Shown here: positions 1 through 38,128 of the stretch, piece after piece | How positions within the stretch are numbered: the stretch's first letter is position 1 | Layout of the letters: each line of letters begins with the position of its first letter | NCBI GenBank assembly: GCA_003511945.1 | Contig: DOJA01000246.1 | Span: 1 to 38,128, forward strand | From: Phycisphaerales bacterium | GTDB lineage: Bacteria; Planctomycetota; Phycisphaerae; Phycisphaerales; UBA1924 | Direction of reading: 5' to 3' | Length of the DNA: 38,128 bases | Notes under the pieces: model-generated | Told to the model about the DNA's origin: nothing | The model's database searches: none | Seen by the model: only the letters and a program-made list of their open reading frames with translations | Program-made: the position numbers and the translations under genes

Positions 1-606
1 GGGGGCCGGGGCCGGGGCGGGGGCCGGGGCCGGCGCGCCCGAGGCGCCCTGCATCCGCCGGCGCACCAGGTCCTCGCCGAAGGTGTTGCCCAGCGCGCTG
101 CTGATCTGCCCGGGCGTCATGCCGGGGGTGATCACGACATCCTTTCCGTCGTCGAACGCGCCGTCCGGGCCGGCGATGGTCAGCGAATAGGACTTGCCGT
201 CCTCCGAAGGCGCGAAGCGGAATGCGGTGCCCCACGCATCGGTCGTGGTCGCGGGATCCAGGCCCAGAGCGGCCAGGTCGGGGGGCAGCGCGCCGGAGTT
301 CTTCTGCTGGAACGACGCGATCGCGTCGCGGGTCGCCTGCACCTTCGCGGCGGTCTCGCCGATCTGAACAAACGCTGGACCCACGAACCACGCCGCGGCT
401 CCGAAGGCGGCCCACAGAACAGTCCCGATCAGCCCGACGAGGATCCCCGCGATGGCGAACCCACGCGGGGCCTTCAGGGCCGCGATCAGCGACACCAGCA
501 GCCCGATCGGCGACACGCAGAACGCCAGCACGAACCCGACGATCCCCATGGGGTTGGAGGGGGCCGGCCGCCCGTCGTAGCCGCCTTGATCGTGTGGGTC
601 GTCCAT
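1..606 (-). CDS. Membrane protein with a GspG-like (type II secretion pseudopilin G) globular domain. The 3-prime end runs off the window.
   Basis: Read by eye; it is absent from the ORF track because there is no stop inside the window. ATG is the complement of 604-606, with AGGAGA 8 nt upstream. The translation starts MDDPHDQGGYDGRPAPSNPMGIVGFVLAFCVSPIGLLVSLIAALKAPRGFAIAGILVGLIGTVLWAAF (two hydrophobic helices). It continues ...DAWGTAFRFAPSEDGKSYSLTIAGPDGAFDDGKDVVI, the DxWG...GxDG...D pattern of GspG globular domains, then an (AP)n tail. GC3 is high. Confidence 0.6.
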   Translation of the reverse strand, partial: MDDPHDQGGYDGRPAPSNPMGIVGFVLAFCVSPIGLLVSLIAALKAPRGFAIAGILVGLIGTVLWAAFGAAAWFVGPAFVQIGETAAKVQATRDAIASFQQKNSGALPPDLAALGLDPATTTDAWGTAFRFAPSEDGKSYSLTIAGPDGAFDDGKDVVITPGMTPGQISSALGNTFGEDLVRRRMQGASGAPAPAPAPAPAP

Positions 607-860
607 TTCGCGGATTCTCCTGGGGTGCAATCGGGCTTCAGGCCGGCGGGATCGGCCTTCGGGCGGCCCGCACGGGGAGCTCGGGACGCCCATGAGACCA
701 GCATACCCCCTTTTTCTCGCATTCCGGACCTTGGGATTCTGCGCGGCAAGCGGCGTTCGAGGGTGGCATCGCCTTGACCGGGGGCGGAGTTTGGGGTCTG
801 TTGATGGTGTGCACAGGACCGCCTCCGGTACGACGGGGCGGGATACAAGGAGAGTCAGTG

Positions 861-2561
861 ATGTCGAAGACCATGAGTGGCTGTTTCCGTGCGCGCGCGC
901 ACGGCCCCGTTTTCGTGCTGATGATGCTCAGCGGGGGCGTCACGGCCATCCCGGCCTCGGGCGCCAACCGAACGATCGACGGCTCGGGCAACAACCTCCT
1001 GCACCCCAGTTGGGGCCAGGCGGGAATCGACCTGAAGCGCCAGACGACCGAGGCCTATATGGACGGGCTCTCCGCGATGGCCCGCGCCGGCGGCCCCGGC
1101 CCGCGCCAGGTCAGCAACGCCGTCCACGCGCAAACAGTCGGCATGGCGAACGGCCGCAACCTGTCAGACATGGTCTGGCAGTTCGGCCAGTTCCTCGATC
1201 ACGACTTCGACCTGACCCCCGGCGGGGGCACAGAGGTCGCGATGATCTCCACCGACCCCGGTGACCCGCACTTCCTCGGCACGCCGATCTCGTTCACGCG
1301 CTCGGTCTTCAATCCCGCCACCGGGACGATGACCGCCCGCCAGCAGCCGAACCGGATCACCTCGTTCCTCGACGGGTCGATGATCTACGGCTCGGACTCG
1401 ATCAAGAGCGACGGGCTCCGGACGATGGTCGGTGGCCGCCTCCGCACCAGCGCGCACGCAACGGGCGACCTGCTGCCGTTCAACACCACCGGGCTCGAGA
1501 ACGACAACGGTCCGTTCGGCTCGCCGGCGGCGAGCATGTTCGTGGCCGGCGATATCCGCGCGAACGAGCAGTCCGGGCTCACCGCCATGCACACCCTCTG
1601 GGTGCGCGAGCACAACCGTCTCGCCGATCAGTTCGCATCGGCGAACCCCGGCTGGAGCGACCCGGAGATCTACGAGGCCGCCCGCAAGGTCGTCGGCGCC
1701 AAGCTGCAGGTCATCACCTTCAACGAGTGGCTGCCCGCCCTGCTGGGCTCGCAGGCGCCCGGGGCCTACGGCGGCTACGACGACTCCGTCGACGCCAGCA
1801 TCTCGAGCGAGTTCTCGACGGCCGCGTTCCGGATCGGGCACACCATGCTGAGCCCGACGACGCTCCGACTCGGTGCCGACGGCAACCCGATCCCGCAGGG
1901 CAACCTCGACCTGCGCGATGCGTTCTTCAATCCGAACCGGATCACCAATGAGGGCGGCATCGACCCCCTGTTGCGCGGCCTGGCCTCCCAGCACGCCCAG
2001 GAGATCGACACCAAGATCGTGGACGATGTCCGCAACTTCCTCTTCGGCCCTCCCGGCAGCGGCGGGCTGGACCTCGCCTCGCTGAACATCCAGCGCGCGC
2101 GCGACCACGGGCTCGCCGACTACAACACCATGCGGATGGAGTACGGCCTCACCCCGGCGGCCAGCTTCAGCGACATCAACCCCGACCCCGCGGTATGGAT
2201 GGCCCTTGCGAGCGTCTACACATCGGTCAACGACATCGACCCGTGGACCGGCATGCTCGCCGAAGCCCATGTGCCCGGCTCCAGCGTCGGCGAACTGATG
2301 GGCCACATCATCGCTGACCAGTTCGACCGCCTCCGCGCGGGCGACCGGTTCTTCTACCTCAACGATTCCGATCTGCCTTCGATCCTCGCCACGATCAACA
2401 TGAGCATGCAGGACCTCGAAGGCATGACGATGTCGGGCGTCATCCGCGCGAACACGGACATCCAGTTCATCCAGCACAACGCCTTCCTTGTCCCCGGCCC
2501 GGGTGCCATCGGTCTGGCTCTGTCTGTCGGGGTGATGACCCTCCGCCGGCGCCGCCGCTGA
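861..2561 (+). CDS. Secreted animal-type haem peroxidase (peroxidase-cyclooxygenase superfamily) with a PEP-CTERM-like C-terminal anchor.
   Basis: Lies within ORF 774..2561. ATG 861 follows AAGGAGAG. The signal peptide is MSKTMSGCFRARAHGPVFVLMMLSGGVTAIPASG. The distal motif is WQFGQFLDHDFDL. The GDIRANEQ and MHTLWVREHN motifs carry the Glu and proximal His. The C-terminus is VPGPGAIGLALSVGVMTLRRRRR. Confidence 0.9.
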   Translation: MSKTMSGCFRARAHGPVFVLMMLSGGVTAIPASGANRTIDGSGNNLLHPSWGQAGIDLKRQTTEAYMDGLSAMARAGGPGPRQVSNAVHAQTVGMANGRNLSDMVWQFGQFLDHDFDLTPGGGTEVAMISTDPGDPHFLGTPISFTRSVFNPATGTMTARQQPNRITSFLDGSMIYGSDSIKSDGLRTMVGGRLRTSAHATGDLLPFNTTGLENDNGPFGSPAASMFVAGDIRANEQSGLTAMHTLWVREHNRLADQFASANPGWSDPEIYEAARKVVGAKLQVITFNEWLPALLGSQAPGAYGGYDDSVDASISSEFSTAAFRIGHTMLSPTTLRLGADGNPIPQGNLDLRDAFFNPNRITNEGGIDPLLRGLASQHAQEIDTKIVDDVRNFLFGPPGSGGLDLASLNIQRARDHGLADYNTMRMEYGLTPAASFSDINPDPAVWMALASVYTSVNDIDPWTGMLAEAHVPGSSVGELMGHIIADQFDRLRAGDRFFYLNDSDLPSILATINMSMQDLEGMTMSGVIRANTDIQFIQHNAFLVPGPGAIGLALSVGVMTLRRRRR

Positions 2562-2592
2562 TCCCCCAGCGAAGTCCGAGTGTGTTTCCTCC

Positions 2593-2625
2593 CCCGAACC
2601 GGACCCCCCGGTTCGGGTTTTTTTT
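2593..2625 (+). terminator. Rho-independent terminator after the peroxidase gene.
   Basis: cccgaaccgg (2593-2602), a 5-nt loop, ccggttcggg (2608-2617), then a T8 run (2618-2625). Confidence 0.8.
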
Positions 2626-2665
2626 GGACCGCGCTCGCTGATCCAAACAATATCCAAAAATGCGC

Positions 2666-2694
2666 TTGACATCCATACATCACCCGTACATACT
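2666..2694 (+). promoter_or_regulatory. Sigma70-like promoter candidate for the 2758 gene.
   Basis: TTGACA (2666-2671), a 17-nt spacer, then CATACT (2689-2694), inside a locally low-GC pocket. GGAG lies 8 nt before ATG 2758. Confidence 0.4.
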
Positions 2695-2757
2695 ACCTGA
2701 CGGATACCGATCATCTAGCCACCAAGAACCCTCACGCCAATCACGGAGCCGAACACG

Positions 2758-3411
2758 ATGATCAACATGCCACGACTCGTTCGCCTCGCTTGCGATGGAC
2801 ACTTTGACGCCATGCTGGGCGAGGTCGTCCGCAACGGGCGCCCGCTGCCCCTTTCCGTGCGTTTGCGGCTGTCGCAGCCCGATTCGCTGGCCCCGGCGGC
2901 CCTGGGCCTCGCGCTTCAGCGGGTGCTCGAGCTGACCTACCGCCCCACCGACACCAGCGTGTCGCTGCTGCGCGAACTGCTGGCCCGCGCGCTCCCCGAC
3001 GGGTCGTTCGGGTCGGTCAGCGCCACCGCCATCGCCCTGGCGGCCCTGCTGGGTTTCGAGCACCAGGTGAACTCGCTGCCGGGGGCGCGGACCGGCGACG
3101 GCTCGCGCTATATCGACCCCGCGCTGCGCGCCACGCTCCAGCGCGCGATCGCTGATGCGCTCGGACGCCTCGGCGCGCAGTGGGCGCTGGGCGAGCGCAC
3201 GGACGGCCACGCGGCGCTGCTGGGCGATGACATCGACACCGCGGTCGTCCTGTGGCAGCTGGCCTTCTGCCCGGCGTTCGGGCGCGTGGTGCCGCTGGGC
3301 GCTCTGTTCGAGTCCGCTGAAGCCAACGGGCTGTTGCACGACCGGCGCACGGCCCCGCTGGTGTCGGGCTCTGCGCTCGCGCTGCGCGTGGCGCCCGAGC
3401 GGGCCGCGTGA
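2758..3411 (+). CDS. Hypothetical protein (217 aa), possibly with alpha/alpha-toroid or prenyltransferase-like repeats.
   Basis: Has its own promoter-like and SD signals and high GC3. Contains DGSFGSVSATAIALAALL and LLGDDIDTAVVLWQL helical-repeat-like motifs. Preferred over the Arg-rich antisense ORF 2680..3450. Confidence 0.6.
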   Translation: MINMPRLVRLACDGHFDAMLGEVVRNGRPLPLSVRLRLSQPDSLAPAALGLALQRVLELTYRPTDTSVSLLRELLARALPDGSFGSVSATAIALAALLGFEHQVNSLPGARTGDGSRYIDPALRATLQRAIADALGRLGAQWALGERTDGHAALLGDDIDTAVVLWQLAFCPAFGRVVPLGALFESAEANGLLHDRRTAPLVSGSALALRVAPERAA

Positions 3412-3577
3412 TGCAAAGACGGTACGGGAAGGAGGTGGGCGGTGAGACAAGGCGTGCGAGTCGGCGCCCCGCGAAGGCGTGAGCGGGGGCGGACCATCCG
3501 GCTTCTGGGGCTCCTGGAGCGACTGAGGGCGAGACTGCAGGGCGACGCCGGCGAGCGGGACAGCCGGGGGAGCCCCG

Positions 3578-3583
3578 TATCAT
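3578..3583 (+). promoter_or_regulatory. -10-like hexamer TATCAT, 6 nt upstream of ATG 3590 (leaderless candidate).
   Basis: The sequence reads tatcat ccggga ATG, with no properly spaced SD. Confidence 0.35.
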
Positions 3584-3589
3584 CCGGGA

Positions 3590-5152
3590 ATGACGCACGA
3601 CTGCTTCGTTCGCCTCGGCCTGAATGAGGACGCCCGCGTCGTCCCGCCATCGCGCCGTCCCGCGGACCCGATCGCCGCGGGGCTCACGATGTCGGAGAAT
3701 CCGGCGACCGGCGCGCCGATCGCGGGCGTCCGCCTGGACGACGGACCGTCCTACGAGCGGGCGGTCGAACGGGCGTGCGCCGTGCAGCGGGCCTGGCGGT
3801 CGTGCCCCGCCCCGCGCCGGGGGGAGATCGTCCGACGGATCGGGCTCGCCTTCCGCGACCATCGGGAGGACCTGGGCGCGCTCGTCTCGCTCGAGATGGG
3901 CAAGATCCTCCCCGAGGGCGTCGGCGAGGTGCAGGAGTGCATCGACATCGCCGACTTCGCGGTCGGGCTCTCGCGCCAGTGCTACGGGCTGACCATGCCC
4001 TCCGAGCGCGCCGATCATCGCATGATGGAGCAGTGGCACCCGCTCGGGACCGTCGGCGTCATCACCGCCTTCAACTTTCCGATCGCCGTCTGGGCCTGGA
4101 ACGCGATGCTCGCCTCCGTGTGCGGCGACGCCGTCCTCTGGAAACCCAGTCTGCTCACCCCTCTCGTCGCCATCGCAACGACGCGGATCGTCCGGCGCGT
4201 GATGCGCGAGCAGGACCTCTTCCGCCCCGACGGGTGCGACCCGCAGGACCTGTTCACGCTCGTCATCGGGACCGACGAACAGGTCGGGCGCCCGATGGTG
4301 GACGATCGACGCCTGCCGCTGATCAGCGCGACCGGATCATGCCGAATGGGTCGGGAAGTGGGCCAGCGCGTGGCGGCCCGTCTGGGGCGGTCGCTCCTGG
4401 AACTCGGTGGGAACAACGCCATCGTGGTCATGCCCGATTGCGACCGCGATCTCGTCGTCCGTGCCGTGCTGTTCGGCGCGGTGGGCACCGCGGGGCAGCG
4501 CTGCACAACGACGCGCCGGCTGATCTGCGTGGGCGGCGTCGAACGCGAACTGCTGCCCCGCCTCGTTGAGGCCTACCGCGCGGTGCGGATCGGAGACCCG
4601 CTCGACCCGGGCGCCCTGATGGGGCCGCTCATCAGCGCCGGGGCGGTGAAGCAGATGCGCAGCGCCCTCGAGCGCGCGGCCGCCCAGGGGTGCGAGGTGC
4701 TGGCGGGGGGTATCCCCGGGATCGACCGCTTCGCTGGGCGAGCGGGGCACTTCGTCGAGCCCACGCTTGTCCGCGTCCCCGCGGGCCAGGTGCCCTCCAT
4801 CACCCGGGAGGAGACCTTTGCCCCAATCCTCTATGTGTTCAGCGCGGGATCGTTCCAGGAGGCGATGGCCCTGCACAACGATGTCCCGCAAGGGCTCTCC
4901 TCGGCGGTCTTCACCGGATCCGTCGGGACCGCCGAGCGGTTCCTCTCCCCCGAGGGGTCCGACTGCGGGATTGCGAATGTCAATCTGGGCACCTCCGGGG
5001 CCGAAATCGGGGGGGCCTTCGGGGGTGAGAAGGAGACGGGCGGGGGTCGGGAATCGGGATCCGACTCCTGGAAGGCCTACATGCGCCGCCAGACCTGCAC
5101 GATCAACTACGGCACGGAACTCCCACTGGCCCAGGGGATTACATTCCAATAA
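3590..5152 (+). CDS. ALDH7 (antiquitin)-type aldehyde dehydrogenase, i.e. alpha-aminoadipic semialdehyde / piperideine-6-carboxylate dehydrogenase.
   Basis: Near-colinear with my recollection of ALDH7A1. Shared motifs are SLEMGKILPEGVGEVQE, DFAVGLSR, EQWHPLGTVGVITAFNFPIAVW, LELGGNNA, VGTAGQRCTT, ETFAPILYVF, GSDCGIANVN, GAEIGGAFGGEKETGGGRESGSDSWKAYMRR and the C-terminal LPLAQGITFQ. Confidence 0.92.
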   Translation: MTHDCFVRLGLNEDARVVPPSRRPADPIAAGLTMSENPATGAPIAGVRLDDGPSYERAVERACAVQRAWRSCPAPRRGEIVRRIGLAFRDHREDLGALVSLEMGKILPEGVGEVQECIDIADFAVGLSRQCYGLTMPSERADHRMMEQWHPLGTVGVITAFNFPIAVWAWNAMLASVCGDAVLWKPSLLTPLVAIATTRIVRRVMREQDLFRPDGCDPQDLFTLVIGTDEQVGRPMVDDRRLPLISATGSCRMGREVGQRVAARLGRSLLELGGNNAIVVMPDCDRDLVVRAVLFGAVGTAGQRCTTTRRLICVGGVERELLPRLVEAYRAVRIGDPLDPGALMGPLISAGAVKQMRSALERAAAQGCEVLAGGIPGIDRFAGRAGHFVEPTLVRVPAGQVPSITREETFAPILYVFSAGSFQEAMALHNDVPQGLSSAVFTGSVGTAERFLSPEGSDCGIANVNLGTSGAEIGGAFGGEKETGGGRESGSDSWKAYMRRQTCTINYGTELPLAQGITFQ

Positions 5153-5394
5153 CACCCGGCGAGAAAGTCCATGGAATAGCGGAATACCGAAGGGGTCAAC
5201 CGGGTTCGCGCGTGGGCGGTATTCCTGTCATTCCAGCGTCCGGCACTTGAGTCCGGTCCGGATCGGGCAAGAATGGGTATCACTCCCGAGGGCGCGGGCT
5301 CCTGGGATTATCGAAGTCGATCGGCGGCTCCGGCCTGTGGGCCGAGTTCAAGAGCCATCACACTCTTTCAGCGTCTGTTTGAGGAGAAGGCATC

Positions 5395-6429
5395 ATGCGT
5401 CAGAAACTCGGTTCCACTCTCGTGTCGATGGTCGTCGCGATCGCGGGCGTGAGCGCCCTCGGGCTCGGCGGCTACTCGGCCCTCACCGGCACGACCGTCT
5501 GTACCCTGATGGCGTGCGACTCGACCGCCAAGAGCTGTTCTTCTGAGGCGAAGACGGTCGCGGCGAAGAACGCTGAGGGCGAGGCGAAGTCCTGCTGCCC
5601 GCTGGGCAAGGCCGCCCAGGTCACCGCCGCCGCCAACAAGGAGGCCGGTGAGTGCTCCAAGACCTGCTCGGGCGAGGCGAAGGTTGTCGCCGCCGCCGCG
5701 AAGGAGTCGTGCTCCAAGACCTGCGCCGGCGAGGCGAAGGTTGTTGAGGCGTCGGCGAAGGAGTCCTGCTCGAAGTCGTGCAGCGAAGCGGCCGTGAAGA
5801 CCGCCGCCGCGACCGAGGGCCAGTGCCAGAAGGTGTGCGTCGACTCGGCCCGGGCTCAGCTCGTCGCCGCCGAGGCCGAGTTCAACGCCGCCTGCGAGAA
5901 GGGCTGCGACGAGGGCAAGGCCGTCGCGCAGGCCAAGGTGATCCAGGCCCGCTACACCGTGGCCGGCGCCGAGTTCGAGAAGGCCAAGGAGAGCGGGTGC
6001 TGCAAGTCGAAGGCCGCCGCCGAGGCGAAGTTCCTCGAGGCGAAGGTCGCCGCCATGGAGTGCGCCGAGAAGTGCGCCGCGAAGACCGGTTGCGCTGAGA
6101 CCCTGACCTCCGCCAAGAAGCAGGTCGTGGCGGCCCGCCTCGAGCACGCTGAGTTCGCCTACAACGCCGCCATCGAGAGCGGCTGCGCCGAGTCCAAGGC
6201 CAAGACCGAAGCGATGGTGATCGCCGCCCGCGCCGCCGCCAAGGAGGCCGGCCTGGGTTGCTGCGAGGGCTCCGGCAAGCGCGCCGACGGCGGCGAGTGC
6301 TGCGGCAAGTGCACCGGCGCCAAGGTCGAGGGCGCCGCCAACAAGGAAGCCGGCGAGTGCAGCAAGACCTGCACCGAGGGCAAGCAGGCCGAGGCCAAGG
6401 AAGAGCCGAAGCCCGTCGCGTCCCGCTGA
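5395..6429 (+). CDS. Exported cysteine-rich (28 Cys) Ala/Lys/Glu-rich helical repeat protein of unknown function.
   Basis: GAGGAGAAGG lies 5 nt before the ATG. The N-terminal hydrophobic signal is MRQKLGSTLVSMVVAIAGVSALGLGG. There are seven CxxxC motifs (ECSKTC x2, SCSKTC, SCSKSC, QCQKVC, ACEKGC, ECAEKC) and four CC pairs. Codons are GC3-rich and a hairpin terminator follows the stop. Confidence 0.75.
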   Translation: MRQKLGSTLVSMVVAIAGVSALGLGGYSALTGTTVCTLMACDSTAKSCSSEAKTVAAKNAEGEAKSCCPLGKAAQVTAAANKEAGECSKTCSGEAKVVAAAAKESCSKTCAGEAKVVEASAKESCSKSCSEAAVKTAAATEGQCQKVCVDSARAQLVAAEAEFNAACEKGCDEGKAVAQAKVIQARYTVAGAEFEKAKESGCCKSKAAAEAKFLEAKVAAMECAEKCAAKTGCAETLTSAKKQVVAARLEHAEFAYNAAIESGCAESKAKTEAMVIAARAAAKEAGLGCCEGSGKRADGGECCGKCTGAKVEGAANKEAGECSKTCTEGKQAEAKEEPKPVASR

Positions 6430-6463
6430 GCGACTCTGATCCATTCCCGAGTCTGAACAAGCG

Positions 6464-6500
6464 GCACCCCGCGGCACTCCCGCGGGGTGCTGTGCTTTCT
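6464..6500 (+). terminator. Hairpin terminator after the Cys-rich gene.
   Basis: gcaccccgcgg (6464-6474), loop cactc, ccgcggggtgc (6480-6490), then tgtgctttct. Confidence 0.6.
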
Positions 6501-6546
6501 GGCGACCCCCGCGCGGGCATCCACACTGACAAGGGCTGCAGCCACG

Positions 6547-6720
6547 CTCTTCTCCCCTTGCGGGAGAGGGGTCGAGGCGGCTGAGAAATGGCGCGCGGCC
6601 GGCGATGGAAGCGAAGGCCGCGAGGTGCGGCGCACGGGGTGTCCCTCCCCCTGCCCCCTCCCACCCCCCGGGGGGAGGGGGAGCGAATCTGAACTCCCTC
6701 CCCCGCTGGGGGAGGGGGAG
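6547..6720. repeat. Cluster of three C-tract/G-tract palindromic hairpins (REP-like) between convergent genes.
   Basis: cttctcccc ttgc gggagagg at about 6549-6570. ccctcccacccccc/ggggggaggggg at about 6655-6682. ctccctccccc gct gggggagggggag at 6694-6720. Confidence 0.55.
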
Positions 6721-6732
6721 AAGTGGACGCGC

Positions 6733-7527
6733 TCAGAGTTCGGCGACGATGTAGACGATCCACGCGAAGTCGGCGTCGCCGTGGTCGCGGGGCTGGAAGT
6801 CGCCGTCGCCTTCGCCGGTCTCCTCGTCGGTGCCTTCCCAATAGACGGTGGAGCGCGCGAAGCCGGCTTCCGCCAGCAGTTCGCGCAGTTCGGGCAGGGT
6901 CCACAGGCGCCAGTGGTAGGTGAAGGCGTCGCGGATCTTCGAGCCATCGGGGAAGTGGAAGTGGATCTTGCACACCGCGCTCCCGGTGATGGGGTCGTAG
7001 GAGTGCTGGTCCCAGACATAGGTGAATCGCCCGTTGTTGATGGGGCGCTTCTCCTGCATTTCCTTGAAGGCGTCCGACCCGCCGTAGGCGTCGAGGAAGA
7101 AGAGCCCGCCCGGAGCGAGGGACTCCCGCACATGCTCGAAGTAGCGGCGCATGGTGGCGCGGTCGGTGAAGCAGTAGTAGGAGAAGTTCATCGCCAGCAC
7201 CGCGTCGACGGGCTCGCAGCGGACGGAGAGGACATTGTCGCGCAGCAGCGTGACCCGCCGGCGCGCCTCGGGCCTCAGCTTGGCGAGGTTGTGGGCGCGC
7301 CCCCAGTCGAGCGTGGGCTGGTCGAGGTCGACCCCGATGGCGCGGTTCGTGGCCCGGCGACGCACGAACTCGCAGGCGGAGTTGGCCGTGCCGCAGAAGT
7401 CCTCGCGGATGACCGAGGGGGATCGGCCGCGCAGGGAGTTGTAGGTGTCGCTGATGAAATCAATCTCCGCGTCCACCGCCTGGACGGACTCCTGGTACAG
7501 CACATGGCGGTCGGCCCGGGCGGCCAT
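6733..7527 (-). CDS. Class I SAM-dependent methyltransferase, substrate unknown.
   Basis: Lies within ORF 6733..7716. The start MAARADRHVLYQESVQ fits the usual short N-terminus of this family as I recall it. Motif I is REDFCGTANSA...GVDLD. Also contains LAMNFSYYCF and LAPGGLFFLD. The start is uncertain because no clear SD is present. Confidence 0.8.
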   Translation of the reverse strand: MAARADRHVLYQESVQAVDAEIDFISDTYNSLRGRSPSVIREDFCGTANSACEFVRRRATNRAIGVDLDQPTLDWGRAHNLAKLRPEARRRVTLLRDNVLSVRCEPVDAVLAMNFSYYCFTDRATMRRYFEHVRESLAPGGLFFLDAYGGSDAFKEMQEKRPINNGRFTYVWDQHSYDPITGSAVCKIHFHFPDGSKIRDAFTYHWRLWTLPELRELLAEAGFARSTVYWEGTDEETGEGDGDFQPRDHGDADFAWIVYIVAEL

Positions 7528-7711
7528 CGGGATGGCGCTGATGTGCCCGTTGGCGGGCTTCGTCGGTGCGCGCCCCGCGCGCCCGCTTCTTGAAGCGCCC
7601 CCCCGCGTCTTCCTTGACGATGACTCCACGGCGTTCTCCGATCGGAACTGAACCCGGATGCGCAGGACCATTTCCCCGTCGCGCGGGAGGGAGTGTATCG
7701 AATCACGGGGG

Positions 7712-7717
7712 TACACT
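7712..7717 (+). promoter_or_regulatory. -10-like hexamer TACACT, 7 nt upstream of ATG 7725 (leaderless candidate).
   Basis: The sequence reads tacact gcgcggg ATG, with no SD. Confidence 0.35.
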
Positions 7718-7724
7718 GCGCGGG

Positions 7725-8522
7725 ATGGCGCCCGATCTCGAGTGTGTCGGCCTGCGGTGGCGCGTCGAGGCGTGCGACTGGCTCGTGGGCGCGCGCACGC
7801 TGGCGCCCGGGTCGATTGACCTGCTCTACGCCGACCCGCCCTTCAACACGGGCAAGAGGCGGTCGGGCGCGTCGGGTTCGTTCGACGATTCGTGGCGCGA
7901 CGCGGGCGCGTACCTCGCGTGGCTCGAGGAGCGCCTCCGCGCGACGCTCCCCGCGCTGAAGGCGACCGGCTCCGTGCTCATCCACTGCGACTGGCGGACG
8001 AGCCACCACACCCGACTGCTCCTGGACCGCCTGCTCGGGCCGGACCGGTTCGTGAACCACCTGGTGTGGCGCTACGGGCTGGGGGGCTCGTCGGCGCGGC
8101 GCTTCGCGCGGAAGCACGACGACATCCTCTTCTACGCGATCGACCCGGAGCGGTACTGGTTCGAGCCGCCCCGCGTGGCGTCGACCAGCCGACGGATGGG
8201 CGGCGCGACCAAGAAGGCGACGGATGTGCTGGACATCCCCGCGGACGAGGTGCTGGATGTCCCCTCGATCAACAACATGGCCCGCGAGCGCACCGGGTGG
8301 CCCACGCAGAAGCCGCTGGCTCTCCTGCGGCTTCTGGTGGGCGCGTGCTGCCCGCCCGCGGGCACAGTGCTCGACCCCTGCTGCGGCTCAGGAACCACGC
8401 TGGTCGCGGCTCGCGATCTGGGACGGTCCGGGGTGGGGTTCGACCTGGACCACCGGGCGACGGAACTCGCGCGGACGCGGGTGGAGCACTTCGTCTGCAC
8501 GCGTGGCGTGCAGACGAGTTGA
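7725..8522 (+). CDS. Beta-class DNA amino-methyltransferase, probably N6-adenine; orphan.
   Basis: Lies within ORF 7566..8522. Motif IV DPPFNTG lies near the N-terminus. Motif I VLDPCCGSGTT lies near the C-terminus, giving the beta permutation. Also contains WPTQKPLALLRLLV. No endonuclease-like ORF is adjacent. Confidence 0.88.
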   Translation: MAPDLECVGLRWRVEACDWLVGARTLAPGSIDLLYADPPFNTGKRRSGASGSFDDSWRDAGAYLAWLEERLRATLPALKATGSVLIHCDWRTSHHTRLLLDRLLGPDRFVNHLVWRYGLGGSSARRFARKHDDILFYAIDPERYWFEPPRVASTSRRMGGATKKATDVLDIPADEVLDVPSINNMARERTGWPTQKPLALLRLLVGACCPPAGTVLDPCCGSGTTLVAARDLGRSGVGFDLDHRATELARTRVEHFVCTRGVQTS

Positions 8523-8556
8523 GATGGGGTAGAGCGGCGGGCGATTGAATCGCCCA
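8513..8556 (+). repeat. Repeat family A, copy 1 (GGTAGAGCGG box plus a GC hairpin with a TTGAA loop).
   Basis: gacgagttgagatggGGTAGAGCGGcgggcga ttgaa tcgccc. It overlaps the last codons and the stop of the DNA methyltransferase. Confidence 0.7.
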
Positions 8557-8681
8557 CCTCGGTAGACAAGCCCAGGAAACCAAGCGCCTTTCACCATCGA
8601 TCGTAGACGAGCGATGCCCCCCCACGGGTCAAGATTCCCGCCACGCATGGACCGAAACCGCTCCATGGGAACAGGCGGGCG

Positions 8682-9293
8682 TCACTCCACCCGGGTGAGC
8701 TCGACCTTGACGACCTCCGCCATCGTTCCCGCGCCCTGATCGAACAGGATGCGCCACACCAGGTGATCGTTGTCGGGCTGCGCGTAGTGGAACTCGTACT
8801 TCTCGGTGTGGTTGTGCCTGGGGTCGTGAGTGGTGCCGGAAAGAACCAGGGTTCCGTCGGGCCGCGCGGGTCCCTGCCCCGTGACATAGTAAGTGCCCAC
8901 GGTGTCGTACCCGACGACCGTGAACAGGTCGCTGCGTCGGTCGAACCCCAGGATGGTGAGCCCCTCGAACGGCTGTCCCATCAAGTGGCCGGCGTTGCGG
9001 ATCTCAAGGAACCGCCCGCCGAGGATCATGCGGGTTGTGGAGGTCCCCTCCGAAACATCGGGCGGTTGACCGGGCATCATCGACACCGTGACCCGGGACT
9101 TCCACTCACCCGCCATGCGTTCCAGCACCTTGTGCTCGGGGCCGGGCTGGGCGAGGGCCATCATCTGTTCTGCAATCTTGGCCACTTCTTCGGGGGTCAT
9201 CTTCTTCTCCGGCGGGGTCGAGCGCGCCAGGGCGAGCCCGGCGGCGCAAGCGAGGGCGGCGACACTCAGGACAGCAACACGGGTGGACTTCAC
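8682..9293 (-). CDS. DUF1579-family secreted protein.
   Basis: GTG start (complement of 9291-9293) after AAGGAGAAG, overlapping the upstream stop as GTGA. The signal is VKSTRVAVLSVAALACAAGLALA. Contains LERMAGEWKS...MILGGRFLE...GFD..., typical of DUF1579. Confidence 0.85.
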   Translation of the reverse strand: MKSTRVAVLSVAALACAAGLALARSTPPEKKMTPEEVAKIAEQMMALAQPGPEHKVLERMAGEWKSRVTVSMMPGQPPDVSEGTSTTRMILGGRFLEIRNAGHLMGQPFEGLTILGFDRRSDLFTVVGYDTVGTYYVTGQGPARPDGTLVLSGTTHDPRHNHTEKYEFHYAQPDNDHLVWRILFDQGAGTMAEVVKVELTRVE

Positions 9294-9826
9294 GGGGCTT
9301 CTCCTTGCTCTCGGAGCTCGCCCGGGACCACCCCGGGGTGAGCCATTGGTCGATCGTCGGATCGGTCGCTCACTTCTGCGGACGCTTCGGCGCCGGCGAG
9401 GAGCGTCGGGAGCGTGCGCGCCAGCATGCCCCGCCACCCCCCGCGCAGCATCGACGCAAGCCGTTCGCCGCCGGGTCCATCAAAGCGCGTGTGCTCGAGC
9501 ACGAGGAGCGTTCCGGCTCGCTCGGGCGCGAGCGTCCACTCGACCCGGGTTGGGGCGGGGAATCGAGTCCACGACCACGAGTCCTTCCACGACCACACCA
9601 TGCGACGCGGGGCTTCGATGTCGAGCACCTTGCACTCGACCACGCCGCCCCAGTCGGTCATGTCGGGCGGGACTTCGCACCAGAACCGGAAGGGGCGCCC
9701 GAGGATCGGCTGGAAGTCGGTGGACATCTCGATCCAGCGCTCGATGAGCGCCGGGTCCGTGAGCGCGCGCCACACGCGATCGACCGAGTGGGGGTACGAG
9801 GCCTCCAGCCGCACGCGGGCGTTCAC
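9290..9826 (-). CDS. SRPBCC / AHSA1 (Aha1-like) domain protein.
   Basis: Begins (M)NARVRLEASYPHSVDRVWRALTDPALIERW, an AHSA1-type SRPBCC N-terminus. The GTG start overlaps the arsR stop as GTGA. Confidence 0.85.
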   Translation of the reverse strand: MNARVRLEASYPHSVDRVWRALTDPALIERWIEMSTDFQPILGRPFRFWCEVPPDMTDWGGVVECKVLDIEAPRRMVWSWKDSWSWTRFPAPTRVEWTLAPERAGTLLVLEHTRFDGPGGERLASMLRGGWRGMLARTLPTLLAGAEASAEVSDRSDDRPMAHPGVVPGELREQGEAP

Positions 9827-10161
9827 GGGGCGCCCTCCGCCTCCTCCAGGACGCGTCCGAGGGCGTCCAGCCGCGAGGTCCAGAACCGCTCGTACCGCGC
9901 GGCCCAGTCGCGGACCTCGCGCAGGCGATGTCCGATCAGCCGGTAGTGGCGGTGACGCCCGCGCTGATCGGCGGCGACGAGCCCAGCGTCGCGCAGGATC
10001 TTCAGATGCTGCGACAGCGCGGGCTGGGACATGTCGAACTGTGGGAGCAGTTCGTTGACCGTCTGGGGACCCTGCGCCAGCAGGTCGATCACCCGCCGTC
10101 GCGCCGGGGCGGCGAGGGCGTGGAACAGGTCGGGCGTCGCGGCGGGAGCGTCCATCGCCAT
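9823..10161 (-). CDS. ArsR/SmtB-family winged-helix transcriptional regulator.
   Basis: FHALAAPARRRVIDLLAQGPQTVNELLPQFDMSQPALSQHLKILRDAGLV is the classic ArsR HTH. Confidence 0.9.
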   Translation of the reverse strand: MAMDAPAATPDLFHALAAPARRRVIDLLAQGPQTVNELLPQFDMSQPALSQHLKILRDAGLVAADQRGRHRHYRLIGHRLREVRDWAARYERFWTSRLDALGRVLEEAEGAP

Positions 10162-10189
10162 ATTGTATAAGCGGCTACTTATTCGTCAA
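10162..10189 (-). promoter_or_regulatory. Promoter plus a candidate operator for the arsR operon.
   Basis: The minus strand reads TTGACG (10184-10189), a 16-nt spacer, then TACAAT (10162-10167) abutting the ATG. The inverted repeat ATAAG-N6-CTTAT (10167-10182) overlaps the spacer. A second in-frame ATG lies 6 nt after the -10. Confidence 0.45.
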
Positions 10190-10200
10190 GCGGAGAGACG

Positions 10201-10232
10201 AAAAAGCCCACGGATCCGGGACCCGCGGGCTT
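10201..10232 (-). terminator. Rho-independent terminator after the second DUF1579 gene.
   Basis: The minus strand reads aagcccgcgg gtcccggat ccgtgggctt followed by TTT (an uninterrupted T5 counting the stem-terminal tt). Confidence 0.7.
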
Positions 10233-10256
10233 GAAGAATGAGCGGGATGATGAGCC

Positions 10257-10314
10257 CCGGGCAGAATGACTCGGGGAGGGCCGGGAGAGACGGGCGGGCC
10301 GCCCGTCCCACCTG
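10257..10314 (-). repeat. Repeat family B copy (GACGGGCGGCCCGCCCGTC palindrome plus a conserved 3-prime flank).
   Basis: The minus strand reads caggtgggacgggcggcccgcccgtctctcccggccctccccgagtcattctgc. By eye it is about 85-90 percent identical to 33216-33267. Confidence 0.75.
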
Positions 10315-10368
10315 CCCGGGAGGAGGGTCCTTCCGGGAGGGGCATTCGGTGGCGTTGGGCGCGCCCGA

Positions 10369-11010
10369 TCACTTGCGGGTGTAGGCGATCTCCATGTGCT
10401 TGAACATCTTGCCGTCGGGGCCGGGCATCCACATCTCCATGGAGCGGGTCTTGGCGTCGATGACCCGGGTGATGGACTTCACATCGACCTCCGAGCCGAC
10501 CATCGGGTTGAAGGTGCGCCCGGCGGTGGTGATCGACTTCCCGTCGGGCGTGCCGGTCCCCCACTGCTCCATGAGGCCGGTGCCGAAGTTGTCGAACCAA
10601 AGAGAGAAGAACTGCTGCTTCTGGTTGTCGAAGCCCATGATGGCCATGCCCTCGAACTCCATGATCTGGCCACCCATGTCCCACGAGCCGTTGACCTTCT
10701 CGACGAGGTAGCGCCCGCCCATGATCAGTTTGGAGCTGGCGGTCGCCTTGGACTCCTCGACGGGGGCATCGGGGGCCATCCACGATTTCACCACCAGGTT
10801 CCAATCACCCGCCCACTGCTCGAGGTGCTTGTGGGCCGCTCCGGGGGTGGCGAGCTTCATCATCGCCTCCATCATGGCGGCCTCGTCCGGCGCCCCGCCC
10901 TTGGGGGCCTCCTTCTTCTCCGGTCCGGCGCCGATGGCGAGCGCCCCGACCAGCGCGCCCAGCGCGAGACATCCGACGCCGAACGCGATGCGGTTGATCT
11001 TCTGACTCAT
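10369..11010 (-). CDS. DUF1579-family secreted protein (paralog).
   Basis: Lies within ORF 10369..11280. ATG 11010 follows AAGGAG. The signal is MSQKINRIAFGVGCLALGALVGALAIGA. Contains LEQWAGDWN...LIMGGRYLVE...MGFDN. Confidence 0.85.
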   Translation of the reverse strand: MSQKINRIAFGVGCLALGALVGALAIGAGPEKKEAPKGGAPDEAAMMEAMMKLATPGAAHKHLEQWAGDWNLVVKSWMAPDAPVEESKATASSKLIMGGRYLVEKVNGSWDMGGQIMEFEGMAIMGFDNQKQQFFSLWFDNFGTGLMEQWGTGTPDGKSITTAGRTFNPMVGSEVDVKSITRVIDAKTRSMEMWMPGPDGKMFKHMEIAYTRK

Positions 11011-11159
11011 GGGTCTTGGCTCCTTGCACAAAGCGTGTTCTTGGGTCCGGCGACGGGGGACTTCGCCGGGCCGTCCGGTCCGAGGGCACGGCTCCGCCGA
11101 TCCCTTTGGACGATGATGCACCACCGCCGCGCGGTCCGTCGGCGGCGAACGATCCCAAA

Positions 11160-11188
11160 CAAATACCACACACCAATGCCTATGTCCA
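11160..11188 (-). promoter_or_regulatory. Weak promoter candidate for the DUF1579 paralog.
   Basis: The minus strand reads TGGACA, 17 nt, then TATTTG, in a low-GC pocket about 150 nt upstream of the ATG. Confidence 0.25.
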
Positions 11189-11293
11189 GTAAGAACAGGC
11201 GCTGCGCTGCGCGACTGATCCGAGTTGGGAAACTGCCCCACGCTCGGTGCCGGGCTGAACCGCTCACGGAATGAACCCATGAGGGTCGGGTCA

Positions 11294-11312
11294 GACGGGC
11301 GGGCCGCCCGTC
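11294..11312 (-). repeat. Repeat family B core palindrome (partial copy), terminator-like, after the DinB gene.
   Basis: gacgggcgggccgcccgtc, 37 nt downstream of the DinB stop, in the same orientation relative to the gene as the other copies. Confidence 0.6.
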
Positions 11313-11348
11313 ACACCGAGGCGCGGCGGTCACTTCTGTACGGGGCTC

Positions 11349-11867
11349 TCACGGACTCCAGGGGCCGGCGTAGGCGGTCGATGCGGGGGCGCCGTCGCGC
11401 TGGGTCAGTTGGTAGAGCCGTCGGGCGATCTGGCGGAGATGCAGGGCGTCGTGAGCGCACCACGAGGCCAGCAGGTCCGCCGCCGAGAGCGGGCCCAGGG
11501 TCGGATGCTGATGCACCGAGTCCCAGCGCGGGTTGATGTGCATCCGCAGCCAGCGGACGCTCTCAACCCGCTCGGCGAGGAACCGATCCGCCGATTCGAG
11601 CAGGTCGCGCTCGTTGTACCGGCGCTCGACCGCCCAGCGGGGAGGATCGATCGGCGCCCAGGGCTTGGCGGGGTTGTGGAGGATGCTGTCGAGCCGGGCG
11701 CGGAAGTCCTCGGCCTCTTCATCGATGAGGTGGTTGAGGATCTCGAGGATCGACCAGTCGGCGTTCGTGGGCTTCCAGCGGGAGTCCTCGAGCGAGACGG
11801 ACAGCGCCGCCGCCCGGAGCACGGGGCCGGTGGATTCGAGTCGGTGGATGAGGGAAGAAGGGCTCAA
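11349..11867 (-). CDS. DinB-superfamily (DinB_2-like) metal-dependent protein.
   Basis: Contains WKPTNADWSILEILNHLIDEE...AHDALHLRQI, the His-triad helical-bundle pattern. A TTG start is implied because no in-frame ATG occurs before residue 109. Confidence 0.78.
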   Translation of the reverse strand: MSPSSLIHRLESTGPVLRAAALSVSLEDSRWKPTNADWSILEILNHLIDEEAEDFRARLDSILHNPAKPWAPIDPPRWAVERRYNERDLLESADRFLAERVESVRWLRMHINPRWDSVHQHPTLGPLSAADLLASWCAHDALHLRQIARRLYQLTQRDGAPASTAYAGPWSP

Positions 11868-11878
11868 GGCATCACGGG

Positions 11879-12019
11879 GAAGGCATCAAGGGATCAAGCC
11901 ATCAAGGGATCAAGTGGGGATGACAGACGGCAACAGGAACCCGTTCGGCGCCAAGCGATCCAGATCGCCTCCCCTGACACCCACTCGATGGCTCGATGGC
12001 TTGATCCCTTGATGCCTTC
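11879..12019. repeat. 141-bp element with perfect 25-bp terminal inverted repeats and internal tandem repeats.
   Basis: gaaggcatcaagggatcaagccatc (11879-11903) is the exact reverse complement of 11995-12019. The direct repeat catcaagggatcaag occurs at 11884-11898 and 11900-11914. The inner pairs agtggg/cccact and gcgatc ca gatcgc also occur. Confidence 0.85.
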
Positions 12020-12024
12020 TTCCG

Positions 12025-12795
12025 TCAATGCCCCCCCTCGCGCATGCGGTCCAGACCCTCGGGGAACGGGAACGACGGGAACACGCCGACATGGCCCATG
12101 GACCACATCCGCGGGGCCGGGTAGACATCGCCCCGGAACCCGGCCTCGTACATCGTGCGCAGCACGCTCTCGAACGAGGGCTCGCCCTTGTCGGACGATG
12201 AACGCGCCAGCCGGTTCGACCGCGCGCCAAGGAACGACACGCTGGCGACGGGCAGGCGCTCGCGCCGGCCCTGGAGCATCTTCGTGATGGTCTGGAACCC
12301 GCGCCCGAGGTCGTCGAGCGTGAAATGGTCTCGACCCTTGGGGCGGAGCAGCGCGAGGATCAGGATGCTGTCGAGGTCGTACTTCAGGATGTAGGGCTCG
12401 CGGTCGTCGGCGGCGTGGATGCTGATCGCCGCCGAGAACATCTTGGCGTACGAGGTCACGCTCTTGGCGGTCCACTGGCTGGTCTGCGTGAGGTCGACGA
12501 GCTGGGCGATGATGCCGTGGGAGTTGTCCTCGCTGTTCACGCTGCAGACGACGGCGCGGTAGCGCCCCGCGAGCAGGTCGGGGAGCATCTGCTGGCCCCA
12601 CTGGATCCGGATGCGCCCCGGCTTGTCGACCGTGATGGGCGGCTCAGGGAGAAGGGTGACGAACTCGCTCTGGAGCCGGGCGGGCGATGACATGAGGGCA
12701 TCGCCCTCGGCGTCGTAGAGGTGGGCATCGCCGCCCGGGCGCACTCCTGCGCCGGGCTTGGCGGGCTTGTCCGCGGGGGGTCGAGGGGTGGGCAT
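12025..12795 (-). CDS. Hypothetical protein (257 aa) with a faint macro-domain-like pattern.
   Basis: Lies within ORF 12025..12855. ATG 12795 has GGAG 7 nt upstream. RIRIQWGQQMLPDLLAGRYRAVVCSVNSEDNSHGIIAQL and RLPVASVSFLGARSN loosely resemble the macro-domain N-terminal strand/loop and the SIAFPxIStG segment. Confidence 0.6.
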   Translation of the reverse strand: MPTPRPPADKPAKPGAGVRPGGDAHLYDAEGDALMSSPARLQSEFVTLLPEPPITVDKPGRIRIQWGQQMLPDLLAGRYRAVVCSVNSEDNSHGIIAQLVDLTQTSQWTAKSVTSYAKMFSAAISIHAADDREPYILKYDLDSILILALLRPKGRDHFTLDDLGRGFQTITKMLQGRRERLPVASVSFLGARSNRLARSSSDKGEPSFESVLRTMYEAGFRGDVYPAPRMWSMGHVGVFPSFPFPEGLDRMREGGH

Positions 12796-12960
12796 GGGCC
12801 GGCTCCGGGGCGGGGCACTTCCGCCTCGCGCGCAAGTATAGGTACCAGGGCGCATGATCCTCGCGCGCGACGAAACTCCCGCGGTTCCGTCCCCAATGGA
12901 GTGATTCCTGCCCTCCCAAAGGGGACGGGTTTATCACCACACTTCCGACCGGAGGACTCG

Positions 12961-13989
12961 ATGCGTGCTCCCCTGATCGCCGCCGTGTTGCTCGCCCTCG
13001 CCCCGCTCCCCGCGCTTGCCCAAGCCCCGTCCCTTGAGGATGCCGCGAGGCAGACCGGCTTCCGAGGCCAGGTCATGGTGCGGTGCGCCGCCAACCCCCC
13101 GGACGAGTGGTCGATCGGCGCCCGCGAGCCGGGCGGTAAGGAGCAGGTCTCACCCCGCACACTCTTCTACATCGGCTCGGTGGCGAAGGTGTTCACCTCG
13201 ACGGTCGTGCTCCAGCTGGTAAGCGAGGGCTCGCTGGCGCTCGACGACACGCTGGGCGCGCGCCTCGACGGCGTGCCGGACGACAAGCGGGCGATCACAA
13301 TCGAACAACTCCTGTCGCACACCGGAGGCATCGTCGCCAACTACCCGGACCCGGCCAGGGTGCTCAGCAAGGACGAGATGGTCCAGTGGACGCTCGCCCA
13401 GCCGCTGGTGGACTCGCCGGGCGCGTCGTGGTCGTACTCAAACCCCGGTTACGCCCTGCTGGCGGCGATCGTGGAGCGAATCGAGAAGAGGCCGTTCACC
13501 GAGTGCGTCCGAGCGCGGGTCTTCGTTCCGGCGGGCATGGCCTCGGCGGCGTTCCTCGGCGAGGCGAGCGTGCAGCAGGGCATCTGCGCCACGGGCACCG
13601 GCCCGATGGTGGAGCGGTTCAATCTGACCGGCAACCCGGCGGACCTGCCGGCGACCTGGCAGCGCCTGGGCTGCGGCGGGGTGCTCTGCTCCGCCAAGGA
13701 CTTGATGGCGTTCGACCGCGCGCTGAGCGCAGGGAAGCTGATGCCGCCGGAACTGCTGAAGCGGGCGTGGACGCCGGTGATGAACAACTACGGCCTCGGC
13801 TGGCGGATCATGACGACGCCGACGGGCGAGGTGCTGTACTGGAGCGACGGCCAGTTCCCCGGCTTCAACGCGGAGTACTTCCGCGACACGACGACCGACG
13901 CGTCGTTCGTGGTGCTATCGGCGGCGGAGGACGGCGCACGGAAGATGCGCGGGGCGGTGGCGGCAAAGGCGGGTGGGTGCGGGGAGTGA
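12961..13989 (+). CDS. Secreted serine hydrolase of the beta-lactamase / PBP (class C-like) family.
   Basis: Lies within ORF 12721..13989. GGAGGA precedes ATG 12961. The signal is MRAPLIAAVLLALAPLPALAQA. The SxxK motif is FYIGSVAKVF and the YxN motif is WSYSNPGY. Confidence 0.88.
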   Translation: MRAPLIAAVLLALAPLPALAQAPSLEDAARQTGFRGQVMVRCAANPPDEWSIGAREPGGKEQVSPRTLFYIGSVAKVFTSTVVLQLVSEGSLALDDTLGARLDGVPDDKRAITIEQLLSHTGGIVANYPDPARVLSKDEMVQWTLAQPLVDSPGASWSYSNPGYALLAAIVERIEKRPFTECVRARVFVPAGMASAAFLGEASVQQGICATGTGPMVERFNLTGNPADLPATWQRLGCGGVLCSAKDLMAFDRALSAGKLMPPELLKRAWTPVMNNYGLGWRIMTTPTGEVLYWSDGQFPGFNAEYFRDTTTDASFVVLSAAEDGARKMRGAVAAKAGGCGE

Positions 13990-14183
13990 TCGGGGGATGA
14001 TCGGCTCGCTCCACGCGTGGCCCGAGGGGAGGGAGCAGACCTGCGCAGGGATGCCGTCGTTGCTCCTGCGGATGAGGATCTGGCCGTGGGAGCAGAGGAG
14101 TTGGAAGCAGGCCCTCGGATTCCGACGGTCATGATTACATGTCAGTGGCGGTTCCGTAGTCCCATCTGTACAGCATCGAACGG

Positions 14184-15470
14184 TCACTGCGCGTCGAGCC
14201 ACGCTTCCAGGGCTTCGAGTGCGCCCGGCACGATGGCGTAAGGGCCGGTGTCGGGGTCCCCGAGCGAGCGGTTCAGGCCGTGGCCCGCGTGCGGGAAGAG
14301 GTGGATGGAATAGTCCTTCTCGTGCTTCTGCGCGAAGCGGGCGAGGATCGCGGCGCTCTCGGGGGCGTCGAGTTGGGTGTCCTCCGCGCCGAACAGCCAG
14401 AGCATCGGGATCCGCGTGCGCTCCAGGACCGGCAGCGGCTGATGGTCCTTCACGCGCCGGTACCAGTTCACGAACCACCCGTCGCGCGCGGCTGGCTTGC
14501 GCCCGCTGCGGACGATCCAGTCGTGACGGTGCACGCGCTCGAAGGCGCCGAGATAGTCGTCCCAGAGCGAGTTGTCGTCGATCGCCGCGAGCAGCCGGCG
14601 CCACAAGTCGAGCGCCTCGGCGGCCTCCTGCTCGGTCATCCCCGCGGCGCGGTACGAGTTGCGGGCCGCCGCCGTGTCGGCCTCGACGACGCTCACCGCG
14701 GGACCCGAGACGACCGCGATGAACCGAATGGCTTCCGTCTGAGATGCCGCGAGGGGAGCGACCCAGCCGCCCTGACTGAACGCGAGGGCGCCGAAGCGCG
14801 AGGCGTCAACATCGGACCTCGCTGCGAGCGCCTCGGCGGCGGCGGCGGCGTCATCCGCGAGCGGCCCGAGCCCGACCTCGCGCCAGGCGCCGGTCGAGTC
14901 GCCGCAGCCCCGCTTGTCCCAGCCCAGCACCGCGAAGCCGCGCCGGGCGAAGTGCTCCATCCAGAAGCGGTAGCCCTCGTCCTGCGTCCGGGAGTCCCCG
15001 CCTCCGTGCACCAGAACGATGCCGGGGAACGGCCCCGAGCCCACCGGGTGGACGACGCTCCCGGAGAGCTCGGCGCTGCCGCTGCTGAACCGGATGGGGT
15101 CCCAGGCCACCGGCGCGAGCGGCGACCGCTCGAAGCGGACAGCGCCGGACCGTCCATCGGGGAGCGTGATGATCCCGGCCAGCGCATCCGGATGAACCGT
15201 TGCGCGCAACGAGCCGAGCGACGCGGGGAGTTCGGCGACGATCCCGTCGGGACTGACGGTGATCGACGCGCAGGGCACCGACGGGAGGTGCAGCGACGGG
15301 GCATCGAAGGAGCCGACCGGCGGCTGCGCCTCGGCGTCGATCTCGAGTCCCACGCGAACGGTCTGGGCCTCGAAACGCCACTCACCGGTCCACCTCTGCG
15401 GCTCGGCAGGGGCGAAGCGTGCGATGAACAACGAGAGCAGTGCAGCCGCCGCGGAGCGCGCCAAGGGCAT
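14184..15470 (-). CDS. Secreted alpha/beta hydrolase (dienelactone hydrolase / S9-like).
   Basis: Lies within ORF 14184..15629. ATG 15470 follows AGGAG. The signal is MPLARSAAAALLSLFIARFAPA. Contains VLVHGGGDS, the nucleophile elbow AFSQGGW, and the C-terminal FPHAGHG. The tracked N-terminal extension would run into the 5S rRNA terminator. Confidence 0.85.
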   Translation of the reverse strand: MPLARSAAAALLSLFIARFAPAEPQRWTGEWRFEAQTVRVGLEIDAEAQPPVGSFDAPSLHLPSVPCASITVSPDGIVAELPASLGSLRATVHPDALAGIITLPDGRSGAVRFERSPLAPVAWDPIRFSSGSAELSGSVVHPVGSGPFPGIVLVHGGGDSRTQDEGYRFWMEHFARRGFAVLGWDKRGCGDSTGAWREVGLGPLADDAAAAAEALAARSDVDASRFGALAFSQGGWVAPLAASQTEAIRFIAVVSGPAVSVVEADTAAARNSYRAAGMTEQEAAEALDLWRRLLAAIDDNSLWDDYLGAFERVHRHDWIVRSGRKPAARDGWFVNWYRRVKDHQPLPVLERTRIPMLWLFGAEDTQLDAPESAAILARFAQKHEKDYSIHLFPHAGHGLNRSLGDPDTGPYAIVPGALEALEAWLDAQ

Positions 15471-15555
15471 GCGGACTCCTACAGCATGGAAGGGCGCGTG
15501 TTGCGGGTCGGGAACCAAGCGGCGCGGAGTCGTCGGCGCCTGGAATCCCGCGAGT

Positions 15556-15600
15556 GAAGAAAACAAAGCGGCCCCGACCGGGGTGAACCGATCGGGGCCG
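15556..15600 (-). terminator. Rho-independent terminator of the 23S-5S unit.
   Basis: The minus strand reads cggccccga ...loop... tcggggccg followed by ctttgttttcttc, starting 4 nt after the 5S 3-prime end. Confidence 0.6.
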
Positions 15601-15603
15601 TGA

Positions 15604-15709
15604 GTCGGCGATGACCTACTTTCCCGCAAGGCAGTATCATCGGCGGCCTGGGCTTAACTGCTGTGTTCGGGATGGGAACAGGTGTTGCCCCAGACCTATG
15701 GTCACCGAC
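15604..15709 (-). rRNA. rrf: 5S rRNA.
   Basis: The minus strand reads GTCGGTGACCATAGG...CCCATCCCGAACACAGCAGTTAAGCC...GCCGATGATACTG...GGGAAAGTAGGTCATCGCCGAC. It aligns by eye to E. coli 5S, including the CCGAAC and GCCGATGGTA regions, and the termini pair as helix I. Ends are accurate to about +/-5 nt. Confidence 0.85.
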
Positions 15710-15971
15710 AAAGCCCGGTCCGTCCGCGAGGACGAACCGGACGAGGAGGGTGGCCTCTTCGTCCGGACAGTTCTGCGATTGCTGATGAAACAGGGTTGGA
15801 TGGACGGAGTTGATGATGTTGATGAGTCGTACGCGCCCGTGCGGGGTTGAAGCCGCCCGGGCCGTCAATGTGAAGCGTGCGTTGATGAATGATCGTCGTA
15901 AGAACATGAGCTTGCACTCGCTCCGTGGCCCGCCGGGCGTCGTGCTGGAACACGACGGCGGAGGGTTGGAG

Positions 15972-18731
<2,760 letters not shown>

Positions 18732-19103
18732 ACCAACCGAACGCCGTCGTTCATCGGGGGACGCCCGGGGCCATGATGAATGGCGCCGGGACGACCTGCC
18801 GCACGAACCATGACGCCCGCCTGGCCTCGGCCTGCAGACCCATGAGTTACGATCAATCTTCTATCTTCGCTCGCTTCAATTGACGCATACGATCTCGGTG
18901 CCGCCCTTGAAGTTCCGGCCCAGGGTTCTCGTGTTGGACAAACGCGGGGACCCTCCCGGCCCTCTCGGGCGGCGTGGCAATCGCAGATCTATCCGGTTGT
19001 CAAAGAGGCCGGGACGACCGACCGTCGCGGTGCGAGCGTCCCACGCCCGGTTCGGGGTTGCCGAGCCGGGTTCCGCGTCGTTTGGATTCGAGCGGGATCG
19101 ACG

Positions 19104-19131
19104 AGTGTACTGATCGCCAAGGATCTGTCAA
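19104..19131 (-). promoter_or_regulatory. Candidate promoter for the 23S-5S unit.
   Basis: The minus strand reads TTGACA (19126-19131), a 16-nt spacer, then TACACT (19104-19109), about 370 nt upstream of the mature 23S 5-prime end. Confidence 0.4.
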
Positions 19132-19196
19132 GGCCGCCAGAACCGCGTCGGGCGGATTCCTGAGCGCGGTGGGGAGGACCGGGGGACAACGAACGC

Positions 19197-21326
19197 TCAG
19201 AACCCGCCCGGCTTGGGAAGCCCGCCCGGTTGGCCGGGCTGCCCGCCGCCCAATGGGTTACCGCCAAGGGGGTTACCGCCCAGGGGGCTGGGTCCGCCGC
19301 CGGCGGGGTCGCCGCCGCCCCCGGGGGCTGGAGGGCCGCCCCAGGGCGAGGAGCCGGGCAGACGAGCCACGCCCCGCTCTGCCGAGCGGGCCGACTTGGC
19401 GAGCGCCTCACGGAGGGCGGCGGTCGACGGGTCGTTCGAAGGGACGCGGAGGAGGATCCGATCAGCCCCCTGCGCGAAGGCCGCCTGGGCGATGGCCTTG
19501 TCCTTCGACCACGCGGAGGCCACCCCGAGAAGAAAGGTGTCCATCTGCAACGGACGATTGCGCTCGACCGGTGTCTGCTGGGCGATCGAGCGCCGGCCGG
19601 ACTCGTCCGTCGTGATCTCGTAGGTCACCAGCCCTTCCGGGAGCGTGATGGTGCCCGCGGCGGTGTCGCCCGGCTCAAGGCCCACCTCCACCCGGCGCCA
19701 GTACCCGTAATAGAACTCGAAGAGTTCGACCGACGCCCGGGCGGGCGAGGCCAGGCCCGTGGTGCTGGGCTCGCTGGCGGCCTGCAGGATGAGCACGCGC
19801 TCTTCGGGCAGAACGATCGGGTCGGACCATTCCGAGAACGCCCCGTCGATGGCGATGTTCTGCGCCAGGGACTTCTGCTCGTCCACCAGCCCGTCGGTCT
19901 GCCCGAAGAGCGGGTTCGTGACGCGGACCCGAGCCCGGTAGCGGTAGGTCGCGCCGGGGCGGGCGGTCAGATCGTGGGTCCAGAGGGTGAACTGGCCCGC
20001 GTCTGGGTGCGACACCGAGTGGAGCGGTTCTGCGAACGAGGCCGCCGCCAGGGGCTGACCGAACCGGGTGAACCCCAGCACGCGCAGGGCCTCGACTTGC
20101 TTGGCCTCGTCGGCTTCCGCCTTGCGCAGAGCTTCCTGGAGGGGGCCGGTGTCCCGTTCACGGGGCTGTTTGGGCTCTTCTGGTCCGCCGCCCCCGCCGC
20201 CTCCGCCGATCTGGGCGAGGTAGTTTCGCTCGAGGCGGGGCCAGACAAACTCGTCGGGCGCGAGGGGCGTGGCGTCGCGAGAGGAGCGGCGTTCCGGGGG
20301 GGGGGGCGGAGCCCCGCGATCGGCGGGAGGGAGCTTGAGCTGGCGCCGGAGGCGGTCGACTTCGGACTCGTACCCCTTCAGAACGCGCAGCGCGGCTTCC
20401 AGTTGGCGCTGCTTGTCGGCGTTCTCAGACTCGATGCCCAGCGCCTTGGCCGGGAGTTCCCAGGGGTCGCCCGAGACCGTGGGGTAGAAGGGCGGGCGGC
20501 GGATGAACTCGCGGGCGGTTCGCTCCTGCTCGACGATCCCGCGGAGCGAGGAAGGGCCCAGATCGGGGGCGACCAGCGGGGCCCGGGTGTCCGGAGCGCC
20601 GGGCATGAGCGCCAGGGGCGACTCTTCGCTCCAGGAGCCGTCGGCCAGGCGCTCCTGACGGAACCACTGGACATCGAGGATCTCAACCAGCGACTTCCAC
20701 AGCGCCTCGGGGATGGCTCTGCTGCCTTCGGGGGCCGGGGCGCCAAGGATCTCGCGGAGTTTGGCGGCGTCGAACCCCGACTGCACCGAGACGAATCGCA
20801 GATCAAACGGCTGCGCTGGCGGGAGCAGCTTGGCCAGCTCCGGACCGATCTCCGCCACGGTCAACGGATCGATGGCGGCGCCGAACGGAGCCGCCACGGG
20901 ACGGTCGGGCGCGGGGGGCTCGAAGAGCGCGAAGGGGGCGGTGGCGGCCTCGATGGCCTGGATCTCGCCCCCGGCGCTGGACGATCCCAGGAACGCAGGA
21001 GTTCCCAGACTGGCGAGCGTCCGGGGCGAGCCCTTCGACTGCAGGGCCGCGAGGAACTGATCGCGGGCGCTGGGTATGGCGTCGGTGTCGGGCACGCCCG
21101 CGACGACGGCGGTGGATTCCAACGCCGCCCGCTTGACCTCGGCCATGGAGCGCAGCGCCGCGTCGGCCTGATCGAGCGGGACATCGCGCCCCCCGACCTT
21201 GACCGAGCGCGCTCCGCCCAGCAGCCCCAGTTGCATCGCCAGCACAGCGACGAAGAAGAGTCCGAAGAAAAGAAGGACGCCCTTCTCCACATGGCGCTCG
21301 ATGATGGTCACACCCTTGATCTTCAT
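19197..21326 (-). CDS. Large bitopic membrane protein (709 aa), unknown function; third gene of the pilM-led operon.
   Basis: N-terminal TM GVLLFFGLFFVAVLAMQLGLLGG. Coiled-coil-like segment KQRQLEAALRVLKGYESEVDRLRRQLK. Contains a G8 run. The beta-rich C-terminal half contains ATYRYRARVRVTNPLFG. The Gly/Pro tail is PLGGNPLGGNPLGGGQPGQPGG. GC3 is high. Confidence 0.8.
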   Translation of the reverse strand: MKIKGVTIIERHVEKGVLLFFGLFFVAVLAMQLGLLGGARSVKVGGRDVPLDQADAALRSMAEVKRAALESTAVVAGVPDTDAIPSARDQFLAALQSKGSPRTLASLGTPAFLGSSSAGGEIQAIEAATAPFALFEPPAPDRPVAAPFGAAIDPLTVAEIGPELAKLLPPAQPFDLRFVSVQSGFDAAKLREILGAPAPEGSRAIPEALWKSLVEILDVQWFRQERLADGSWSEESPLALMPGAPDTRAPLVAPDLGPSSLRGIVEQERTAREFIRRPPFYPTVSGDPWELPAKALGIESENADKQRQLEAALRVLKGYESEVDRLRRQLKLPPADRGAPPPPPERRSSRDATPLAPDEFVWPRLERNYLAQIGGGGGGGGPEEPKQPRERDTGPLQEALRKAEADEAKQVEALRVLGFTRFGQPLAAASFAEPLHSVSHPDAGQFTLWTHDLTARPGATYRYRARVRVTNPLFGQTDGLVDEQKSLAQNIAIDGAFSEWSDPIVLPEERVLILQAASEPSTTGLASPARASVELFEFYYGYWRRVEVGLEPGDTAAGTITLPEGLVTYEITTDESGRRSIAQQTPVERNRPLQMDTFLLGVASAWSKDKAIAQAAFAQGADRILLRVPSNDPSTAALREALAKSARSAERGVARLPGSSPWGGPPAPGGGGDPAGGGPSPLGGNPLGGNPLGGGQPGQPGGLPKPGGF

Positions 21327-21369
21327 GGTCGCGTTCTCACTGCCCGCGGGGATTGATCTGGCGTTCGGC

Positions 21370-22755
21370 TCAGTTCGACTCGGACTCTTCGCTCGGCGGC
21401 TCCTCGGACCCGGCCTCGCCCGGGGGCGCCGGGGGGGGCGCGTCGGGCGGAACGCCCAGCGCCTCGCGGACCTTGGCGGGCATCAGCGGCCTGAGCCACG
21501 CGCGGAGCCAGGCGGACTCCACCCGCAGGGACACGCGCACCAGGTGATCGGCGCCGAGGTCGTACCCTAGCCGTAGGTCGGGGAGGGGGTCGTAGTCGGC
21601 GATGTCCACGCCCACGACCGTCATGAAATTGACGGACGAGAAGGCGTCCAGGATCTTCGGCACATCCTTGCTGGCGGCGATGAGCACCACATCCGCGTAG
21701 CGAAGGTCGTAGATGGGGTTAGGGGACGCGGGCCAGGACGCGCGCCCGGTGTGCGCCACCGCGAAGGTCTTGGGCAGTTCGGTGCGCTCATCGTCGCTCT
21801 CGGGGGGCGTCGCGGGGCCTTCGCCGGTCGGGGTTCCAGCGGATGTTGGGTCCGCGCCCGCCCCCGGGGCCGGCTTTCCGCTGGGTCCGACCATGATCGA
21901 TTCCAGGATCTTCACGGGCGCGCGGAAGACATCCAGCCGGCTGCCGGAGCCGTCGGAGTTCGCCAGCAGCGCCGCCTTGATGAGGTCCTCGTTGACCCAG
22001 TAGATCATCTGCTGGTCCCAGGCGGTCTCCAGCGGCAGGACCGTGGAGGGCGGCCAGGGCTTCACATTCGAGAACACGCTCGGTGTGGCGTAGAAGGCGG
22101 TCCCCGCGGATGAAGAGCGGTAGATGTCCAGCCGGCGCTGGGCCAGCGAATCCGTGAGGCGGGCCTCCTCGTCCGCGGTCAGCTTCTGGTCCGAGCGCCC
22201 GGCGGTGATCCGGGCCACTTCGTCGGTGCGGAACTTCTCAAGCGCCGTCCGGACCGATTCCTCGGAGGGCGGGCTCCCGGCGTGGTGCGCCTTGAGCAGG
22301 TCGGCGTGCGCGCGGGGCCACGCCTGCACGAACTGATCGAGCAGGCGGAAACTGGTGCTCAAGTCGGGGGGCGCCGGGAAGAGCCGGTCGGCGCCGTCGC
22401 CCAGGATCGTCCGCTTGCCCCTGGAGTTGCGCTCGATGGCGTCGGCGCGGACGCGCCCGACATCATCGACGATCCGGGTCAGGAGCCCCTTGACCCTCTC
22501 CGTGGTCGCCGCGTTCGGTGGGGCCGTCACATCGACGACCGGGGGCTTCCCCGCAAGGAACGGTTCGACGCGGTAGGTCACATCCAGCCCGGCGATGGCC
22601 GAGGCCTGCTGCGACACCCGCGCCTCGGCGGCCTTGTGCACCTTGGACCCCCAGCCCGTGCTGAAGAAGATCATCAGAGGGGCCGCGATGATCGCCGTCG
22701 CCAGCGCGATGACGACGATCAGGTTTGCCTTCAGCCAGGGAACGAACTTTTTCAC
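21370..22755 (-). CDS. Bitopic membrane protein (461 aa), unknown function, in the PilO position.
   Basis: The GTG start overlaps the pilM-fusion stop as GTGA (22752-22755). N-terminal TM LIVVIALATAIIAAPLMIFF. Acidic Pro-rich C-terminus. I recognise no family motif. Confidence 0.8.
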   Translation of the reverse strand: MKKFVPWLKANLIVVIALATAIIAAPLMIFFSTGWGSKVHKAAEARVSQQASAIAGLDVTYRVEPFLAGKPPVVDVTAPPNAATTERVKGLLTRIVDDVGRVRADAIERNSRGKRTILGDGADRLFPAPPDLSTSFRLLDQFVQAWPRAHADLLKAHHAGSPPSEESVRTALEKFRTDEVARITAGRSDQKLTADEEARLTDSLAQRRLDIYRSSSAGTAFYATPSVFSNVKPWPPSTVLPLETAWDQQMIYWVNEDLIKAALLANSDGSGSRLDVFRAPVKILESIMVGPSGKPAPGAGADPTSAGTPTGEGPATPPESDDERTELPKTFAVAHTGRASWPASPNPIYDLRYADVVLIAASKDVPKILDAFSSVNFMTVVGVDIADYDPLPDLRLGYDLGADHLVRVSLRVESAWLRAWLRPLMPAKVREALGVPPDAPPPAPPGEAGSEEPPSEESESN

Positions 22756-24893
22756 GCGTCCGGCTCCTGCGTTACAGCGGATGGGTCGGGGACCGCCTCG
22801 GTAGCGGGGTCGCGGACCTGGGCGTACCAGATCACCGAATACCGATAGACCGGCCCCTCGAGCGGCTTGCGGATGAGTCGCTCGGGGAACGGCGCGAGGG
22901 ACTCGAGCGAGGACTGCCCGCGCGAGTCACCCGATCCTCGTTCAGGGGGCGAGCCGGGGGGGGAGGGGCGCGAAGGGCTGCCGCCGCCCAGAGGAATTCC
23001 GCCGCCGGTCCCGCCCAGGGGGATTCCCCCGTCATCGTCGGGCCTGGGGCGTCCCCCGAACCCGCCCGGTCGGCCCCCAGGGGCGGATGGAGGGGGAGGC
23101 GGAGGACGCCGACCCCCCCCCGTCGGGGCGGTCGGGGTGGGACCGGGGGGCGCCACAATCGTGTCGATGCGCACTGCGGCAGGCCCGGGGATGGCTTCCA
23201 GGGTGTAGGGGATCCCCATTCGCGTCGCGTTTGATCTCAGCCAGGCGAGCACGGTGTCGTTGGCGAAGGCCTGTCGGTCGGGGTGGTTGGAGTCGAACAC
23301 CAGCGTCATGCGCACCGCGCCCCGCGGGCCGGCCTTCAGATCGGCTGCCCCGGATTCCGGCGTGGTGGGCGCGGGGGAGTCCGACCCACCCGATCCGGCA
23401 GCGGTCTGCGCGACGAGCGGGGATTCGGGCGCGAGGTACTCGGTGTCGAGCGACTTGATCTCGACCGCGTGGGTGTCGTCGGGCTTTCCCGGCGAACGGA
23501 AGACGCGGGCGGCGCTCAGCATGCGGTCCACATCCTCCAGCAACGAGGTGTACAGCCCGCGCCCGTCGGTCAGGGCCAGCAGGTTCTGCGCCATCATGCC
23601 TGGCTGGGCGGCGGCCGATGCTTCCTGCCACTCGGACTTGAGGCGGTTCCCCAGGGAGATGGTCTCGTTGATGGGGCGCTGGATCGAGTTGTCGGCCCGG
23701 GCCCGCGCCATGGCCGCGTTATCGAGGAAGGGGCGCAGGAACGAGACGCCCCCGGCAGCGATCCCAAGACCGGCGGCGGTCAGCAGCCACGGGGTCTTGC
23801 GCTTCCACATCGCCTTGCGCACCACCGAGACGGGCATCAGGTTGGCGTTGATGAAGTTCAGACCCAGCCCCTGCAGGGCCATGCCGTAGGCGGTGGCGAG
23901 GGTCGGAGTGGCGGCCTCGAAATCGGCGGCGGCGGAGCCCTCGACGCTGAGGCGCTTGAACTGCTCGAGCCGGAAGACCTCCATCTGGAGTTGCTGGCTG
24001 AGGATCTTGCGGAGCCCCAGAAGTTTGAAGGTGGCGCCGACCCCGATCAGCCGCTGGATGTTCGACTCCGGGTGGGTCTCCTGGAAGTAGGAGATCGAAC
24101 GCTGGATGTCCTGCACCAGCTCGGAGAGGACGGGCTTCATGGCCTGGAAGATGTGGCGCTTGTACTTGGAGGTCTCGGCCTCGCGCTTGAGCTTTTCCGC
24201 CTTGCCGTAGGCCAGTTTGAAGGTTTCTTCGAGCGTCTGGGTGAAGTTGTGGCCGCCCAGGGGGAAGGTGCGGATCCAGACCTTGCCGTGGTCGGTGATG
24301 ATGAGGTCGGTCGCGGTGGTGCCGATGTCGAGGATGACCGTGCCGGGGGACCTGGGGGTGAAGCCCAGGTCGTAGGCGATGGCGTTGTAGACCGCGACGG
24401 GGCTGAGGGAGAAGATGTCGGGCACCAGCCCGACTTCCTCGTAGACCGCCAGGCGTTCGGCGATGCGCTCCTTGGTGCAGGCGAAGATGCCGACCTCGAC
24501 ATCCGGCGAATCCTCGCTCTGGAAGGTCTGATAGTCCCACTCGACCTCTTCGATCGGGAAGGGGATCTGCTGGACCGCCTCGAAGCGGACGAGGTTGGCG
24601 ACGCCCTTGGGCTCGACCGGGGGCAGCTTCGCGAAGCGGGCGAAGGTGCTGTGGCCGGGGAGCGAGACGGCGATGGCCGCCCCCCGCATGGCGTCGCGGT
24701 ACTGGGACATCAGCGCGCCCAGGGCGACGCGGGTGGCGTCGTCACGGTCGATGTCGGGGGTGGACAGGACCTTCTTGTGCGGGATGACCACGAAGTCGGC
24801 GACCCGGAGAGAATCCGCGTCCTTCTCGAGCTTCAGGGCCTTGATGGCCCCGGCCCCGACTTCGATACCCCAGCAGACATTCGAGGATGGCAT
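22752..24893 (-). CDS. pilM: PilM-like actin-fold ATPase fused to a PilN-like TM segment and a long periplasmic, Pro/Gly-rich extension (713 aa).
   Basis: GAGGAG lies 6 nt before the ATG. The PilM/FtsA-like N-terminal domain contains WGIEVGAGAIKALKL...ILDIGTTATDLII...FPLGGHNFTQ...IGVGATFKLLGL. This is followed by INANLMPVSVVRK (compare PilN INLLP) and the TM WLLTAAGLGIAAGGV. After that comes about 330 aa including GGIPLGGTGGGIPLGGG. Confidence 0.85.
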   Translation of the reverse strand: MPSSNVCWGIEVGAGAIKALKLEKDADSLRVADFVVIPHKKVLSTPDIDRDDATRVALGALMSQYRDAMRGAAIAVSLPGHSTFARFAKLPPVEPKGVANLVRFEAVQQIPFPIEEVEWDYQTFQSEDSPDVEVGIFACTKERIAERLAVYEEVGLVPDIFSLSPVAVYNAIAYDLGFTPRSPGTVILDIGTTATDLIITDHGKVWIRTFPLGGHNFTQTLEETFKLAYGKAEKLKREAETSKYKRHIFQAMKPVLSELVQDIQRSISYFQETHPESNIQRLIGVGATFKLLGLRKILSQQLQMEVFRLEQFKRLSVEGSAAADFEAATPTLATAYGMALQGLGLNFINANLMPVSVVRKAMWKRKTPWLLTAAGLGIAAGGVSFLRPFLDNAAMARARADNSIQRPINETISLGNRLKSEWQEASAAAQPGMMAQNLLALTDGRGLYTSLLEDVDRMLSAARVFRSPGKPDDTHAVEIKSLDTEYLAPESPLVAQTAAGSGGSDSPAPTTPESGAADLKAGPRGAVRMTLVFDSNHPDRQAFANDTVLAWLRSNATRMGIPYTLEAIPGPAAVRIDTIVAPPGPTPTAPTGGGRRPPPPPPSAPGGRPGGFGGRPRPDDDGGIPLGGTGGGIPLGGGSPSRPSPPGSPPERGSGDSRGQSSLESLAPFPERLIRKPLEGPVYRYSVIWYAQVRDPATEAVPDPSAVTQEPDA

Positions 24894-25046
24894 TCGGACT
24901 CCTCAGGATCGGCGGACGCTCGAAGGGGCCGATCGCCCGGGTCGAGTTCGGGACGCCCGGGACAGTCGGACCACCGGGTCGGCAGCACCGGACGACGGCG
25001 CCGGGGCGGTCATGCTACCGCAAGCGAGAGCGCGCCCACCCGACGC

Positions 25047-25131
25047 TGCCCCCCCGGAACTCCCCCCGGAACGCCCCCCGGAACGCCCCCCTGTACGCCC
25101 CCCGGAACGCCCCCGGTACTCCCACTGGGTA
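25047..25131. repeat. Tandem array of about 7 units of a 12-mer CGCCCCCCGGAA (G5-7 tracts on the minus strand).
   Basis: Units lie at 25047-59, 25060-71, 25072-83, 25084-95, 25096-107, 25108-18 and 25119-31, in the divergent pilM/rpsA intergenic region. Confidence 0.9.
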
Positions 25132-25341
25132 CGGACCCTTCGGCGCGCAACGGGAGGCCTCGGTCGGTACGCGGGGGGCTCGGGGGCGGTTCGGGTCGTT
25201 CCTCGATACCCGGGGACCGAACGCCCACGGGTCTGTACACTGAGCGGTTCGGGATCGGCGGCGGACGCGCTGGTGGGCGCCCGACGAGCCGTCGATCGGT
25301 GGCGGGGCGCTGCGGCGCCGGAAATCATCAGCGGATTGGGC

Positions 25342-26772
25342 ATGAACGACATCCAAGACCCGTCGCGCGCCGGGCACGAGCCCGCGGCGCCCAGTGAATC
25401 GACCCGTCACTCGACCTCGGGCGAGATGACCCTGTCCGCCGATGTCATGGCGGAGGCGGACGCGGCGCTGCGCACGGCGGCGTCGAGCGGGAAGGGGTCC
25501 GGCCCGTCCCCGCACCACCACGAGAAGCCCAAGCCATCGGAACTGGCCAAGGCCCACGCCGCCATGGAGCCCCGCGCGATCCGAGGCCCCCGCGTCGTGC
25601 AGGGCGGGCGCGAGCACCGCACGGGCAGCGTGGTGTCGGTCGGGCCGACGGACATTTTCATCGAGTTCGGCCCCAAGGAGCTGGGCGTCATCTCGCGCCA
25701 GCAGTTCACCGACGCCGACCTGCCCAAGGTGGGCGAGCCGTTTGAGGTCGTGGTCGACCGGTTCGACTCGCAGGAGTCGCTGTTCCTGTGCTCGCGCCCC
25801 GGCTCGGTGCAGAAGGCCGACTGGGAAATGCTCGAGCCGGGCCAGGTCGTCGAGGCCCGCGTCACCGGAGTGAACAAGGGCGGCCTGGAACTGGAGGTCG
25901 CCCACCATCGCGCCTTCATGCCCGCCAGCATGGTGGACACGCGCCGGATCGAGGACCTCTCGATCTTCGTGGGCGAGAAGCTGAAGTGTCAGGTGACCCG
26001 CGTCGACCGCACGGGCAAGGGGAACATCACCCTCAGCCGTCGCGAGATCGTGGGCGAGGAGCGGAAGGAGATCCTCAAGTCCCTCAAGGAGTCGCTGAAG
26101 GAGGGCGAGGTCGTCGACGGCGTGGTCAAGAAGATCATGCCCTTCGGCGCGTTCGTGGACATCGGGGGCATCGACGGGCTGCTGCACATCTCCGACCTGA
26201 GCCACGACCGCGTGAACAAGGTCGAGGATGTGGTCAAGGAGGGCGACAAGGTCCGCGTGAAGGTGCTGAAGCTCGACTGGGCCGCCCGGCGCCACTCGCT
26301 GGGGCTGAAGCAGCTCCAGGAGGACCCCTTCCTGGCGGCCACCAAGGATGTGGTCGAGGGGGCCGTGCTCGCGGGGCGCGTAACCAAGCTGACCGAGTTC
26401 GGGTGCTTTGTTGAGATCGCGCCGGGGCTCGAAGGGCTGGTCCACATCAGCGAACTCGCGTGGAAGCGCGTCATGCGCACGAGCGACGAGGTGCAGCCCA
26501 ACAAGGTCGTCAAGGTCAAGGTGCTCAAGGTCGACCCGGACTCGCGGAAGATCTCGCTGAGCATCAAGCAGACCACCGAGGCGCCCCAGATGGACGCCGG
26601 GCGCGGGCGGCGGAAGACCGGCGACGAGGACACCCGCAAGCCCGAGGACATCCTGAAGGAAACCCCGGCGCTGCGTCGTCTGCGCGAGCAGTCCAAGCAG
26701 AAGATCAAGAGCGGGCTGAAGTCCGGGCTTGGGGAGGTCGGCGGGCTCGGGCTGGGCGACCTGCGGCTGTAG
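25342..26772 (+). CDS. rpsA: 30S ribosomal protein S1-type protein with four S1 domains.
   Basis: Lies within ORF 24595..26772. Four S1 OB-fold repeats are visible, for example GEVVDGVVKKIMPFGAFVDIGGIDGLLHISDLS and GAVLAGRVTKLTEFGCFVEIAPGLEGLVHISELA. The start is uncertain; ATG 25342 was chosen, the SD is weak, and there is an N-terminal extension of about 95 aa. Confidence 0.82.
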   Translation: MNDIQDPSRAGHEPAAPSESTRHSTSGEMTLSADVMAEADAALRTAASSGKGSGPSPHHHEKPKPSELAKAHAAMEPRAIRGPRVVQGGREHRTGSVVSVGPTDIFIEFGPKELGVISRQQFTDADLPKVGEPFEVVVDRFDSQESLFLCSRPGSVQKADWEMLEPGQVVEARVTGVNKGGLELEVAHHRAFMPASMVDTRRIEDLSIFVGEKLKCQVTRVDRTGKGNITLSRREIVGEERKEILKSLKESLKEGEVVDGVVKKIMPFGAFVDIGGIDGLLHISDLSHDRVNKVEDVVKEGDKVRVKVLKLDWAARRHSLGLKQLQEDPFLAATKDVVEGAVLAGRVTKLTEFGCFVEIAPGLEGLVHISELAWKRVMRTSDEVQPNKVVKVKVLKVDPDSRKISLSIKQTTEAPQMDAGRGRRKTGDEDTRKPEDILKETPALRRLREQSKQKIKSGLKSGLGEVGGLGLGDLRL

Positions 26773-26775
26773 GTG

Positions 26776-26839
26776 CCTCGTCCGCCGCGGCGGACGAGGT
26801 GGAGAAGCGGTAGAGCGGCGGGCGAGTGAATCGCCCGCC
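26776..26839 (+). repeat. Repeat family A, copy 2 (24-nt perfect palindrome, GGTAGAGCGG box, and a 9-bp hairpin with a GTGAA loop).
   Basis: cctcgtccgccgcggcggacgagg (26776-26799), then ggtagagcgg (26809-18). The hairpin is ggcgggcga gtgaa tcgcccgcc (26817-39), whose left arm shares the final gg of the box. Confidence 0.8.
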
Positions 26840-26998
26840 TTGGGAGGGGGCTGGCGGACGGAATCCCCGGTGCGCACCGGCGCGCGGGCTTGGGGTGCCG
26901 GGGTACGCGGCCCGGCGCGTGCCCCGTGGTCTATGACCGACGCAACGGGGCACGAGCGACGGTCGTACCCCGGTACCTTGAGACCCCTGTCCTCTCCC

Positions 26999-28438
26999 TC
27001 ACCCGACACGCCAGGAGACATACTTGGTTTCGAGGAAGGCCTCGATGCCCTCGCGGCCGCCCTCGCGCCCGAGGCCCGACTGCTTCATGCCCCCGAAGGG
27101 GGCCTGGGCGGTGGAGGGCAGCGCGTCGCTCGCGCCGACAATGCCGTAGTCCAGCGCCTCGGCGACGCGGATCAGGCGGGAGGCGTCGCGTGTGTAGAAG
27201 TACGCGGCCAGCCCGAAGGGCGAGTCGTTGGCGCGCCGGACGACATCCGCTTCATCGGTGAACGACTGCACCGGCGCGACGGGGCCGAAGGTCTCTTCGG
27301 TGCAGCAGAGCATCTCGGGCGTGCAGCGGTCGAGGACGGTGGGCGCGAAGAAGCGGTCGGCGAGCCCGGCGCGGGGGCGGGAGCGGGCTCCGCCGCAGAC
27401 GAGGCGGGCGCCCTTGGCGAGGGCGTCGGAGAGGTGCCTTTCAATCTTGGCGACAGCGTGGTCGTCGATCATCGGACCGATGTGGACGCCTTCGTCCGTG
27501 CCTGGGCCGACGCGGAGCGCTCGGGCGCCGCGGGCCAGGCGCTCGACGAACTCTTCGCGCAGCGATTCGTGGACAAAGAACCGGTTGGCGCAGATGCAGG
27601 TCTGGCCCCCGTTGCGGAACTTGTTGCTCAGCGCCCCGGCGACGGCGGCGTCGAGGTCGGCGTCCTCGAACACGATGAACGGCGCGTGCCCGCCCAGCTC
27701 GAGCGAGAGGCGGGTGAGGTTCTGCGCCGAAGCCCGCACGAGCAGTTTGCCCACCTCCGTCGAGCCGGTGAACGAGAGCTTGCGCACCAGCGGGTTCGAC
27801 AGGAACTCGGCGCCGATGGCGGGGGCGTCGCCCGTGACGACGCTCAGCACGCCCGGGGGCACGCCCGCTTCGAGCGCGAGCTCCGCCAGCGCCAGCGCGC
27901 TCAGGGGCGTCTGCTCCGCGGGCTTGACGACCATCGTGCACCCCACCGCCAGCGCCGGGCCGGCCTTGCGCGTGATCATCGCGCTGGGGAAGTTCCAGGG
28001 CGTGATGGCGCAGGTCACGCCCACGGGCTGCTTGAGAACGAGGATCCGCTTGTCGGGCGTCGACGCGGGGATGGTGCGCCCGTACGCGCGCCGGGCCTCC
28101 TCCGCCGCCCACTCCAGGAACGAGGCGGCGTAGGCGATCTCGCCCCGCGCCTCGCCCAGCGGCTTGCCCTGCTCGCTGGTCATCAGCCGCGCCAGTCGTT
28201 CCTGTTCGCGCACCAGCAGGTCGCCCCAGCGGCGCACGATGCGCGCCCGGTCGGGAGCGGGCAGCGCGCTCCACGCTGGGAACGCGCGAGCGGCGCCTTC
28301 GATCGCGGCCCGGGCGTCGGCGGGGCCGCCGTCGGGCACGCGGGCGATCTGGGCGTCGGTGGCGGGGTCGCGGACGGTGAACTCGCGCCCGCTGATGGCC
28401 CCGACCCACCGCCCGTCGATCAGGTTGCGGGTCTGCAC
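26999..28438 (-). CDS. gabD: Succinate-semialdehyde dehydrogenase (GabD-type NAD(P)+ aldehyde dehydrogenase).
   Basis: Lies within ORF 26999..28972. GTG 28438 has AGGAGG 7 nt upstream. Motifs are VVKPAEQTP, LELGGHAPFIVFEDADLD, FRNGGQTCICANRFFV and EETFGPVAPV. Confidence 0.9.
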   Translation of the reverse strand: MQTRNLIDGRWVGAISGREFTVRDPATDAQIARVPDGGPADARAAIEGAARAFPAWSALPAPDRARIVRRWGDLLVREQERLARLMTSEQGKPLGEARGEIAYAASFLEWAAEEARRAYGRTIPASTPDKRILVLKQPVGVTCAITPWNFPSAMITRKAGPALAVGCTMVVKPAEQTPLSALALAELALEAGVPPGVLSVVTGDAPAIGAEFLSNPLVRKLSFTGSTEVGKLLVRASAQNLTRLSLELGGHAPFIVFEDADLDAAVAGALSNKFRNGGQTCICANRFFVHESLREEFVERLARGARALRVGPGTDEGVHIGPMIDDHAVAKIERHLSDALAKGARLVCGGARSRPRAGLADRFFAPTVLDRCTPEMLCCTEETFGPVAPVQSFTDEADVVRRANDSPFGLAAYFYTRDASRLIRVAEALDYGIVGASDALPSTAQAPFGGMKQSGLGREGGREGIEAFLETKYVSWRVG

Positions 28439-29244
28439 GCGGGGGCCTCCTGGGCAGGGGCGGCAGCAGCACCGGCGCCGAAGCGGCGCCCGGCGTGTTC
28501 GATCAGCGGGCGGACCCCCGCGTCGCTCCAGAGGTACTTCGGATTCATGACCTTGGTCCCCAGCGCGACATGCGTGGCGCCGGCGACGGCGTAGTCGTCG
28601 ATGTCCTGAACGGTCGTGATCCCGCCCCCGCCGATGATCGACAGCCCGCCGACCCCCCGGACGCCCGCCACTTCGCGCACCCGACGGACGCACGCCAGCG
28701 CCACGGGCTTCAGGGGCTTCCCGCTCACGCCCCCCGCGGGGACCGGCAGGGTGTTGCAGCAGTGCAGCGTGCGCACGCCGGCGTCCAGCGCGTGCTCGAC
28801 CATCTGCTCGTAGTTCACGGGCGGCGCCTTGACGATCACGCGGCAGCCCGTGGCCATGGCGCGCTGAAAGAGCCAGCCGGGCCAGTTGATGTGCCCGACA
28901 TTCGGGCACGACATGTTCAGTTCGACCGCCATCGGGCGCAGCGCCGCGACGCGGTCCAGCAGCAAGGCCCACTCGTCGTCAGAGAAGCCGTGGACGCTGA
29001 CGATCTTGTCCGCAAGGGACACCCCGCCGGAGGATGCGCGGGAGGCGAGCCAGTCGATCCCGGGGTTGCGCAGCCCGATCTTGTTCACCCACGCGCCGAG
29101 GCGGGGGTAGTAGCGCACGGTGCGCAGCACGCGCCACCAGCGCCCGGGGCGGCGCAGCGCCGTGTAGGTGCCCAGCGTGGGCGTGGCCCCCTCGGGCTGG
29201 ATGTAGTTCCCGAAGGGGGCCGAGATGACCAGGGGCCGGAGCAC
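28420..29244 (-). CDS. Dihydroorotate dehydrogenase (PyrD) family protein, short class-1-like form.
   Basis: GTG start. Contains SAPFGNY...LGTYT...IGLRNPGI...ELNMSCPNV...GKPLKP...IIGGGGI...GATHVALGT. The 3-prime end overlaps the gabD start by 19 nt. Confidence 0.82.
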   Translation of the reverse strand: MLRPLVISAPFGNYIQPEGATPTLGTYTALRRPGRWWRVLRTVRYYPRLGAWVNKIGLRNPGIDWLASRASSGGVSLADKIVSVHGFSDDEWALLLDRVAALRPMAVELNMSCPNVGHINWPGWLFQRAMATGCRVIVKAPPVNYEQMVEHALDAGVRTLHCCNTLPVPAGGVSGKPLKPVALACVRRVREVAGVRGVGGLSIIGGGGITTVQDIDDYAVAGATHVALGTKVMNPKYLWSDAGVRPLIEHAGRRFGAGAAAAPAQEAPACRPAT

Positions 29245-29304
29245 TCCACAATCCTAGATGACTCCGCCCACCGGGGCTTGCGGGTTGAGGAGCAGGAGAG
29301 CGTC

Positions 29305-29360
29305 GGACGATTCACTCGCCCGCCGCTCTGCTCGTCCTCACCTCGTCCGCACGCGGAGCG
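29305..29360 (-). repeat. Repeat family A, copy 3 (inverted orientation).
   Basis: The minus strand reads cgctccgcgtgcggacgaggtgaggacgagcAGAGCGGcgggcga gtgaa tcgtcc, colinear with copy 2. Confidence 0.7.
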
Positions 29361-29383
29361 TGCAGACGACGAGCGCCGGCCCC

Positions 29384-29389
29384 TACACT
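29384..29389 (+). promoter_or_regulatory. -10-like hexamer TACACT, 9 nt upstream of the argS ATG (leaderless or short-leader candidate).
   Basis: The sequence reads tacact gtgcccccc ATG, with no SD. Confidence 0.3.
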
Positions 29390-29398
29390 GTGCCCCCC

Positions 29399-31264
29399 AT
29401 GCAGAGCGGCCCCGAGATCATCCTGAGCGAGCGTCTGCTCGAGGCCATGCGCCACGCCTTCGGCGCGGCGCTCCCGCCCGACGCCGATCCGCTGCTGGCG
29501 GTGTCGAAGAACCCCGAATTCGGCGACTTCCAGTGCAACGCCGCCATGTCGCTGGGCAAGGCGATGGGGATCAGCCCCCGCGCCGCCGCCGAGCGCATCG
29601 TGTCGGCGCTGAACATCGACGATGTCGCGCTCCCGGCGCGGATCGCCGGACCGGGGTTCATCAACCTGACGCTGCGCCCCGAGGCGCTCGCGTCGGCGCT
29701 GGACGCGATGGACGACGGGGCGCTCGGGCTGCCCCCCCCACCACCGGGCGCGCGGGAGACGATCGTCGTCGATCTCTGCGGCGTGAACCTCGCCAAGCAG
29801 ATGCATGTCGGCCACCTGCGTGCGACGGTCATCGGCGACGCCCTCGCCCGCATCTGGGAGCGGCTGGGGCACCGGGTGATCCGCCAGAATCACTTCGGCG
29901 ACTGGGGCCTGCCCATCGCGATGGTCACCGAGCGGGTGAAGCGATTGGCGGAGGCGGGGCGGGTGGACCTCGATTCGCTCACGCTGGAGGACCTGGAGGG
30001 CCACTACCGCGCGGCCCAGCGGGACTGCGACGCCGACGAACGAGGCCTGCGGGCGGTCGAGCGCTTCGGGCTGGGGCCGAAGGCCGACGCCGAGGTGCGC
30101 ACGCAGGTCGAGGGCGCGCGGGAAGCGACCGCTCGCGCGAGGCAGGCGCTCGTCGCGCTGCAGGCGCACGAACCCGGGCATGTGCGCGTGTGGGAGCGGA
30201 TCAGCGAGGTCACCCTGGCGGCGTGCTTCGAGAACTGCCGCCGGTTGCACGCCACCGTGACCCGGGAGGCGACCGCGGGCGAATCCACCTACGCGCACGA
30301 GCTGGCGCCGCTCGTCGAGGACCTGCTGGCGCGGCGCGTCGCGGAAGTGGACGACGGCGCCGTGATCGTGCGCCTCGACGAGTTCGGCATCAAGGAGCCC
30401 TGCCTGGTCCGCAAGCGCGACGGGGGGTTCCTCTACGCAACGACCGACATGGCGGGCATCCGCCGGCGCGTGCAGGGGCTGGGCGCCGACCGGGCCATCT
30501 ACGCGGTCGACGCCCGGCAGTCGCTGCACTTCCGCCAGGTCTTCGCGGCGTCAAAGAAGGCGGGCTACGCACGCCGAGCGGGAGGCAGCGACGCGACGCT
30601 CCTCCACGCCGCCTTCGGGATGGTGCTGGGCGAGGACGGGCGCCCCTTCAAGACCCGCAGCGGCGAGAATGTCCGGCTGAGCGACCTGATCGACGAGGCG
30701 ATCGCCCGCGCCGAACTCGCCGTCGCGCAGAAGAACCCCGATCTGCCCGCGGACGAGCGCCGGGCCGTGGCGGAGGCGGTGGGCATCGGCGCCATCAAGT
30801 ACATCGACCTCTCCAGCGACCGCTCGAAGGACTATGTCTTCTCCTTCGACCGCATGCTCGCGTTCGAGGGCAACACCGGGCCGTACCTGCAGTATGCGCT
30901 GGTGCGGGTGCGGTCGATCCTGCGGAAGGCCCACTTGGAACAAGGGATTCACGAGGACTCGCTCGGCGGCCCCGGGCGCCCGGGGCTCCTCATCGCTGCG
31001 CCGGAGGAGAAGACGCTGGCGCTCGCGGCGCTGAAGTTCCCCGCCACGCTGCGTGGCGCGGGCGAGGCGTGCGAGCCCCACCGGTTGTGCGCCTATCTCT
31101 ATGAACTGGCCTCCGCGTTCAGCGCGTTCTTTGCGGCGTGCCCGGTGCTCTCGACTCCGGACGAGCGGGTCAAGCGGTCTCGCCTGCGCCTGTGCCGCCT
31201 GACCGGGCGGATCCTGCGCGACGGGCTGGAGGCGCTGGGGCTGGTCCCGCTGGAGCGGATGTGA
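29399..31264 (+). CDS. argS: Arginine--tRNA ligase.
   Basis: Lies within ORF 29258..31264. Contains NPEFGDFQCNAAM, the HIGH-type NLAKQMHVGHLR, the FKTRSGENVRLSDL segment, and the C-terminal anticodon-binding (DALR-type) region ending GLVPLERM. Confidence 0.93.
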   Translation: MQSGPEIILSERLLEAMRHAFGAALPPDADPLLAVSKNPEFGDFQCNAAMSLGKAMGISPRAAAERIVSALNIDDVALPARIAGPGFINLTLRPEALASALDAMDDGALGLPPPPPGARETIVVDLCGVNLAKQMHVGHLRATVIGDALARIWERLGHRVIRQNHFGDWGLPIAMVTERVKRLAEAGRVDLDSLTLEDLEGHYRAAQRDCDADERGLRAVERFGLGPKADAEVRTQVEGAREATARARQALVALQAHEPGHVRVWERISEVTLAACFENCRRLHATVTREATAGESTYAHELAPLVEDLLARRVAEVDDGAVIVRLDEFGIKEPCLVRKRDGGFLYATTDMAGIRRRVQGLGADRAIYAVDARQSLHFRQVFAASKKAGYARRAGGSDATLLHAAFGMVLGEDGRPFKTRSGENVRLSDLIDEAIARAELAVAQKNPDLPADERRAVAEAVGIGAIKYIDLSSDRSKDYVFSFDRMLAFEGNTGPYLQYALVRVRSILRKAHLEQGIHEDSLGGPGRPGLLIAAPEEKTLALAALKFPATLRGAGEACEPHRLCAYLYELASAFSAFFAACPVLSTPDERVKRSRLRLCRLTGRILRDGLEALGLVPLERM

Positions 31265-31501
31265 TTCGGGGTGGGTGGCCAGAGAATCCGGGAACAGCCA
31301 GCGCAGGATCGTGGTAGAGACTGGTACGGGGCTGTTGTGGGGTGCGGTGCGGCTCGCCCGTGGGGTTGGCATGGGAGCGGGCGTGAGGGAGCGTTTCGTC
31401 ACATCCTGCGCGGACCGCGCTCCGCATCCCCTCCCCGTCGCCGGGCGGAGATTCTCCATTCATCAGGTCTTCCCGCGCTCGCGGGCTGGAGGTTCATCAC
31501 C

Positions 31502-33184
31502 ATGTTGATGCGCCAGGGTCGGTTCACCGGAAGAGCGTCCGGGCTTCTCGCCTGCGCGATGAGCGCGTTCACGGTTGGAGCGGCAGTGGCCGGCGACCAG
31601 GGCGCTGTGCCTGTCCGAGGCCGAGGGGTGACGATCGGCCCCGGGAGCGGCCCCGGCGGCGGGCCGGGGATCCAACCCGGCAACCAGCCCACCACCACCG
31701 ACCCCCTTCTCGAAGGCCCCGAGCCCGGTGGCGGCCCCGACACCTTTGACTTCGGCGACGGCCCCGATGCGGCCCTGCTGTGCGACTCGGGGATCTTCGG
31801 CCTGTTCCCGACGGCGCTGAGCTCGTTCAACGCCAACGGGGGTCGCGGCTCGCCGCGCCACCGGTCGGTGGGAGAGGGATCGACGGTCACGCTCGGGACC
31901 GAGGTGTCCTACGAGGACGCGGCCCGGCGCCCGCGCTGCGATTGGGACACCGCGGGGTGCGACGCGGGCGACGACGGAGCCCTGGTGCTCTGCCTCACGA
32001 ATGACTGCGAGAGCGGGCTGTTCGTAAACCGGGGAGTCTGCGGCCTCGGAATGTCCGCCTCCTTCGGCCCTCGGGTGGCGGGGACTCCCTCCGGCTTCTG
32101 GATTGTGCGCACCCGCACGGCTGCGGGGCTGGGCGTTCCGGCGTTCCTCAATGTCGCCGTCGATGCGAACAGTTCGGGCGTGTTCTTTGACCAGGGAGCC
32201 GCCTGGTGCCTTCGCGATGCGGCCGTCGCCGCGGGTCCCATGGCCGATCAGGTGCACTTCACCTCGCCGTTCCCGGTGGCCACCTACTTCAACGCGGGTG
32301 TGTCGGAGTGGGCGGTGTCGGCGTTCTGGTCGCGGTTCATGGTGTCCGAAGAGCGCGTGAGCGACGCCTTCGAGAGCCACTGGGACGGGAGCGCCGCCGC
32401 CGAGCCCTACAACCACGGCGAGACCGAAGACTGGATCGCCCGCACGCTCCCGGGAAAGTGGAGCTGCCGCCTGCCCGAGTCGTCGGTCGAGGCGAGCGTC
32501 ATCGCGGTCGTTTCGCTGGACCCACTCGACACCGACTGCCTGAACGGGATCGAACTGACCCTGACCACCGGCCCATCGGCGCGGGGCGTGGTGCGAGAGT
32601 TCCGCGAAGGCGCCGTCATCGCGGGGCAGCCCGTGCCCGCTGAGGTTCGACGACTGGATGTTTCGGCGACGGAGCCGGGCCTGGGAGGGCGGGTCGCTCT
32701 CCGCGAGCGGACGGACCGGATTTCGATGGGTGTCGTCGATGTGACCACCGCCTCGGGCGGCGTGCTGACGAGCGCATCGGCGTTCTTTGACCTGTGGCTG
32801 GCGATCGATCTGCTGGATCAGGTCCGCACCCTGGACACGGGGAGTGTGCCCGTGCGGGTGGCGGCGGAGGCGATCCCCGAGTTCCCCCCAGTCGGGACCG
32901 CGTTGGTGCAGCCGCTCGAGAGCGCTCCCGTGCCGCTGTTCGACCGCGCGACGCTCCAGCTCGCCGGGTGGATGTGCGTCCTGAGCGTTCAGTTCGTGGA
33001 CGCCGCCGACGCACGGTGCCCGGGCGACGCCGACGGGAACGGGGTGATCGACTTCGATGACATCAGCGCCGTGCTGAGCAACTGGCTCACCGTCGGCGCC
33101 AGCGGAGATGCCAGCGGCGACTGCATGGTCGACTTTGTCGATATCACGAGCGTGCTCGCCAACTGGAACGGTGGCTGCTCGTAA
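31502..33184 (+). CDS. Secreted protein (560 aa) with a C-terminal dockerin-like double EF-hand repeat. The body is of unknown function.
   Basis: Lies within ORF 31271..33184. GGAGG precedes ATG 31502. The signal is MLMRQGRFTGRASGLLACAMSAFTVGAAVA. The C-terminus is DADGNGVIDFDDISAVLSNW...DASGDCMVDFVDITSVLANW. Confidence 0.75.
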   Translation: MLMRQGRFTGRASGLLACAMSAFTVGAAVAGDQGAVPVRGRGVTIGPGSGPGGGPGIQPGNQPTTTDPLLEGPEPGGGPDTFDFGDGPDAALLCDSGIFGLFPTALSSFNANGGRGSPRHRSVGEGSTVTLGTEVSYEDAARRPRCDWDTAGCDAGDDGALVLCLTNDCESGLFVNRGVCGLGMSASFGPRVAGTPSGFWIVRTRTAAGLGVPAFLNVAVDANSSGVFFDQGAAWCLRDAAVAAGPMADQVHFTSPFPVATYFNAGVSEWAVSAFWSRFMVSEERVSDAFESHWDGSAAAEPYNHGETEDWIARTLPGKWSCRLPESSVEASVIAVVSLDPLDTDCLNGIELTLTTGPSARGVVREFREGAVIAGQPVPAEVRRLDVSATEPGLGGRVALRERTDRISMGVVDVTTASGGVLTSASAFFDLWLAIDLLDQVRTLDTGSVPVRVAAEAIPEFPPVGTALVQPLESAPVPLFDRATLQLAGWMCVLSVQFVDAADARCPGDADGNGVIDFDDISAVLSNWLTVGASGDASGDCMVDFVDITSVLANWNGGCS

Positions 33185-33215
33185 ACGCCGGGCACAGAAT
33201 GTGCCTGCCGACTTC

Positions 33216-33267
33216 GATGGGTCGGGCGGCCCGCCCGTCTCTCCAGGCCCTCCGGGAGTGATTGTGC
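33216..33267 (+). repeat. Repeat family B copy, terminator-like, after the dockerin-like gene.
   Basis: gatgggtcgggcggcccgcccgtctctccaggccctccgggagtgattgtgc. The hairpin core at 33221-33239 lies 37 nt after the stop. Confidence 0.75.
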
Positions 33268-33308
33268 AATGGGCCTTTGGAGAGCCGGTTCCCGCGCGCC
33301 GGCCTGGC

Positions 33309-33650
33309 TCAGCCGCGGAGCGCGTCCTCGACCGAGTCGAAGAGAGCCAGCAGCGTGGTGAGCTTGGTGCGCTCGAACACCGCGCGCACATTCGCGTTCG
33401 CCCCGGCGATGCGGAGCTGGCCGCTGGGCTTGAGGCCGCGGTGCAGGGTGGTGAACGAACCGATCCCGAGCGAGGAGATGAACTCCAGCCCCGACGCGTC
33501 CAGCACAACCAGGGCGGGCTTGGACGCGACGATGGGCAGGATGTGGCGGTCGAGTTCCGACAGGTTGGTCACGCCCGCGCTGCCCCGGACCGTCAGCAGC
33601 ACGCCCCAGGGCTCGGTCCGGTGCTCGACCTGCAGGTTGACATTCGCCAT
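33309..33650 (-). CDS. STAS-domain protein (anti-sigma-factor antagonist, SpoIIAA-like).
   Basis: Lies within ORF 33309..33788, starting MANVNLQVEH. Contains LVVLDASGLEFISSLGIGSF and LRIAGANANVRAVFERTKL. Confidence 0.85.
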   Translation of the reverse strand: MANVNLQVEHRTEPWGVLLTVRGSAGVTNLSELDRHILPIVASKPALVVLDASGLEFISSLGIGSFTTLHRGLKPSGQLRIAGANANVRAVFERTKLTTLLALFDSVEDALRG

Positions 33651-33867
33651 CAGCGCGGGCTCCCGGTCAGGGTCGTAGGCGACGAGGATAGCGGGAGGGC
33701 ATCTCGCGCGATGCCGCACCAGACGACGCACGGGGCCGGTGGGCCGGGTTGCTGAACAGGCCCTCTTGGCCTCCCCGTGAACCGGCACCCGATCACAACC
33801 GATCGCCTTCCGGGTCCGGGCACCCGCACCCGGTCAGTCCGCTCGACCCCCCCGTGCTGAGCGCCGC

Positions 33868-33873
33868 TACGAT
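33868..33873 (+). promoter_or_regulatory. -10-like hexamer TACGAT, 6 nt upstream of ATG 33880 (leaderless candidate).
   Basis: The sequence reads tacgat gcgccc ATG, with no SD. Confidence 0.35.
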
Positions 33874-33879
33874 GCGCCC

Positions 33880-34920
33880 ATGCCCCCGCCCCCCGCCGAT
33901 CTCCGCTCCGACACGGTCACGCGCCCCACCGAGGCCATGCGCCGCGCGATGGCCGGCGCCGAGGTCGGGGACGATGTGCTGGGCGATGACCCGACGGTGA
34001 TCGCGCTGGAAGAGCGCATCGCCAACCTGCTGGGCAAGGAGGCGGCGGCGTTCGTGCCCTCGGGCACGATGGCGAACCAGGCCGCCATCCGCGCGCTGAC
34101 CGAGCCCGCCGACGAGATCATCGCCCACAAGGACAGTCATATCATCCACTACGAGACCGGCGCCCCGGCGGCGGTCTCGGGGTGCTCGATCGCCCCCGCG
34201 GAGGGCGAGCGCGGCATGTTCGGCCCCGACGAGCTCGACCGCCTGGTGCGCACCCCCAACATCCACGCGCCGCGCTCGCGCCTGCTGGTCATCGAGAACA
34301 CGCACAACAGGGGAGGCGGATCGGTGTGGACGCTCGAGCAGGTCCGGGCCGTGACCGATCGCGCCCGCGCGCACGGGCTGCGCACGCACCTGGACGGCGC
34401 CCGCCTGTGGAACGCCTGCGTCGCGACGGGGCGCCCCCCCAAGGACTACGCGGCGTGCTTCGAGACCGTCTCGACATGCTTTTCCAAGGGGCTGGGCGCG
34501 CCGGTCGGATCGTCGGTCGCGGGCACGCCGGAGACGATCGCGCGGGTGCGCCGGTTCCGGAAGATGATGGGCGGCGCGATGCGCCAGTCGGGCATCCTGG
34601 CGGCGGCGGCGCTGCACGCGCTGGAGCACCATGTCGATCGGCTGGCGGAGGACCACGCGCGGGCGCGCCGGCTGGCGGAGGCGTGGGCCTCCGTGCCCGG
34701 GCTGGGCGTGAACCCCGCCGAGGTCCAGACGAACATCGTCTATGTGACGATCGAACCCCGGCTCGGGACCGCGCAGCAGTGGTGCGCCGCGATGCGCGAA
34801 CTGGGGGTCTGGATGCTCCCTACCGCACCCGCGCGGGCGCGGGCCGTGACGCACCTGGACATCACCGACGGGATGATCGACCGCGCGGTCAGCGCGGCGC
34901 GGACGCTGAGCGGGCGATGA
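33880..34920 (+). CDS. ltaE: Low-specificity L-threonine aldolase (PLP-dependent, beta-eliminating lyase family).
   Basis: Contains DLRSDTVTRPT, GDDVLGDDPTV, PSGTMANQ, ENTHNRGGG and FSKGLGAPVGS (the PLP lysine). Confidence 0.9.
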   Translation: MPPPPADLRSDTVTRPTEAMRRAMAGAEVGDDVLGDDPTVIALEERIANLLGKEAAAFVPSGTMANQAAIRALTEPADEIIAHKDSHIIHYETGAPAAVSGCSIAPAEGERGMFGPDELDRLVRTPNIHAPRSRLLVIENTHNRGGGSVWTLEQVRAVTDRARAHGLRTHLDGARLWNACVATGRPPKDYAACFETVSTCFSKGLGAPVGSSVAGTPETIARVRRFRKMMGGAMRQSGILAAAALHALEHHVDRLAEDHARARRLAEAWASVPGLGVNPAEVQTNIVYVTIEPRLGTAQQWCAAMRELGVWMLPTAPARARAVTHLDITDGMIDRAVSAARTLSGR

Positions 34921-34942
34921 GGGGCGATCGCCAGGGAGAACG

Positions 34943-36043
34943 GTGCTGATGAACCGCAACGGCGCGTGGGCGAGGGTCGTGCTGACGCTGGCGACAGGCG
35001 TGCTCGCATCCTGCGCGCCGAACCAGGGGCGAACCATGAGCCAGGACAGCGTGCGCACCACGGACGGGGCCGGGGGGCGGAGGGCGCCCGAGCCGCTCCG
35101 ACCGGTGGCGACCTACTCGATCGTGGCCCGCGATGGGCGCACGGGAGAACTGGGCGTGGCGGTGCAGTCGCACTGGTTCAGCGTGGGCACGGTCGTGCCC
35201 TGGGCGGAGGCGGGCGTGGGCGCGGTGGCGACGCAGAGTCTGGTCGACCCCAAGTACGGCCCGGAGGGGCTGCGCCTGATGCGCGAGGGCCGGTCCGCCT
35301 CCGAGGCGCTGGCGGTGCTGCTGGCGGCGGACGAGGGACGCGAGCTGCGCCAGGTGGCCATGGTCGACGCGCAGGGACGCGCGGGCGTGCACACCGGCGC
35401 CCGCTGCATCGGCGAGGCGGGCGACGACAGCGCGATCACGCGCGACGGGTCCATCATCTCCTGCCAGGCCAACCTGATGCGCGGCCCCAGCGTTCCCGAG
35501 GCGCTCAAGCGCGGGTTCGACAGTCTGTCCGACGATGCGCCGCTGGCCGAGCGCCTCCTGATGGCGCTCAAGTGGGCCGAGCGCTCAGGGGGCGATGTGC
35601 GCGGGAAGCAGTCGGCGGCCATCCTGGTCGTCGCGCCGCAGTCCACCGGTCAGCCCTGGAAGGACCGGCTCGTCGACCTCCATGTCGAAGACCACCCGGC
35701 GCCGCTGGACGAGATGACGCGCCTCCTGCGGCTCCACCGCGCCTACGAGCGCATGAACAAGGGCGACGAGGCGATGGAGAAGGGCGACATCCCGGGCGCG
35801 GTCGAGCAGTACTCCGAGGCCCGGCGCCTCGCGCCGGGGAACGCAGAGATGTCCTTCTGGGCCGGCGTCGCGCTCGTCAACGCGGGCAAGATCGCCGAGG
35901 GCGAGCCCCTGCTCGCCGAGGCCTTCAGCGACAAGAACGGCGGCGACTGGCGCACCACCCTCCGGCGGCTCCCCCGCGCGGGGCTGCTGCCCGACGATCA
36001 GGAACTCATCGAGCGACTCGCCCGCCTGCCGGCGGCGGATTGA
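34943..36043 (+). CDS. DUF1028 (Ntn-hydrolase-like) lipoprotein with a C-terminal TPR-like segment.
   Basis: Starts at GTG 34943 or ATG 34949. The lipobox is GVLASC. Contains YSIVARDGRTGELGVAVQSHWFSVGTVVPWAEAGVGAVATQS, typical of DUF1028. The TPR-like segment is GDIPGAVEQYSEARRLAPGNAEMSFWAGVALV. Confidence 0.85.
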   Translation: MLMNRNGAWARVVLTLATGVLASCAPNQGRTMSQDSVRTTDGAGGRRAPEPLRPVATYSIVARDGRTGELGVAVQSHWFSVGTVVPWAEAGVGAVATQSLVDPKYGPEGLRLMREGRSASEALAVLLAADEGRELRQVAMVDAQGRAGVHTGARCIGEAGDDSAITRDGSIISCQANLMRGPSVPEALKRGFDSLSDDAPLAERLLMALKWAERSGGDVRGKQSAAILVVAPQSTGQPWKDRLVDLHVEDHPAPLDEMTRLLRLHRAYERMNKGDEAMEKGDIPGAVEQYSEARRLAPGNAEMSFWAGVALVNAGKIAEGEPLLAEAFSDKNGGDWRTTLRRLPRAGLLPDDQELIERLARLPAAD

Positions 36044-36113
36044 TCGGGGTGGCGTCGTCGAAGTGGTCGGCGCGCGATGCATCGGCGGGGCCTCGAGCGG
36101 GCCACCGGCGTGG

Positions 36114-36755
36114 TCAGGCCTCCTCGGCCTTCACGATCTGCCACTCCTCGATCTCGATCGGCGCCTGGCGCCCGAAGATCGTCACCAGCACGCGGACCAG
36201 GCCCTTGTCGGGGAGCAGCTCGTCCACCGTGCCCTCGTAGCCCTCGAATGGCCCTTCCTTGATCGTGACGGGCTCCCCCTTCTGGAACACCATCTTGATC
36301 TCGGGCAGTTCCTCGGGCTTGCGGCTGTCCAGCAGCATCTTCTCGATCTCGTGCGGCGCCAGGGGGGTCGGACGACCGGTCGCGCCGACGAAGTCGCCCA
36401 CGCCCGTCGTCTCCTTGATGAGGAAGAAGACATCCTGCGGGATGCGCCCGTCGTCCTCGAGCTTCATCTCGACGAACACATAGCCGGGGTAGAGCTTGGT
36501 CTCGGTGATCTTCTGCTTGCCGCCCTTCACCGTCTTGGTCTTCTCGGTGGGGACGAGGATGCGGTTGACCAGGTGCTTGAGCGCCTCGATCTCGATCTTG
36601 CGCAGCAGCGTCTCGCGGACATAGTCCTCCTTGTTGGAGGCGACGCGCAGCACGAACCAGTTCATCCCCGGCGTGACGATCAGGTCGTCGTGCGCCAGCT
36701 TGTCGGTGACCTCGGTCGTCGGGGCGGTGTCGGTGGGCTTGGTGGCTTCGGTCAT
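36114..36755 (-). CDS. nusG: Transcription termination/antitermination factor NusG.
   Basis: The NGN domain contains WFVLRVASNKE...LYPGYVFVEM. The KOW domain contains GEPVTIKEGPFEGYEGTV. Confidence 0.95.
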   Translation of the reverse strand: MTEATKPTDTAPTTEVTDKLAHDDLIVTPGMNWFVLRVASNKEDYVRETLLRKIEIEALKHLVNRILVPTEKTKTVKGGKQKITETKLYPGYVFVEMKLEDDGRIPQDVFFLIKETTGVGDFVGATGRPTPLAPHEIEKMLLDSRKPEELPEIKMVFQKGEPVTIKEGPFEGYEGTVDELLPDKGLVRVLVTIFGRQAPIEIEEWQIVKAEEA

Positions 36756-36812
36756 GTCGCCGGCCTCGTGGGTGCGGAGTTGAGTTGGAGAAGGGCGGAC
36801 GCCCCGGGAGGA

Positions 36813-37247
36813 TCAGCCCCCCGAGTCCAGCACGCCCACCGAACGGAAGAACGACGAGAACGCCAGGTCCACCAGGAAGAGCGCCGCCGCCAGCAGCACC
36901 GAGGTGCCGATGACGACCCAGGTCGAGCCCACGACCTCCTTCTTGCTCGACCAGTTCACCTTCTTCATCTCCCCCTCGGTGGCGATGAAGAACTCACCCG
37001 TGCGGGGGTTCGCGTACGCCACCCAGTACGCCAGGGCCGCCCCGATGATGATCAGGGTGAAGGCGCCGATGCCCTGGATCACCGCGGGCTCGATCGTGTA
37101 CGCGCCCGAGGCGTCGCGGGGGGGCTGGATCCGTTGCAACTGGCCCGCGAGCCACGCGGCGCCCCAGCCGAACAGCGTCATGATGCCCAGCAGGGTCATC
37201 ATCCGGGTCCAGTAGCCCTGACCCTGTTTGTAGATGCCGAACGACAT
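36813..37247 (-). CDS. secE: Preprotein translocase subunit SecE (3-TM form).
   Basis: Lies within ORF 36813..37334, whose tracked N-terminus overlaps the tRNA. ATG 37247. Contains the conserved EMKKVNWSSKKEVVGST followed by a TM. Sits between tRNA-Trp and nusG. Confidence 0.85.
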   Translation of the reverse strand: MSFGIYKQGQGYWTRMMTLLGIMTLFGWGAAWLAGQLQRIQPPRDASGAYTIEPAVIQGIGAFTLIIIGAALAYWVAYANPRTGEFFIATEGEMKKVNWSSKKEVVGSTWVVIGTSVLLAAALFLVDLAFSSFFRSVGVLDSGG

Positions 37248-37307
37248 GGGCCGGTTCCTGTCTGCCGCGGGGACGGGCGTCCCCTGCGGGGGTGGGTTGA
37301 TGTTCAA

Positions 37308-37380
37308 CACGCCGGGAGGGAATCGAACCCGCAACCTGCGGATTTGGAATCCGCTGCTCTACCAGTTGAGCTACCGGCGT
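37308..37380 (-). tRNA. tRNA-Trp (anticodon CCA); CCA end not encoded.
   Basis: The minus strand folds as ACGCCGG TA GCTC AACTGGT AGAGC A GCGGA TTCCAAA TCCGC AGGTT GCGGG TTCGATT CCCTC CCGGCGT G. The cloverleaf has one C-U mismatch in the T stem. The tuf/rpmG-trnW-secE context is classical. Confidence 0.9.
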
Positions 37381-37407
37381 AGAAGATTCGCGGCGTTGCC
37401 GCGGCTT

Positions 37408-37447
37408 GAGGTGCGGTAGAGCGCCCCGGGGATGAACCCCGCGGGGC
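37408..37447 (+). repeat. Repeat family A, copy 4 (variant).
   Basis: gaggtgcGGTAGAGCGccccgggg atgaa ccccgcggggc. It has the same box plus a GC hairpin with an NTGAA loop. Confidence 0.6.
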
Positions 37448-37503
37448 ATGGGAGTCTAGCCCAGAACCGATCCAGGCCCGATCAAAGGGCTTTCCATTCC
37501 CTG

Positions 37504-37545
37504 CCCGATGCCCGATGCCCGATGCCTGATGCCTGATGCCCGATG
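37504..37545. repeat. Heptanucleotide tandem repeat, 6 units of CC(C/T)GATG.
   Basis: cccgatg x3, cctgatg x2, cccgatg x1, immediately 3-prime of the rpmG stop on the minus strand. Confidence 0.9.
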
Positions 37546-37559
37546 CCTTCCCCGCCTTC

Positions 37560-37742
37560 CTACTTCTTCTTGACCTTGTGCTTCGTGTGACGCTGGAGGC
37601 GGGGGCAGTACTTCATGAACCCGGCCTTGAGCTTCTCGGGCATGCCGCCCTTGGTGTTCACGGAAGTCCGGTAGTTCAGGTCCCCGGTCTCCGTGCACTG
37701 GAGCCAGAGATACTCGCGGGCGTCGCCCTTCTTCTTCGCCAT
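37560..37742 (-). CDS. rpmG: 50S ribosomal protein L33.
   Basis: MAKKKGDAREYLWLQCTETGDLNYRTSVNTKG...KYCPRLQRHTKHKVKKK has L33 size and pattern. Located downstream of tuf. Confidence 0.92.
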   Translation of the reverse strand: MAKKKGDAREYLWLQCTETGDLNYRTSVNTKGGMPEKLKAGFMKYCPRLQRHTKHKVKKK

Positions 37743-37832
37743 GACGGTGAGGCCTTTCCATCGGACCCGGGCCGGGTGCGCCCCCCTTCCGAGTCGGGGG
37801 GTCGGGTGCGGAGACGGGAGGACTACAAAGAC

Positions 37833-37858
37833 CGGCGGGCCCTGTGACAGGCCCGCCG
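37833..37858 (-). terminator. Hairpin (attenuator/terminator candidate) after tuf.
   Basis: cggcgggcc / ggcccgccg form a 9-bp stem. On the minus strand the hairpin is followed by gtctttgtagt. Confidence 0.45.
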
Positions 37859-37879
37859 ACGATCGGTCGGTTCAGGGGA

Positions 37880-38128
37880 TCAGGCGAGGATCTCGGTCAC
37901 GACGCCCGAGCCCACGGTGCGCCCGCCCTCGCGGACGGCGAACCGGAGCCCGTTCTCCATGGCGATCGGCTTCTCGCTGAGGTCGATCTCCATCTGGACA
38001 TTGTCCCCGGGCATGCACATCTCGGCCCCGCCCAGGAGCTTGACCGAGCCGGTGACATCGGTGGTGCGGAAGTAGAACTGGGGCTTGTAGCCGTTGAAGA
38101 AGGGGGTGTGGCGCCCGCCCTCTTCCTT
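37880..38128 (-). CDS. tuf: Elongation factor Tu, C-terminal 82 codons; the 5-prime part lies outside the window.
   Basis: Read by eye. ...[82 protein letters not shown], with the stop at 37880-37882 (complement). Confidence 0.95.

Follow-up and report, generated by a model that had tools for sequence, protein, structure and literature searches.

The open reading frame at positions 5395..6429 of the plus strand (stop codon included) is a real gene. It encodes a Cys-pair repeat protein of 344 aa and lies in the window, i.e. the complete 38,128-nt stretch of Phycisphaerales contig DOJA01000246.1 analysed here. Sequence comparison assigns the protein to an undescribed family that is limited to Phycisphaerae (Planctomycetota). 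The reading preferred here, with a probability of roughly 45%, is that of an anchored, periplasmic, metallothionein-like thiolate metal binder.

Reading frame and architecture of the protein

The plus-strand ORF, which is supported by GC3 and by homologs, has a codon-position GC of 0.60/0.56/0.93 (GC1/2/3). An antisense ORF of 369 aa (5368..6477, minus strand), whose translation is a low-complexity string rich in Leu, Gly, Ala and Arg, has values of 0.91/0.57/0.60. The preliminary description of this DNA, made from the letters alone, had raised the possibility that the antisense ORF is the expressed one; with a GC3 of 0.93 on the plus strand versus 0.60 it is a non-coding shadow. A Shine-Dalgarno-like GAGGAG was read from the sequence at 5381..5386 (+), with the ATG 8 nt downstream. 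A perfect 14-bp G+C-rich hairpin followed by UUUCU (6461..6493, +) begins 32 nt 3' of the stop codon and is a likely intrinsic terminator (RNA fold of 6430-6520: -43.3 kcal/mol, z = -3.05). The consensus scan for promoters and terminators called nothing; the hairpin came from folding and was missed by the simple scan because its U-tract is short.

The chance that the ORF is a fortuitous frame in high-GC DNA, or that the antisense ORF is expressed in its place, is negligible, although the antisense ORF is long, the exact 344-aa protein is absent from a collection of 15 billion proteins that does include the two neighbours encoded upstream on this contig, and gene callers picked antisense ORFs in loci L015-L020: besides GC3 and the flanking Shine-Dalgarno sequence and hairpin, full-length homologs keep the plus-frame peptide, its Cys and its N- and C-terminal motifs at 25-60% identity, and the two copies of an internal repeat differ solely by synonymous changes in the plus frame. 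Exact look-ups in the same collection gave no match for the protein, for a shorter start or for the antisense ORFs tried. The mis-calls in L015-L020 are equivalent to the antisense ORF of the window and point to a systematic annotation problem, in that callers can take the antisense shadow in such high-GC repeat genes; as a consequence the family is under-represented in protein databases.

Position, length and composition of the ORF are as first described. The protein contains A80, K40, E39, G29, C28, S27, V24 and T20, together with four Phe, three Tyr, three Pro, a single His and no Trp. Cys accounts for 8.1% of the residues vs 1.14% across 21 further genes in the window (binomial P = 1e-15). 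All seven CxxxC motifs listed previously were found, plus an eighth that overlaps (C302-x3-C306 within ECCGKC), as were the four CC pairs (residues 67/68, 202/203, 289/290 and 302/303); one CxxC is also present. When the mature sequence was shuffled 20,000 times, at least eight CxxxC motifs turned up in just 18 cases; the number of CC pairs alone is unremarkable (4,175 of 20,000). The internal duplication was likewise recovered: the peptide ANKEAGECSKTC at nt 5632-5667 recurs in identical form at 6337..6372 (+, residues 315-326), with 4 nt different between the copies and no amino-acid change; these differences include a TCC/AGC serine-codon switch.

The N-terminus consists of a basic tail (MRQK) and a conserved hydrophobic helix of residues ~8-31 (5395..5487, +), which is predicted to be a signal-anchor with N-in / C-out orientation. 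The top 19-residue Kyte-Doolittle window covers residues 8-26 (mean 1.9), with nothing comparable downstream in the protein, and AF2 places a helix at 8-31. The anchor residues G6, A17, G18, A21, G23 and G26 are invariant among close homologs, and every family member has 2-3 K/R ahead of the helix and 0-1 behind it. The hydrophobic export signal proposed earlier is thereby qualified: the segment is long and strongly conserved, shows no obvious signal-peptidase site, and judged by its sequence looks more like a signal-anchor than a cleaved peptide.

The helix is followed by the conserved juxtamembrane motif TG-x-T-(L/V)-C36-x4-C41 (5485..5517, +), in which G32, C36 and C41 are invariant or nearly so; many family members carry K/R at position 33. 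Directly ahead of C41 stands a lipobox-like (L/V/I/M)-x-(G/A/S). Compared with the lipobox [LVI][ASTVI][GAS]C, L-M-A-C41 of this protein and (V/I/M)-x-(G/A/S)-C of its relatives are a loose fit, and Asp often follows the Cys. Position 41 lies 10-13 residues past the hydrophobic helix, the expectation for a lipoprotein being a Cys immediately behind a short h-region and within roughly the first 35 residues. Next comes the motif KSCCPLGK (5587..5610, +) with the vicinal pair C67-C68; C67 is invariant in alignments A2 and A6, and SCC(P/A)L occurs in most members.

Residues 80-148 (5632..5838, +) form an array of ~3.6 units of 19 aa with one C-x3-C each (TRF: 57-nt period, 2.2 copies, 85% match, 5652-5775). 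The array is predicted to be unstructured, with pLDDT 23-48 and no secondary structure in both AF2 models, low pLDDT being no proof of disorder. Residues 143-284 (5821..6246, +) are predicted by AF2 as a core of five helices of ~20-29 residues. With 30 sequences these are 143-169, 172-200, 204-227, 234-262 and 265-284 (pLDDT 73-93), and the run with 4 sequences gives the same core. The helices are built of a ~31-aa repeat beginning G-C-(C/A)-(E/K)-(S/T), and all core Cys are predicted in first or last helical turns or in inter-helix turns. This helical module is common to relatives P0001, P0019, P0032, P0042 and P0048. The earlier term 'helical repeat' fits residues ~143-284 only, the 19-aa CxxxC repeats being predicted to lack structure.

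The most conserved element is the C-terminal Cys motif G-C-C-E-G-S-G-K-R-A-D-G-G-E-C-C-G-K-C of residues 288-306 (6256..6312, +), with G288, C289, C290, G292, G294, R296, A297, D298, G299 and C302 invariant. After the second ANKEAGECSKTC copy the protein ends in the tail ...EEPKPVASR (6400..6426, +). An (E/K)PVASR-type C-terminus is conserved in many family members (P0001, P0011-13, P0016-18, P0022, P0025, P0030, P0031, P0042 and P0043), and the present protein holds both the motif and this end (residues 339-344).

The family and its genomic neighbourhood

The absence of a named family, stated earlier, is borne out by zero Pfam or NCBIfam matches at E<=10, and no PDB entry was matched by the protein sequence. 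A literature search on Cys-rich Phycisphaerae proteins, Csp proteins in Planctomycetes and periplasmic or anchored metallothioneins found no description of the family. Profile searching gave 63 matches at E<=1e-3, corresponding to 63 cluster representatives among 1.84 billion; a metagenome scan added only three loci, and a word search with the C-terminal motif alone gave one match, which proved to be a mis-called piece, the tail of a long protein of the family. Every located member lies on a Phycisphaerae-type contig at one syntenic position. Among the 67 members scanned against Pfam, only YHS, TRASH and DUF6757 (in two proteins) and two stray sub-threshold matches (SPOR, DUF4097) were obtained. 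Whatever its function, the family is newly defined, lineage-specific and unannotated, and it comes with a Cys motif that is portable.

The anchor pattern '...AIAG.sA.G.gGY..(m)TG.t(l)C....C' and the later Cys pairs characterize the family and are present in the 344-aa protein (alignments A1, A2 and A6). The N-terminal anchor is found in ~55 of 67 members, the exceptions being mostly fragments. About half of the members have the GCCxGxGxRADGxxCCGxC motif and about a quarter the (E/K)PVASR tail. Family Cys content ranges from 5.5 to 13%, and Cys pairs recur every ~17-20 residues as a conserved trait.

Homolog P0001 is 60% identical over the full length (63% in the alignment used for the Cys count). 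It keeps 27 of 28 Cys vs 59% identity at non-Cys positions, and the sole change converts C167-x3-C171 into a vicinal CC. CxxxC and CC replace one another across the family, lineage by lineage, and hence the i/i+4 helical-face geometry is not a conserved feature. Conservation of the Cys positions, on which the preliminary description had made its proposals depend, is thus found for the Cys themselves but not for the CxxxC spacing. The Cys pairs are under selection and the scaffold is not. Repeat number varies in whole units between near-identical contigs, with lengths of 518, 538, 558, 578 and 678 aa (steps of 20), and relatives reach ~655 aa.

A GCCxGxGxRADGxxCCGxC-type motif is also found on L004-L007 and P0061 with a different N-terminal domain, in an unrelated Planctomycetia family whose members have a signal peptide and carry the motif at the end of a Pro/Ala-rich linker. 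PDB searches with the profile of that family (A3) returned only a SlyD Cys/His tail (E = 8), and with P0040 no match. The Planctomycetia family was dropped as a context clue, its neighbourhoods not being uniform: one motif locus precedes an MFP gene and an RND pump that is best as a multidrug type rather than CusA/CzcA, another is near modA/modC and another near a pseudouridine synthase.

Upstream of the gene lies an aldehyde dehydrogenase (3590..5152, +; Pfam Aldedh, E = 1.8e-115), best matched as L-piperidine-6-carboxylate dehydrogenase (NF050084, 714.9 bits, just below the 730-bit cut-off), which is also a neighbour in most loci (L001, L009, L011, L013, L015, L018, L022 and L023). It is preceded by a gene for a 217-aa protein without Pfam or NCBIfam match (2758..3411, +), homologous to a gene of ~170-215 aa found upstream of the Cys-repeat gene elsewhere in Phycisphaerae (29-40% identity in L011, L013, L024 and L025). 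The order in the window is An_peroxidase-[217 aa]-ALDH-gene. The family position [~210-aa protein]-(ALDH)-gene-(EVE) is matched in the window and in L011, L013, L015 and L022-L025, with the downstream EVE gene replaced in the window by two methyltransferase genes. The order is [214 aa]-P0055-EVE in L024 and An_peroxidase-[171 aa]-P0053-EVE in L025; as the small neighbour is homologous throughout, P0055 and P0053 are positional equivalents of the window gene.

The syntenic genes are housekeeping genes (ALDH, EVE, DnaK and IMPDH). Metal transporters, sensors, Dsb genes and maturases were not found as conserved neighbours in the window and ~12 related loci. An ArsR/AHSA1 pair is located ~3.4 kb away in the window and is not conserved at the other loci.

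Metal binding as the preferred reading

As a thiolate metal binder, the protein would cross the cytoplasmic membrane once, keeping its short basic tail on the inner side and exposing the remainder to the periplasm. The exposed chain would be a flexible Ala/Lys/Glu/Ser/Thr-rich string offering a thiol pair (CxxxC or CC) every ~17-20 residues, followed by the five-helix module with two polar Cys clusters and by the compact five-Cys terminal motif. Thiolate pairs of neighbouring repeats would close round soft metal ions, most likely Cu(I), with Zn, Cd and Hg as possible ligands. The disordered repeats would fold only upon metal binding, and capacity would scale with repeat number. With its thiols free, the protein might act as a tethered metallothionein that buffers metal, or sequesters it, on the outer side of the membrane.

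Selection on the Cys pairs rather than on the scaffold, as seen in P0001, favours this reading, as does the outward topology suggested by the K/R distribution and the single hydrophobic segment. Changes by whole repeat units suit a capacity-dependent function better than a precise fold. The number of Cys in the exposed part is even in 24 members and odd in 33 (p = 0.29); this lack of an even bias is unlike what is expected if all Cys form intramolecular disulfides, but the comparison is weak, since truncation may affect part of the sequences and bonds between molecules do not require an even count.

Further support comes from relatives fused to metal-binding elements. P0055, which retains the family anchor and Cys repeats, matches YHS at 33.2 bits (gathering threshold 30.3; E = 5e-8) and TRASH at 26.9 (27). 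In P0053, whose YHS match is sub-threshold, two segments show the same C-P-x-S-G...GFC-x2-3-C-x3-F pattern, and P0059, a further positional equivalent, bears the His-rich tract HSHGGHSHSHGGHSHSH. YHS and TRASH domains bind transition metals via conserved Cys and Asp (PMC4626032). The generic part of the metal-binding idea put forward in the preliminary description thereby gains indirect support. Within the 344-aa protein itself, C68-P-L-G-K...x18...C87-S-K-T-C91 shares the Cys pattern C-P-x-x-G...C-x3-C with nearly the same spacing; however, the protein matches neither the YHS (PF04945) nor the TRASH model at E<=10, and the stretch between its Cys is rich in Ala and predicted to lack structure. 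This similarity is a lead rather than a demonstrated relationship.

With metallothioneins (SmtA/BmtA, MymT and the eukaryotic proteins) the protein shares a composition rich in Cys, Lys, Ser, Ala, Gly and Thr with His and aromatics almost nil, the CC and C-x-n-C motifs (here 8 CxxxC and 4 CC), and probably multi-site thiolate binding with a capacity that rises with Cys number. Its Cys repeats are predicted unstructured in the apo form (pLDDT <50 in two AF2 runs), which fits proteins that fold on binding; metallothioneins fold only on metal binding (PMC7558416). No sequence relationship was detected in Pfam, NCBIfam or PDB, and no metallothionein model matched among the 67 members. Metallothioneins are smaller than 10 kDa, contain 15-30% Cys and are cytosolic, whereas this protein has 344 aa and 8% Cys, is membrane-anchored and predicted periplasmic, and adds variable tandem repeats, a helical module and the C-terminal Cys motif.

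The distance from classical metallothioneins in size and Cys content counts against metal binding. So does the rarity of the fusions: only two of 67 representatives have a recognisable metal-binding domain and one a His tract, and the window protein has none. YHS domains are described as cytosolic (PMC4626032) and fit poorly with the predicted location outside. The conserved neighbours are housekeeping genes and include no metal transporter, metal sensor or resistance gene, and predicted disorder would equally be expected of a low-complexity structural linker. Periplasmic metal sites are, moreover, more often built from Met and His, and exported Cys tend to oxidise. Cys pairs bind Cu or Hg in the membrane-anchored Sco1/SenC proteins (CxxxC) and in periplasmic MerP, so Cys-based binding is feasible outside the cytoplasm; those proteins are single-site globular folds (thioredoxin-like and ferredoxin-like), unlike this multi-site repeat protein, which has neither fold.

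A broader proposal, advanced tentatively and with less conviction than metal binding as such, is that the family constitutes a new class, a membrane-tethered periplasmic metallothionein-like 'thiolate brush' whose capacity is tuned by expansion and contraction of Cys-pair repeats. It would be a Phycisphaerae core gene unrelated to metallothioneins and Csps, and the five-Cys module at its end (GCCxGxGxRADGxxCCGxC) would be novel and, in Planctomycetia, reused on another exported protein. If metal binding holds, bacteria would have arrived at an extracytoplasmic, membrane-tethered Cys-thiolate buffer by a route independent of metallothioneins and Csps; in the periplasm, metal handling is usually ascribed to Met/His sites. 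The variation in repeat number would then be a natural system for tuning metal capacity, and the sequence might be useful in metal capture or bioremediation.

Alternative readings

A structural role is a serious rival, though less probable than metal binding. The protein would be a disulfide-cross-linked envelope or periplasmic component, anchored in the inner membrane and extended as a tether across the periplasm. Its Cys pairs would form ladders of inter-repeat or intermolecular disulfides, a C-terminal Cys knot and the EPVASR end would dock to an envelope component, and repeat number would set the length. Chlamydiae, likewise PVC bacteria, have an outer-membrane complex cross-linked by cystines that is analogous in principle. 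The small-residue pattern of the TM helix (A17, G18, A21, G23, G26) suits helix-helix packing, the middle part is of low complexity, varies in length and is predicted to be disordered or extended, and the conserved motif and tail at the C-terminus are what an interaction module would show. The motif also ends the Pro/Ala-rich linker of the signal-peptide-bearing Planctomycetia family. Odd Cys counts are compatible with intermolecular bonds, and the gene is placed among housekeeping genes and belongs to the core of the lineage, not to a resistance island. The YHS/TRASH and His-tract fusions, however, are left unexplained by a tether, and CC replaces CX3C in many members; for stereochemical reasons vicinal pairs are poor partners in regular disulfide ladders.

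The CX3C motifs follow one another at 14-15 residues, as in Tim9/Tim10/DDP, and the sole marginal PDB match is to the twin-CX3C protein Tim10/DDP, in which disulfides link the helices. This match (E = 0.097 with profile A2) is not significant and disappears with the deeper profile A8; the predictions place no helix-loop-helix within the CX3C repeats and no helices in residues 80-140, many relatives have CC instead, and compartment and organisms are unrelated. OmcA/OmcB of chlamydiae and the YTV wall proteins belong to the same superphylum and are likewise exported and Cys-rich, with envelope disulfide cross-linking possible. No sequence similarity to them was detected: no Pfam family matched at E<=10, and Pfam-A includes models for the chlamydial cysteine-rich OMP and planctomycete YTV proteins. 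The protein has only 3 Pro, in contrast to the Cys/Pro-rich wall proteins classically known from planctomycetes; its anchor places it in the inner rather than the outer membrane, and its Cys pairs are regularly spaced in low-complexity repeats. Were the role structural, a disulfide-linked component would be newly added to the envelope of Planctomycetota, the architecture of which is a matter of long debate.

Rather improbable is a redox role as a tethered thiol buffer or scavenger, acting at the membrane face by dithiol-disulfide cycling or by consumption against oxidants and electrophiles, or carrying sulfane sulfur or polysulfide. Many Cys are located at helix N-termini right after Gly ('G-C-C'), a position that lowers the thiol pKa, as is known for CxxC oxidoreductases. 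Variation in repeat number would be tolerated if the function depended on how many thiols are present, and the animal-haem-peroxidase gene is syntenic in the window and L025, but it is missing from L011, L013 and L015. Neither a thioredoxin-like fold nor a CxxC active-site motif was found in the protein (it has one CxxC), the conserved neighbourhood holds no Dsb, CcdA or reductase partner, and none of the data point specifically to a redox role.

Other candidates were rejected on simple features: a RiPP precursor or radical-SAM substrate (no maturase nearby, TM anchor present), an anti-sigma factor (cytoplasmic tail of only ~7 residues), a c-type cytochrome (no CxxCH, one His) and a ferredoxin-like Fe-S protein (no CxxCxxC...CP pattern).

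Membership in the Csp1/Csp3 family of copper storage proteins, a Cys-lined four-helix bundle that binds 13-20 Cu(I) per monomer, is effectively refuted. The protein is Cys-rich, exported and partly helical and has CxxxC motifs, and with Csp1 in particular it shares export, Cys richness, helical segments and extracytoplasmic Cys thiolates. No Pfam model matched it at E<=10, however, and none of the 67 family members matched a Csp-type model (DUF326). The N-terminus MRQKLGST is without the twin-arginine (Tat) signal of the exported Csp1 type; RR occurs in some relatives and is not conserved. In Csps the core of the four-helix bundle is lined by Cys along the helices, and PDB holds structures of both Csp1 and Csp3 (PMC7558416); two PDB profile searches (A2, A8) nevertheless returned no Csp. 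Foldseek with both AF2 models yielded designed helical repeats, 14-3-3 proteins and BAR domains; no match reached E<=0.001, and a Csp was absent from the matches listed. Nor did the PDB profile searches give a match to a metallothionein, the other fold suggested for comparison in the preliminary description. The Csp-type geometry proposed there finds no counterpart in sequence or fold: AF2 predicts a five-helix array with Cys at helix ends and turns and no core-facing stripe, and the CxxxC repeats are predicted disordered. Csps are rigid in the apo form (PMC7558416), whereas most Cys of the present protein lie within predicted disordered repeats.

The gene and its cysteine content

The gene at 5395-6429 (+) encodes a protein of 344 aa with 28 Cys, one His and no Trp, a composition that agrees with the preliminary description. 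The opposite-strand ORF (5368-6477), whose expression would have counted against that description, is only a shadow according to the GC content at codon positions 1/2/3, which is 0.60/0.56/0.93 in the forward frame versus 0.91/0.57/0.60 in the antisense frame. A Shine-Dalgarno sequence (GAGGAG, +) is located 8 nt upstream of the ATG, and a perfect hairpin of 14 bp, with UUUCU behind it, starts 32 nt past the stop codon (z = -3.05). Neither the exact 344-aa protein nor its shorter-start variant nor the overlapping antisense ORFs occur in a collection of 15 billion proteins, which does contain the two upstream genes (NCBI/ENA/Logan) of the same ~38-kb contig. The Cys-repeat family is genuine, well defined and previously undescribed, and its reading as an artefact is discarded.

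Cysteine makes up 8.1% of the protein, compared with 1.14% in 21 further genes of the window (binomial P about 1e-15). When the mature sequence was shuffled 20,000 times, eight CxxxC motifs were reached just 18 times; the Cys richness is far above chance. All seven CxxxC motifs listed earlier were found again, together with an eighth, overlapping one (C302-x3-C306), as were the four CC pairs. Two copies of the peptide ANKEAGECSKTC are indeed encoded (5632-5667 and 6337-6372). Their four nucleotide differences are synonymous throughout. They include an exchange of the serine codons TCC and AGC, which speaks for selection on the peptide over a long time and against a duplication of recent date.

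The Cys positions are clearly conserved in the homologue P0001 (63% identity), contrary to the loss of conservation that had been raised as a possible objection: 27 of the 28 Cys are retained, with an identity of 59% at the non-Cys positions. In the only exception C167-x3-C171, located in the first inter-helix turn, is swapped for the vicinal pair C170-C171. The conserved feature is a thiol pair at a given place and not the i/i+4 spacing, which undercuts the earlier argument that CxxxC places its thiols on one helix face.

Family members, architecture and genomic context

The window protein has no match in Pfam or NCBIfam at E<=10, and sequence-profile searches of the PDB delivered nothing significant for the family. 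Only three relatives emerged when 5.8 billion proteins were searched with a word index, and nine from a profile search, while HMMER, run exhaustively on 1.84 billion cluster representatives, gave 63 at E<=1e-3, 27 of them at E<=1e-10. All full-length members that can be assigned to an organism originate from Phycisphaerae or Phycisphaerales MAGs. Mis-annotation helps explain the apparent rarity of the family in protein databases. One large member of ~655 aa (L015:4165-6201) is shared by six contigs (L015-L020) obtained from related samples. In it a 60-nt unit, which encodes CASSCSKGAKTMAAANE(S/T)KG, is repeated up to 15.6 times, and in all six contigs the gene caller missed the true gene, giving instead antisense ORFs (274-434 aa) and a 66-aa tail (P0010). 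Reading frames of 518, 538, 558, 578 and 678 aa differ solely by copy number, in steps of 20 aa, on otherwise identical contigs; these differences may be due to collapse of the repeats in short-read assembly.

The elements of the family were defined from alignments and individual member sequences. At the N-terminus, a short basic tail leads into a hydrophobic anchor helix that is strongly conserved and shows the small-residue pattern '..AIAG.sA.G.gGY'. The window protein has this helix at residues 8-31, which are its sole hydrophobic segment and are predicted as a helix by AlphaFold (AF2). The helix is preceded by 2-3 K/R and followed by 0-1 in every member, so that by the positive-inside rule the chain beyond the anchor would be extracytoplasmic. 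The juxtamembrane motif TG-x-T-L-C36-x4-C41 comes next, with a loose lipobox before C41 and often Asp after it. Lipidation at C41 is no more than possible, as C41 lies about 10 residues past the anchor helix and position 33 is K/R in many members. The motif 'KSCC(P/A)L' precedes a variable array of 17-20-residue units rich in Ala, Lys, Glu, Thr, Ser and Val (window residues 80-148; TRF period 57 nt). Each unit contains one Cys pair, which is CxxxC in the window protein, L015, P0023 and P0050 and CC in P0003 and P0006-8. Most members then contain a 'P(V/I)x(M/I)PAAFY' segment; in the window protein, P0001, P0019, P0032, P0042 and P0048 its place is taken by a helical module with units of ~31 residues opening 'G-C-(C/A)-(E/K)-(S/T)'. 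The most conserved element is the C-terminal G-C-C-x-G-x-G-x-R-A-D-G-x-x-C-C-G-x-C (window residues 288-306), and many members end in '(E/K)PVASR'. The distant member P0040 contains a non-repetitive globular insert at residues ~215-310 ('...IETGYAIDFPACSDTLVKVAEMVAMGRDCCEFLNYQIV..GGPVQLVMTGDAGAKAFL...') that has no Pfam, NCBIfam or PDB match.

An otherwise unrelated exported family specific to Planctomycetia ends in GCCxGxGxRADGKPCCGxC (L004:9467-10147, L005:4354-4974, L006:64-618, L007:2154-2744; P0061), and the C-terminal Cys motif therefore behaves as a portable module. In these proteins a signal peptide, a Pro/Ala linker and a conserved 'WRxWFxGGKDVP...ADGWTADRFVxYFQA' domain precede the motif, with no Pfam or PDB match for the family. 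One copy is located ahead of an MFP and RND pump and another ~1 kb from modA/modC.

The Cys-repeat loci occupy one common chromosomal position, where the order is ~170-215-aa protein, aldehyde dehydrogenase (ALDH), Cys-rich gene, EVE-domain gene, the ALDH and EVE genes being the usual occupants of the second and fourth places. The upstream neighbours of ~170-217 aa (window 2758-3411 (+); L011:5506-6135, L013:4708-5337, L024:5121-5765, L025:3720-4235) share 29-40% identity across loci and the signature 'NGRPLPLS.RLRL...Q(R)PDGSFG', and have no Pfam or NCBIfam match. The window locus carries the first three genes of this order, and the EVE slot downstream is filled by a SAM-methyltransferase-like gene (6733-7716 (-)) and an N6/N4 DNA methylase gene (7566-8522 (+)). 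The two ORFs have a convergent overlap of ~150 nt if the first start codon is used; the pair may represent a local insertion or replacement. Two genes upstream of the Cys-rich gene, at 774-2561 (+), a 595-aa protein of the animal-haem-peroxidase family is encoded (E = 4.6e-154), and this family is syntenic in L025 as well. The surroundings are of housekeeping character, with DnaK, IMPDH, YchF and Leu/Phe-tRNA transferase close by; none of the conserved neighbours in the loci compared is a metal transporter, sensor, Dsb gene or maturase.

Predicted structure and possible function

AF2 predictions of the window protein with 4 and 30 aligned sequences were concordant. Residues 38-140, which hold the CxxxC repeats, are predicted without secondary structure (pLDDT 23-48), residues 143-284 as five helices (143-169, 172-200, 204-227, 234-262 and 265-284; pLDDT 73-93), and the C-terminal motif as weakly ordered (pLDDT about 50-76). 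All Cys of the helical core (C144, C148, C167, C171, C202, C203, C223, C227, C233, C264, C289/290) occupy either the first or last turn of a helix or a turn between two helices. Assuming an up-and-down course of the helices, they would form two polar clusters, one of C144, C148, C202, C203 and C264, the other of C167, C171, C223, C227, C233, C289 and C290.

The copper storage proteins (Csps), whose geometry had been suggested as a model, are rigid four-helix bundles that bind 13-20 Cu(I) ions within a Cys-lined core, Csp1 carrying a Tat signal (PMC7558416). The window protein has no sequence match to them, five predicted helices instead of four, its core Cys at predicted helix poles and not lining a bundle core, most of its Cys in predicted disordered repeats, and an N-terminus (MRQK) without twin-arginine. 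The hits listed by Foldseek for the AF2 models were confined to designed alpha/alpha repeats, 14-3-3 domains and BAR domains and included no Csp; none reached E<=0.001. The protein thus fails every Csp feature open to testing, and identity with a Csp is rejected.

What stands of the earlier metal-binding proposal is its broader form, which is tentatively the best-supported mechanism for the family (probability about 0.45). The best evidence comes from relatives in the same chromosomal slot. P0055 (L024; order 214-aa protein, gene, EVE) retains the anchor and Cys repeats and contains YHS domains above the Pfam curated threshold (33.2 vs 30.3 bits, E = 5e-8), scoring 26.9 against a threshold of 27 with the TRASH model. 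P0053 (L025; order An_peroxidase, 171-aa protein, gene, EVE, mirroring An_peroxidase, 217-aa protein, ALDH, gene in the window) has two segments sharing a C-P-x-S-G...GFC-x2-3-C...F pattern, with sub-threshold matches. YHS and TRASH domains bind transition metals via conserved Cys/Asp residues (PMC4626032). Among these relatives, P0059 carries a His-rich HSHGGHSHSHGGHSHSH tract. The window segment C68-P-L-G-K...x18...C87-S-K-T-C91 resembles TRASH-type segments in Cys pattern and nearly in spacing; detected by no model, this possible likeness is only a lead.

Neighbouring thiolate pairs would wrap soft metal ions as in metallothioneins, which the window protein resembles in composition, and the chain would fold upon metal binding. 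The predicted disorder of the repeats would fit the apo state of such a protein; the dosage-like variation in repeat number and the absence of a bias towards even numbers of exposed Cys (24 members even vs 33 odd) are also compatible with it. Under metal binding the family would represent a tethered, extracytoplasmic, repeat-built form of Cys-rich metal-binding proteins with a novel C-terminal Cys module. Caveats are that a recognisable metal domain occurs in only 2 of 67 family representatives, that the gene neighbourhood lacks a metal signal, that Cys facing an oxidising periplasm may be disulfide-bonded, and that YHS domains are described as cytosolic (PMC4626032).

A disulfide-cross-linked periplasmic or envelope tether, also considered in the preliminary description, is the main alternative and a serious one, though less probable than metal binding. 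It accounts well for the conserved transmembrane helix, the linker of variable length, the conserved C-terminal 'docking' motif and tail, and the reuse of this motif behind a Pro/Ala linker in Planctomycetia. A marginal twin-CX3C (Tim10) match points in the same direction, but is not significant (E = 0.097) and was lost with a deeper profile. A third reading, as a tethered thiol redox buffer, is of minor weight.

Other features of the window

The window contains a complete 23S rRNA gene (15971-18729 (-)) and a 5S rRNA gene (15603-15709 (-)) in a stretch of low GC content (0.58-0.60 vs ~0.70 elsewhere). No 16S gene lies next to them, protein-coding genes following directly from ~19.2 kb; the rRNA operon is split. 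A tRNA-Trp (CCA) gene is located at 37307-37381 (-). On the minus strand, the stretch 8682-11280 holds an AHSA1/SRPBCC gene and an ArsR-family regulator (9290-10161) between two paralogues of DUF1579 (8682-9437 and 10369-11280).

Follow-up and report, generated by a model that had tools for sequence, protein, structure and literature searches.

The three genes g1, g2 and g3 of a Phycisphaerales bacterium probably form a PilMNO-type module. They are carried by a 38,128-nt stretch of contig DOJA01000246.1 (assembly GCA_003511945.1), the whole of which is referred to here as the window. The operon is best read as a divergent, enlarged inner-membrane alignment or cage module that is particular to the PVC superphylum and has Amuc_1101 and Amuc_1100 of Akkermansia as relatives. 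That the machine it serves is a pilus-like type IV filament machine, with the partner genes located elsewhere, has about an even chance of being correct. The features of the locus are the following.

22752-24893 (stop included), minus strand: g1, predicted PilM-PilN fusion protein of 713 aa (ORF with ATG start; matches to family profiles)
23859-24893, minus strand: g1 residues 1-345, cytoplasmic actin-fold PilM domain (full-length PilM_2 match)
23832-23855, minus strand: g1 residues 347-354, FINANLMP, PilN-type N-terminal peptide in cis (alignment on 5eou)
23736-23792, minus strand: g1 residues 368-386, probable transmembrane (TM) helix (top hydropathy window of the protein)
22755-23735, minus strand: g1 residues 387-713, predicted periplasmic region of ~327 residues after the TM helix, with a Gly/Pro-rich disordered insert
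21370-22755, minus strand: g2, bitopic protein of 461 aa with a predicted PilO/Amuc_1100 fold (ORF with GTG start; AlphaFold and Foldseek)
22663-22722, minus strand: g2 residues 12-31, TM helix, N-in (hydropathy 2.83; MKK N-terminus)
21457-21711, minus strand: g2 residues 349-433, conserved C-terminal α/β core resembling PilO (AlphaFold; conservation)
19197-21326, minus strand: g3, large bitopic protein of 709 aa, predicted to span the periplasm (ORF with ATG start; no family match)
21213-21326, minus strand: g3 residues 1-38, conserved cytoplasmic N-terminal peptide (MK.KG....E.H.EK) and TM helix (conservation; hydropathy 2.52)
20427-20939, minus strand: g3 residues 130-300, α/β domain with no fold family assigned (AlphaFold)
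20079-20423, minus strand: g3 residues 302-416, two long coiled-coil-type helices with a Gly-rich disordered insert between them (AlphaFold)
19446-19994, minus strand: g3 residues 445-627, all-β, probably two Ig-like sandwiches (AlphaFold; Foldseek)
19104-19131, minus strand: σ70-type promoter TTGACA-16-TACACT, 66 nt past the g3 stop, probably the promoter of the 23S-5S unit
15603-18729, minus strand: 23S rRNA (15971-18729) and 5S rRNA (15603-15709), downstream of the operon (Rfam, 2524 and 84 bits)

The GC3 of all three reading frames was of the coding type (0.86 to 0.91), and a Shine-Dalgarno sequence, GAGGAG, was located upstream of the g1 ATG. The end of g1 overlaps the start of g2 by 4 nt (GCG-TGA over GTG-A), g2 and g3 are separated by 43 nt, and the g3 stop lies 467 nt from the 5' end of the 23S rRNA gene on the same strand. 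The σ70-type promoter predicted in this spacer matched the consensus at 10 of 12 positions, while shuffles gave 0.0, and a comparable site was present in 54 of 77 orthologous g3-23S spacers. No terminator-like site was detected between g3 and this promoter. The ORF and Rfam calls thus bear out the original prediction of three minus-strand genes with a GTGA overlap and a 43-nt gap, adjoining a 23S-5S unit, and the host, supposed there to be a planctomycete, belongs to the order Phycisphaerales.

The order g1-g2-g3 was kept in 80 of 80 Phycisphaerales species loci examined, most of which also retained the 4-nt overlap of g1 and g2, and g3 was followed by a same-strand 23S rRNA gene in all 80 loci having enough downstream DNA. 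The most divergent homologues found had the identical trio arrangement. Every related locus fetched contained the trio in this order, which indicates that the arrangement is more than chance. A g3 pattern scan traced the operon to at least 170 genomes of the order, counted at the species level, the labels of the scanned genomes with the pattern being only Phycisphaerales, Phycisphaerae, Phycisphaeraceae, Planctomycetaceae and generic Planctomycetota, plus one Leptolyngbya. The constant neighbours of the operon are housekeeping genes, namely the 23S-5S rRNA genes on one hand and rpsA with argS, or a Memo-like gene, on the other. Such neighbours are not where one would look for an accessory pilus gene set, which counts against a pilus function.

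The assignment of the N-terminal part of g1 to PilM was consistent among the family models. Pfam PilM_2 (PF11104) matched residues 9-341 at 1e-40 (140.2 bits; cut-off 27), covering positions 1-338 of the 340 in the profile, and TIGR01175 pilM matched residues 5-342 with 152.8 bits, above its family cut-off of 133, which was also passed by 5 of 5 full-length g1 orthologues tested (136-163 bits). A profile of the g1 family found the solved PilM proteins at 5.5e-37 to 6e-23 (M. xanthus, 5.5e-37; T. thermophilus, 6.8e-27; P. aeruginosa, 2.4e-24) and EutJ and FtsA at 3e-6 and 0.0084, respectively, so that its nearest solved relatives are PilM proteins and not FtsA, MreB or EutJ. The domain had originally been described as PilM/FtsA-type, and it is clearly PilM and not FtsA: TIGR01174 ftsA gave g1 24.5 bits against a cut-off of 175.85, as a partial match to residues 132-241, and the orthologues 28.9-33.6 bits. 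Likewise, the GspL model TIGR01709 (cut-off 65 bits) had no match to the window protein at E ≤ 1, and its best score among the orthologues was 16.5 bits (E 0.0035). The PilM domain shares 63% mean identity with 73 orthologues, and the residues D189, G191, G213, G214 and G284/G286, at nucleotide-binding-type positions, are invariant. Docking of the PilN peptide and binding of ATP are predicted features of this domain.

The sequence FINANLMP, which follows the PilM domain, aligned residue for residue on the 'MARINLLP' of 5eou, an engineered P. aeruginosa PilM-PilN(1-12) chimera. The motif N-L-[MV]-P was present in 73 of 74 g1 orthologues with a hydrophobic segment following it, and N351, L352 and P354 vary little or not at all. 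The probable TM segment is Ala/Gly-rich, with a Kyte-Doolittle 19-residue mean of 1.49 (orthologue median, 1.64), and is preceded by RKAMWKRK. A still higher score was obtained with Amuc_1101_fam (NCBIfam NF045709), an equivalog model, at 188.6 bits for g1 and 184-215 bits for the 5 orthologues tested, in each case above the protein's own pilM score. These scores are far below the cut-off of 650 and the matches cover only model positions ~1-466 of 608, indicating that g1 is related to this family but is not a member of it. When the region after the PilM domain was searched alone, only Amuc_1101_fam matched, collinearly at model positions ~345-466 and in 4 of 5 orthologues (E 1.4e-4 to 0.02), and the TM segment lies within this stretch.

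The periplasmic region of g1 is much more variable, with a mean identity of only 21% across the order and a Gly/Pro peak of the insert at about residues 592-631. PilN (PF05137) gave no match to g1 in Pfam or NCBIfam at E ≤ 1, the g1 profile matched E. coli HofN with a probability of 1.1%, and the periplasmic region had no profile similarity to g2 (hhalign), g3, HofN or GspL/M. This region may contain a PilN-like core. As judged from sequence, g1 is a natural fusion of PilM with a PilN peptide, and because PilM is joined to PilN, its architecture is GspL-like. This part of the original prediction was upheld by the passed pilM cut-off and by the position of the motif on the PilN peptide of 5eou.

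Both g2 and g3 have one strongly hydrophobic N-terminal segment with Lys-rich residues ahead of it, indicating an N-in bitopic topology. The AlphaFold model of g2 (pLDDT 70 overall and about 90 in the core) has a helix at residues 12-54, which includes the TM helix, then long helices and the C-terminal α/β core, a topology of the PilO/GspM type. The core is built as strand-helix-strand-strand-helix (pLDDT 83-93) and has 42% mean identity across the order. When the model was compared by Foldseek with 350,542 PDB chains, the best 14 matches were all PilO or Amuc_1100, and the matches after these were unrelated proteins with a probability of at most 0.38. PilO 2rjz was matched with an E value of 3.9e-4, a probability of 1.0 and an rmsd of 3.2 Å over 75 aligned columns, and 5uvr and M. 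xanthus 3jc8_Oa were other PilO chains among the 14. The PilO match accounts for only about 75 residues of the 461-aa protein, with target-normalised TM-scores of 0.41-0.51, and its columns probably fall on the C-terminal core. The Amuc_1100 structures 6lad, 6kny and 6laf were matched with probabilities of 0.82-0.97 (E 5e-3 to 3e-2), but the global superposition was poor (rmsd 14-17 Å over ~290 columns; target-normalised TM-score 0.39-0.47).

At the sequence level, neither g2 nor any of 79 family members had a Pfam or NCBIfam match, PilO/GspM PF04350 included. The 79-member g2 profile found nothing among PDB sequences, and against E. coli HofO and GspM it gave probabilities of at most 0.2%. 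The structural model nevertheless points to a PilO/Amuc_1100 fold for the C-terminal core of g2.

The N-terminal peptide of g3 is highly conserved, with M1, K4, G5 and E10 invariant and K2, I6, H12 and K15 conserved at 90% or more. The α/β domain was modelled with pLDDT mostly 84-97 (~73 at residues 291-300) and contains the conserved motifs QPFD, WW(R), PGR and RPxFYxxIxGxxWxxP. The helices that follow were placed at residues 302-331 and 393-416, and the PDB and Pfam matches to residues 302-416 were coiled-coil noise only. The all-β part has 12 strands (block-mean pLDDT mostly 89-97, with dips of 72-87), and the protein ends in a Gly/Pro tail. The g3 family comprises 3169 clusters at E ≤ 1e-3 among 1.84 billion representatives. 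The g3 protein had no meaningful Pfam or NCBIfam match (E ≤ 1) and no PDB sequence match in searches that used profiles of 76-79 members for g2 and g3. Its profile gave probabilities of at most 0.3% with E. coli HofP and GspC. Foldseek with the whole chain matched only Fab chains, which consist of two Ig-like domains, at E about 3e-3 and a probability of at most 0.5. Because the fold search yields generic Ig-like matches only, a PilP- or GspC-like role of g3 rests on gene position and topology.

The original prediction had called both downstream proteins unrecognisable. This stands for both at the sequence level, and for g2 it does not stand at the fold level. Matches to PilO, PilP or PilQ, which had been named there as speaking for an ordinary pilus locus, were obtained for g2 only, and there in its fold. 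The PilO match of g2 brings the reading of the operon closer again to a PilMNO(P)-type module in a divergent form. The lack of sequence-level similarity of g2 and g3 to the PilO, PilP, GspM, GspC and Amuc families counts against such a module.

In the type IVa PilM-PilN-PilO-PilP module of P. aeruginosa, M. xanthus and T. thermophilus, the gene order is likewise M, N, O and a third periplasmic partner. The operon shares with it a first protein that scores above the PilM cut-off and includes the docking peptide of PilN, a second protein with the predicted PilO fold and topology, and the predicted anchoring of all three proteins in the inner membrane with their C-terminal parts in the periplasm. 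It differs in that PilM and the PilN-type peptide are in one chain, and in that g2 and g3 are without sequence-level similarity and, at 461 and 709 aa, far above the sizes of PilO (roughly 200 aa) and PilP (roughly 180 aa). Unlike PilP, g3 is a TM-anchored multidomain protein and not a lipoprotein. The 23S rRNA gene occupies the place where pilQ would be, and no pilB, pilC or pilT is nearby in about 80 species. In the MSHA pilus (MshI-MshJ-MshK), the first protein, MshI, is described as a fusion of the PilM-PilN type that occurs naturally, with a PilO-like and then a PilP-like gene after it, and the locus is a complete one that also encodes a secretin, an ATPase and pilins. At E ≤ 1, g1 was matched by no MshI-type NCBIfam model. 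If MshI is indeed such a fusion, the joining of PilM to PilN would not be unprecedented among pilus systems.

Another close counterpart is the cluster Amuc_1098-1102 (MUL2) of Akkermansia muciniphila, also of the PVC superphylum, in which a PilM-like gene is followed by a PilO-fold gene. The similarity of g1 to Amuc_1101 runs beyond the PilM domain through the motif and the TM region, and the crystal structures of Amuc_1100 are those matched by the g2 model. In contrast, the g1 score of ~190 bits is well short of the Amuc_1101 equivalog cut-off, no Amuc_1100- or Amuc_1099-type NCBIfam model was matched by g2 or g3, and both are much larger than their Akkermansia counterparts. The Akkermansia cluster places Amuc_1101 and Amuc_1100 beside the PilQ secretin Amuc_1098 and a gene of the pilin-like type (PMC13174399, PMC5332112, PMC4960237), whereas neither a secretin nor a pilin-like gene corresponding to Amuc_1102 (PMC5332112, PMC13174399) is present at the window locus.

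No secretin, PilB/T, PilC or pilin was found when the remaining ORFs with GC3 support in the 38-kb window were scanned. In the flanks of 84 loci, up to 10 kb long and less at contig ends, motif scans and tblastn searches with GspD/E/F/O and HofQ of E. coli detected no secretin, PilB/T-GspE, PilC/GspF or prepilin peptidase. A single prepilin-type gene, divergent from g1, was present at locus L034, alone among about 80 loci, and speaks for a type IV filament machine. With this one exception, the flanks agree with the original prediction that pilus core genes are missing, and in about 80 relatives no orthologous operon was contiguous with pilB, pilC or pilQ, the arrangement that had been named as pointing to a rearranged pilus locus. 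The absence of pilus partner genes from the flanks, L034 excepted, counts against a pilus function. Functionally related genes are commonly reported to be scattered in planctomycete genomes, and the missing pilus neighbours therefore say little.

A flagellar motor cage, in which a PilM/N/O-type module is co-opted as in Helicobacter pylori and g3 is a lineage-specific cage or spoke component, is an improbable alternative. No flagellar or chemotaxis gene was found in any flank, in which the ArgS positive control was recovered. This is weak evidence against a cage because the H. pylori operon is not beside flagellar genes either. Akkermansia is not known to have flagella. The protein closest to g1 is the PilM-like protein of Akkermansia, whose module adjoins a secretin and a pilin-like gene (PMC13174399), which argues against a cage. 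In favor of it, the pilMNO products of H. pylori form the motor cage in an organism that lacks type IV pili and any further pilus genes, and pilMNO are syntenic with the housekeeping genes miaB-lpxJ across Campylobacterota (PMC10823254). The operon here is likewise an orphan with housekeeping neighbors, and in about 80 species the flanks searched, of up to 10 kb, had no pilus genes. Its hosts also resemble H. pylori in being flagellated. Motility is usual among cultured Phycisphaeraceae, for which one polar flagellum per cell has been described (PMC8882080, PMC10945688). No motility was observed in Poriferisphaera corsica (PMC8882080), which would count against a cage if this species carries the operon. 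The H. pylori operon, an orphan that serves a different machine (PMC10823254), also counts against a pilus. The H. pylori cage consists of three separate small proteins with no g3-like gene, whereas here M and N are fused and their partners are very large.

Just as improbable is a type II secretion assembly platform, in which g1, g2 and g3 are the equivalents of GspL, GspM and GspC, the other gsp genes are dispersed, and the exported proteins are, for example, polysaccharide-degrading enzymes. GspL consists of an actin-like cytoplasmic domain, a TM helix and a periplasmic domain, GspM is a small PilO-fold bitopic protein, and GspC is bitopic and contacts the secretin through a β-sandwich domain. 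The operon can be mapped on these one to one, as an actin-like/TM/periplasmic protein, a PilO-fold partner and a third protein with a β-sandwich, all bitopic in the inner membrane. The match to TIGR01709 in one g1 orthologue was faint, and many CAZymes with signal peptides, predicted to be exported, are encoded by Phycisphaerae (PMC11131199). Against such a platform, g1 belongs to the PilM family and has retained the PilN docking peptide, the window protein gave no GspL match, and the profile comparisons with E. coli GspC, GspL and GspM were at noise level. No GspD, GspE, GspF or GspO was present in any flank, no gspD-K genes were nearby, and a GspG-type gene occurred only as the L034 prepilin.

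A scaffold for division or polar organisation, on which the original prediction had speculated, is the least likely alternative. In it, a PilM-based trans-envelope complex would have been repurposed, in a lineage without FtsZ, FtsA and FtsB, as an actin-like scaffold anchored in the membrane that serves division or the growth of the envelope. Phycisphaerae divide by binary fission and lack ftsZ, ftsB and mostly ftsA, while the other dcw genes are kept (PMC12673574, PMC12283558, PMC8882080). The breadth of the operon within the order, the unusually well conserved PilM domain and the housekeeping context, with rRNA genes invariably adjoining and no terminator between, would be compatible with such a role. 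There is, however, no positive evidence for it; g1 is PilM and not FtsA by both the family models and the profile (5.5e-37 vs 0.008), dcw, mre and fts genes are absent from the recurrent neighbours, and the genome labels of the g3 pattern scan also speak against it.

For the PVC-specific alignment or cage module, the following arrangement is proposed. The periplasmic part of g1 would pair with g2, as PilN does with PilO, and g3, in the third gene position, would replace PilP or GspC and reach from the inner membrane towards the wall and the outer membrane. To span the envelope, the complex may rely on its added helices and flexible linkers. It would encircle a machine as a ring, and the genes for the ATPase, platform protein, pilins and outer-membrane channel of that machine would lie elsewhere in the genome. 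This machine would most likely be the maker of the fimbriae that are present on cultured Phycisphaeraceae (PMC8882080, Table 1), or a related secretion or uptake device.

The three genes, here called g1, g2 and g3, lie on the minus strand and are followed on the same strand by rRNA genes:

22752-24893, minus strand: g1, an ORF of 713 aa
21370-22755, minus strand: g2, an ORF of 461 aa with a GTG start
19197-21326, minus strand: g3, an ORF of 709 aa
15971-18729, minus strand: 23S rRNA gene, downstream of the operon
15603-15709, minus strand: 5S rRNA gene, downstream of the operon

Coding-type third-position GC (0.86-0.91) was found in g1, g2 and g3, and the long ORFs that overlap them in other frames lack it. 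The stop codon of g1 and the start codon of g2 share the bases GTGA, the gap between g2 and g3 is 43 nt, and a GAGGAG ribosome-binding site is located 5' of g1. The minus-strand operon of the original prediction was thus confirmed in its ORFs, its spacing and its downstream 23S-5S genes. A 149-aa ORF just upstream of g1 (24903-25352, minus strand) was considered as a pilin-like gene and rejected; it is Arg/Pro/Gly-rich like a wrong frame and fails the GC3 filter.

No pilus core gene was detected among the other GC3-supported ORFs scanned in the window. These encode a haem peroxidase, two aldehyde dehydrogenases, methyltransferases, two DUF1579 proteins, a β-lactamase-family protein, a hydrolase, ribosomal protein S1, a DHODH-like protein, ArgRS, a STAS protein, a β-eliminating lyase, a DUF1028-TPR protein and NusG, and three have no Pfam match; a tRNA-Trp is also present. 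The 595-aa protein encoded at 774-2561 (plus strand) matches the 'animal haem peroxidase' family over its full length (E = 4.6e-154). The DUF1579 genes form a paralogous pair close together (8682-9437 and 10369-11280, both minus strand), just before which lie a DNA N6/N4 methylase gene (7566-8522, plus strand) and another methyltransferase gene (6733-7716, minus strand). At the far end of the window (36114-37381, minus strand), NusG and tRNA-Trp represent the usual start of the secE-nusG ribosomal-protein region. Together with rpsA, argS and the rRNA genes, they indicate that the whole neighbourhood is housekeeping in character.

The Pfam PilM_2 model was matched over its whole length by g1 residues 9-341 (1e-40), and the TIGR01175 pilM score of g1, 152.8 bits, was above the cut-off of 133. 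The profile of the 74-member g1 family matched solved PilM proteins at 5.5e-37 to 6e-23, and FtsA scored only 0.0084. In a pairwise alignment to PDB 5eou, the g1 stretch 'LN-FINANLMP' was placed on 'SSGMARINLLP'. This structure is an engineered chimera of P. aeruginosa PilM and the first 12 residues of PilN, indicating that the g1 motif corresponds to the PilN docking peptide, and an N-L-[MV]-P motif is present in 73 of the 74 orthologues. After the motif come a basic stretch, then a hydrophobic segment rich in Ala and Gly (residues 368-386; hydropathy 1.49; orthologue median 1.64) and about 327 further residues that include a Gly/Pro-rich insert. This post-TM region is poorly conserved, with a mean identity of 21% versus 63% for the PilM domain. 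Judged by its sequence, g1 is a natural PilM-PilN fusion, and the PilM_2 match, the pilM score, the PilN peptide and the hydrophobic segment bear out the GspL-like architecture that had been proposed for it. Public annotation of the g1 orthologues already reads 'type IV pilus assembly protein PilM'.

The NCBIfam model 'Amuc_1101 family PilM-like pilus complex protein' gave g1 a higher score (188.6 bits) than the pilM model. The same was found for all five orthologues tested, with 184-215 bits on the Amuc_1101 model versus 136-163 on pilM. The g1 match extends beyond the PilM domain to about residue 464, and in four of the five orthologues the post-PilM region alone matched this model only, collinear at model positions ~345-466, with weak E-values of 1.4e-4 to 0.02. 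The score is far below the equivalog cut-off of 650 bits, indicating that g1 is a relative of the Amuc_1101 family and not a member. Only Phycisphaerales-type fusions were found among the matches listed in a homologue search with g1, which makes the NCBIfam model the sole bridge to other PVC lineages. In Akkermansia, Amuc_1101 is clustered with Amuc_1100, Amuc_1099, the pilin-like Amuc_1102 and the PilQ secretin Amuc_1098 (PMC5332112, PMC4960237, PMC13174399).

The second protein was not recognized by Pfam or NCBIfam, nor was any of its 79 family members by Pfam, where the alignment gave composition noise only (V-ATPase_su_f in 8/79). Profiles of 11 to 79 members had no match among all PDB sequences. 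The AlphaFold model of g2, built from an 11-sequence alignment (mean pLDDT 70, and about 90 in the helical and C-terminal parts), places a TM helix at the N-terminus, followed by long helices and, at residues 349-433, a C-terminal α/β core. When this model was compared with 350,542 PDB chains by Foldseek, the 14 best matches were all PilO or Amuc_1100. They included PilO 2rjz (E = 3.9e-4, probability 1.0, rmsd 3.2 Å over 75 columns), 5uvr, M. xanthus PilO within the pilus machine 3jc8, and Amuc_1100 structures 6lad, 6kny and 6laf (probability 0.82-0.97). The matches that followed were unrelated phage proteins with a probability of at most 0.38. The modelled likeness of g2 to PilO and Amuc_1100 is good fold-level evidence, short of proof of homology, since only a small portion of this large protein is matched and, taken globally, the model superposes poorly on Amuc_1100.

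The model of g3, from 20 sequences (pLDDT 76), shows the following parts:

N-terminus: conserved 15-residue cytoplasmic peptide, then a TM helix
Residues 130-300: α/β domain, confident in the model
After the α/β domain: two long helices flanking a Gly-rich disordered insert
Residues 445-627: all-β region
C-terminal end: one helix and a disordered Gly/Pro tail

Foldseek with the whole model retrieved only antibody Fab chains, that is, two Ig-like sandwiches, at a probability of at most 0.5, and the viral fold library gave no match. Pfam, NCBIfam and PDB sequence searches, including profiles against PDB, found nothing beyond coiled-coil noise; on the 20-sequence alignment, Pfam gave only noise (DivIC in 2/20 at E = 0.11). 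An exhaustive HMM search of 1.84 billion representatives placed 3169 clusters at 50% identity in the g3 family (E ≤ 1e-3). The 150 matches listed were all full length (625-774 aa), and no distant relatives with known domains were among them. The gene position, the N-in bitopic topology and the β-sandwich content suggest a PilP/GspC-like role for g3.

The short cytoplasmic N-terminal peptides of g2 and g3 are both strikingly conserved. In g2, residues 1-11 (window 22723-22755, minus strand) read MKK..PWLK.N among close relatives. In g3, residues 1-15 (21282-21326, minus strand) follow the pattern MK.KG[IV]…E.H.EK, in which M1, K4, G5 and E10 are invariant. A partner in the cytoplasm, for instance the PilM domain, may be the docking site of these peptides. 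Long Gly/Pro-rich disordered stretches occur in the periplasmic parts of g1 (residues ~580-713; 22755-23150, minus strand) and g3 (662-709; 19200-19343, minus strand), where Gly and Pro make up as much as 65-72% per 40 residues. Short G-x-P-L-G-G repeats are common to g1 (GIPLGG, twice) and g3 (GNPLGG), and the exact motif is rare in orthologues (g1, 5/74; g3, 9/76). Profile-profile comparison of the three periplasmic regions with hhalign gave probabilities of at most 0.2% throughout, indicating that PilN/PilO-type paralogy between g1 and g2 is not detectable. Profile comparison with E. coli HofN/O/P and GspC/L/M gave no probability above 1.2%.

One genome per GTDB species was searched with g3 patterns, which yielded at least 170 confirmed relatives, of which 80 were kept. 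Nearly all of these are labelled Phycisphaerales, Phycisphaeraceae, Phycisphaerae or generic Planctomycetota, the exceptions being two Planctomycetaceae and one Leptolyngbya. Homologues of g1 and g2 were found 5' of g3, in the same order and orientation, at every locus where the contig allows, and the 4-nt g1/g2 overlap is retained in most. The loci were picked by their g3 match, which guarantees g3 at each of them; the occurrence of g1 and g2 is independent of that choice. The same arrangement holds for the most divergent homologues of g2 and g3 that were found, and in the species loci examined the three genes are inseparable across the order Phycisphaerales.

The upstream neighbours differ by subclade: some loci, like the window, have rpsA and argS in divergent orientation, and others have a Memo-like gene in the same direction as g1. 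The Memo-like gene (PF01875) directly precedes g1, about 0.5 kb upstream, at 31 loci (L018, L020, L088 and 28 others), and in those lineages it could belong to the same transcription unit. The recurrent neighbours are Memo-like, UDG, epimerase, CusF, S1, ArgRS, DinB and NAD synthase genes; apart from one prepilin gene at L034, no pilus, flagellar, chemotaxis or division genes were found in the flanks. Motif scans of 1.35 Mb of loci for T2SE-type Walker A, prepilin N-termini and secretin signatures gave no match, nor did tblastn with E. coli GspD, GspE, GspF, GspO and HofQ or with eighteen E. coli proteins of the flagellar and chemotaxis systems. In the latter search ArgS, used as a positive control, was picked up from 12 sources at ~43% identity. 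With GspG, a single prepilin-type gene was found (L034, 182-661, minus strand; containing RRAFTLVEILIVVLILGILAAIIVP), divergent from the g1 orthologue. It was still the sole match when the prepilin pattern was broadened past the initial requirement for Gly at position -1. As the only pilin-like neighbour in about 80 species, it is probably incidental. Orthologous operons contiguous with pilB, pilC or pilQ, which would make this an ordinary rearranged pilus locus, were not found by motif scans and tblastn of the flanks. No usable published account of T4P/T2SS genes in Phycisphaerae genomes was found, nor usable reports of PilM-like genes in PVC essential-gene studies.

At all 80 loci that extend far enough downstream, a 23S rRNA gene follows g3 on the same strand; many MAG contigs break off within this rRNA. 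The window has no 16S gene, indicating a split rRNA operon. That a protein-coding operon keeps a fixed place directly 5' of 23S throughout an order is unusual. A strong σ70-type promoter, TTGACA-16-TACACT (19104-19131, minus strand), is located 66 nt past the g3 stop and about 375 nt ahead of the 23S 5' end, and a comparable promoter is present in 54 of 77 orthologous spacers. No terminator-like hairpin was seen in the window between the g3 stop and this promoter. The operon transcript possibly reads through into the rRNA precursor.

The operon encodes a PilM domain with the PilN docking peptide on the same chain, a partner of PilO fold and, third, a large bitopic protein; each of the three has its N-terminus in the cytoplasm and its body in the periplasm. 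The module is probably of the PilMNO type; whether it serves a pilus-like machine is an even call. The periplasmic part of g1 would pair with g2, as PilN does with PilO, and g3 would bridge towards the wall and outer membrane, like PilP or GspC. The long helices and disordered Gly/Pro linkers would extend the reach of the complex. It may form a ring around a machine that takes its motor, platform, filament subunits and outer-membrane channel from genes at other sites in the genome. A type IV filament machine is favoured because the closest relative, Amuc_1101/1100, adjoins a secretin and a pilin-like gene and because cultured Phycisphaeraceae have fimbriae; crateriform structures are absent from them (PMC8882080). 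On present evidence the operon may encode no more than a divergent alignment complex whose partners are dispersed.

A flagellar motor cage, suggested by analogy, is unlikely. H. pylori has an orphan pilMNO operon, without type IV pili or other pilus genes and syntenic with the unrelated miaB-lpxJ, whose products form the cage of the motor (PMC10823254); the operon here is laid out in an analogous way, in bacteria that have flagella (PMC8882080, PMC10945688). A T2SS assembly platform is likewise improbable: the architecture maps well on GspL-M-C, but g1 is of the PilM type rather than the GspL type. It is quite improbable that g1, g2 and g3 form the core of a PVC-type trans-envelope machine uncoupled from pilus biogenesis. 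Such a machine would work without a dedicated secretin or pilins, its order-wide 23S-5S linkage would tie expression to growth, and its role would be FtsZ/FtsA-independent division or the import of whole macromolecules into the periplasm. Import of this kind would parallel mucin import, the role attributed to the Akkermansia Amuc_1101 locus. Surface attachment is described for the same locus (PMC13174399). A division or polar scaffold is very unlikely. Phycisphaerae lack FtsZ and FtsB and mostly FtsA (PMC12673574, PMC12283558), and the operon is present in every species locus examined, amid housekeeping genes and abutting rRNA genes; g1 has no likeness to FtsA.

Orphan pilMNO operons are already known in kind from H. 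pylori, as are PVC pairs of PilM-like and PilO-fold proteins from Akkermansia. PilM-PilN-type fusions are likewise known from GspL of the T2SS and from MshI. New here are a three-gene unit that spans the order, the expanded g2 family with its PilO fold, the g3 family, a bridge to Amuc_1100/1101 at the level of fold and model, and the invariant site directly 5' of the 23S-5S rRNA genes. Two large, abundant 'hypothetical' families gain structural and genomic context, g2 as a greatly expanded PilO/Amuc_1100-fold protein and g3 as its obligate partner. The operon connects the much-studied Amuc_1100/1101 of Akkermansia to a module across free-living Planctomycetota, which suggests that the alignment complex of type IV filament machines has a variant specific to PVC bacteria. 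If it is simply a pilus alignment complex, the outcome would be better annotation and an example of module enlargement. Orphan, present in every locus examined and fixed at the rRNA genes in an FtsZ/FtsA-less lineage, the operon is a concrete three-gene target for Phycisphaerales experimentalists, on which four defined roles, pilus, secretion, flagellar cage and division, can be tested.
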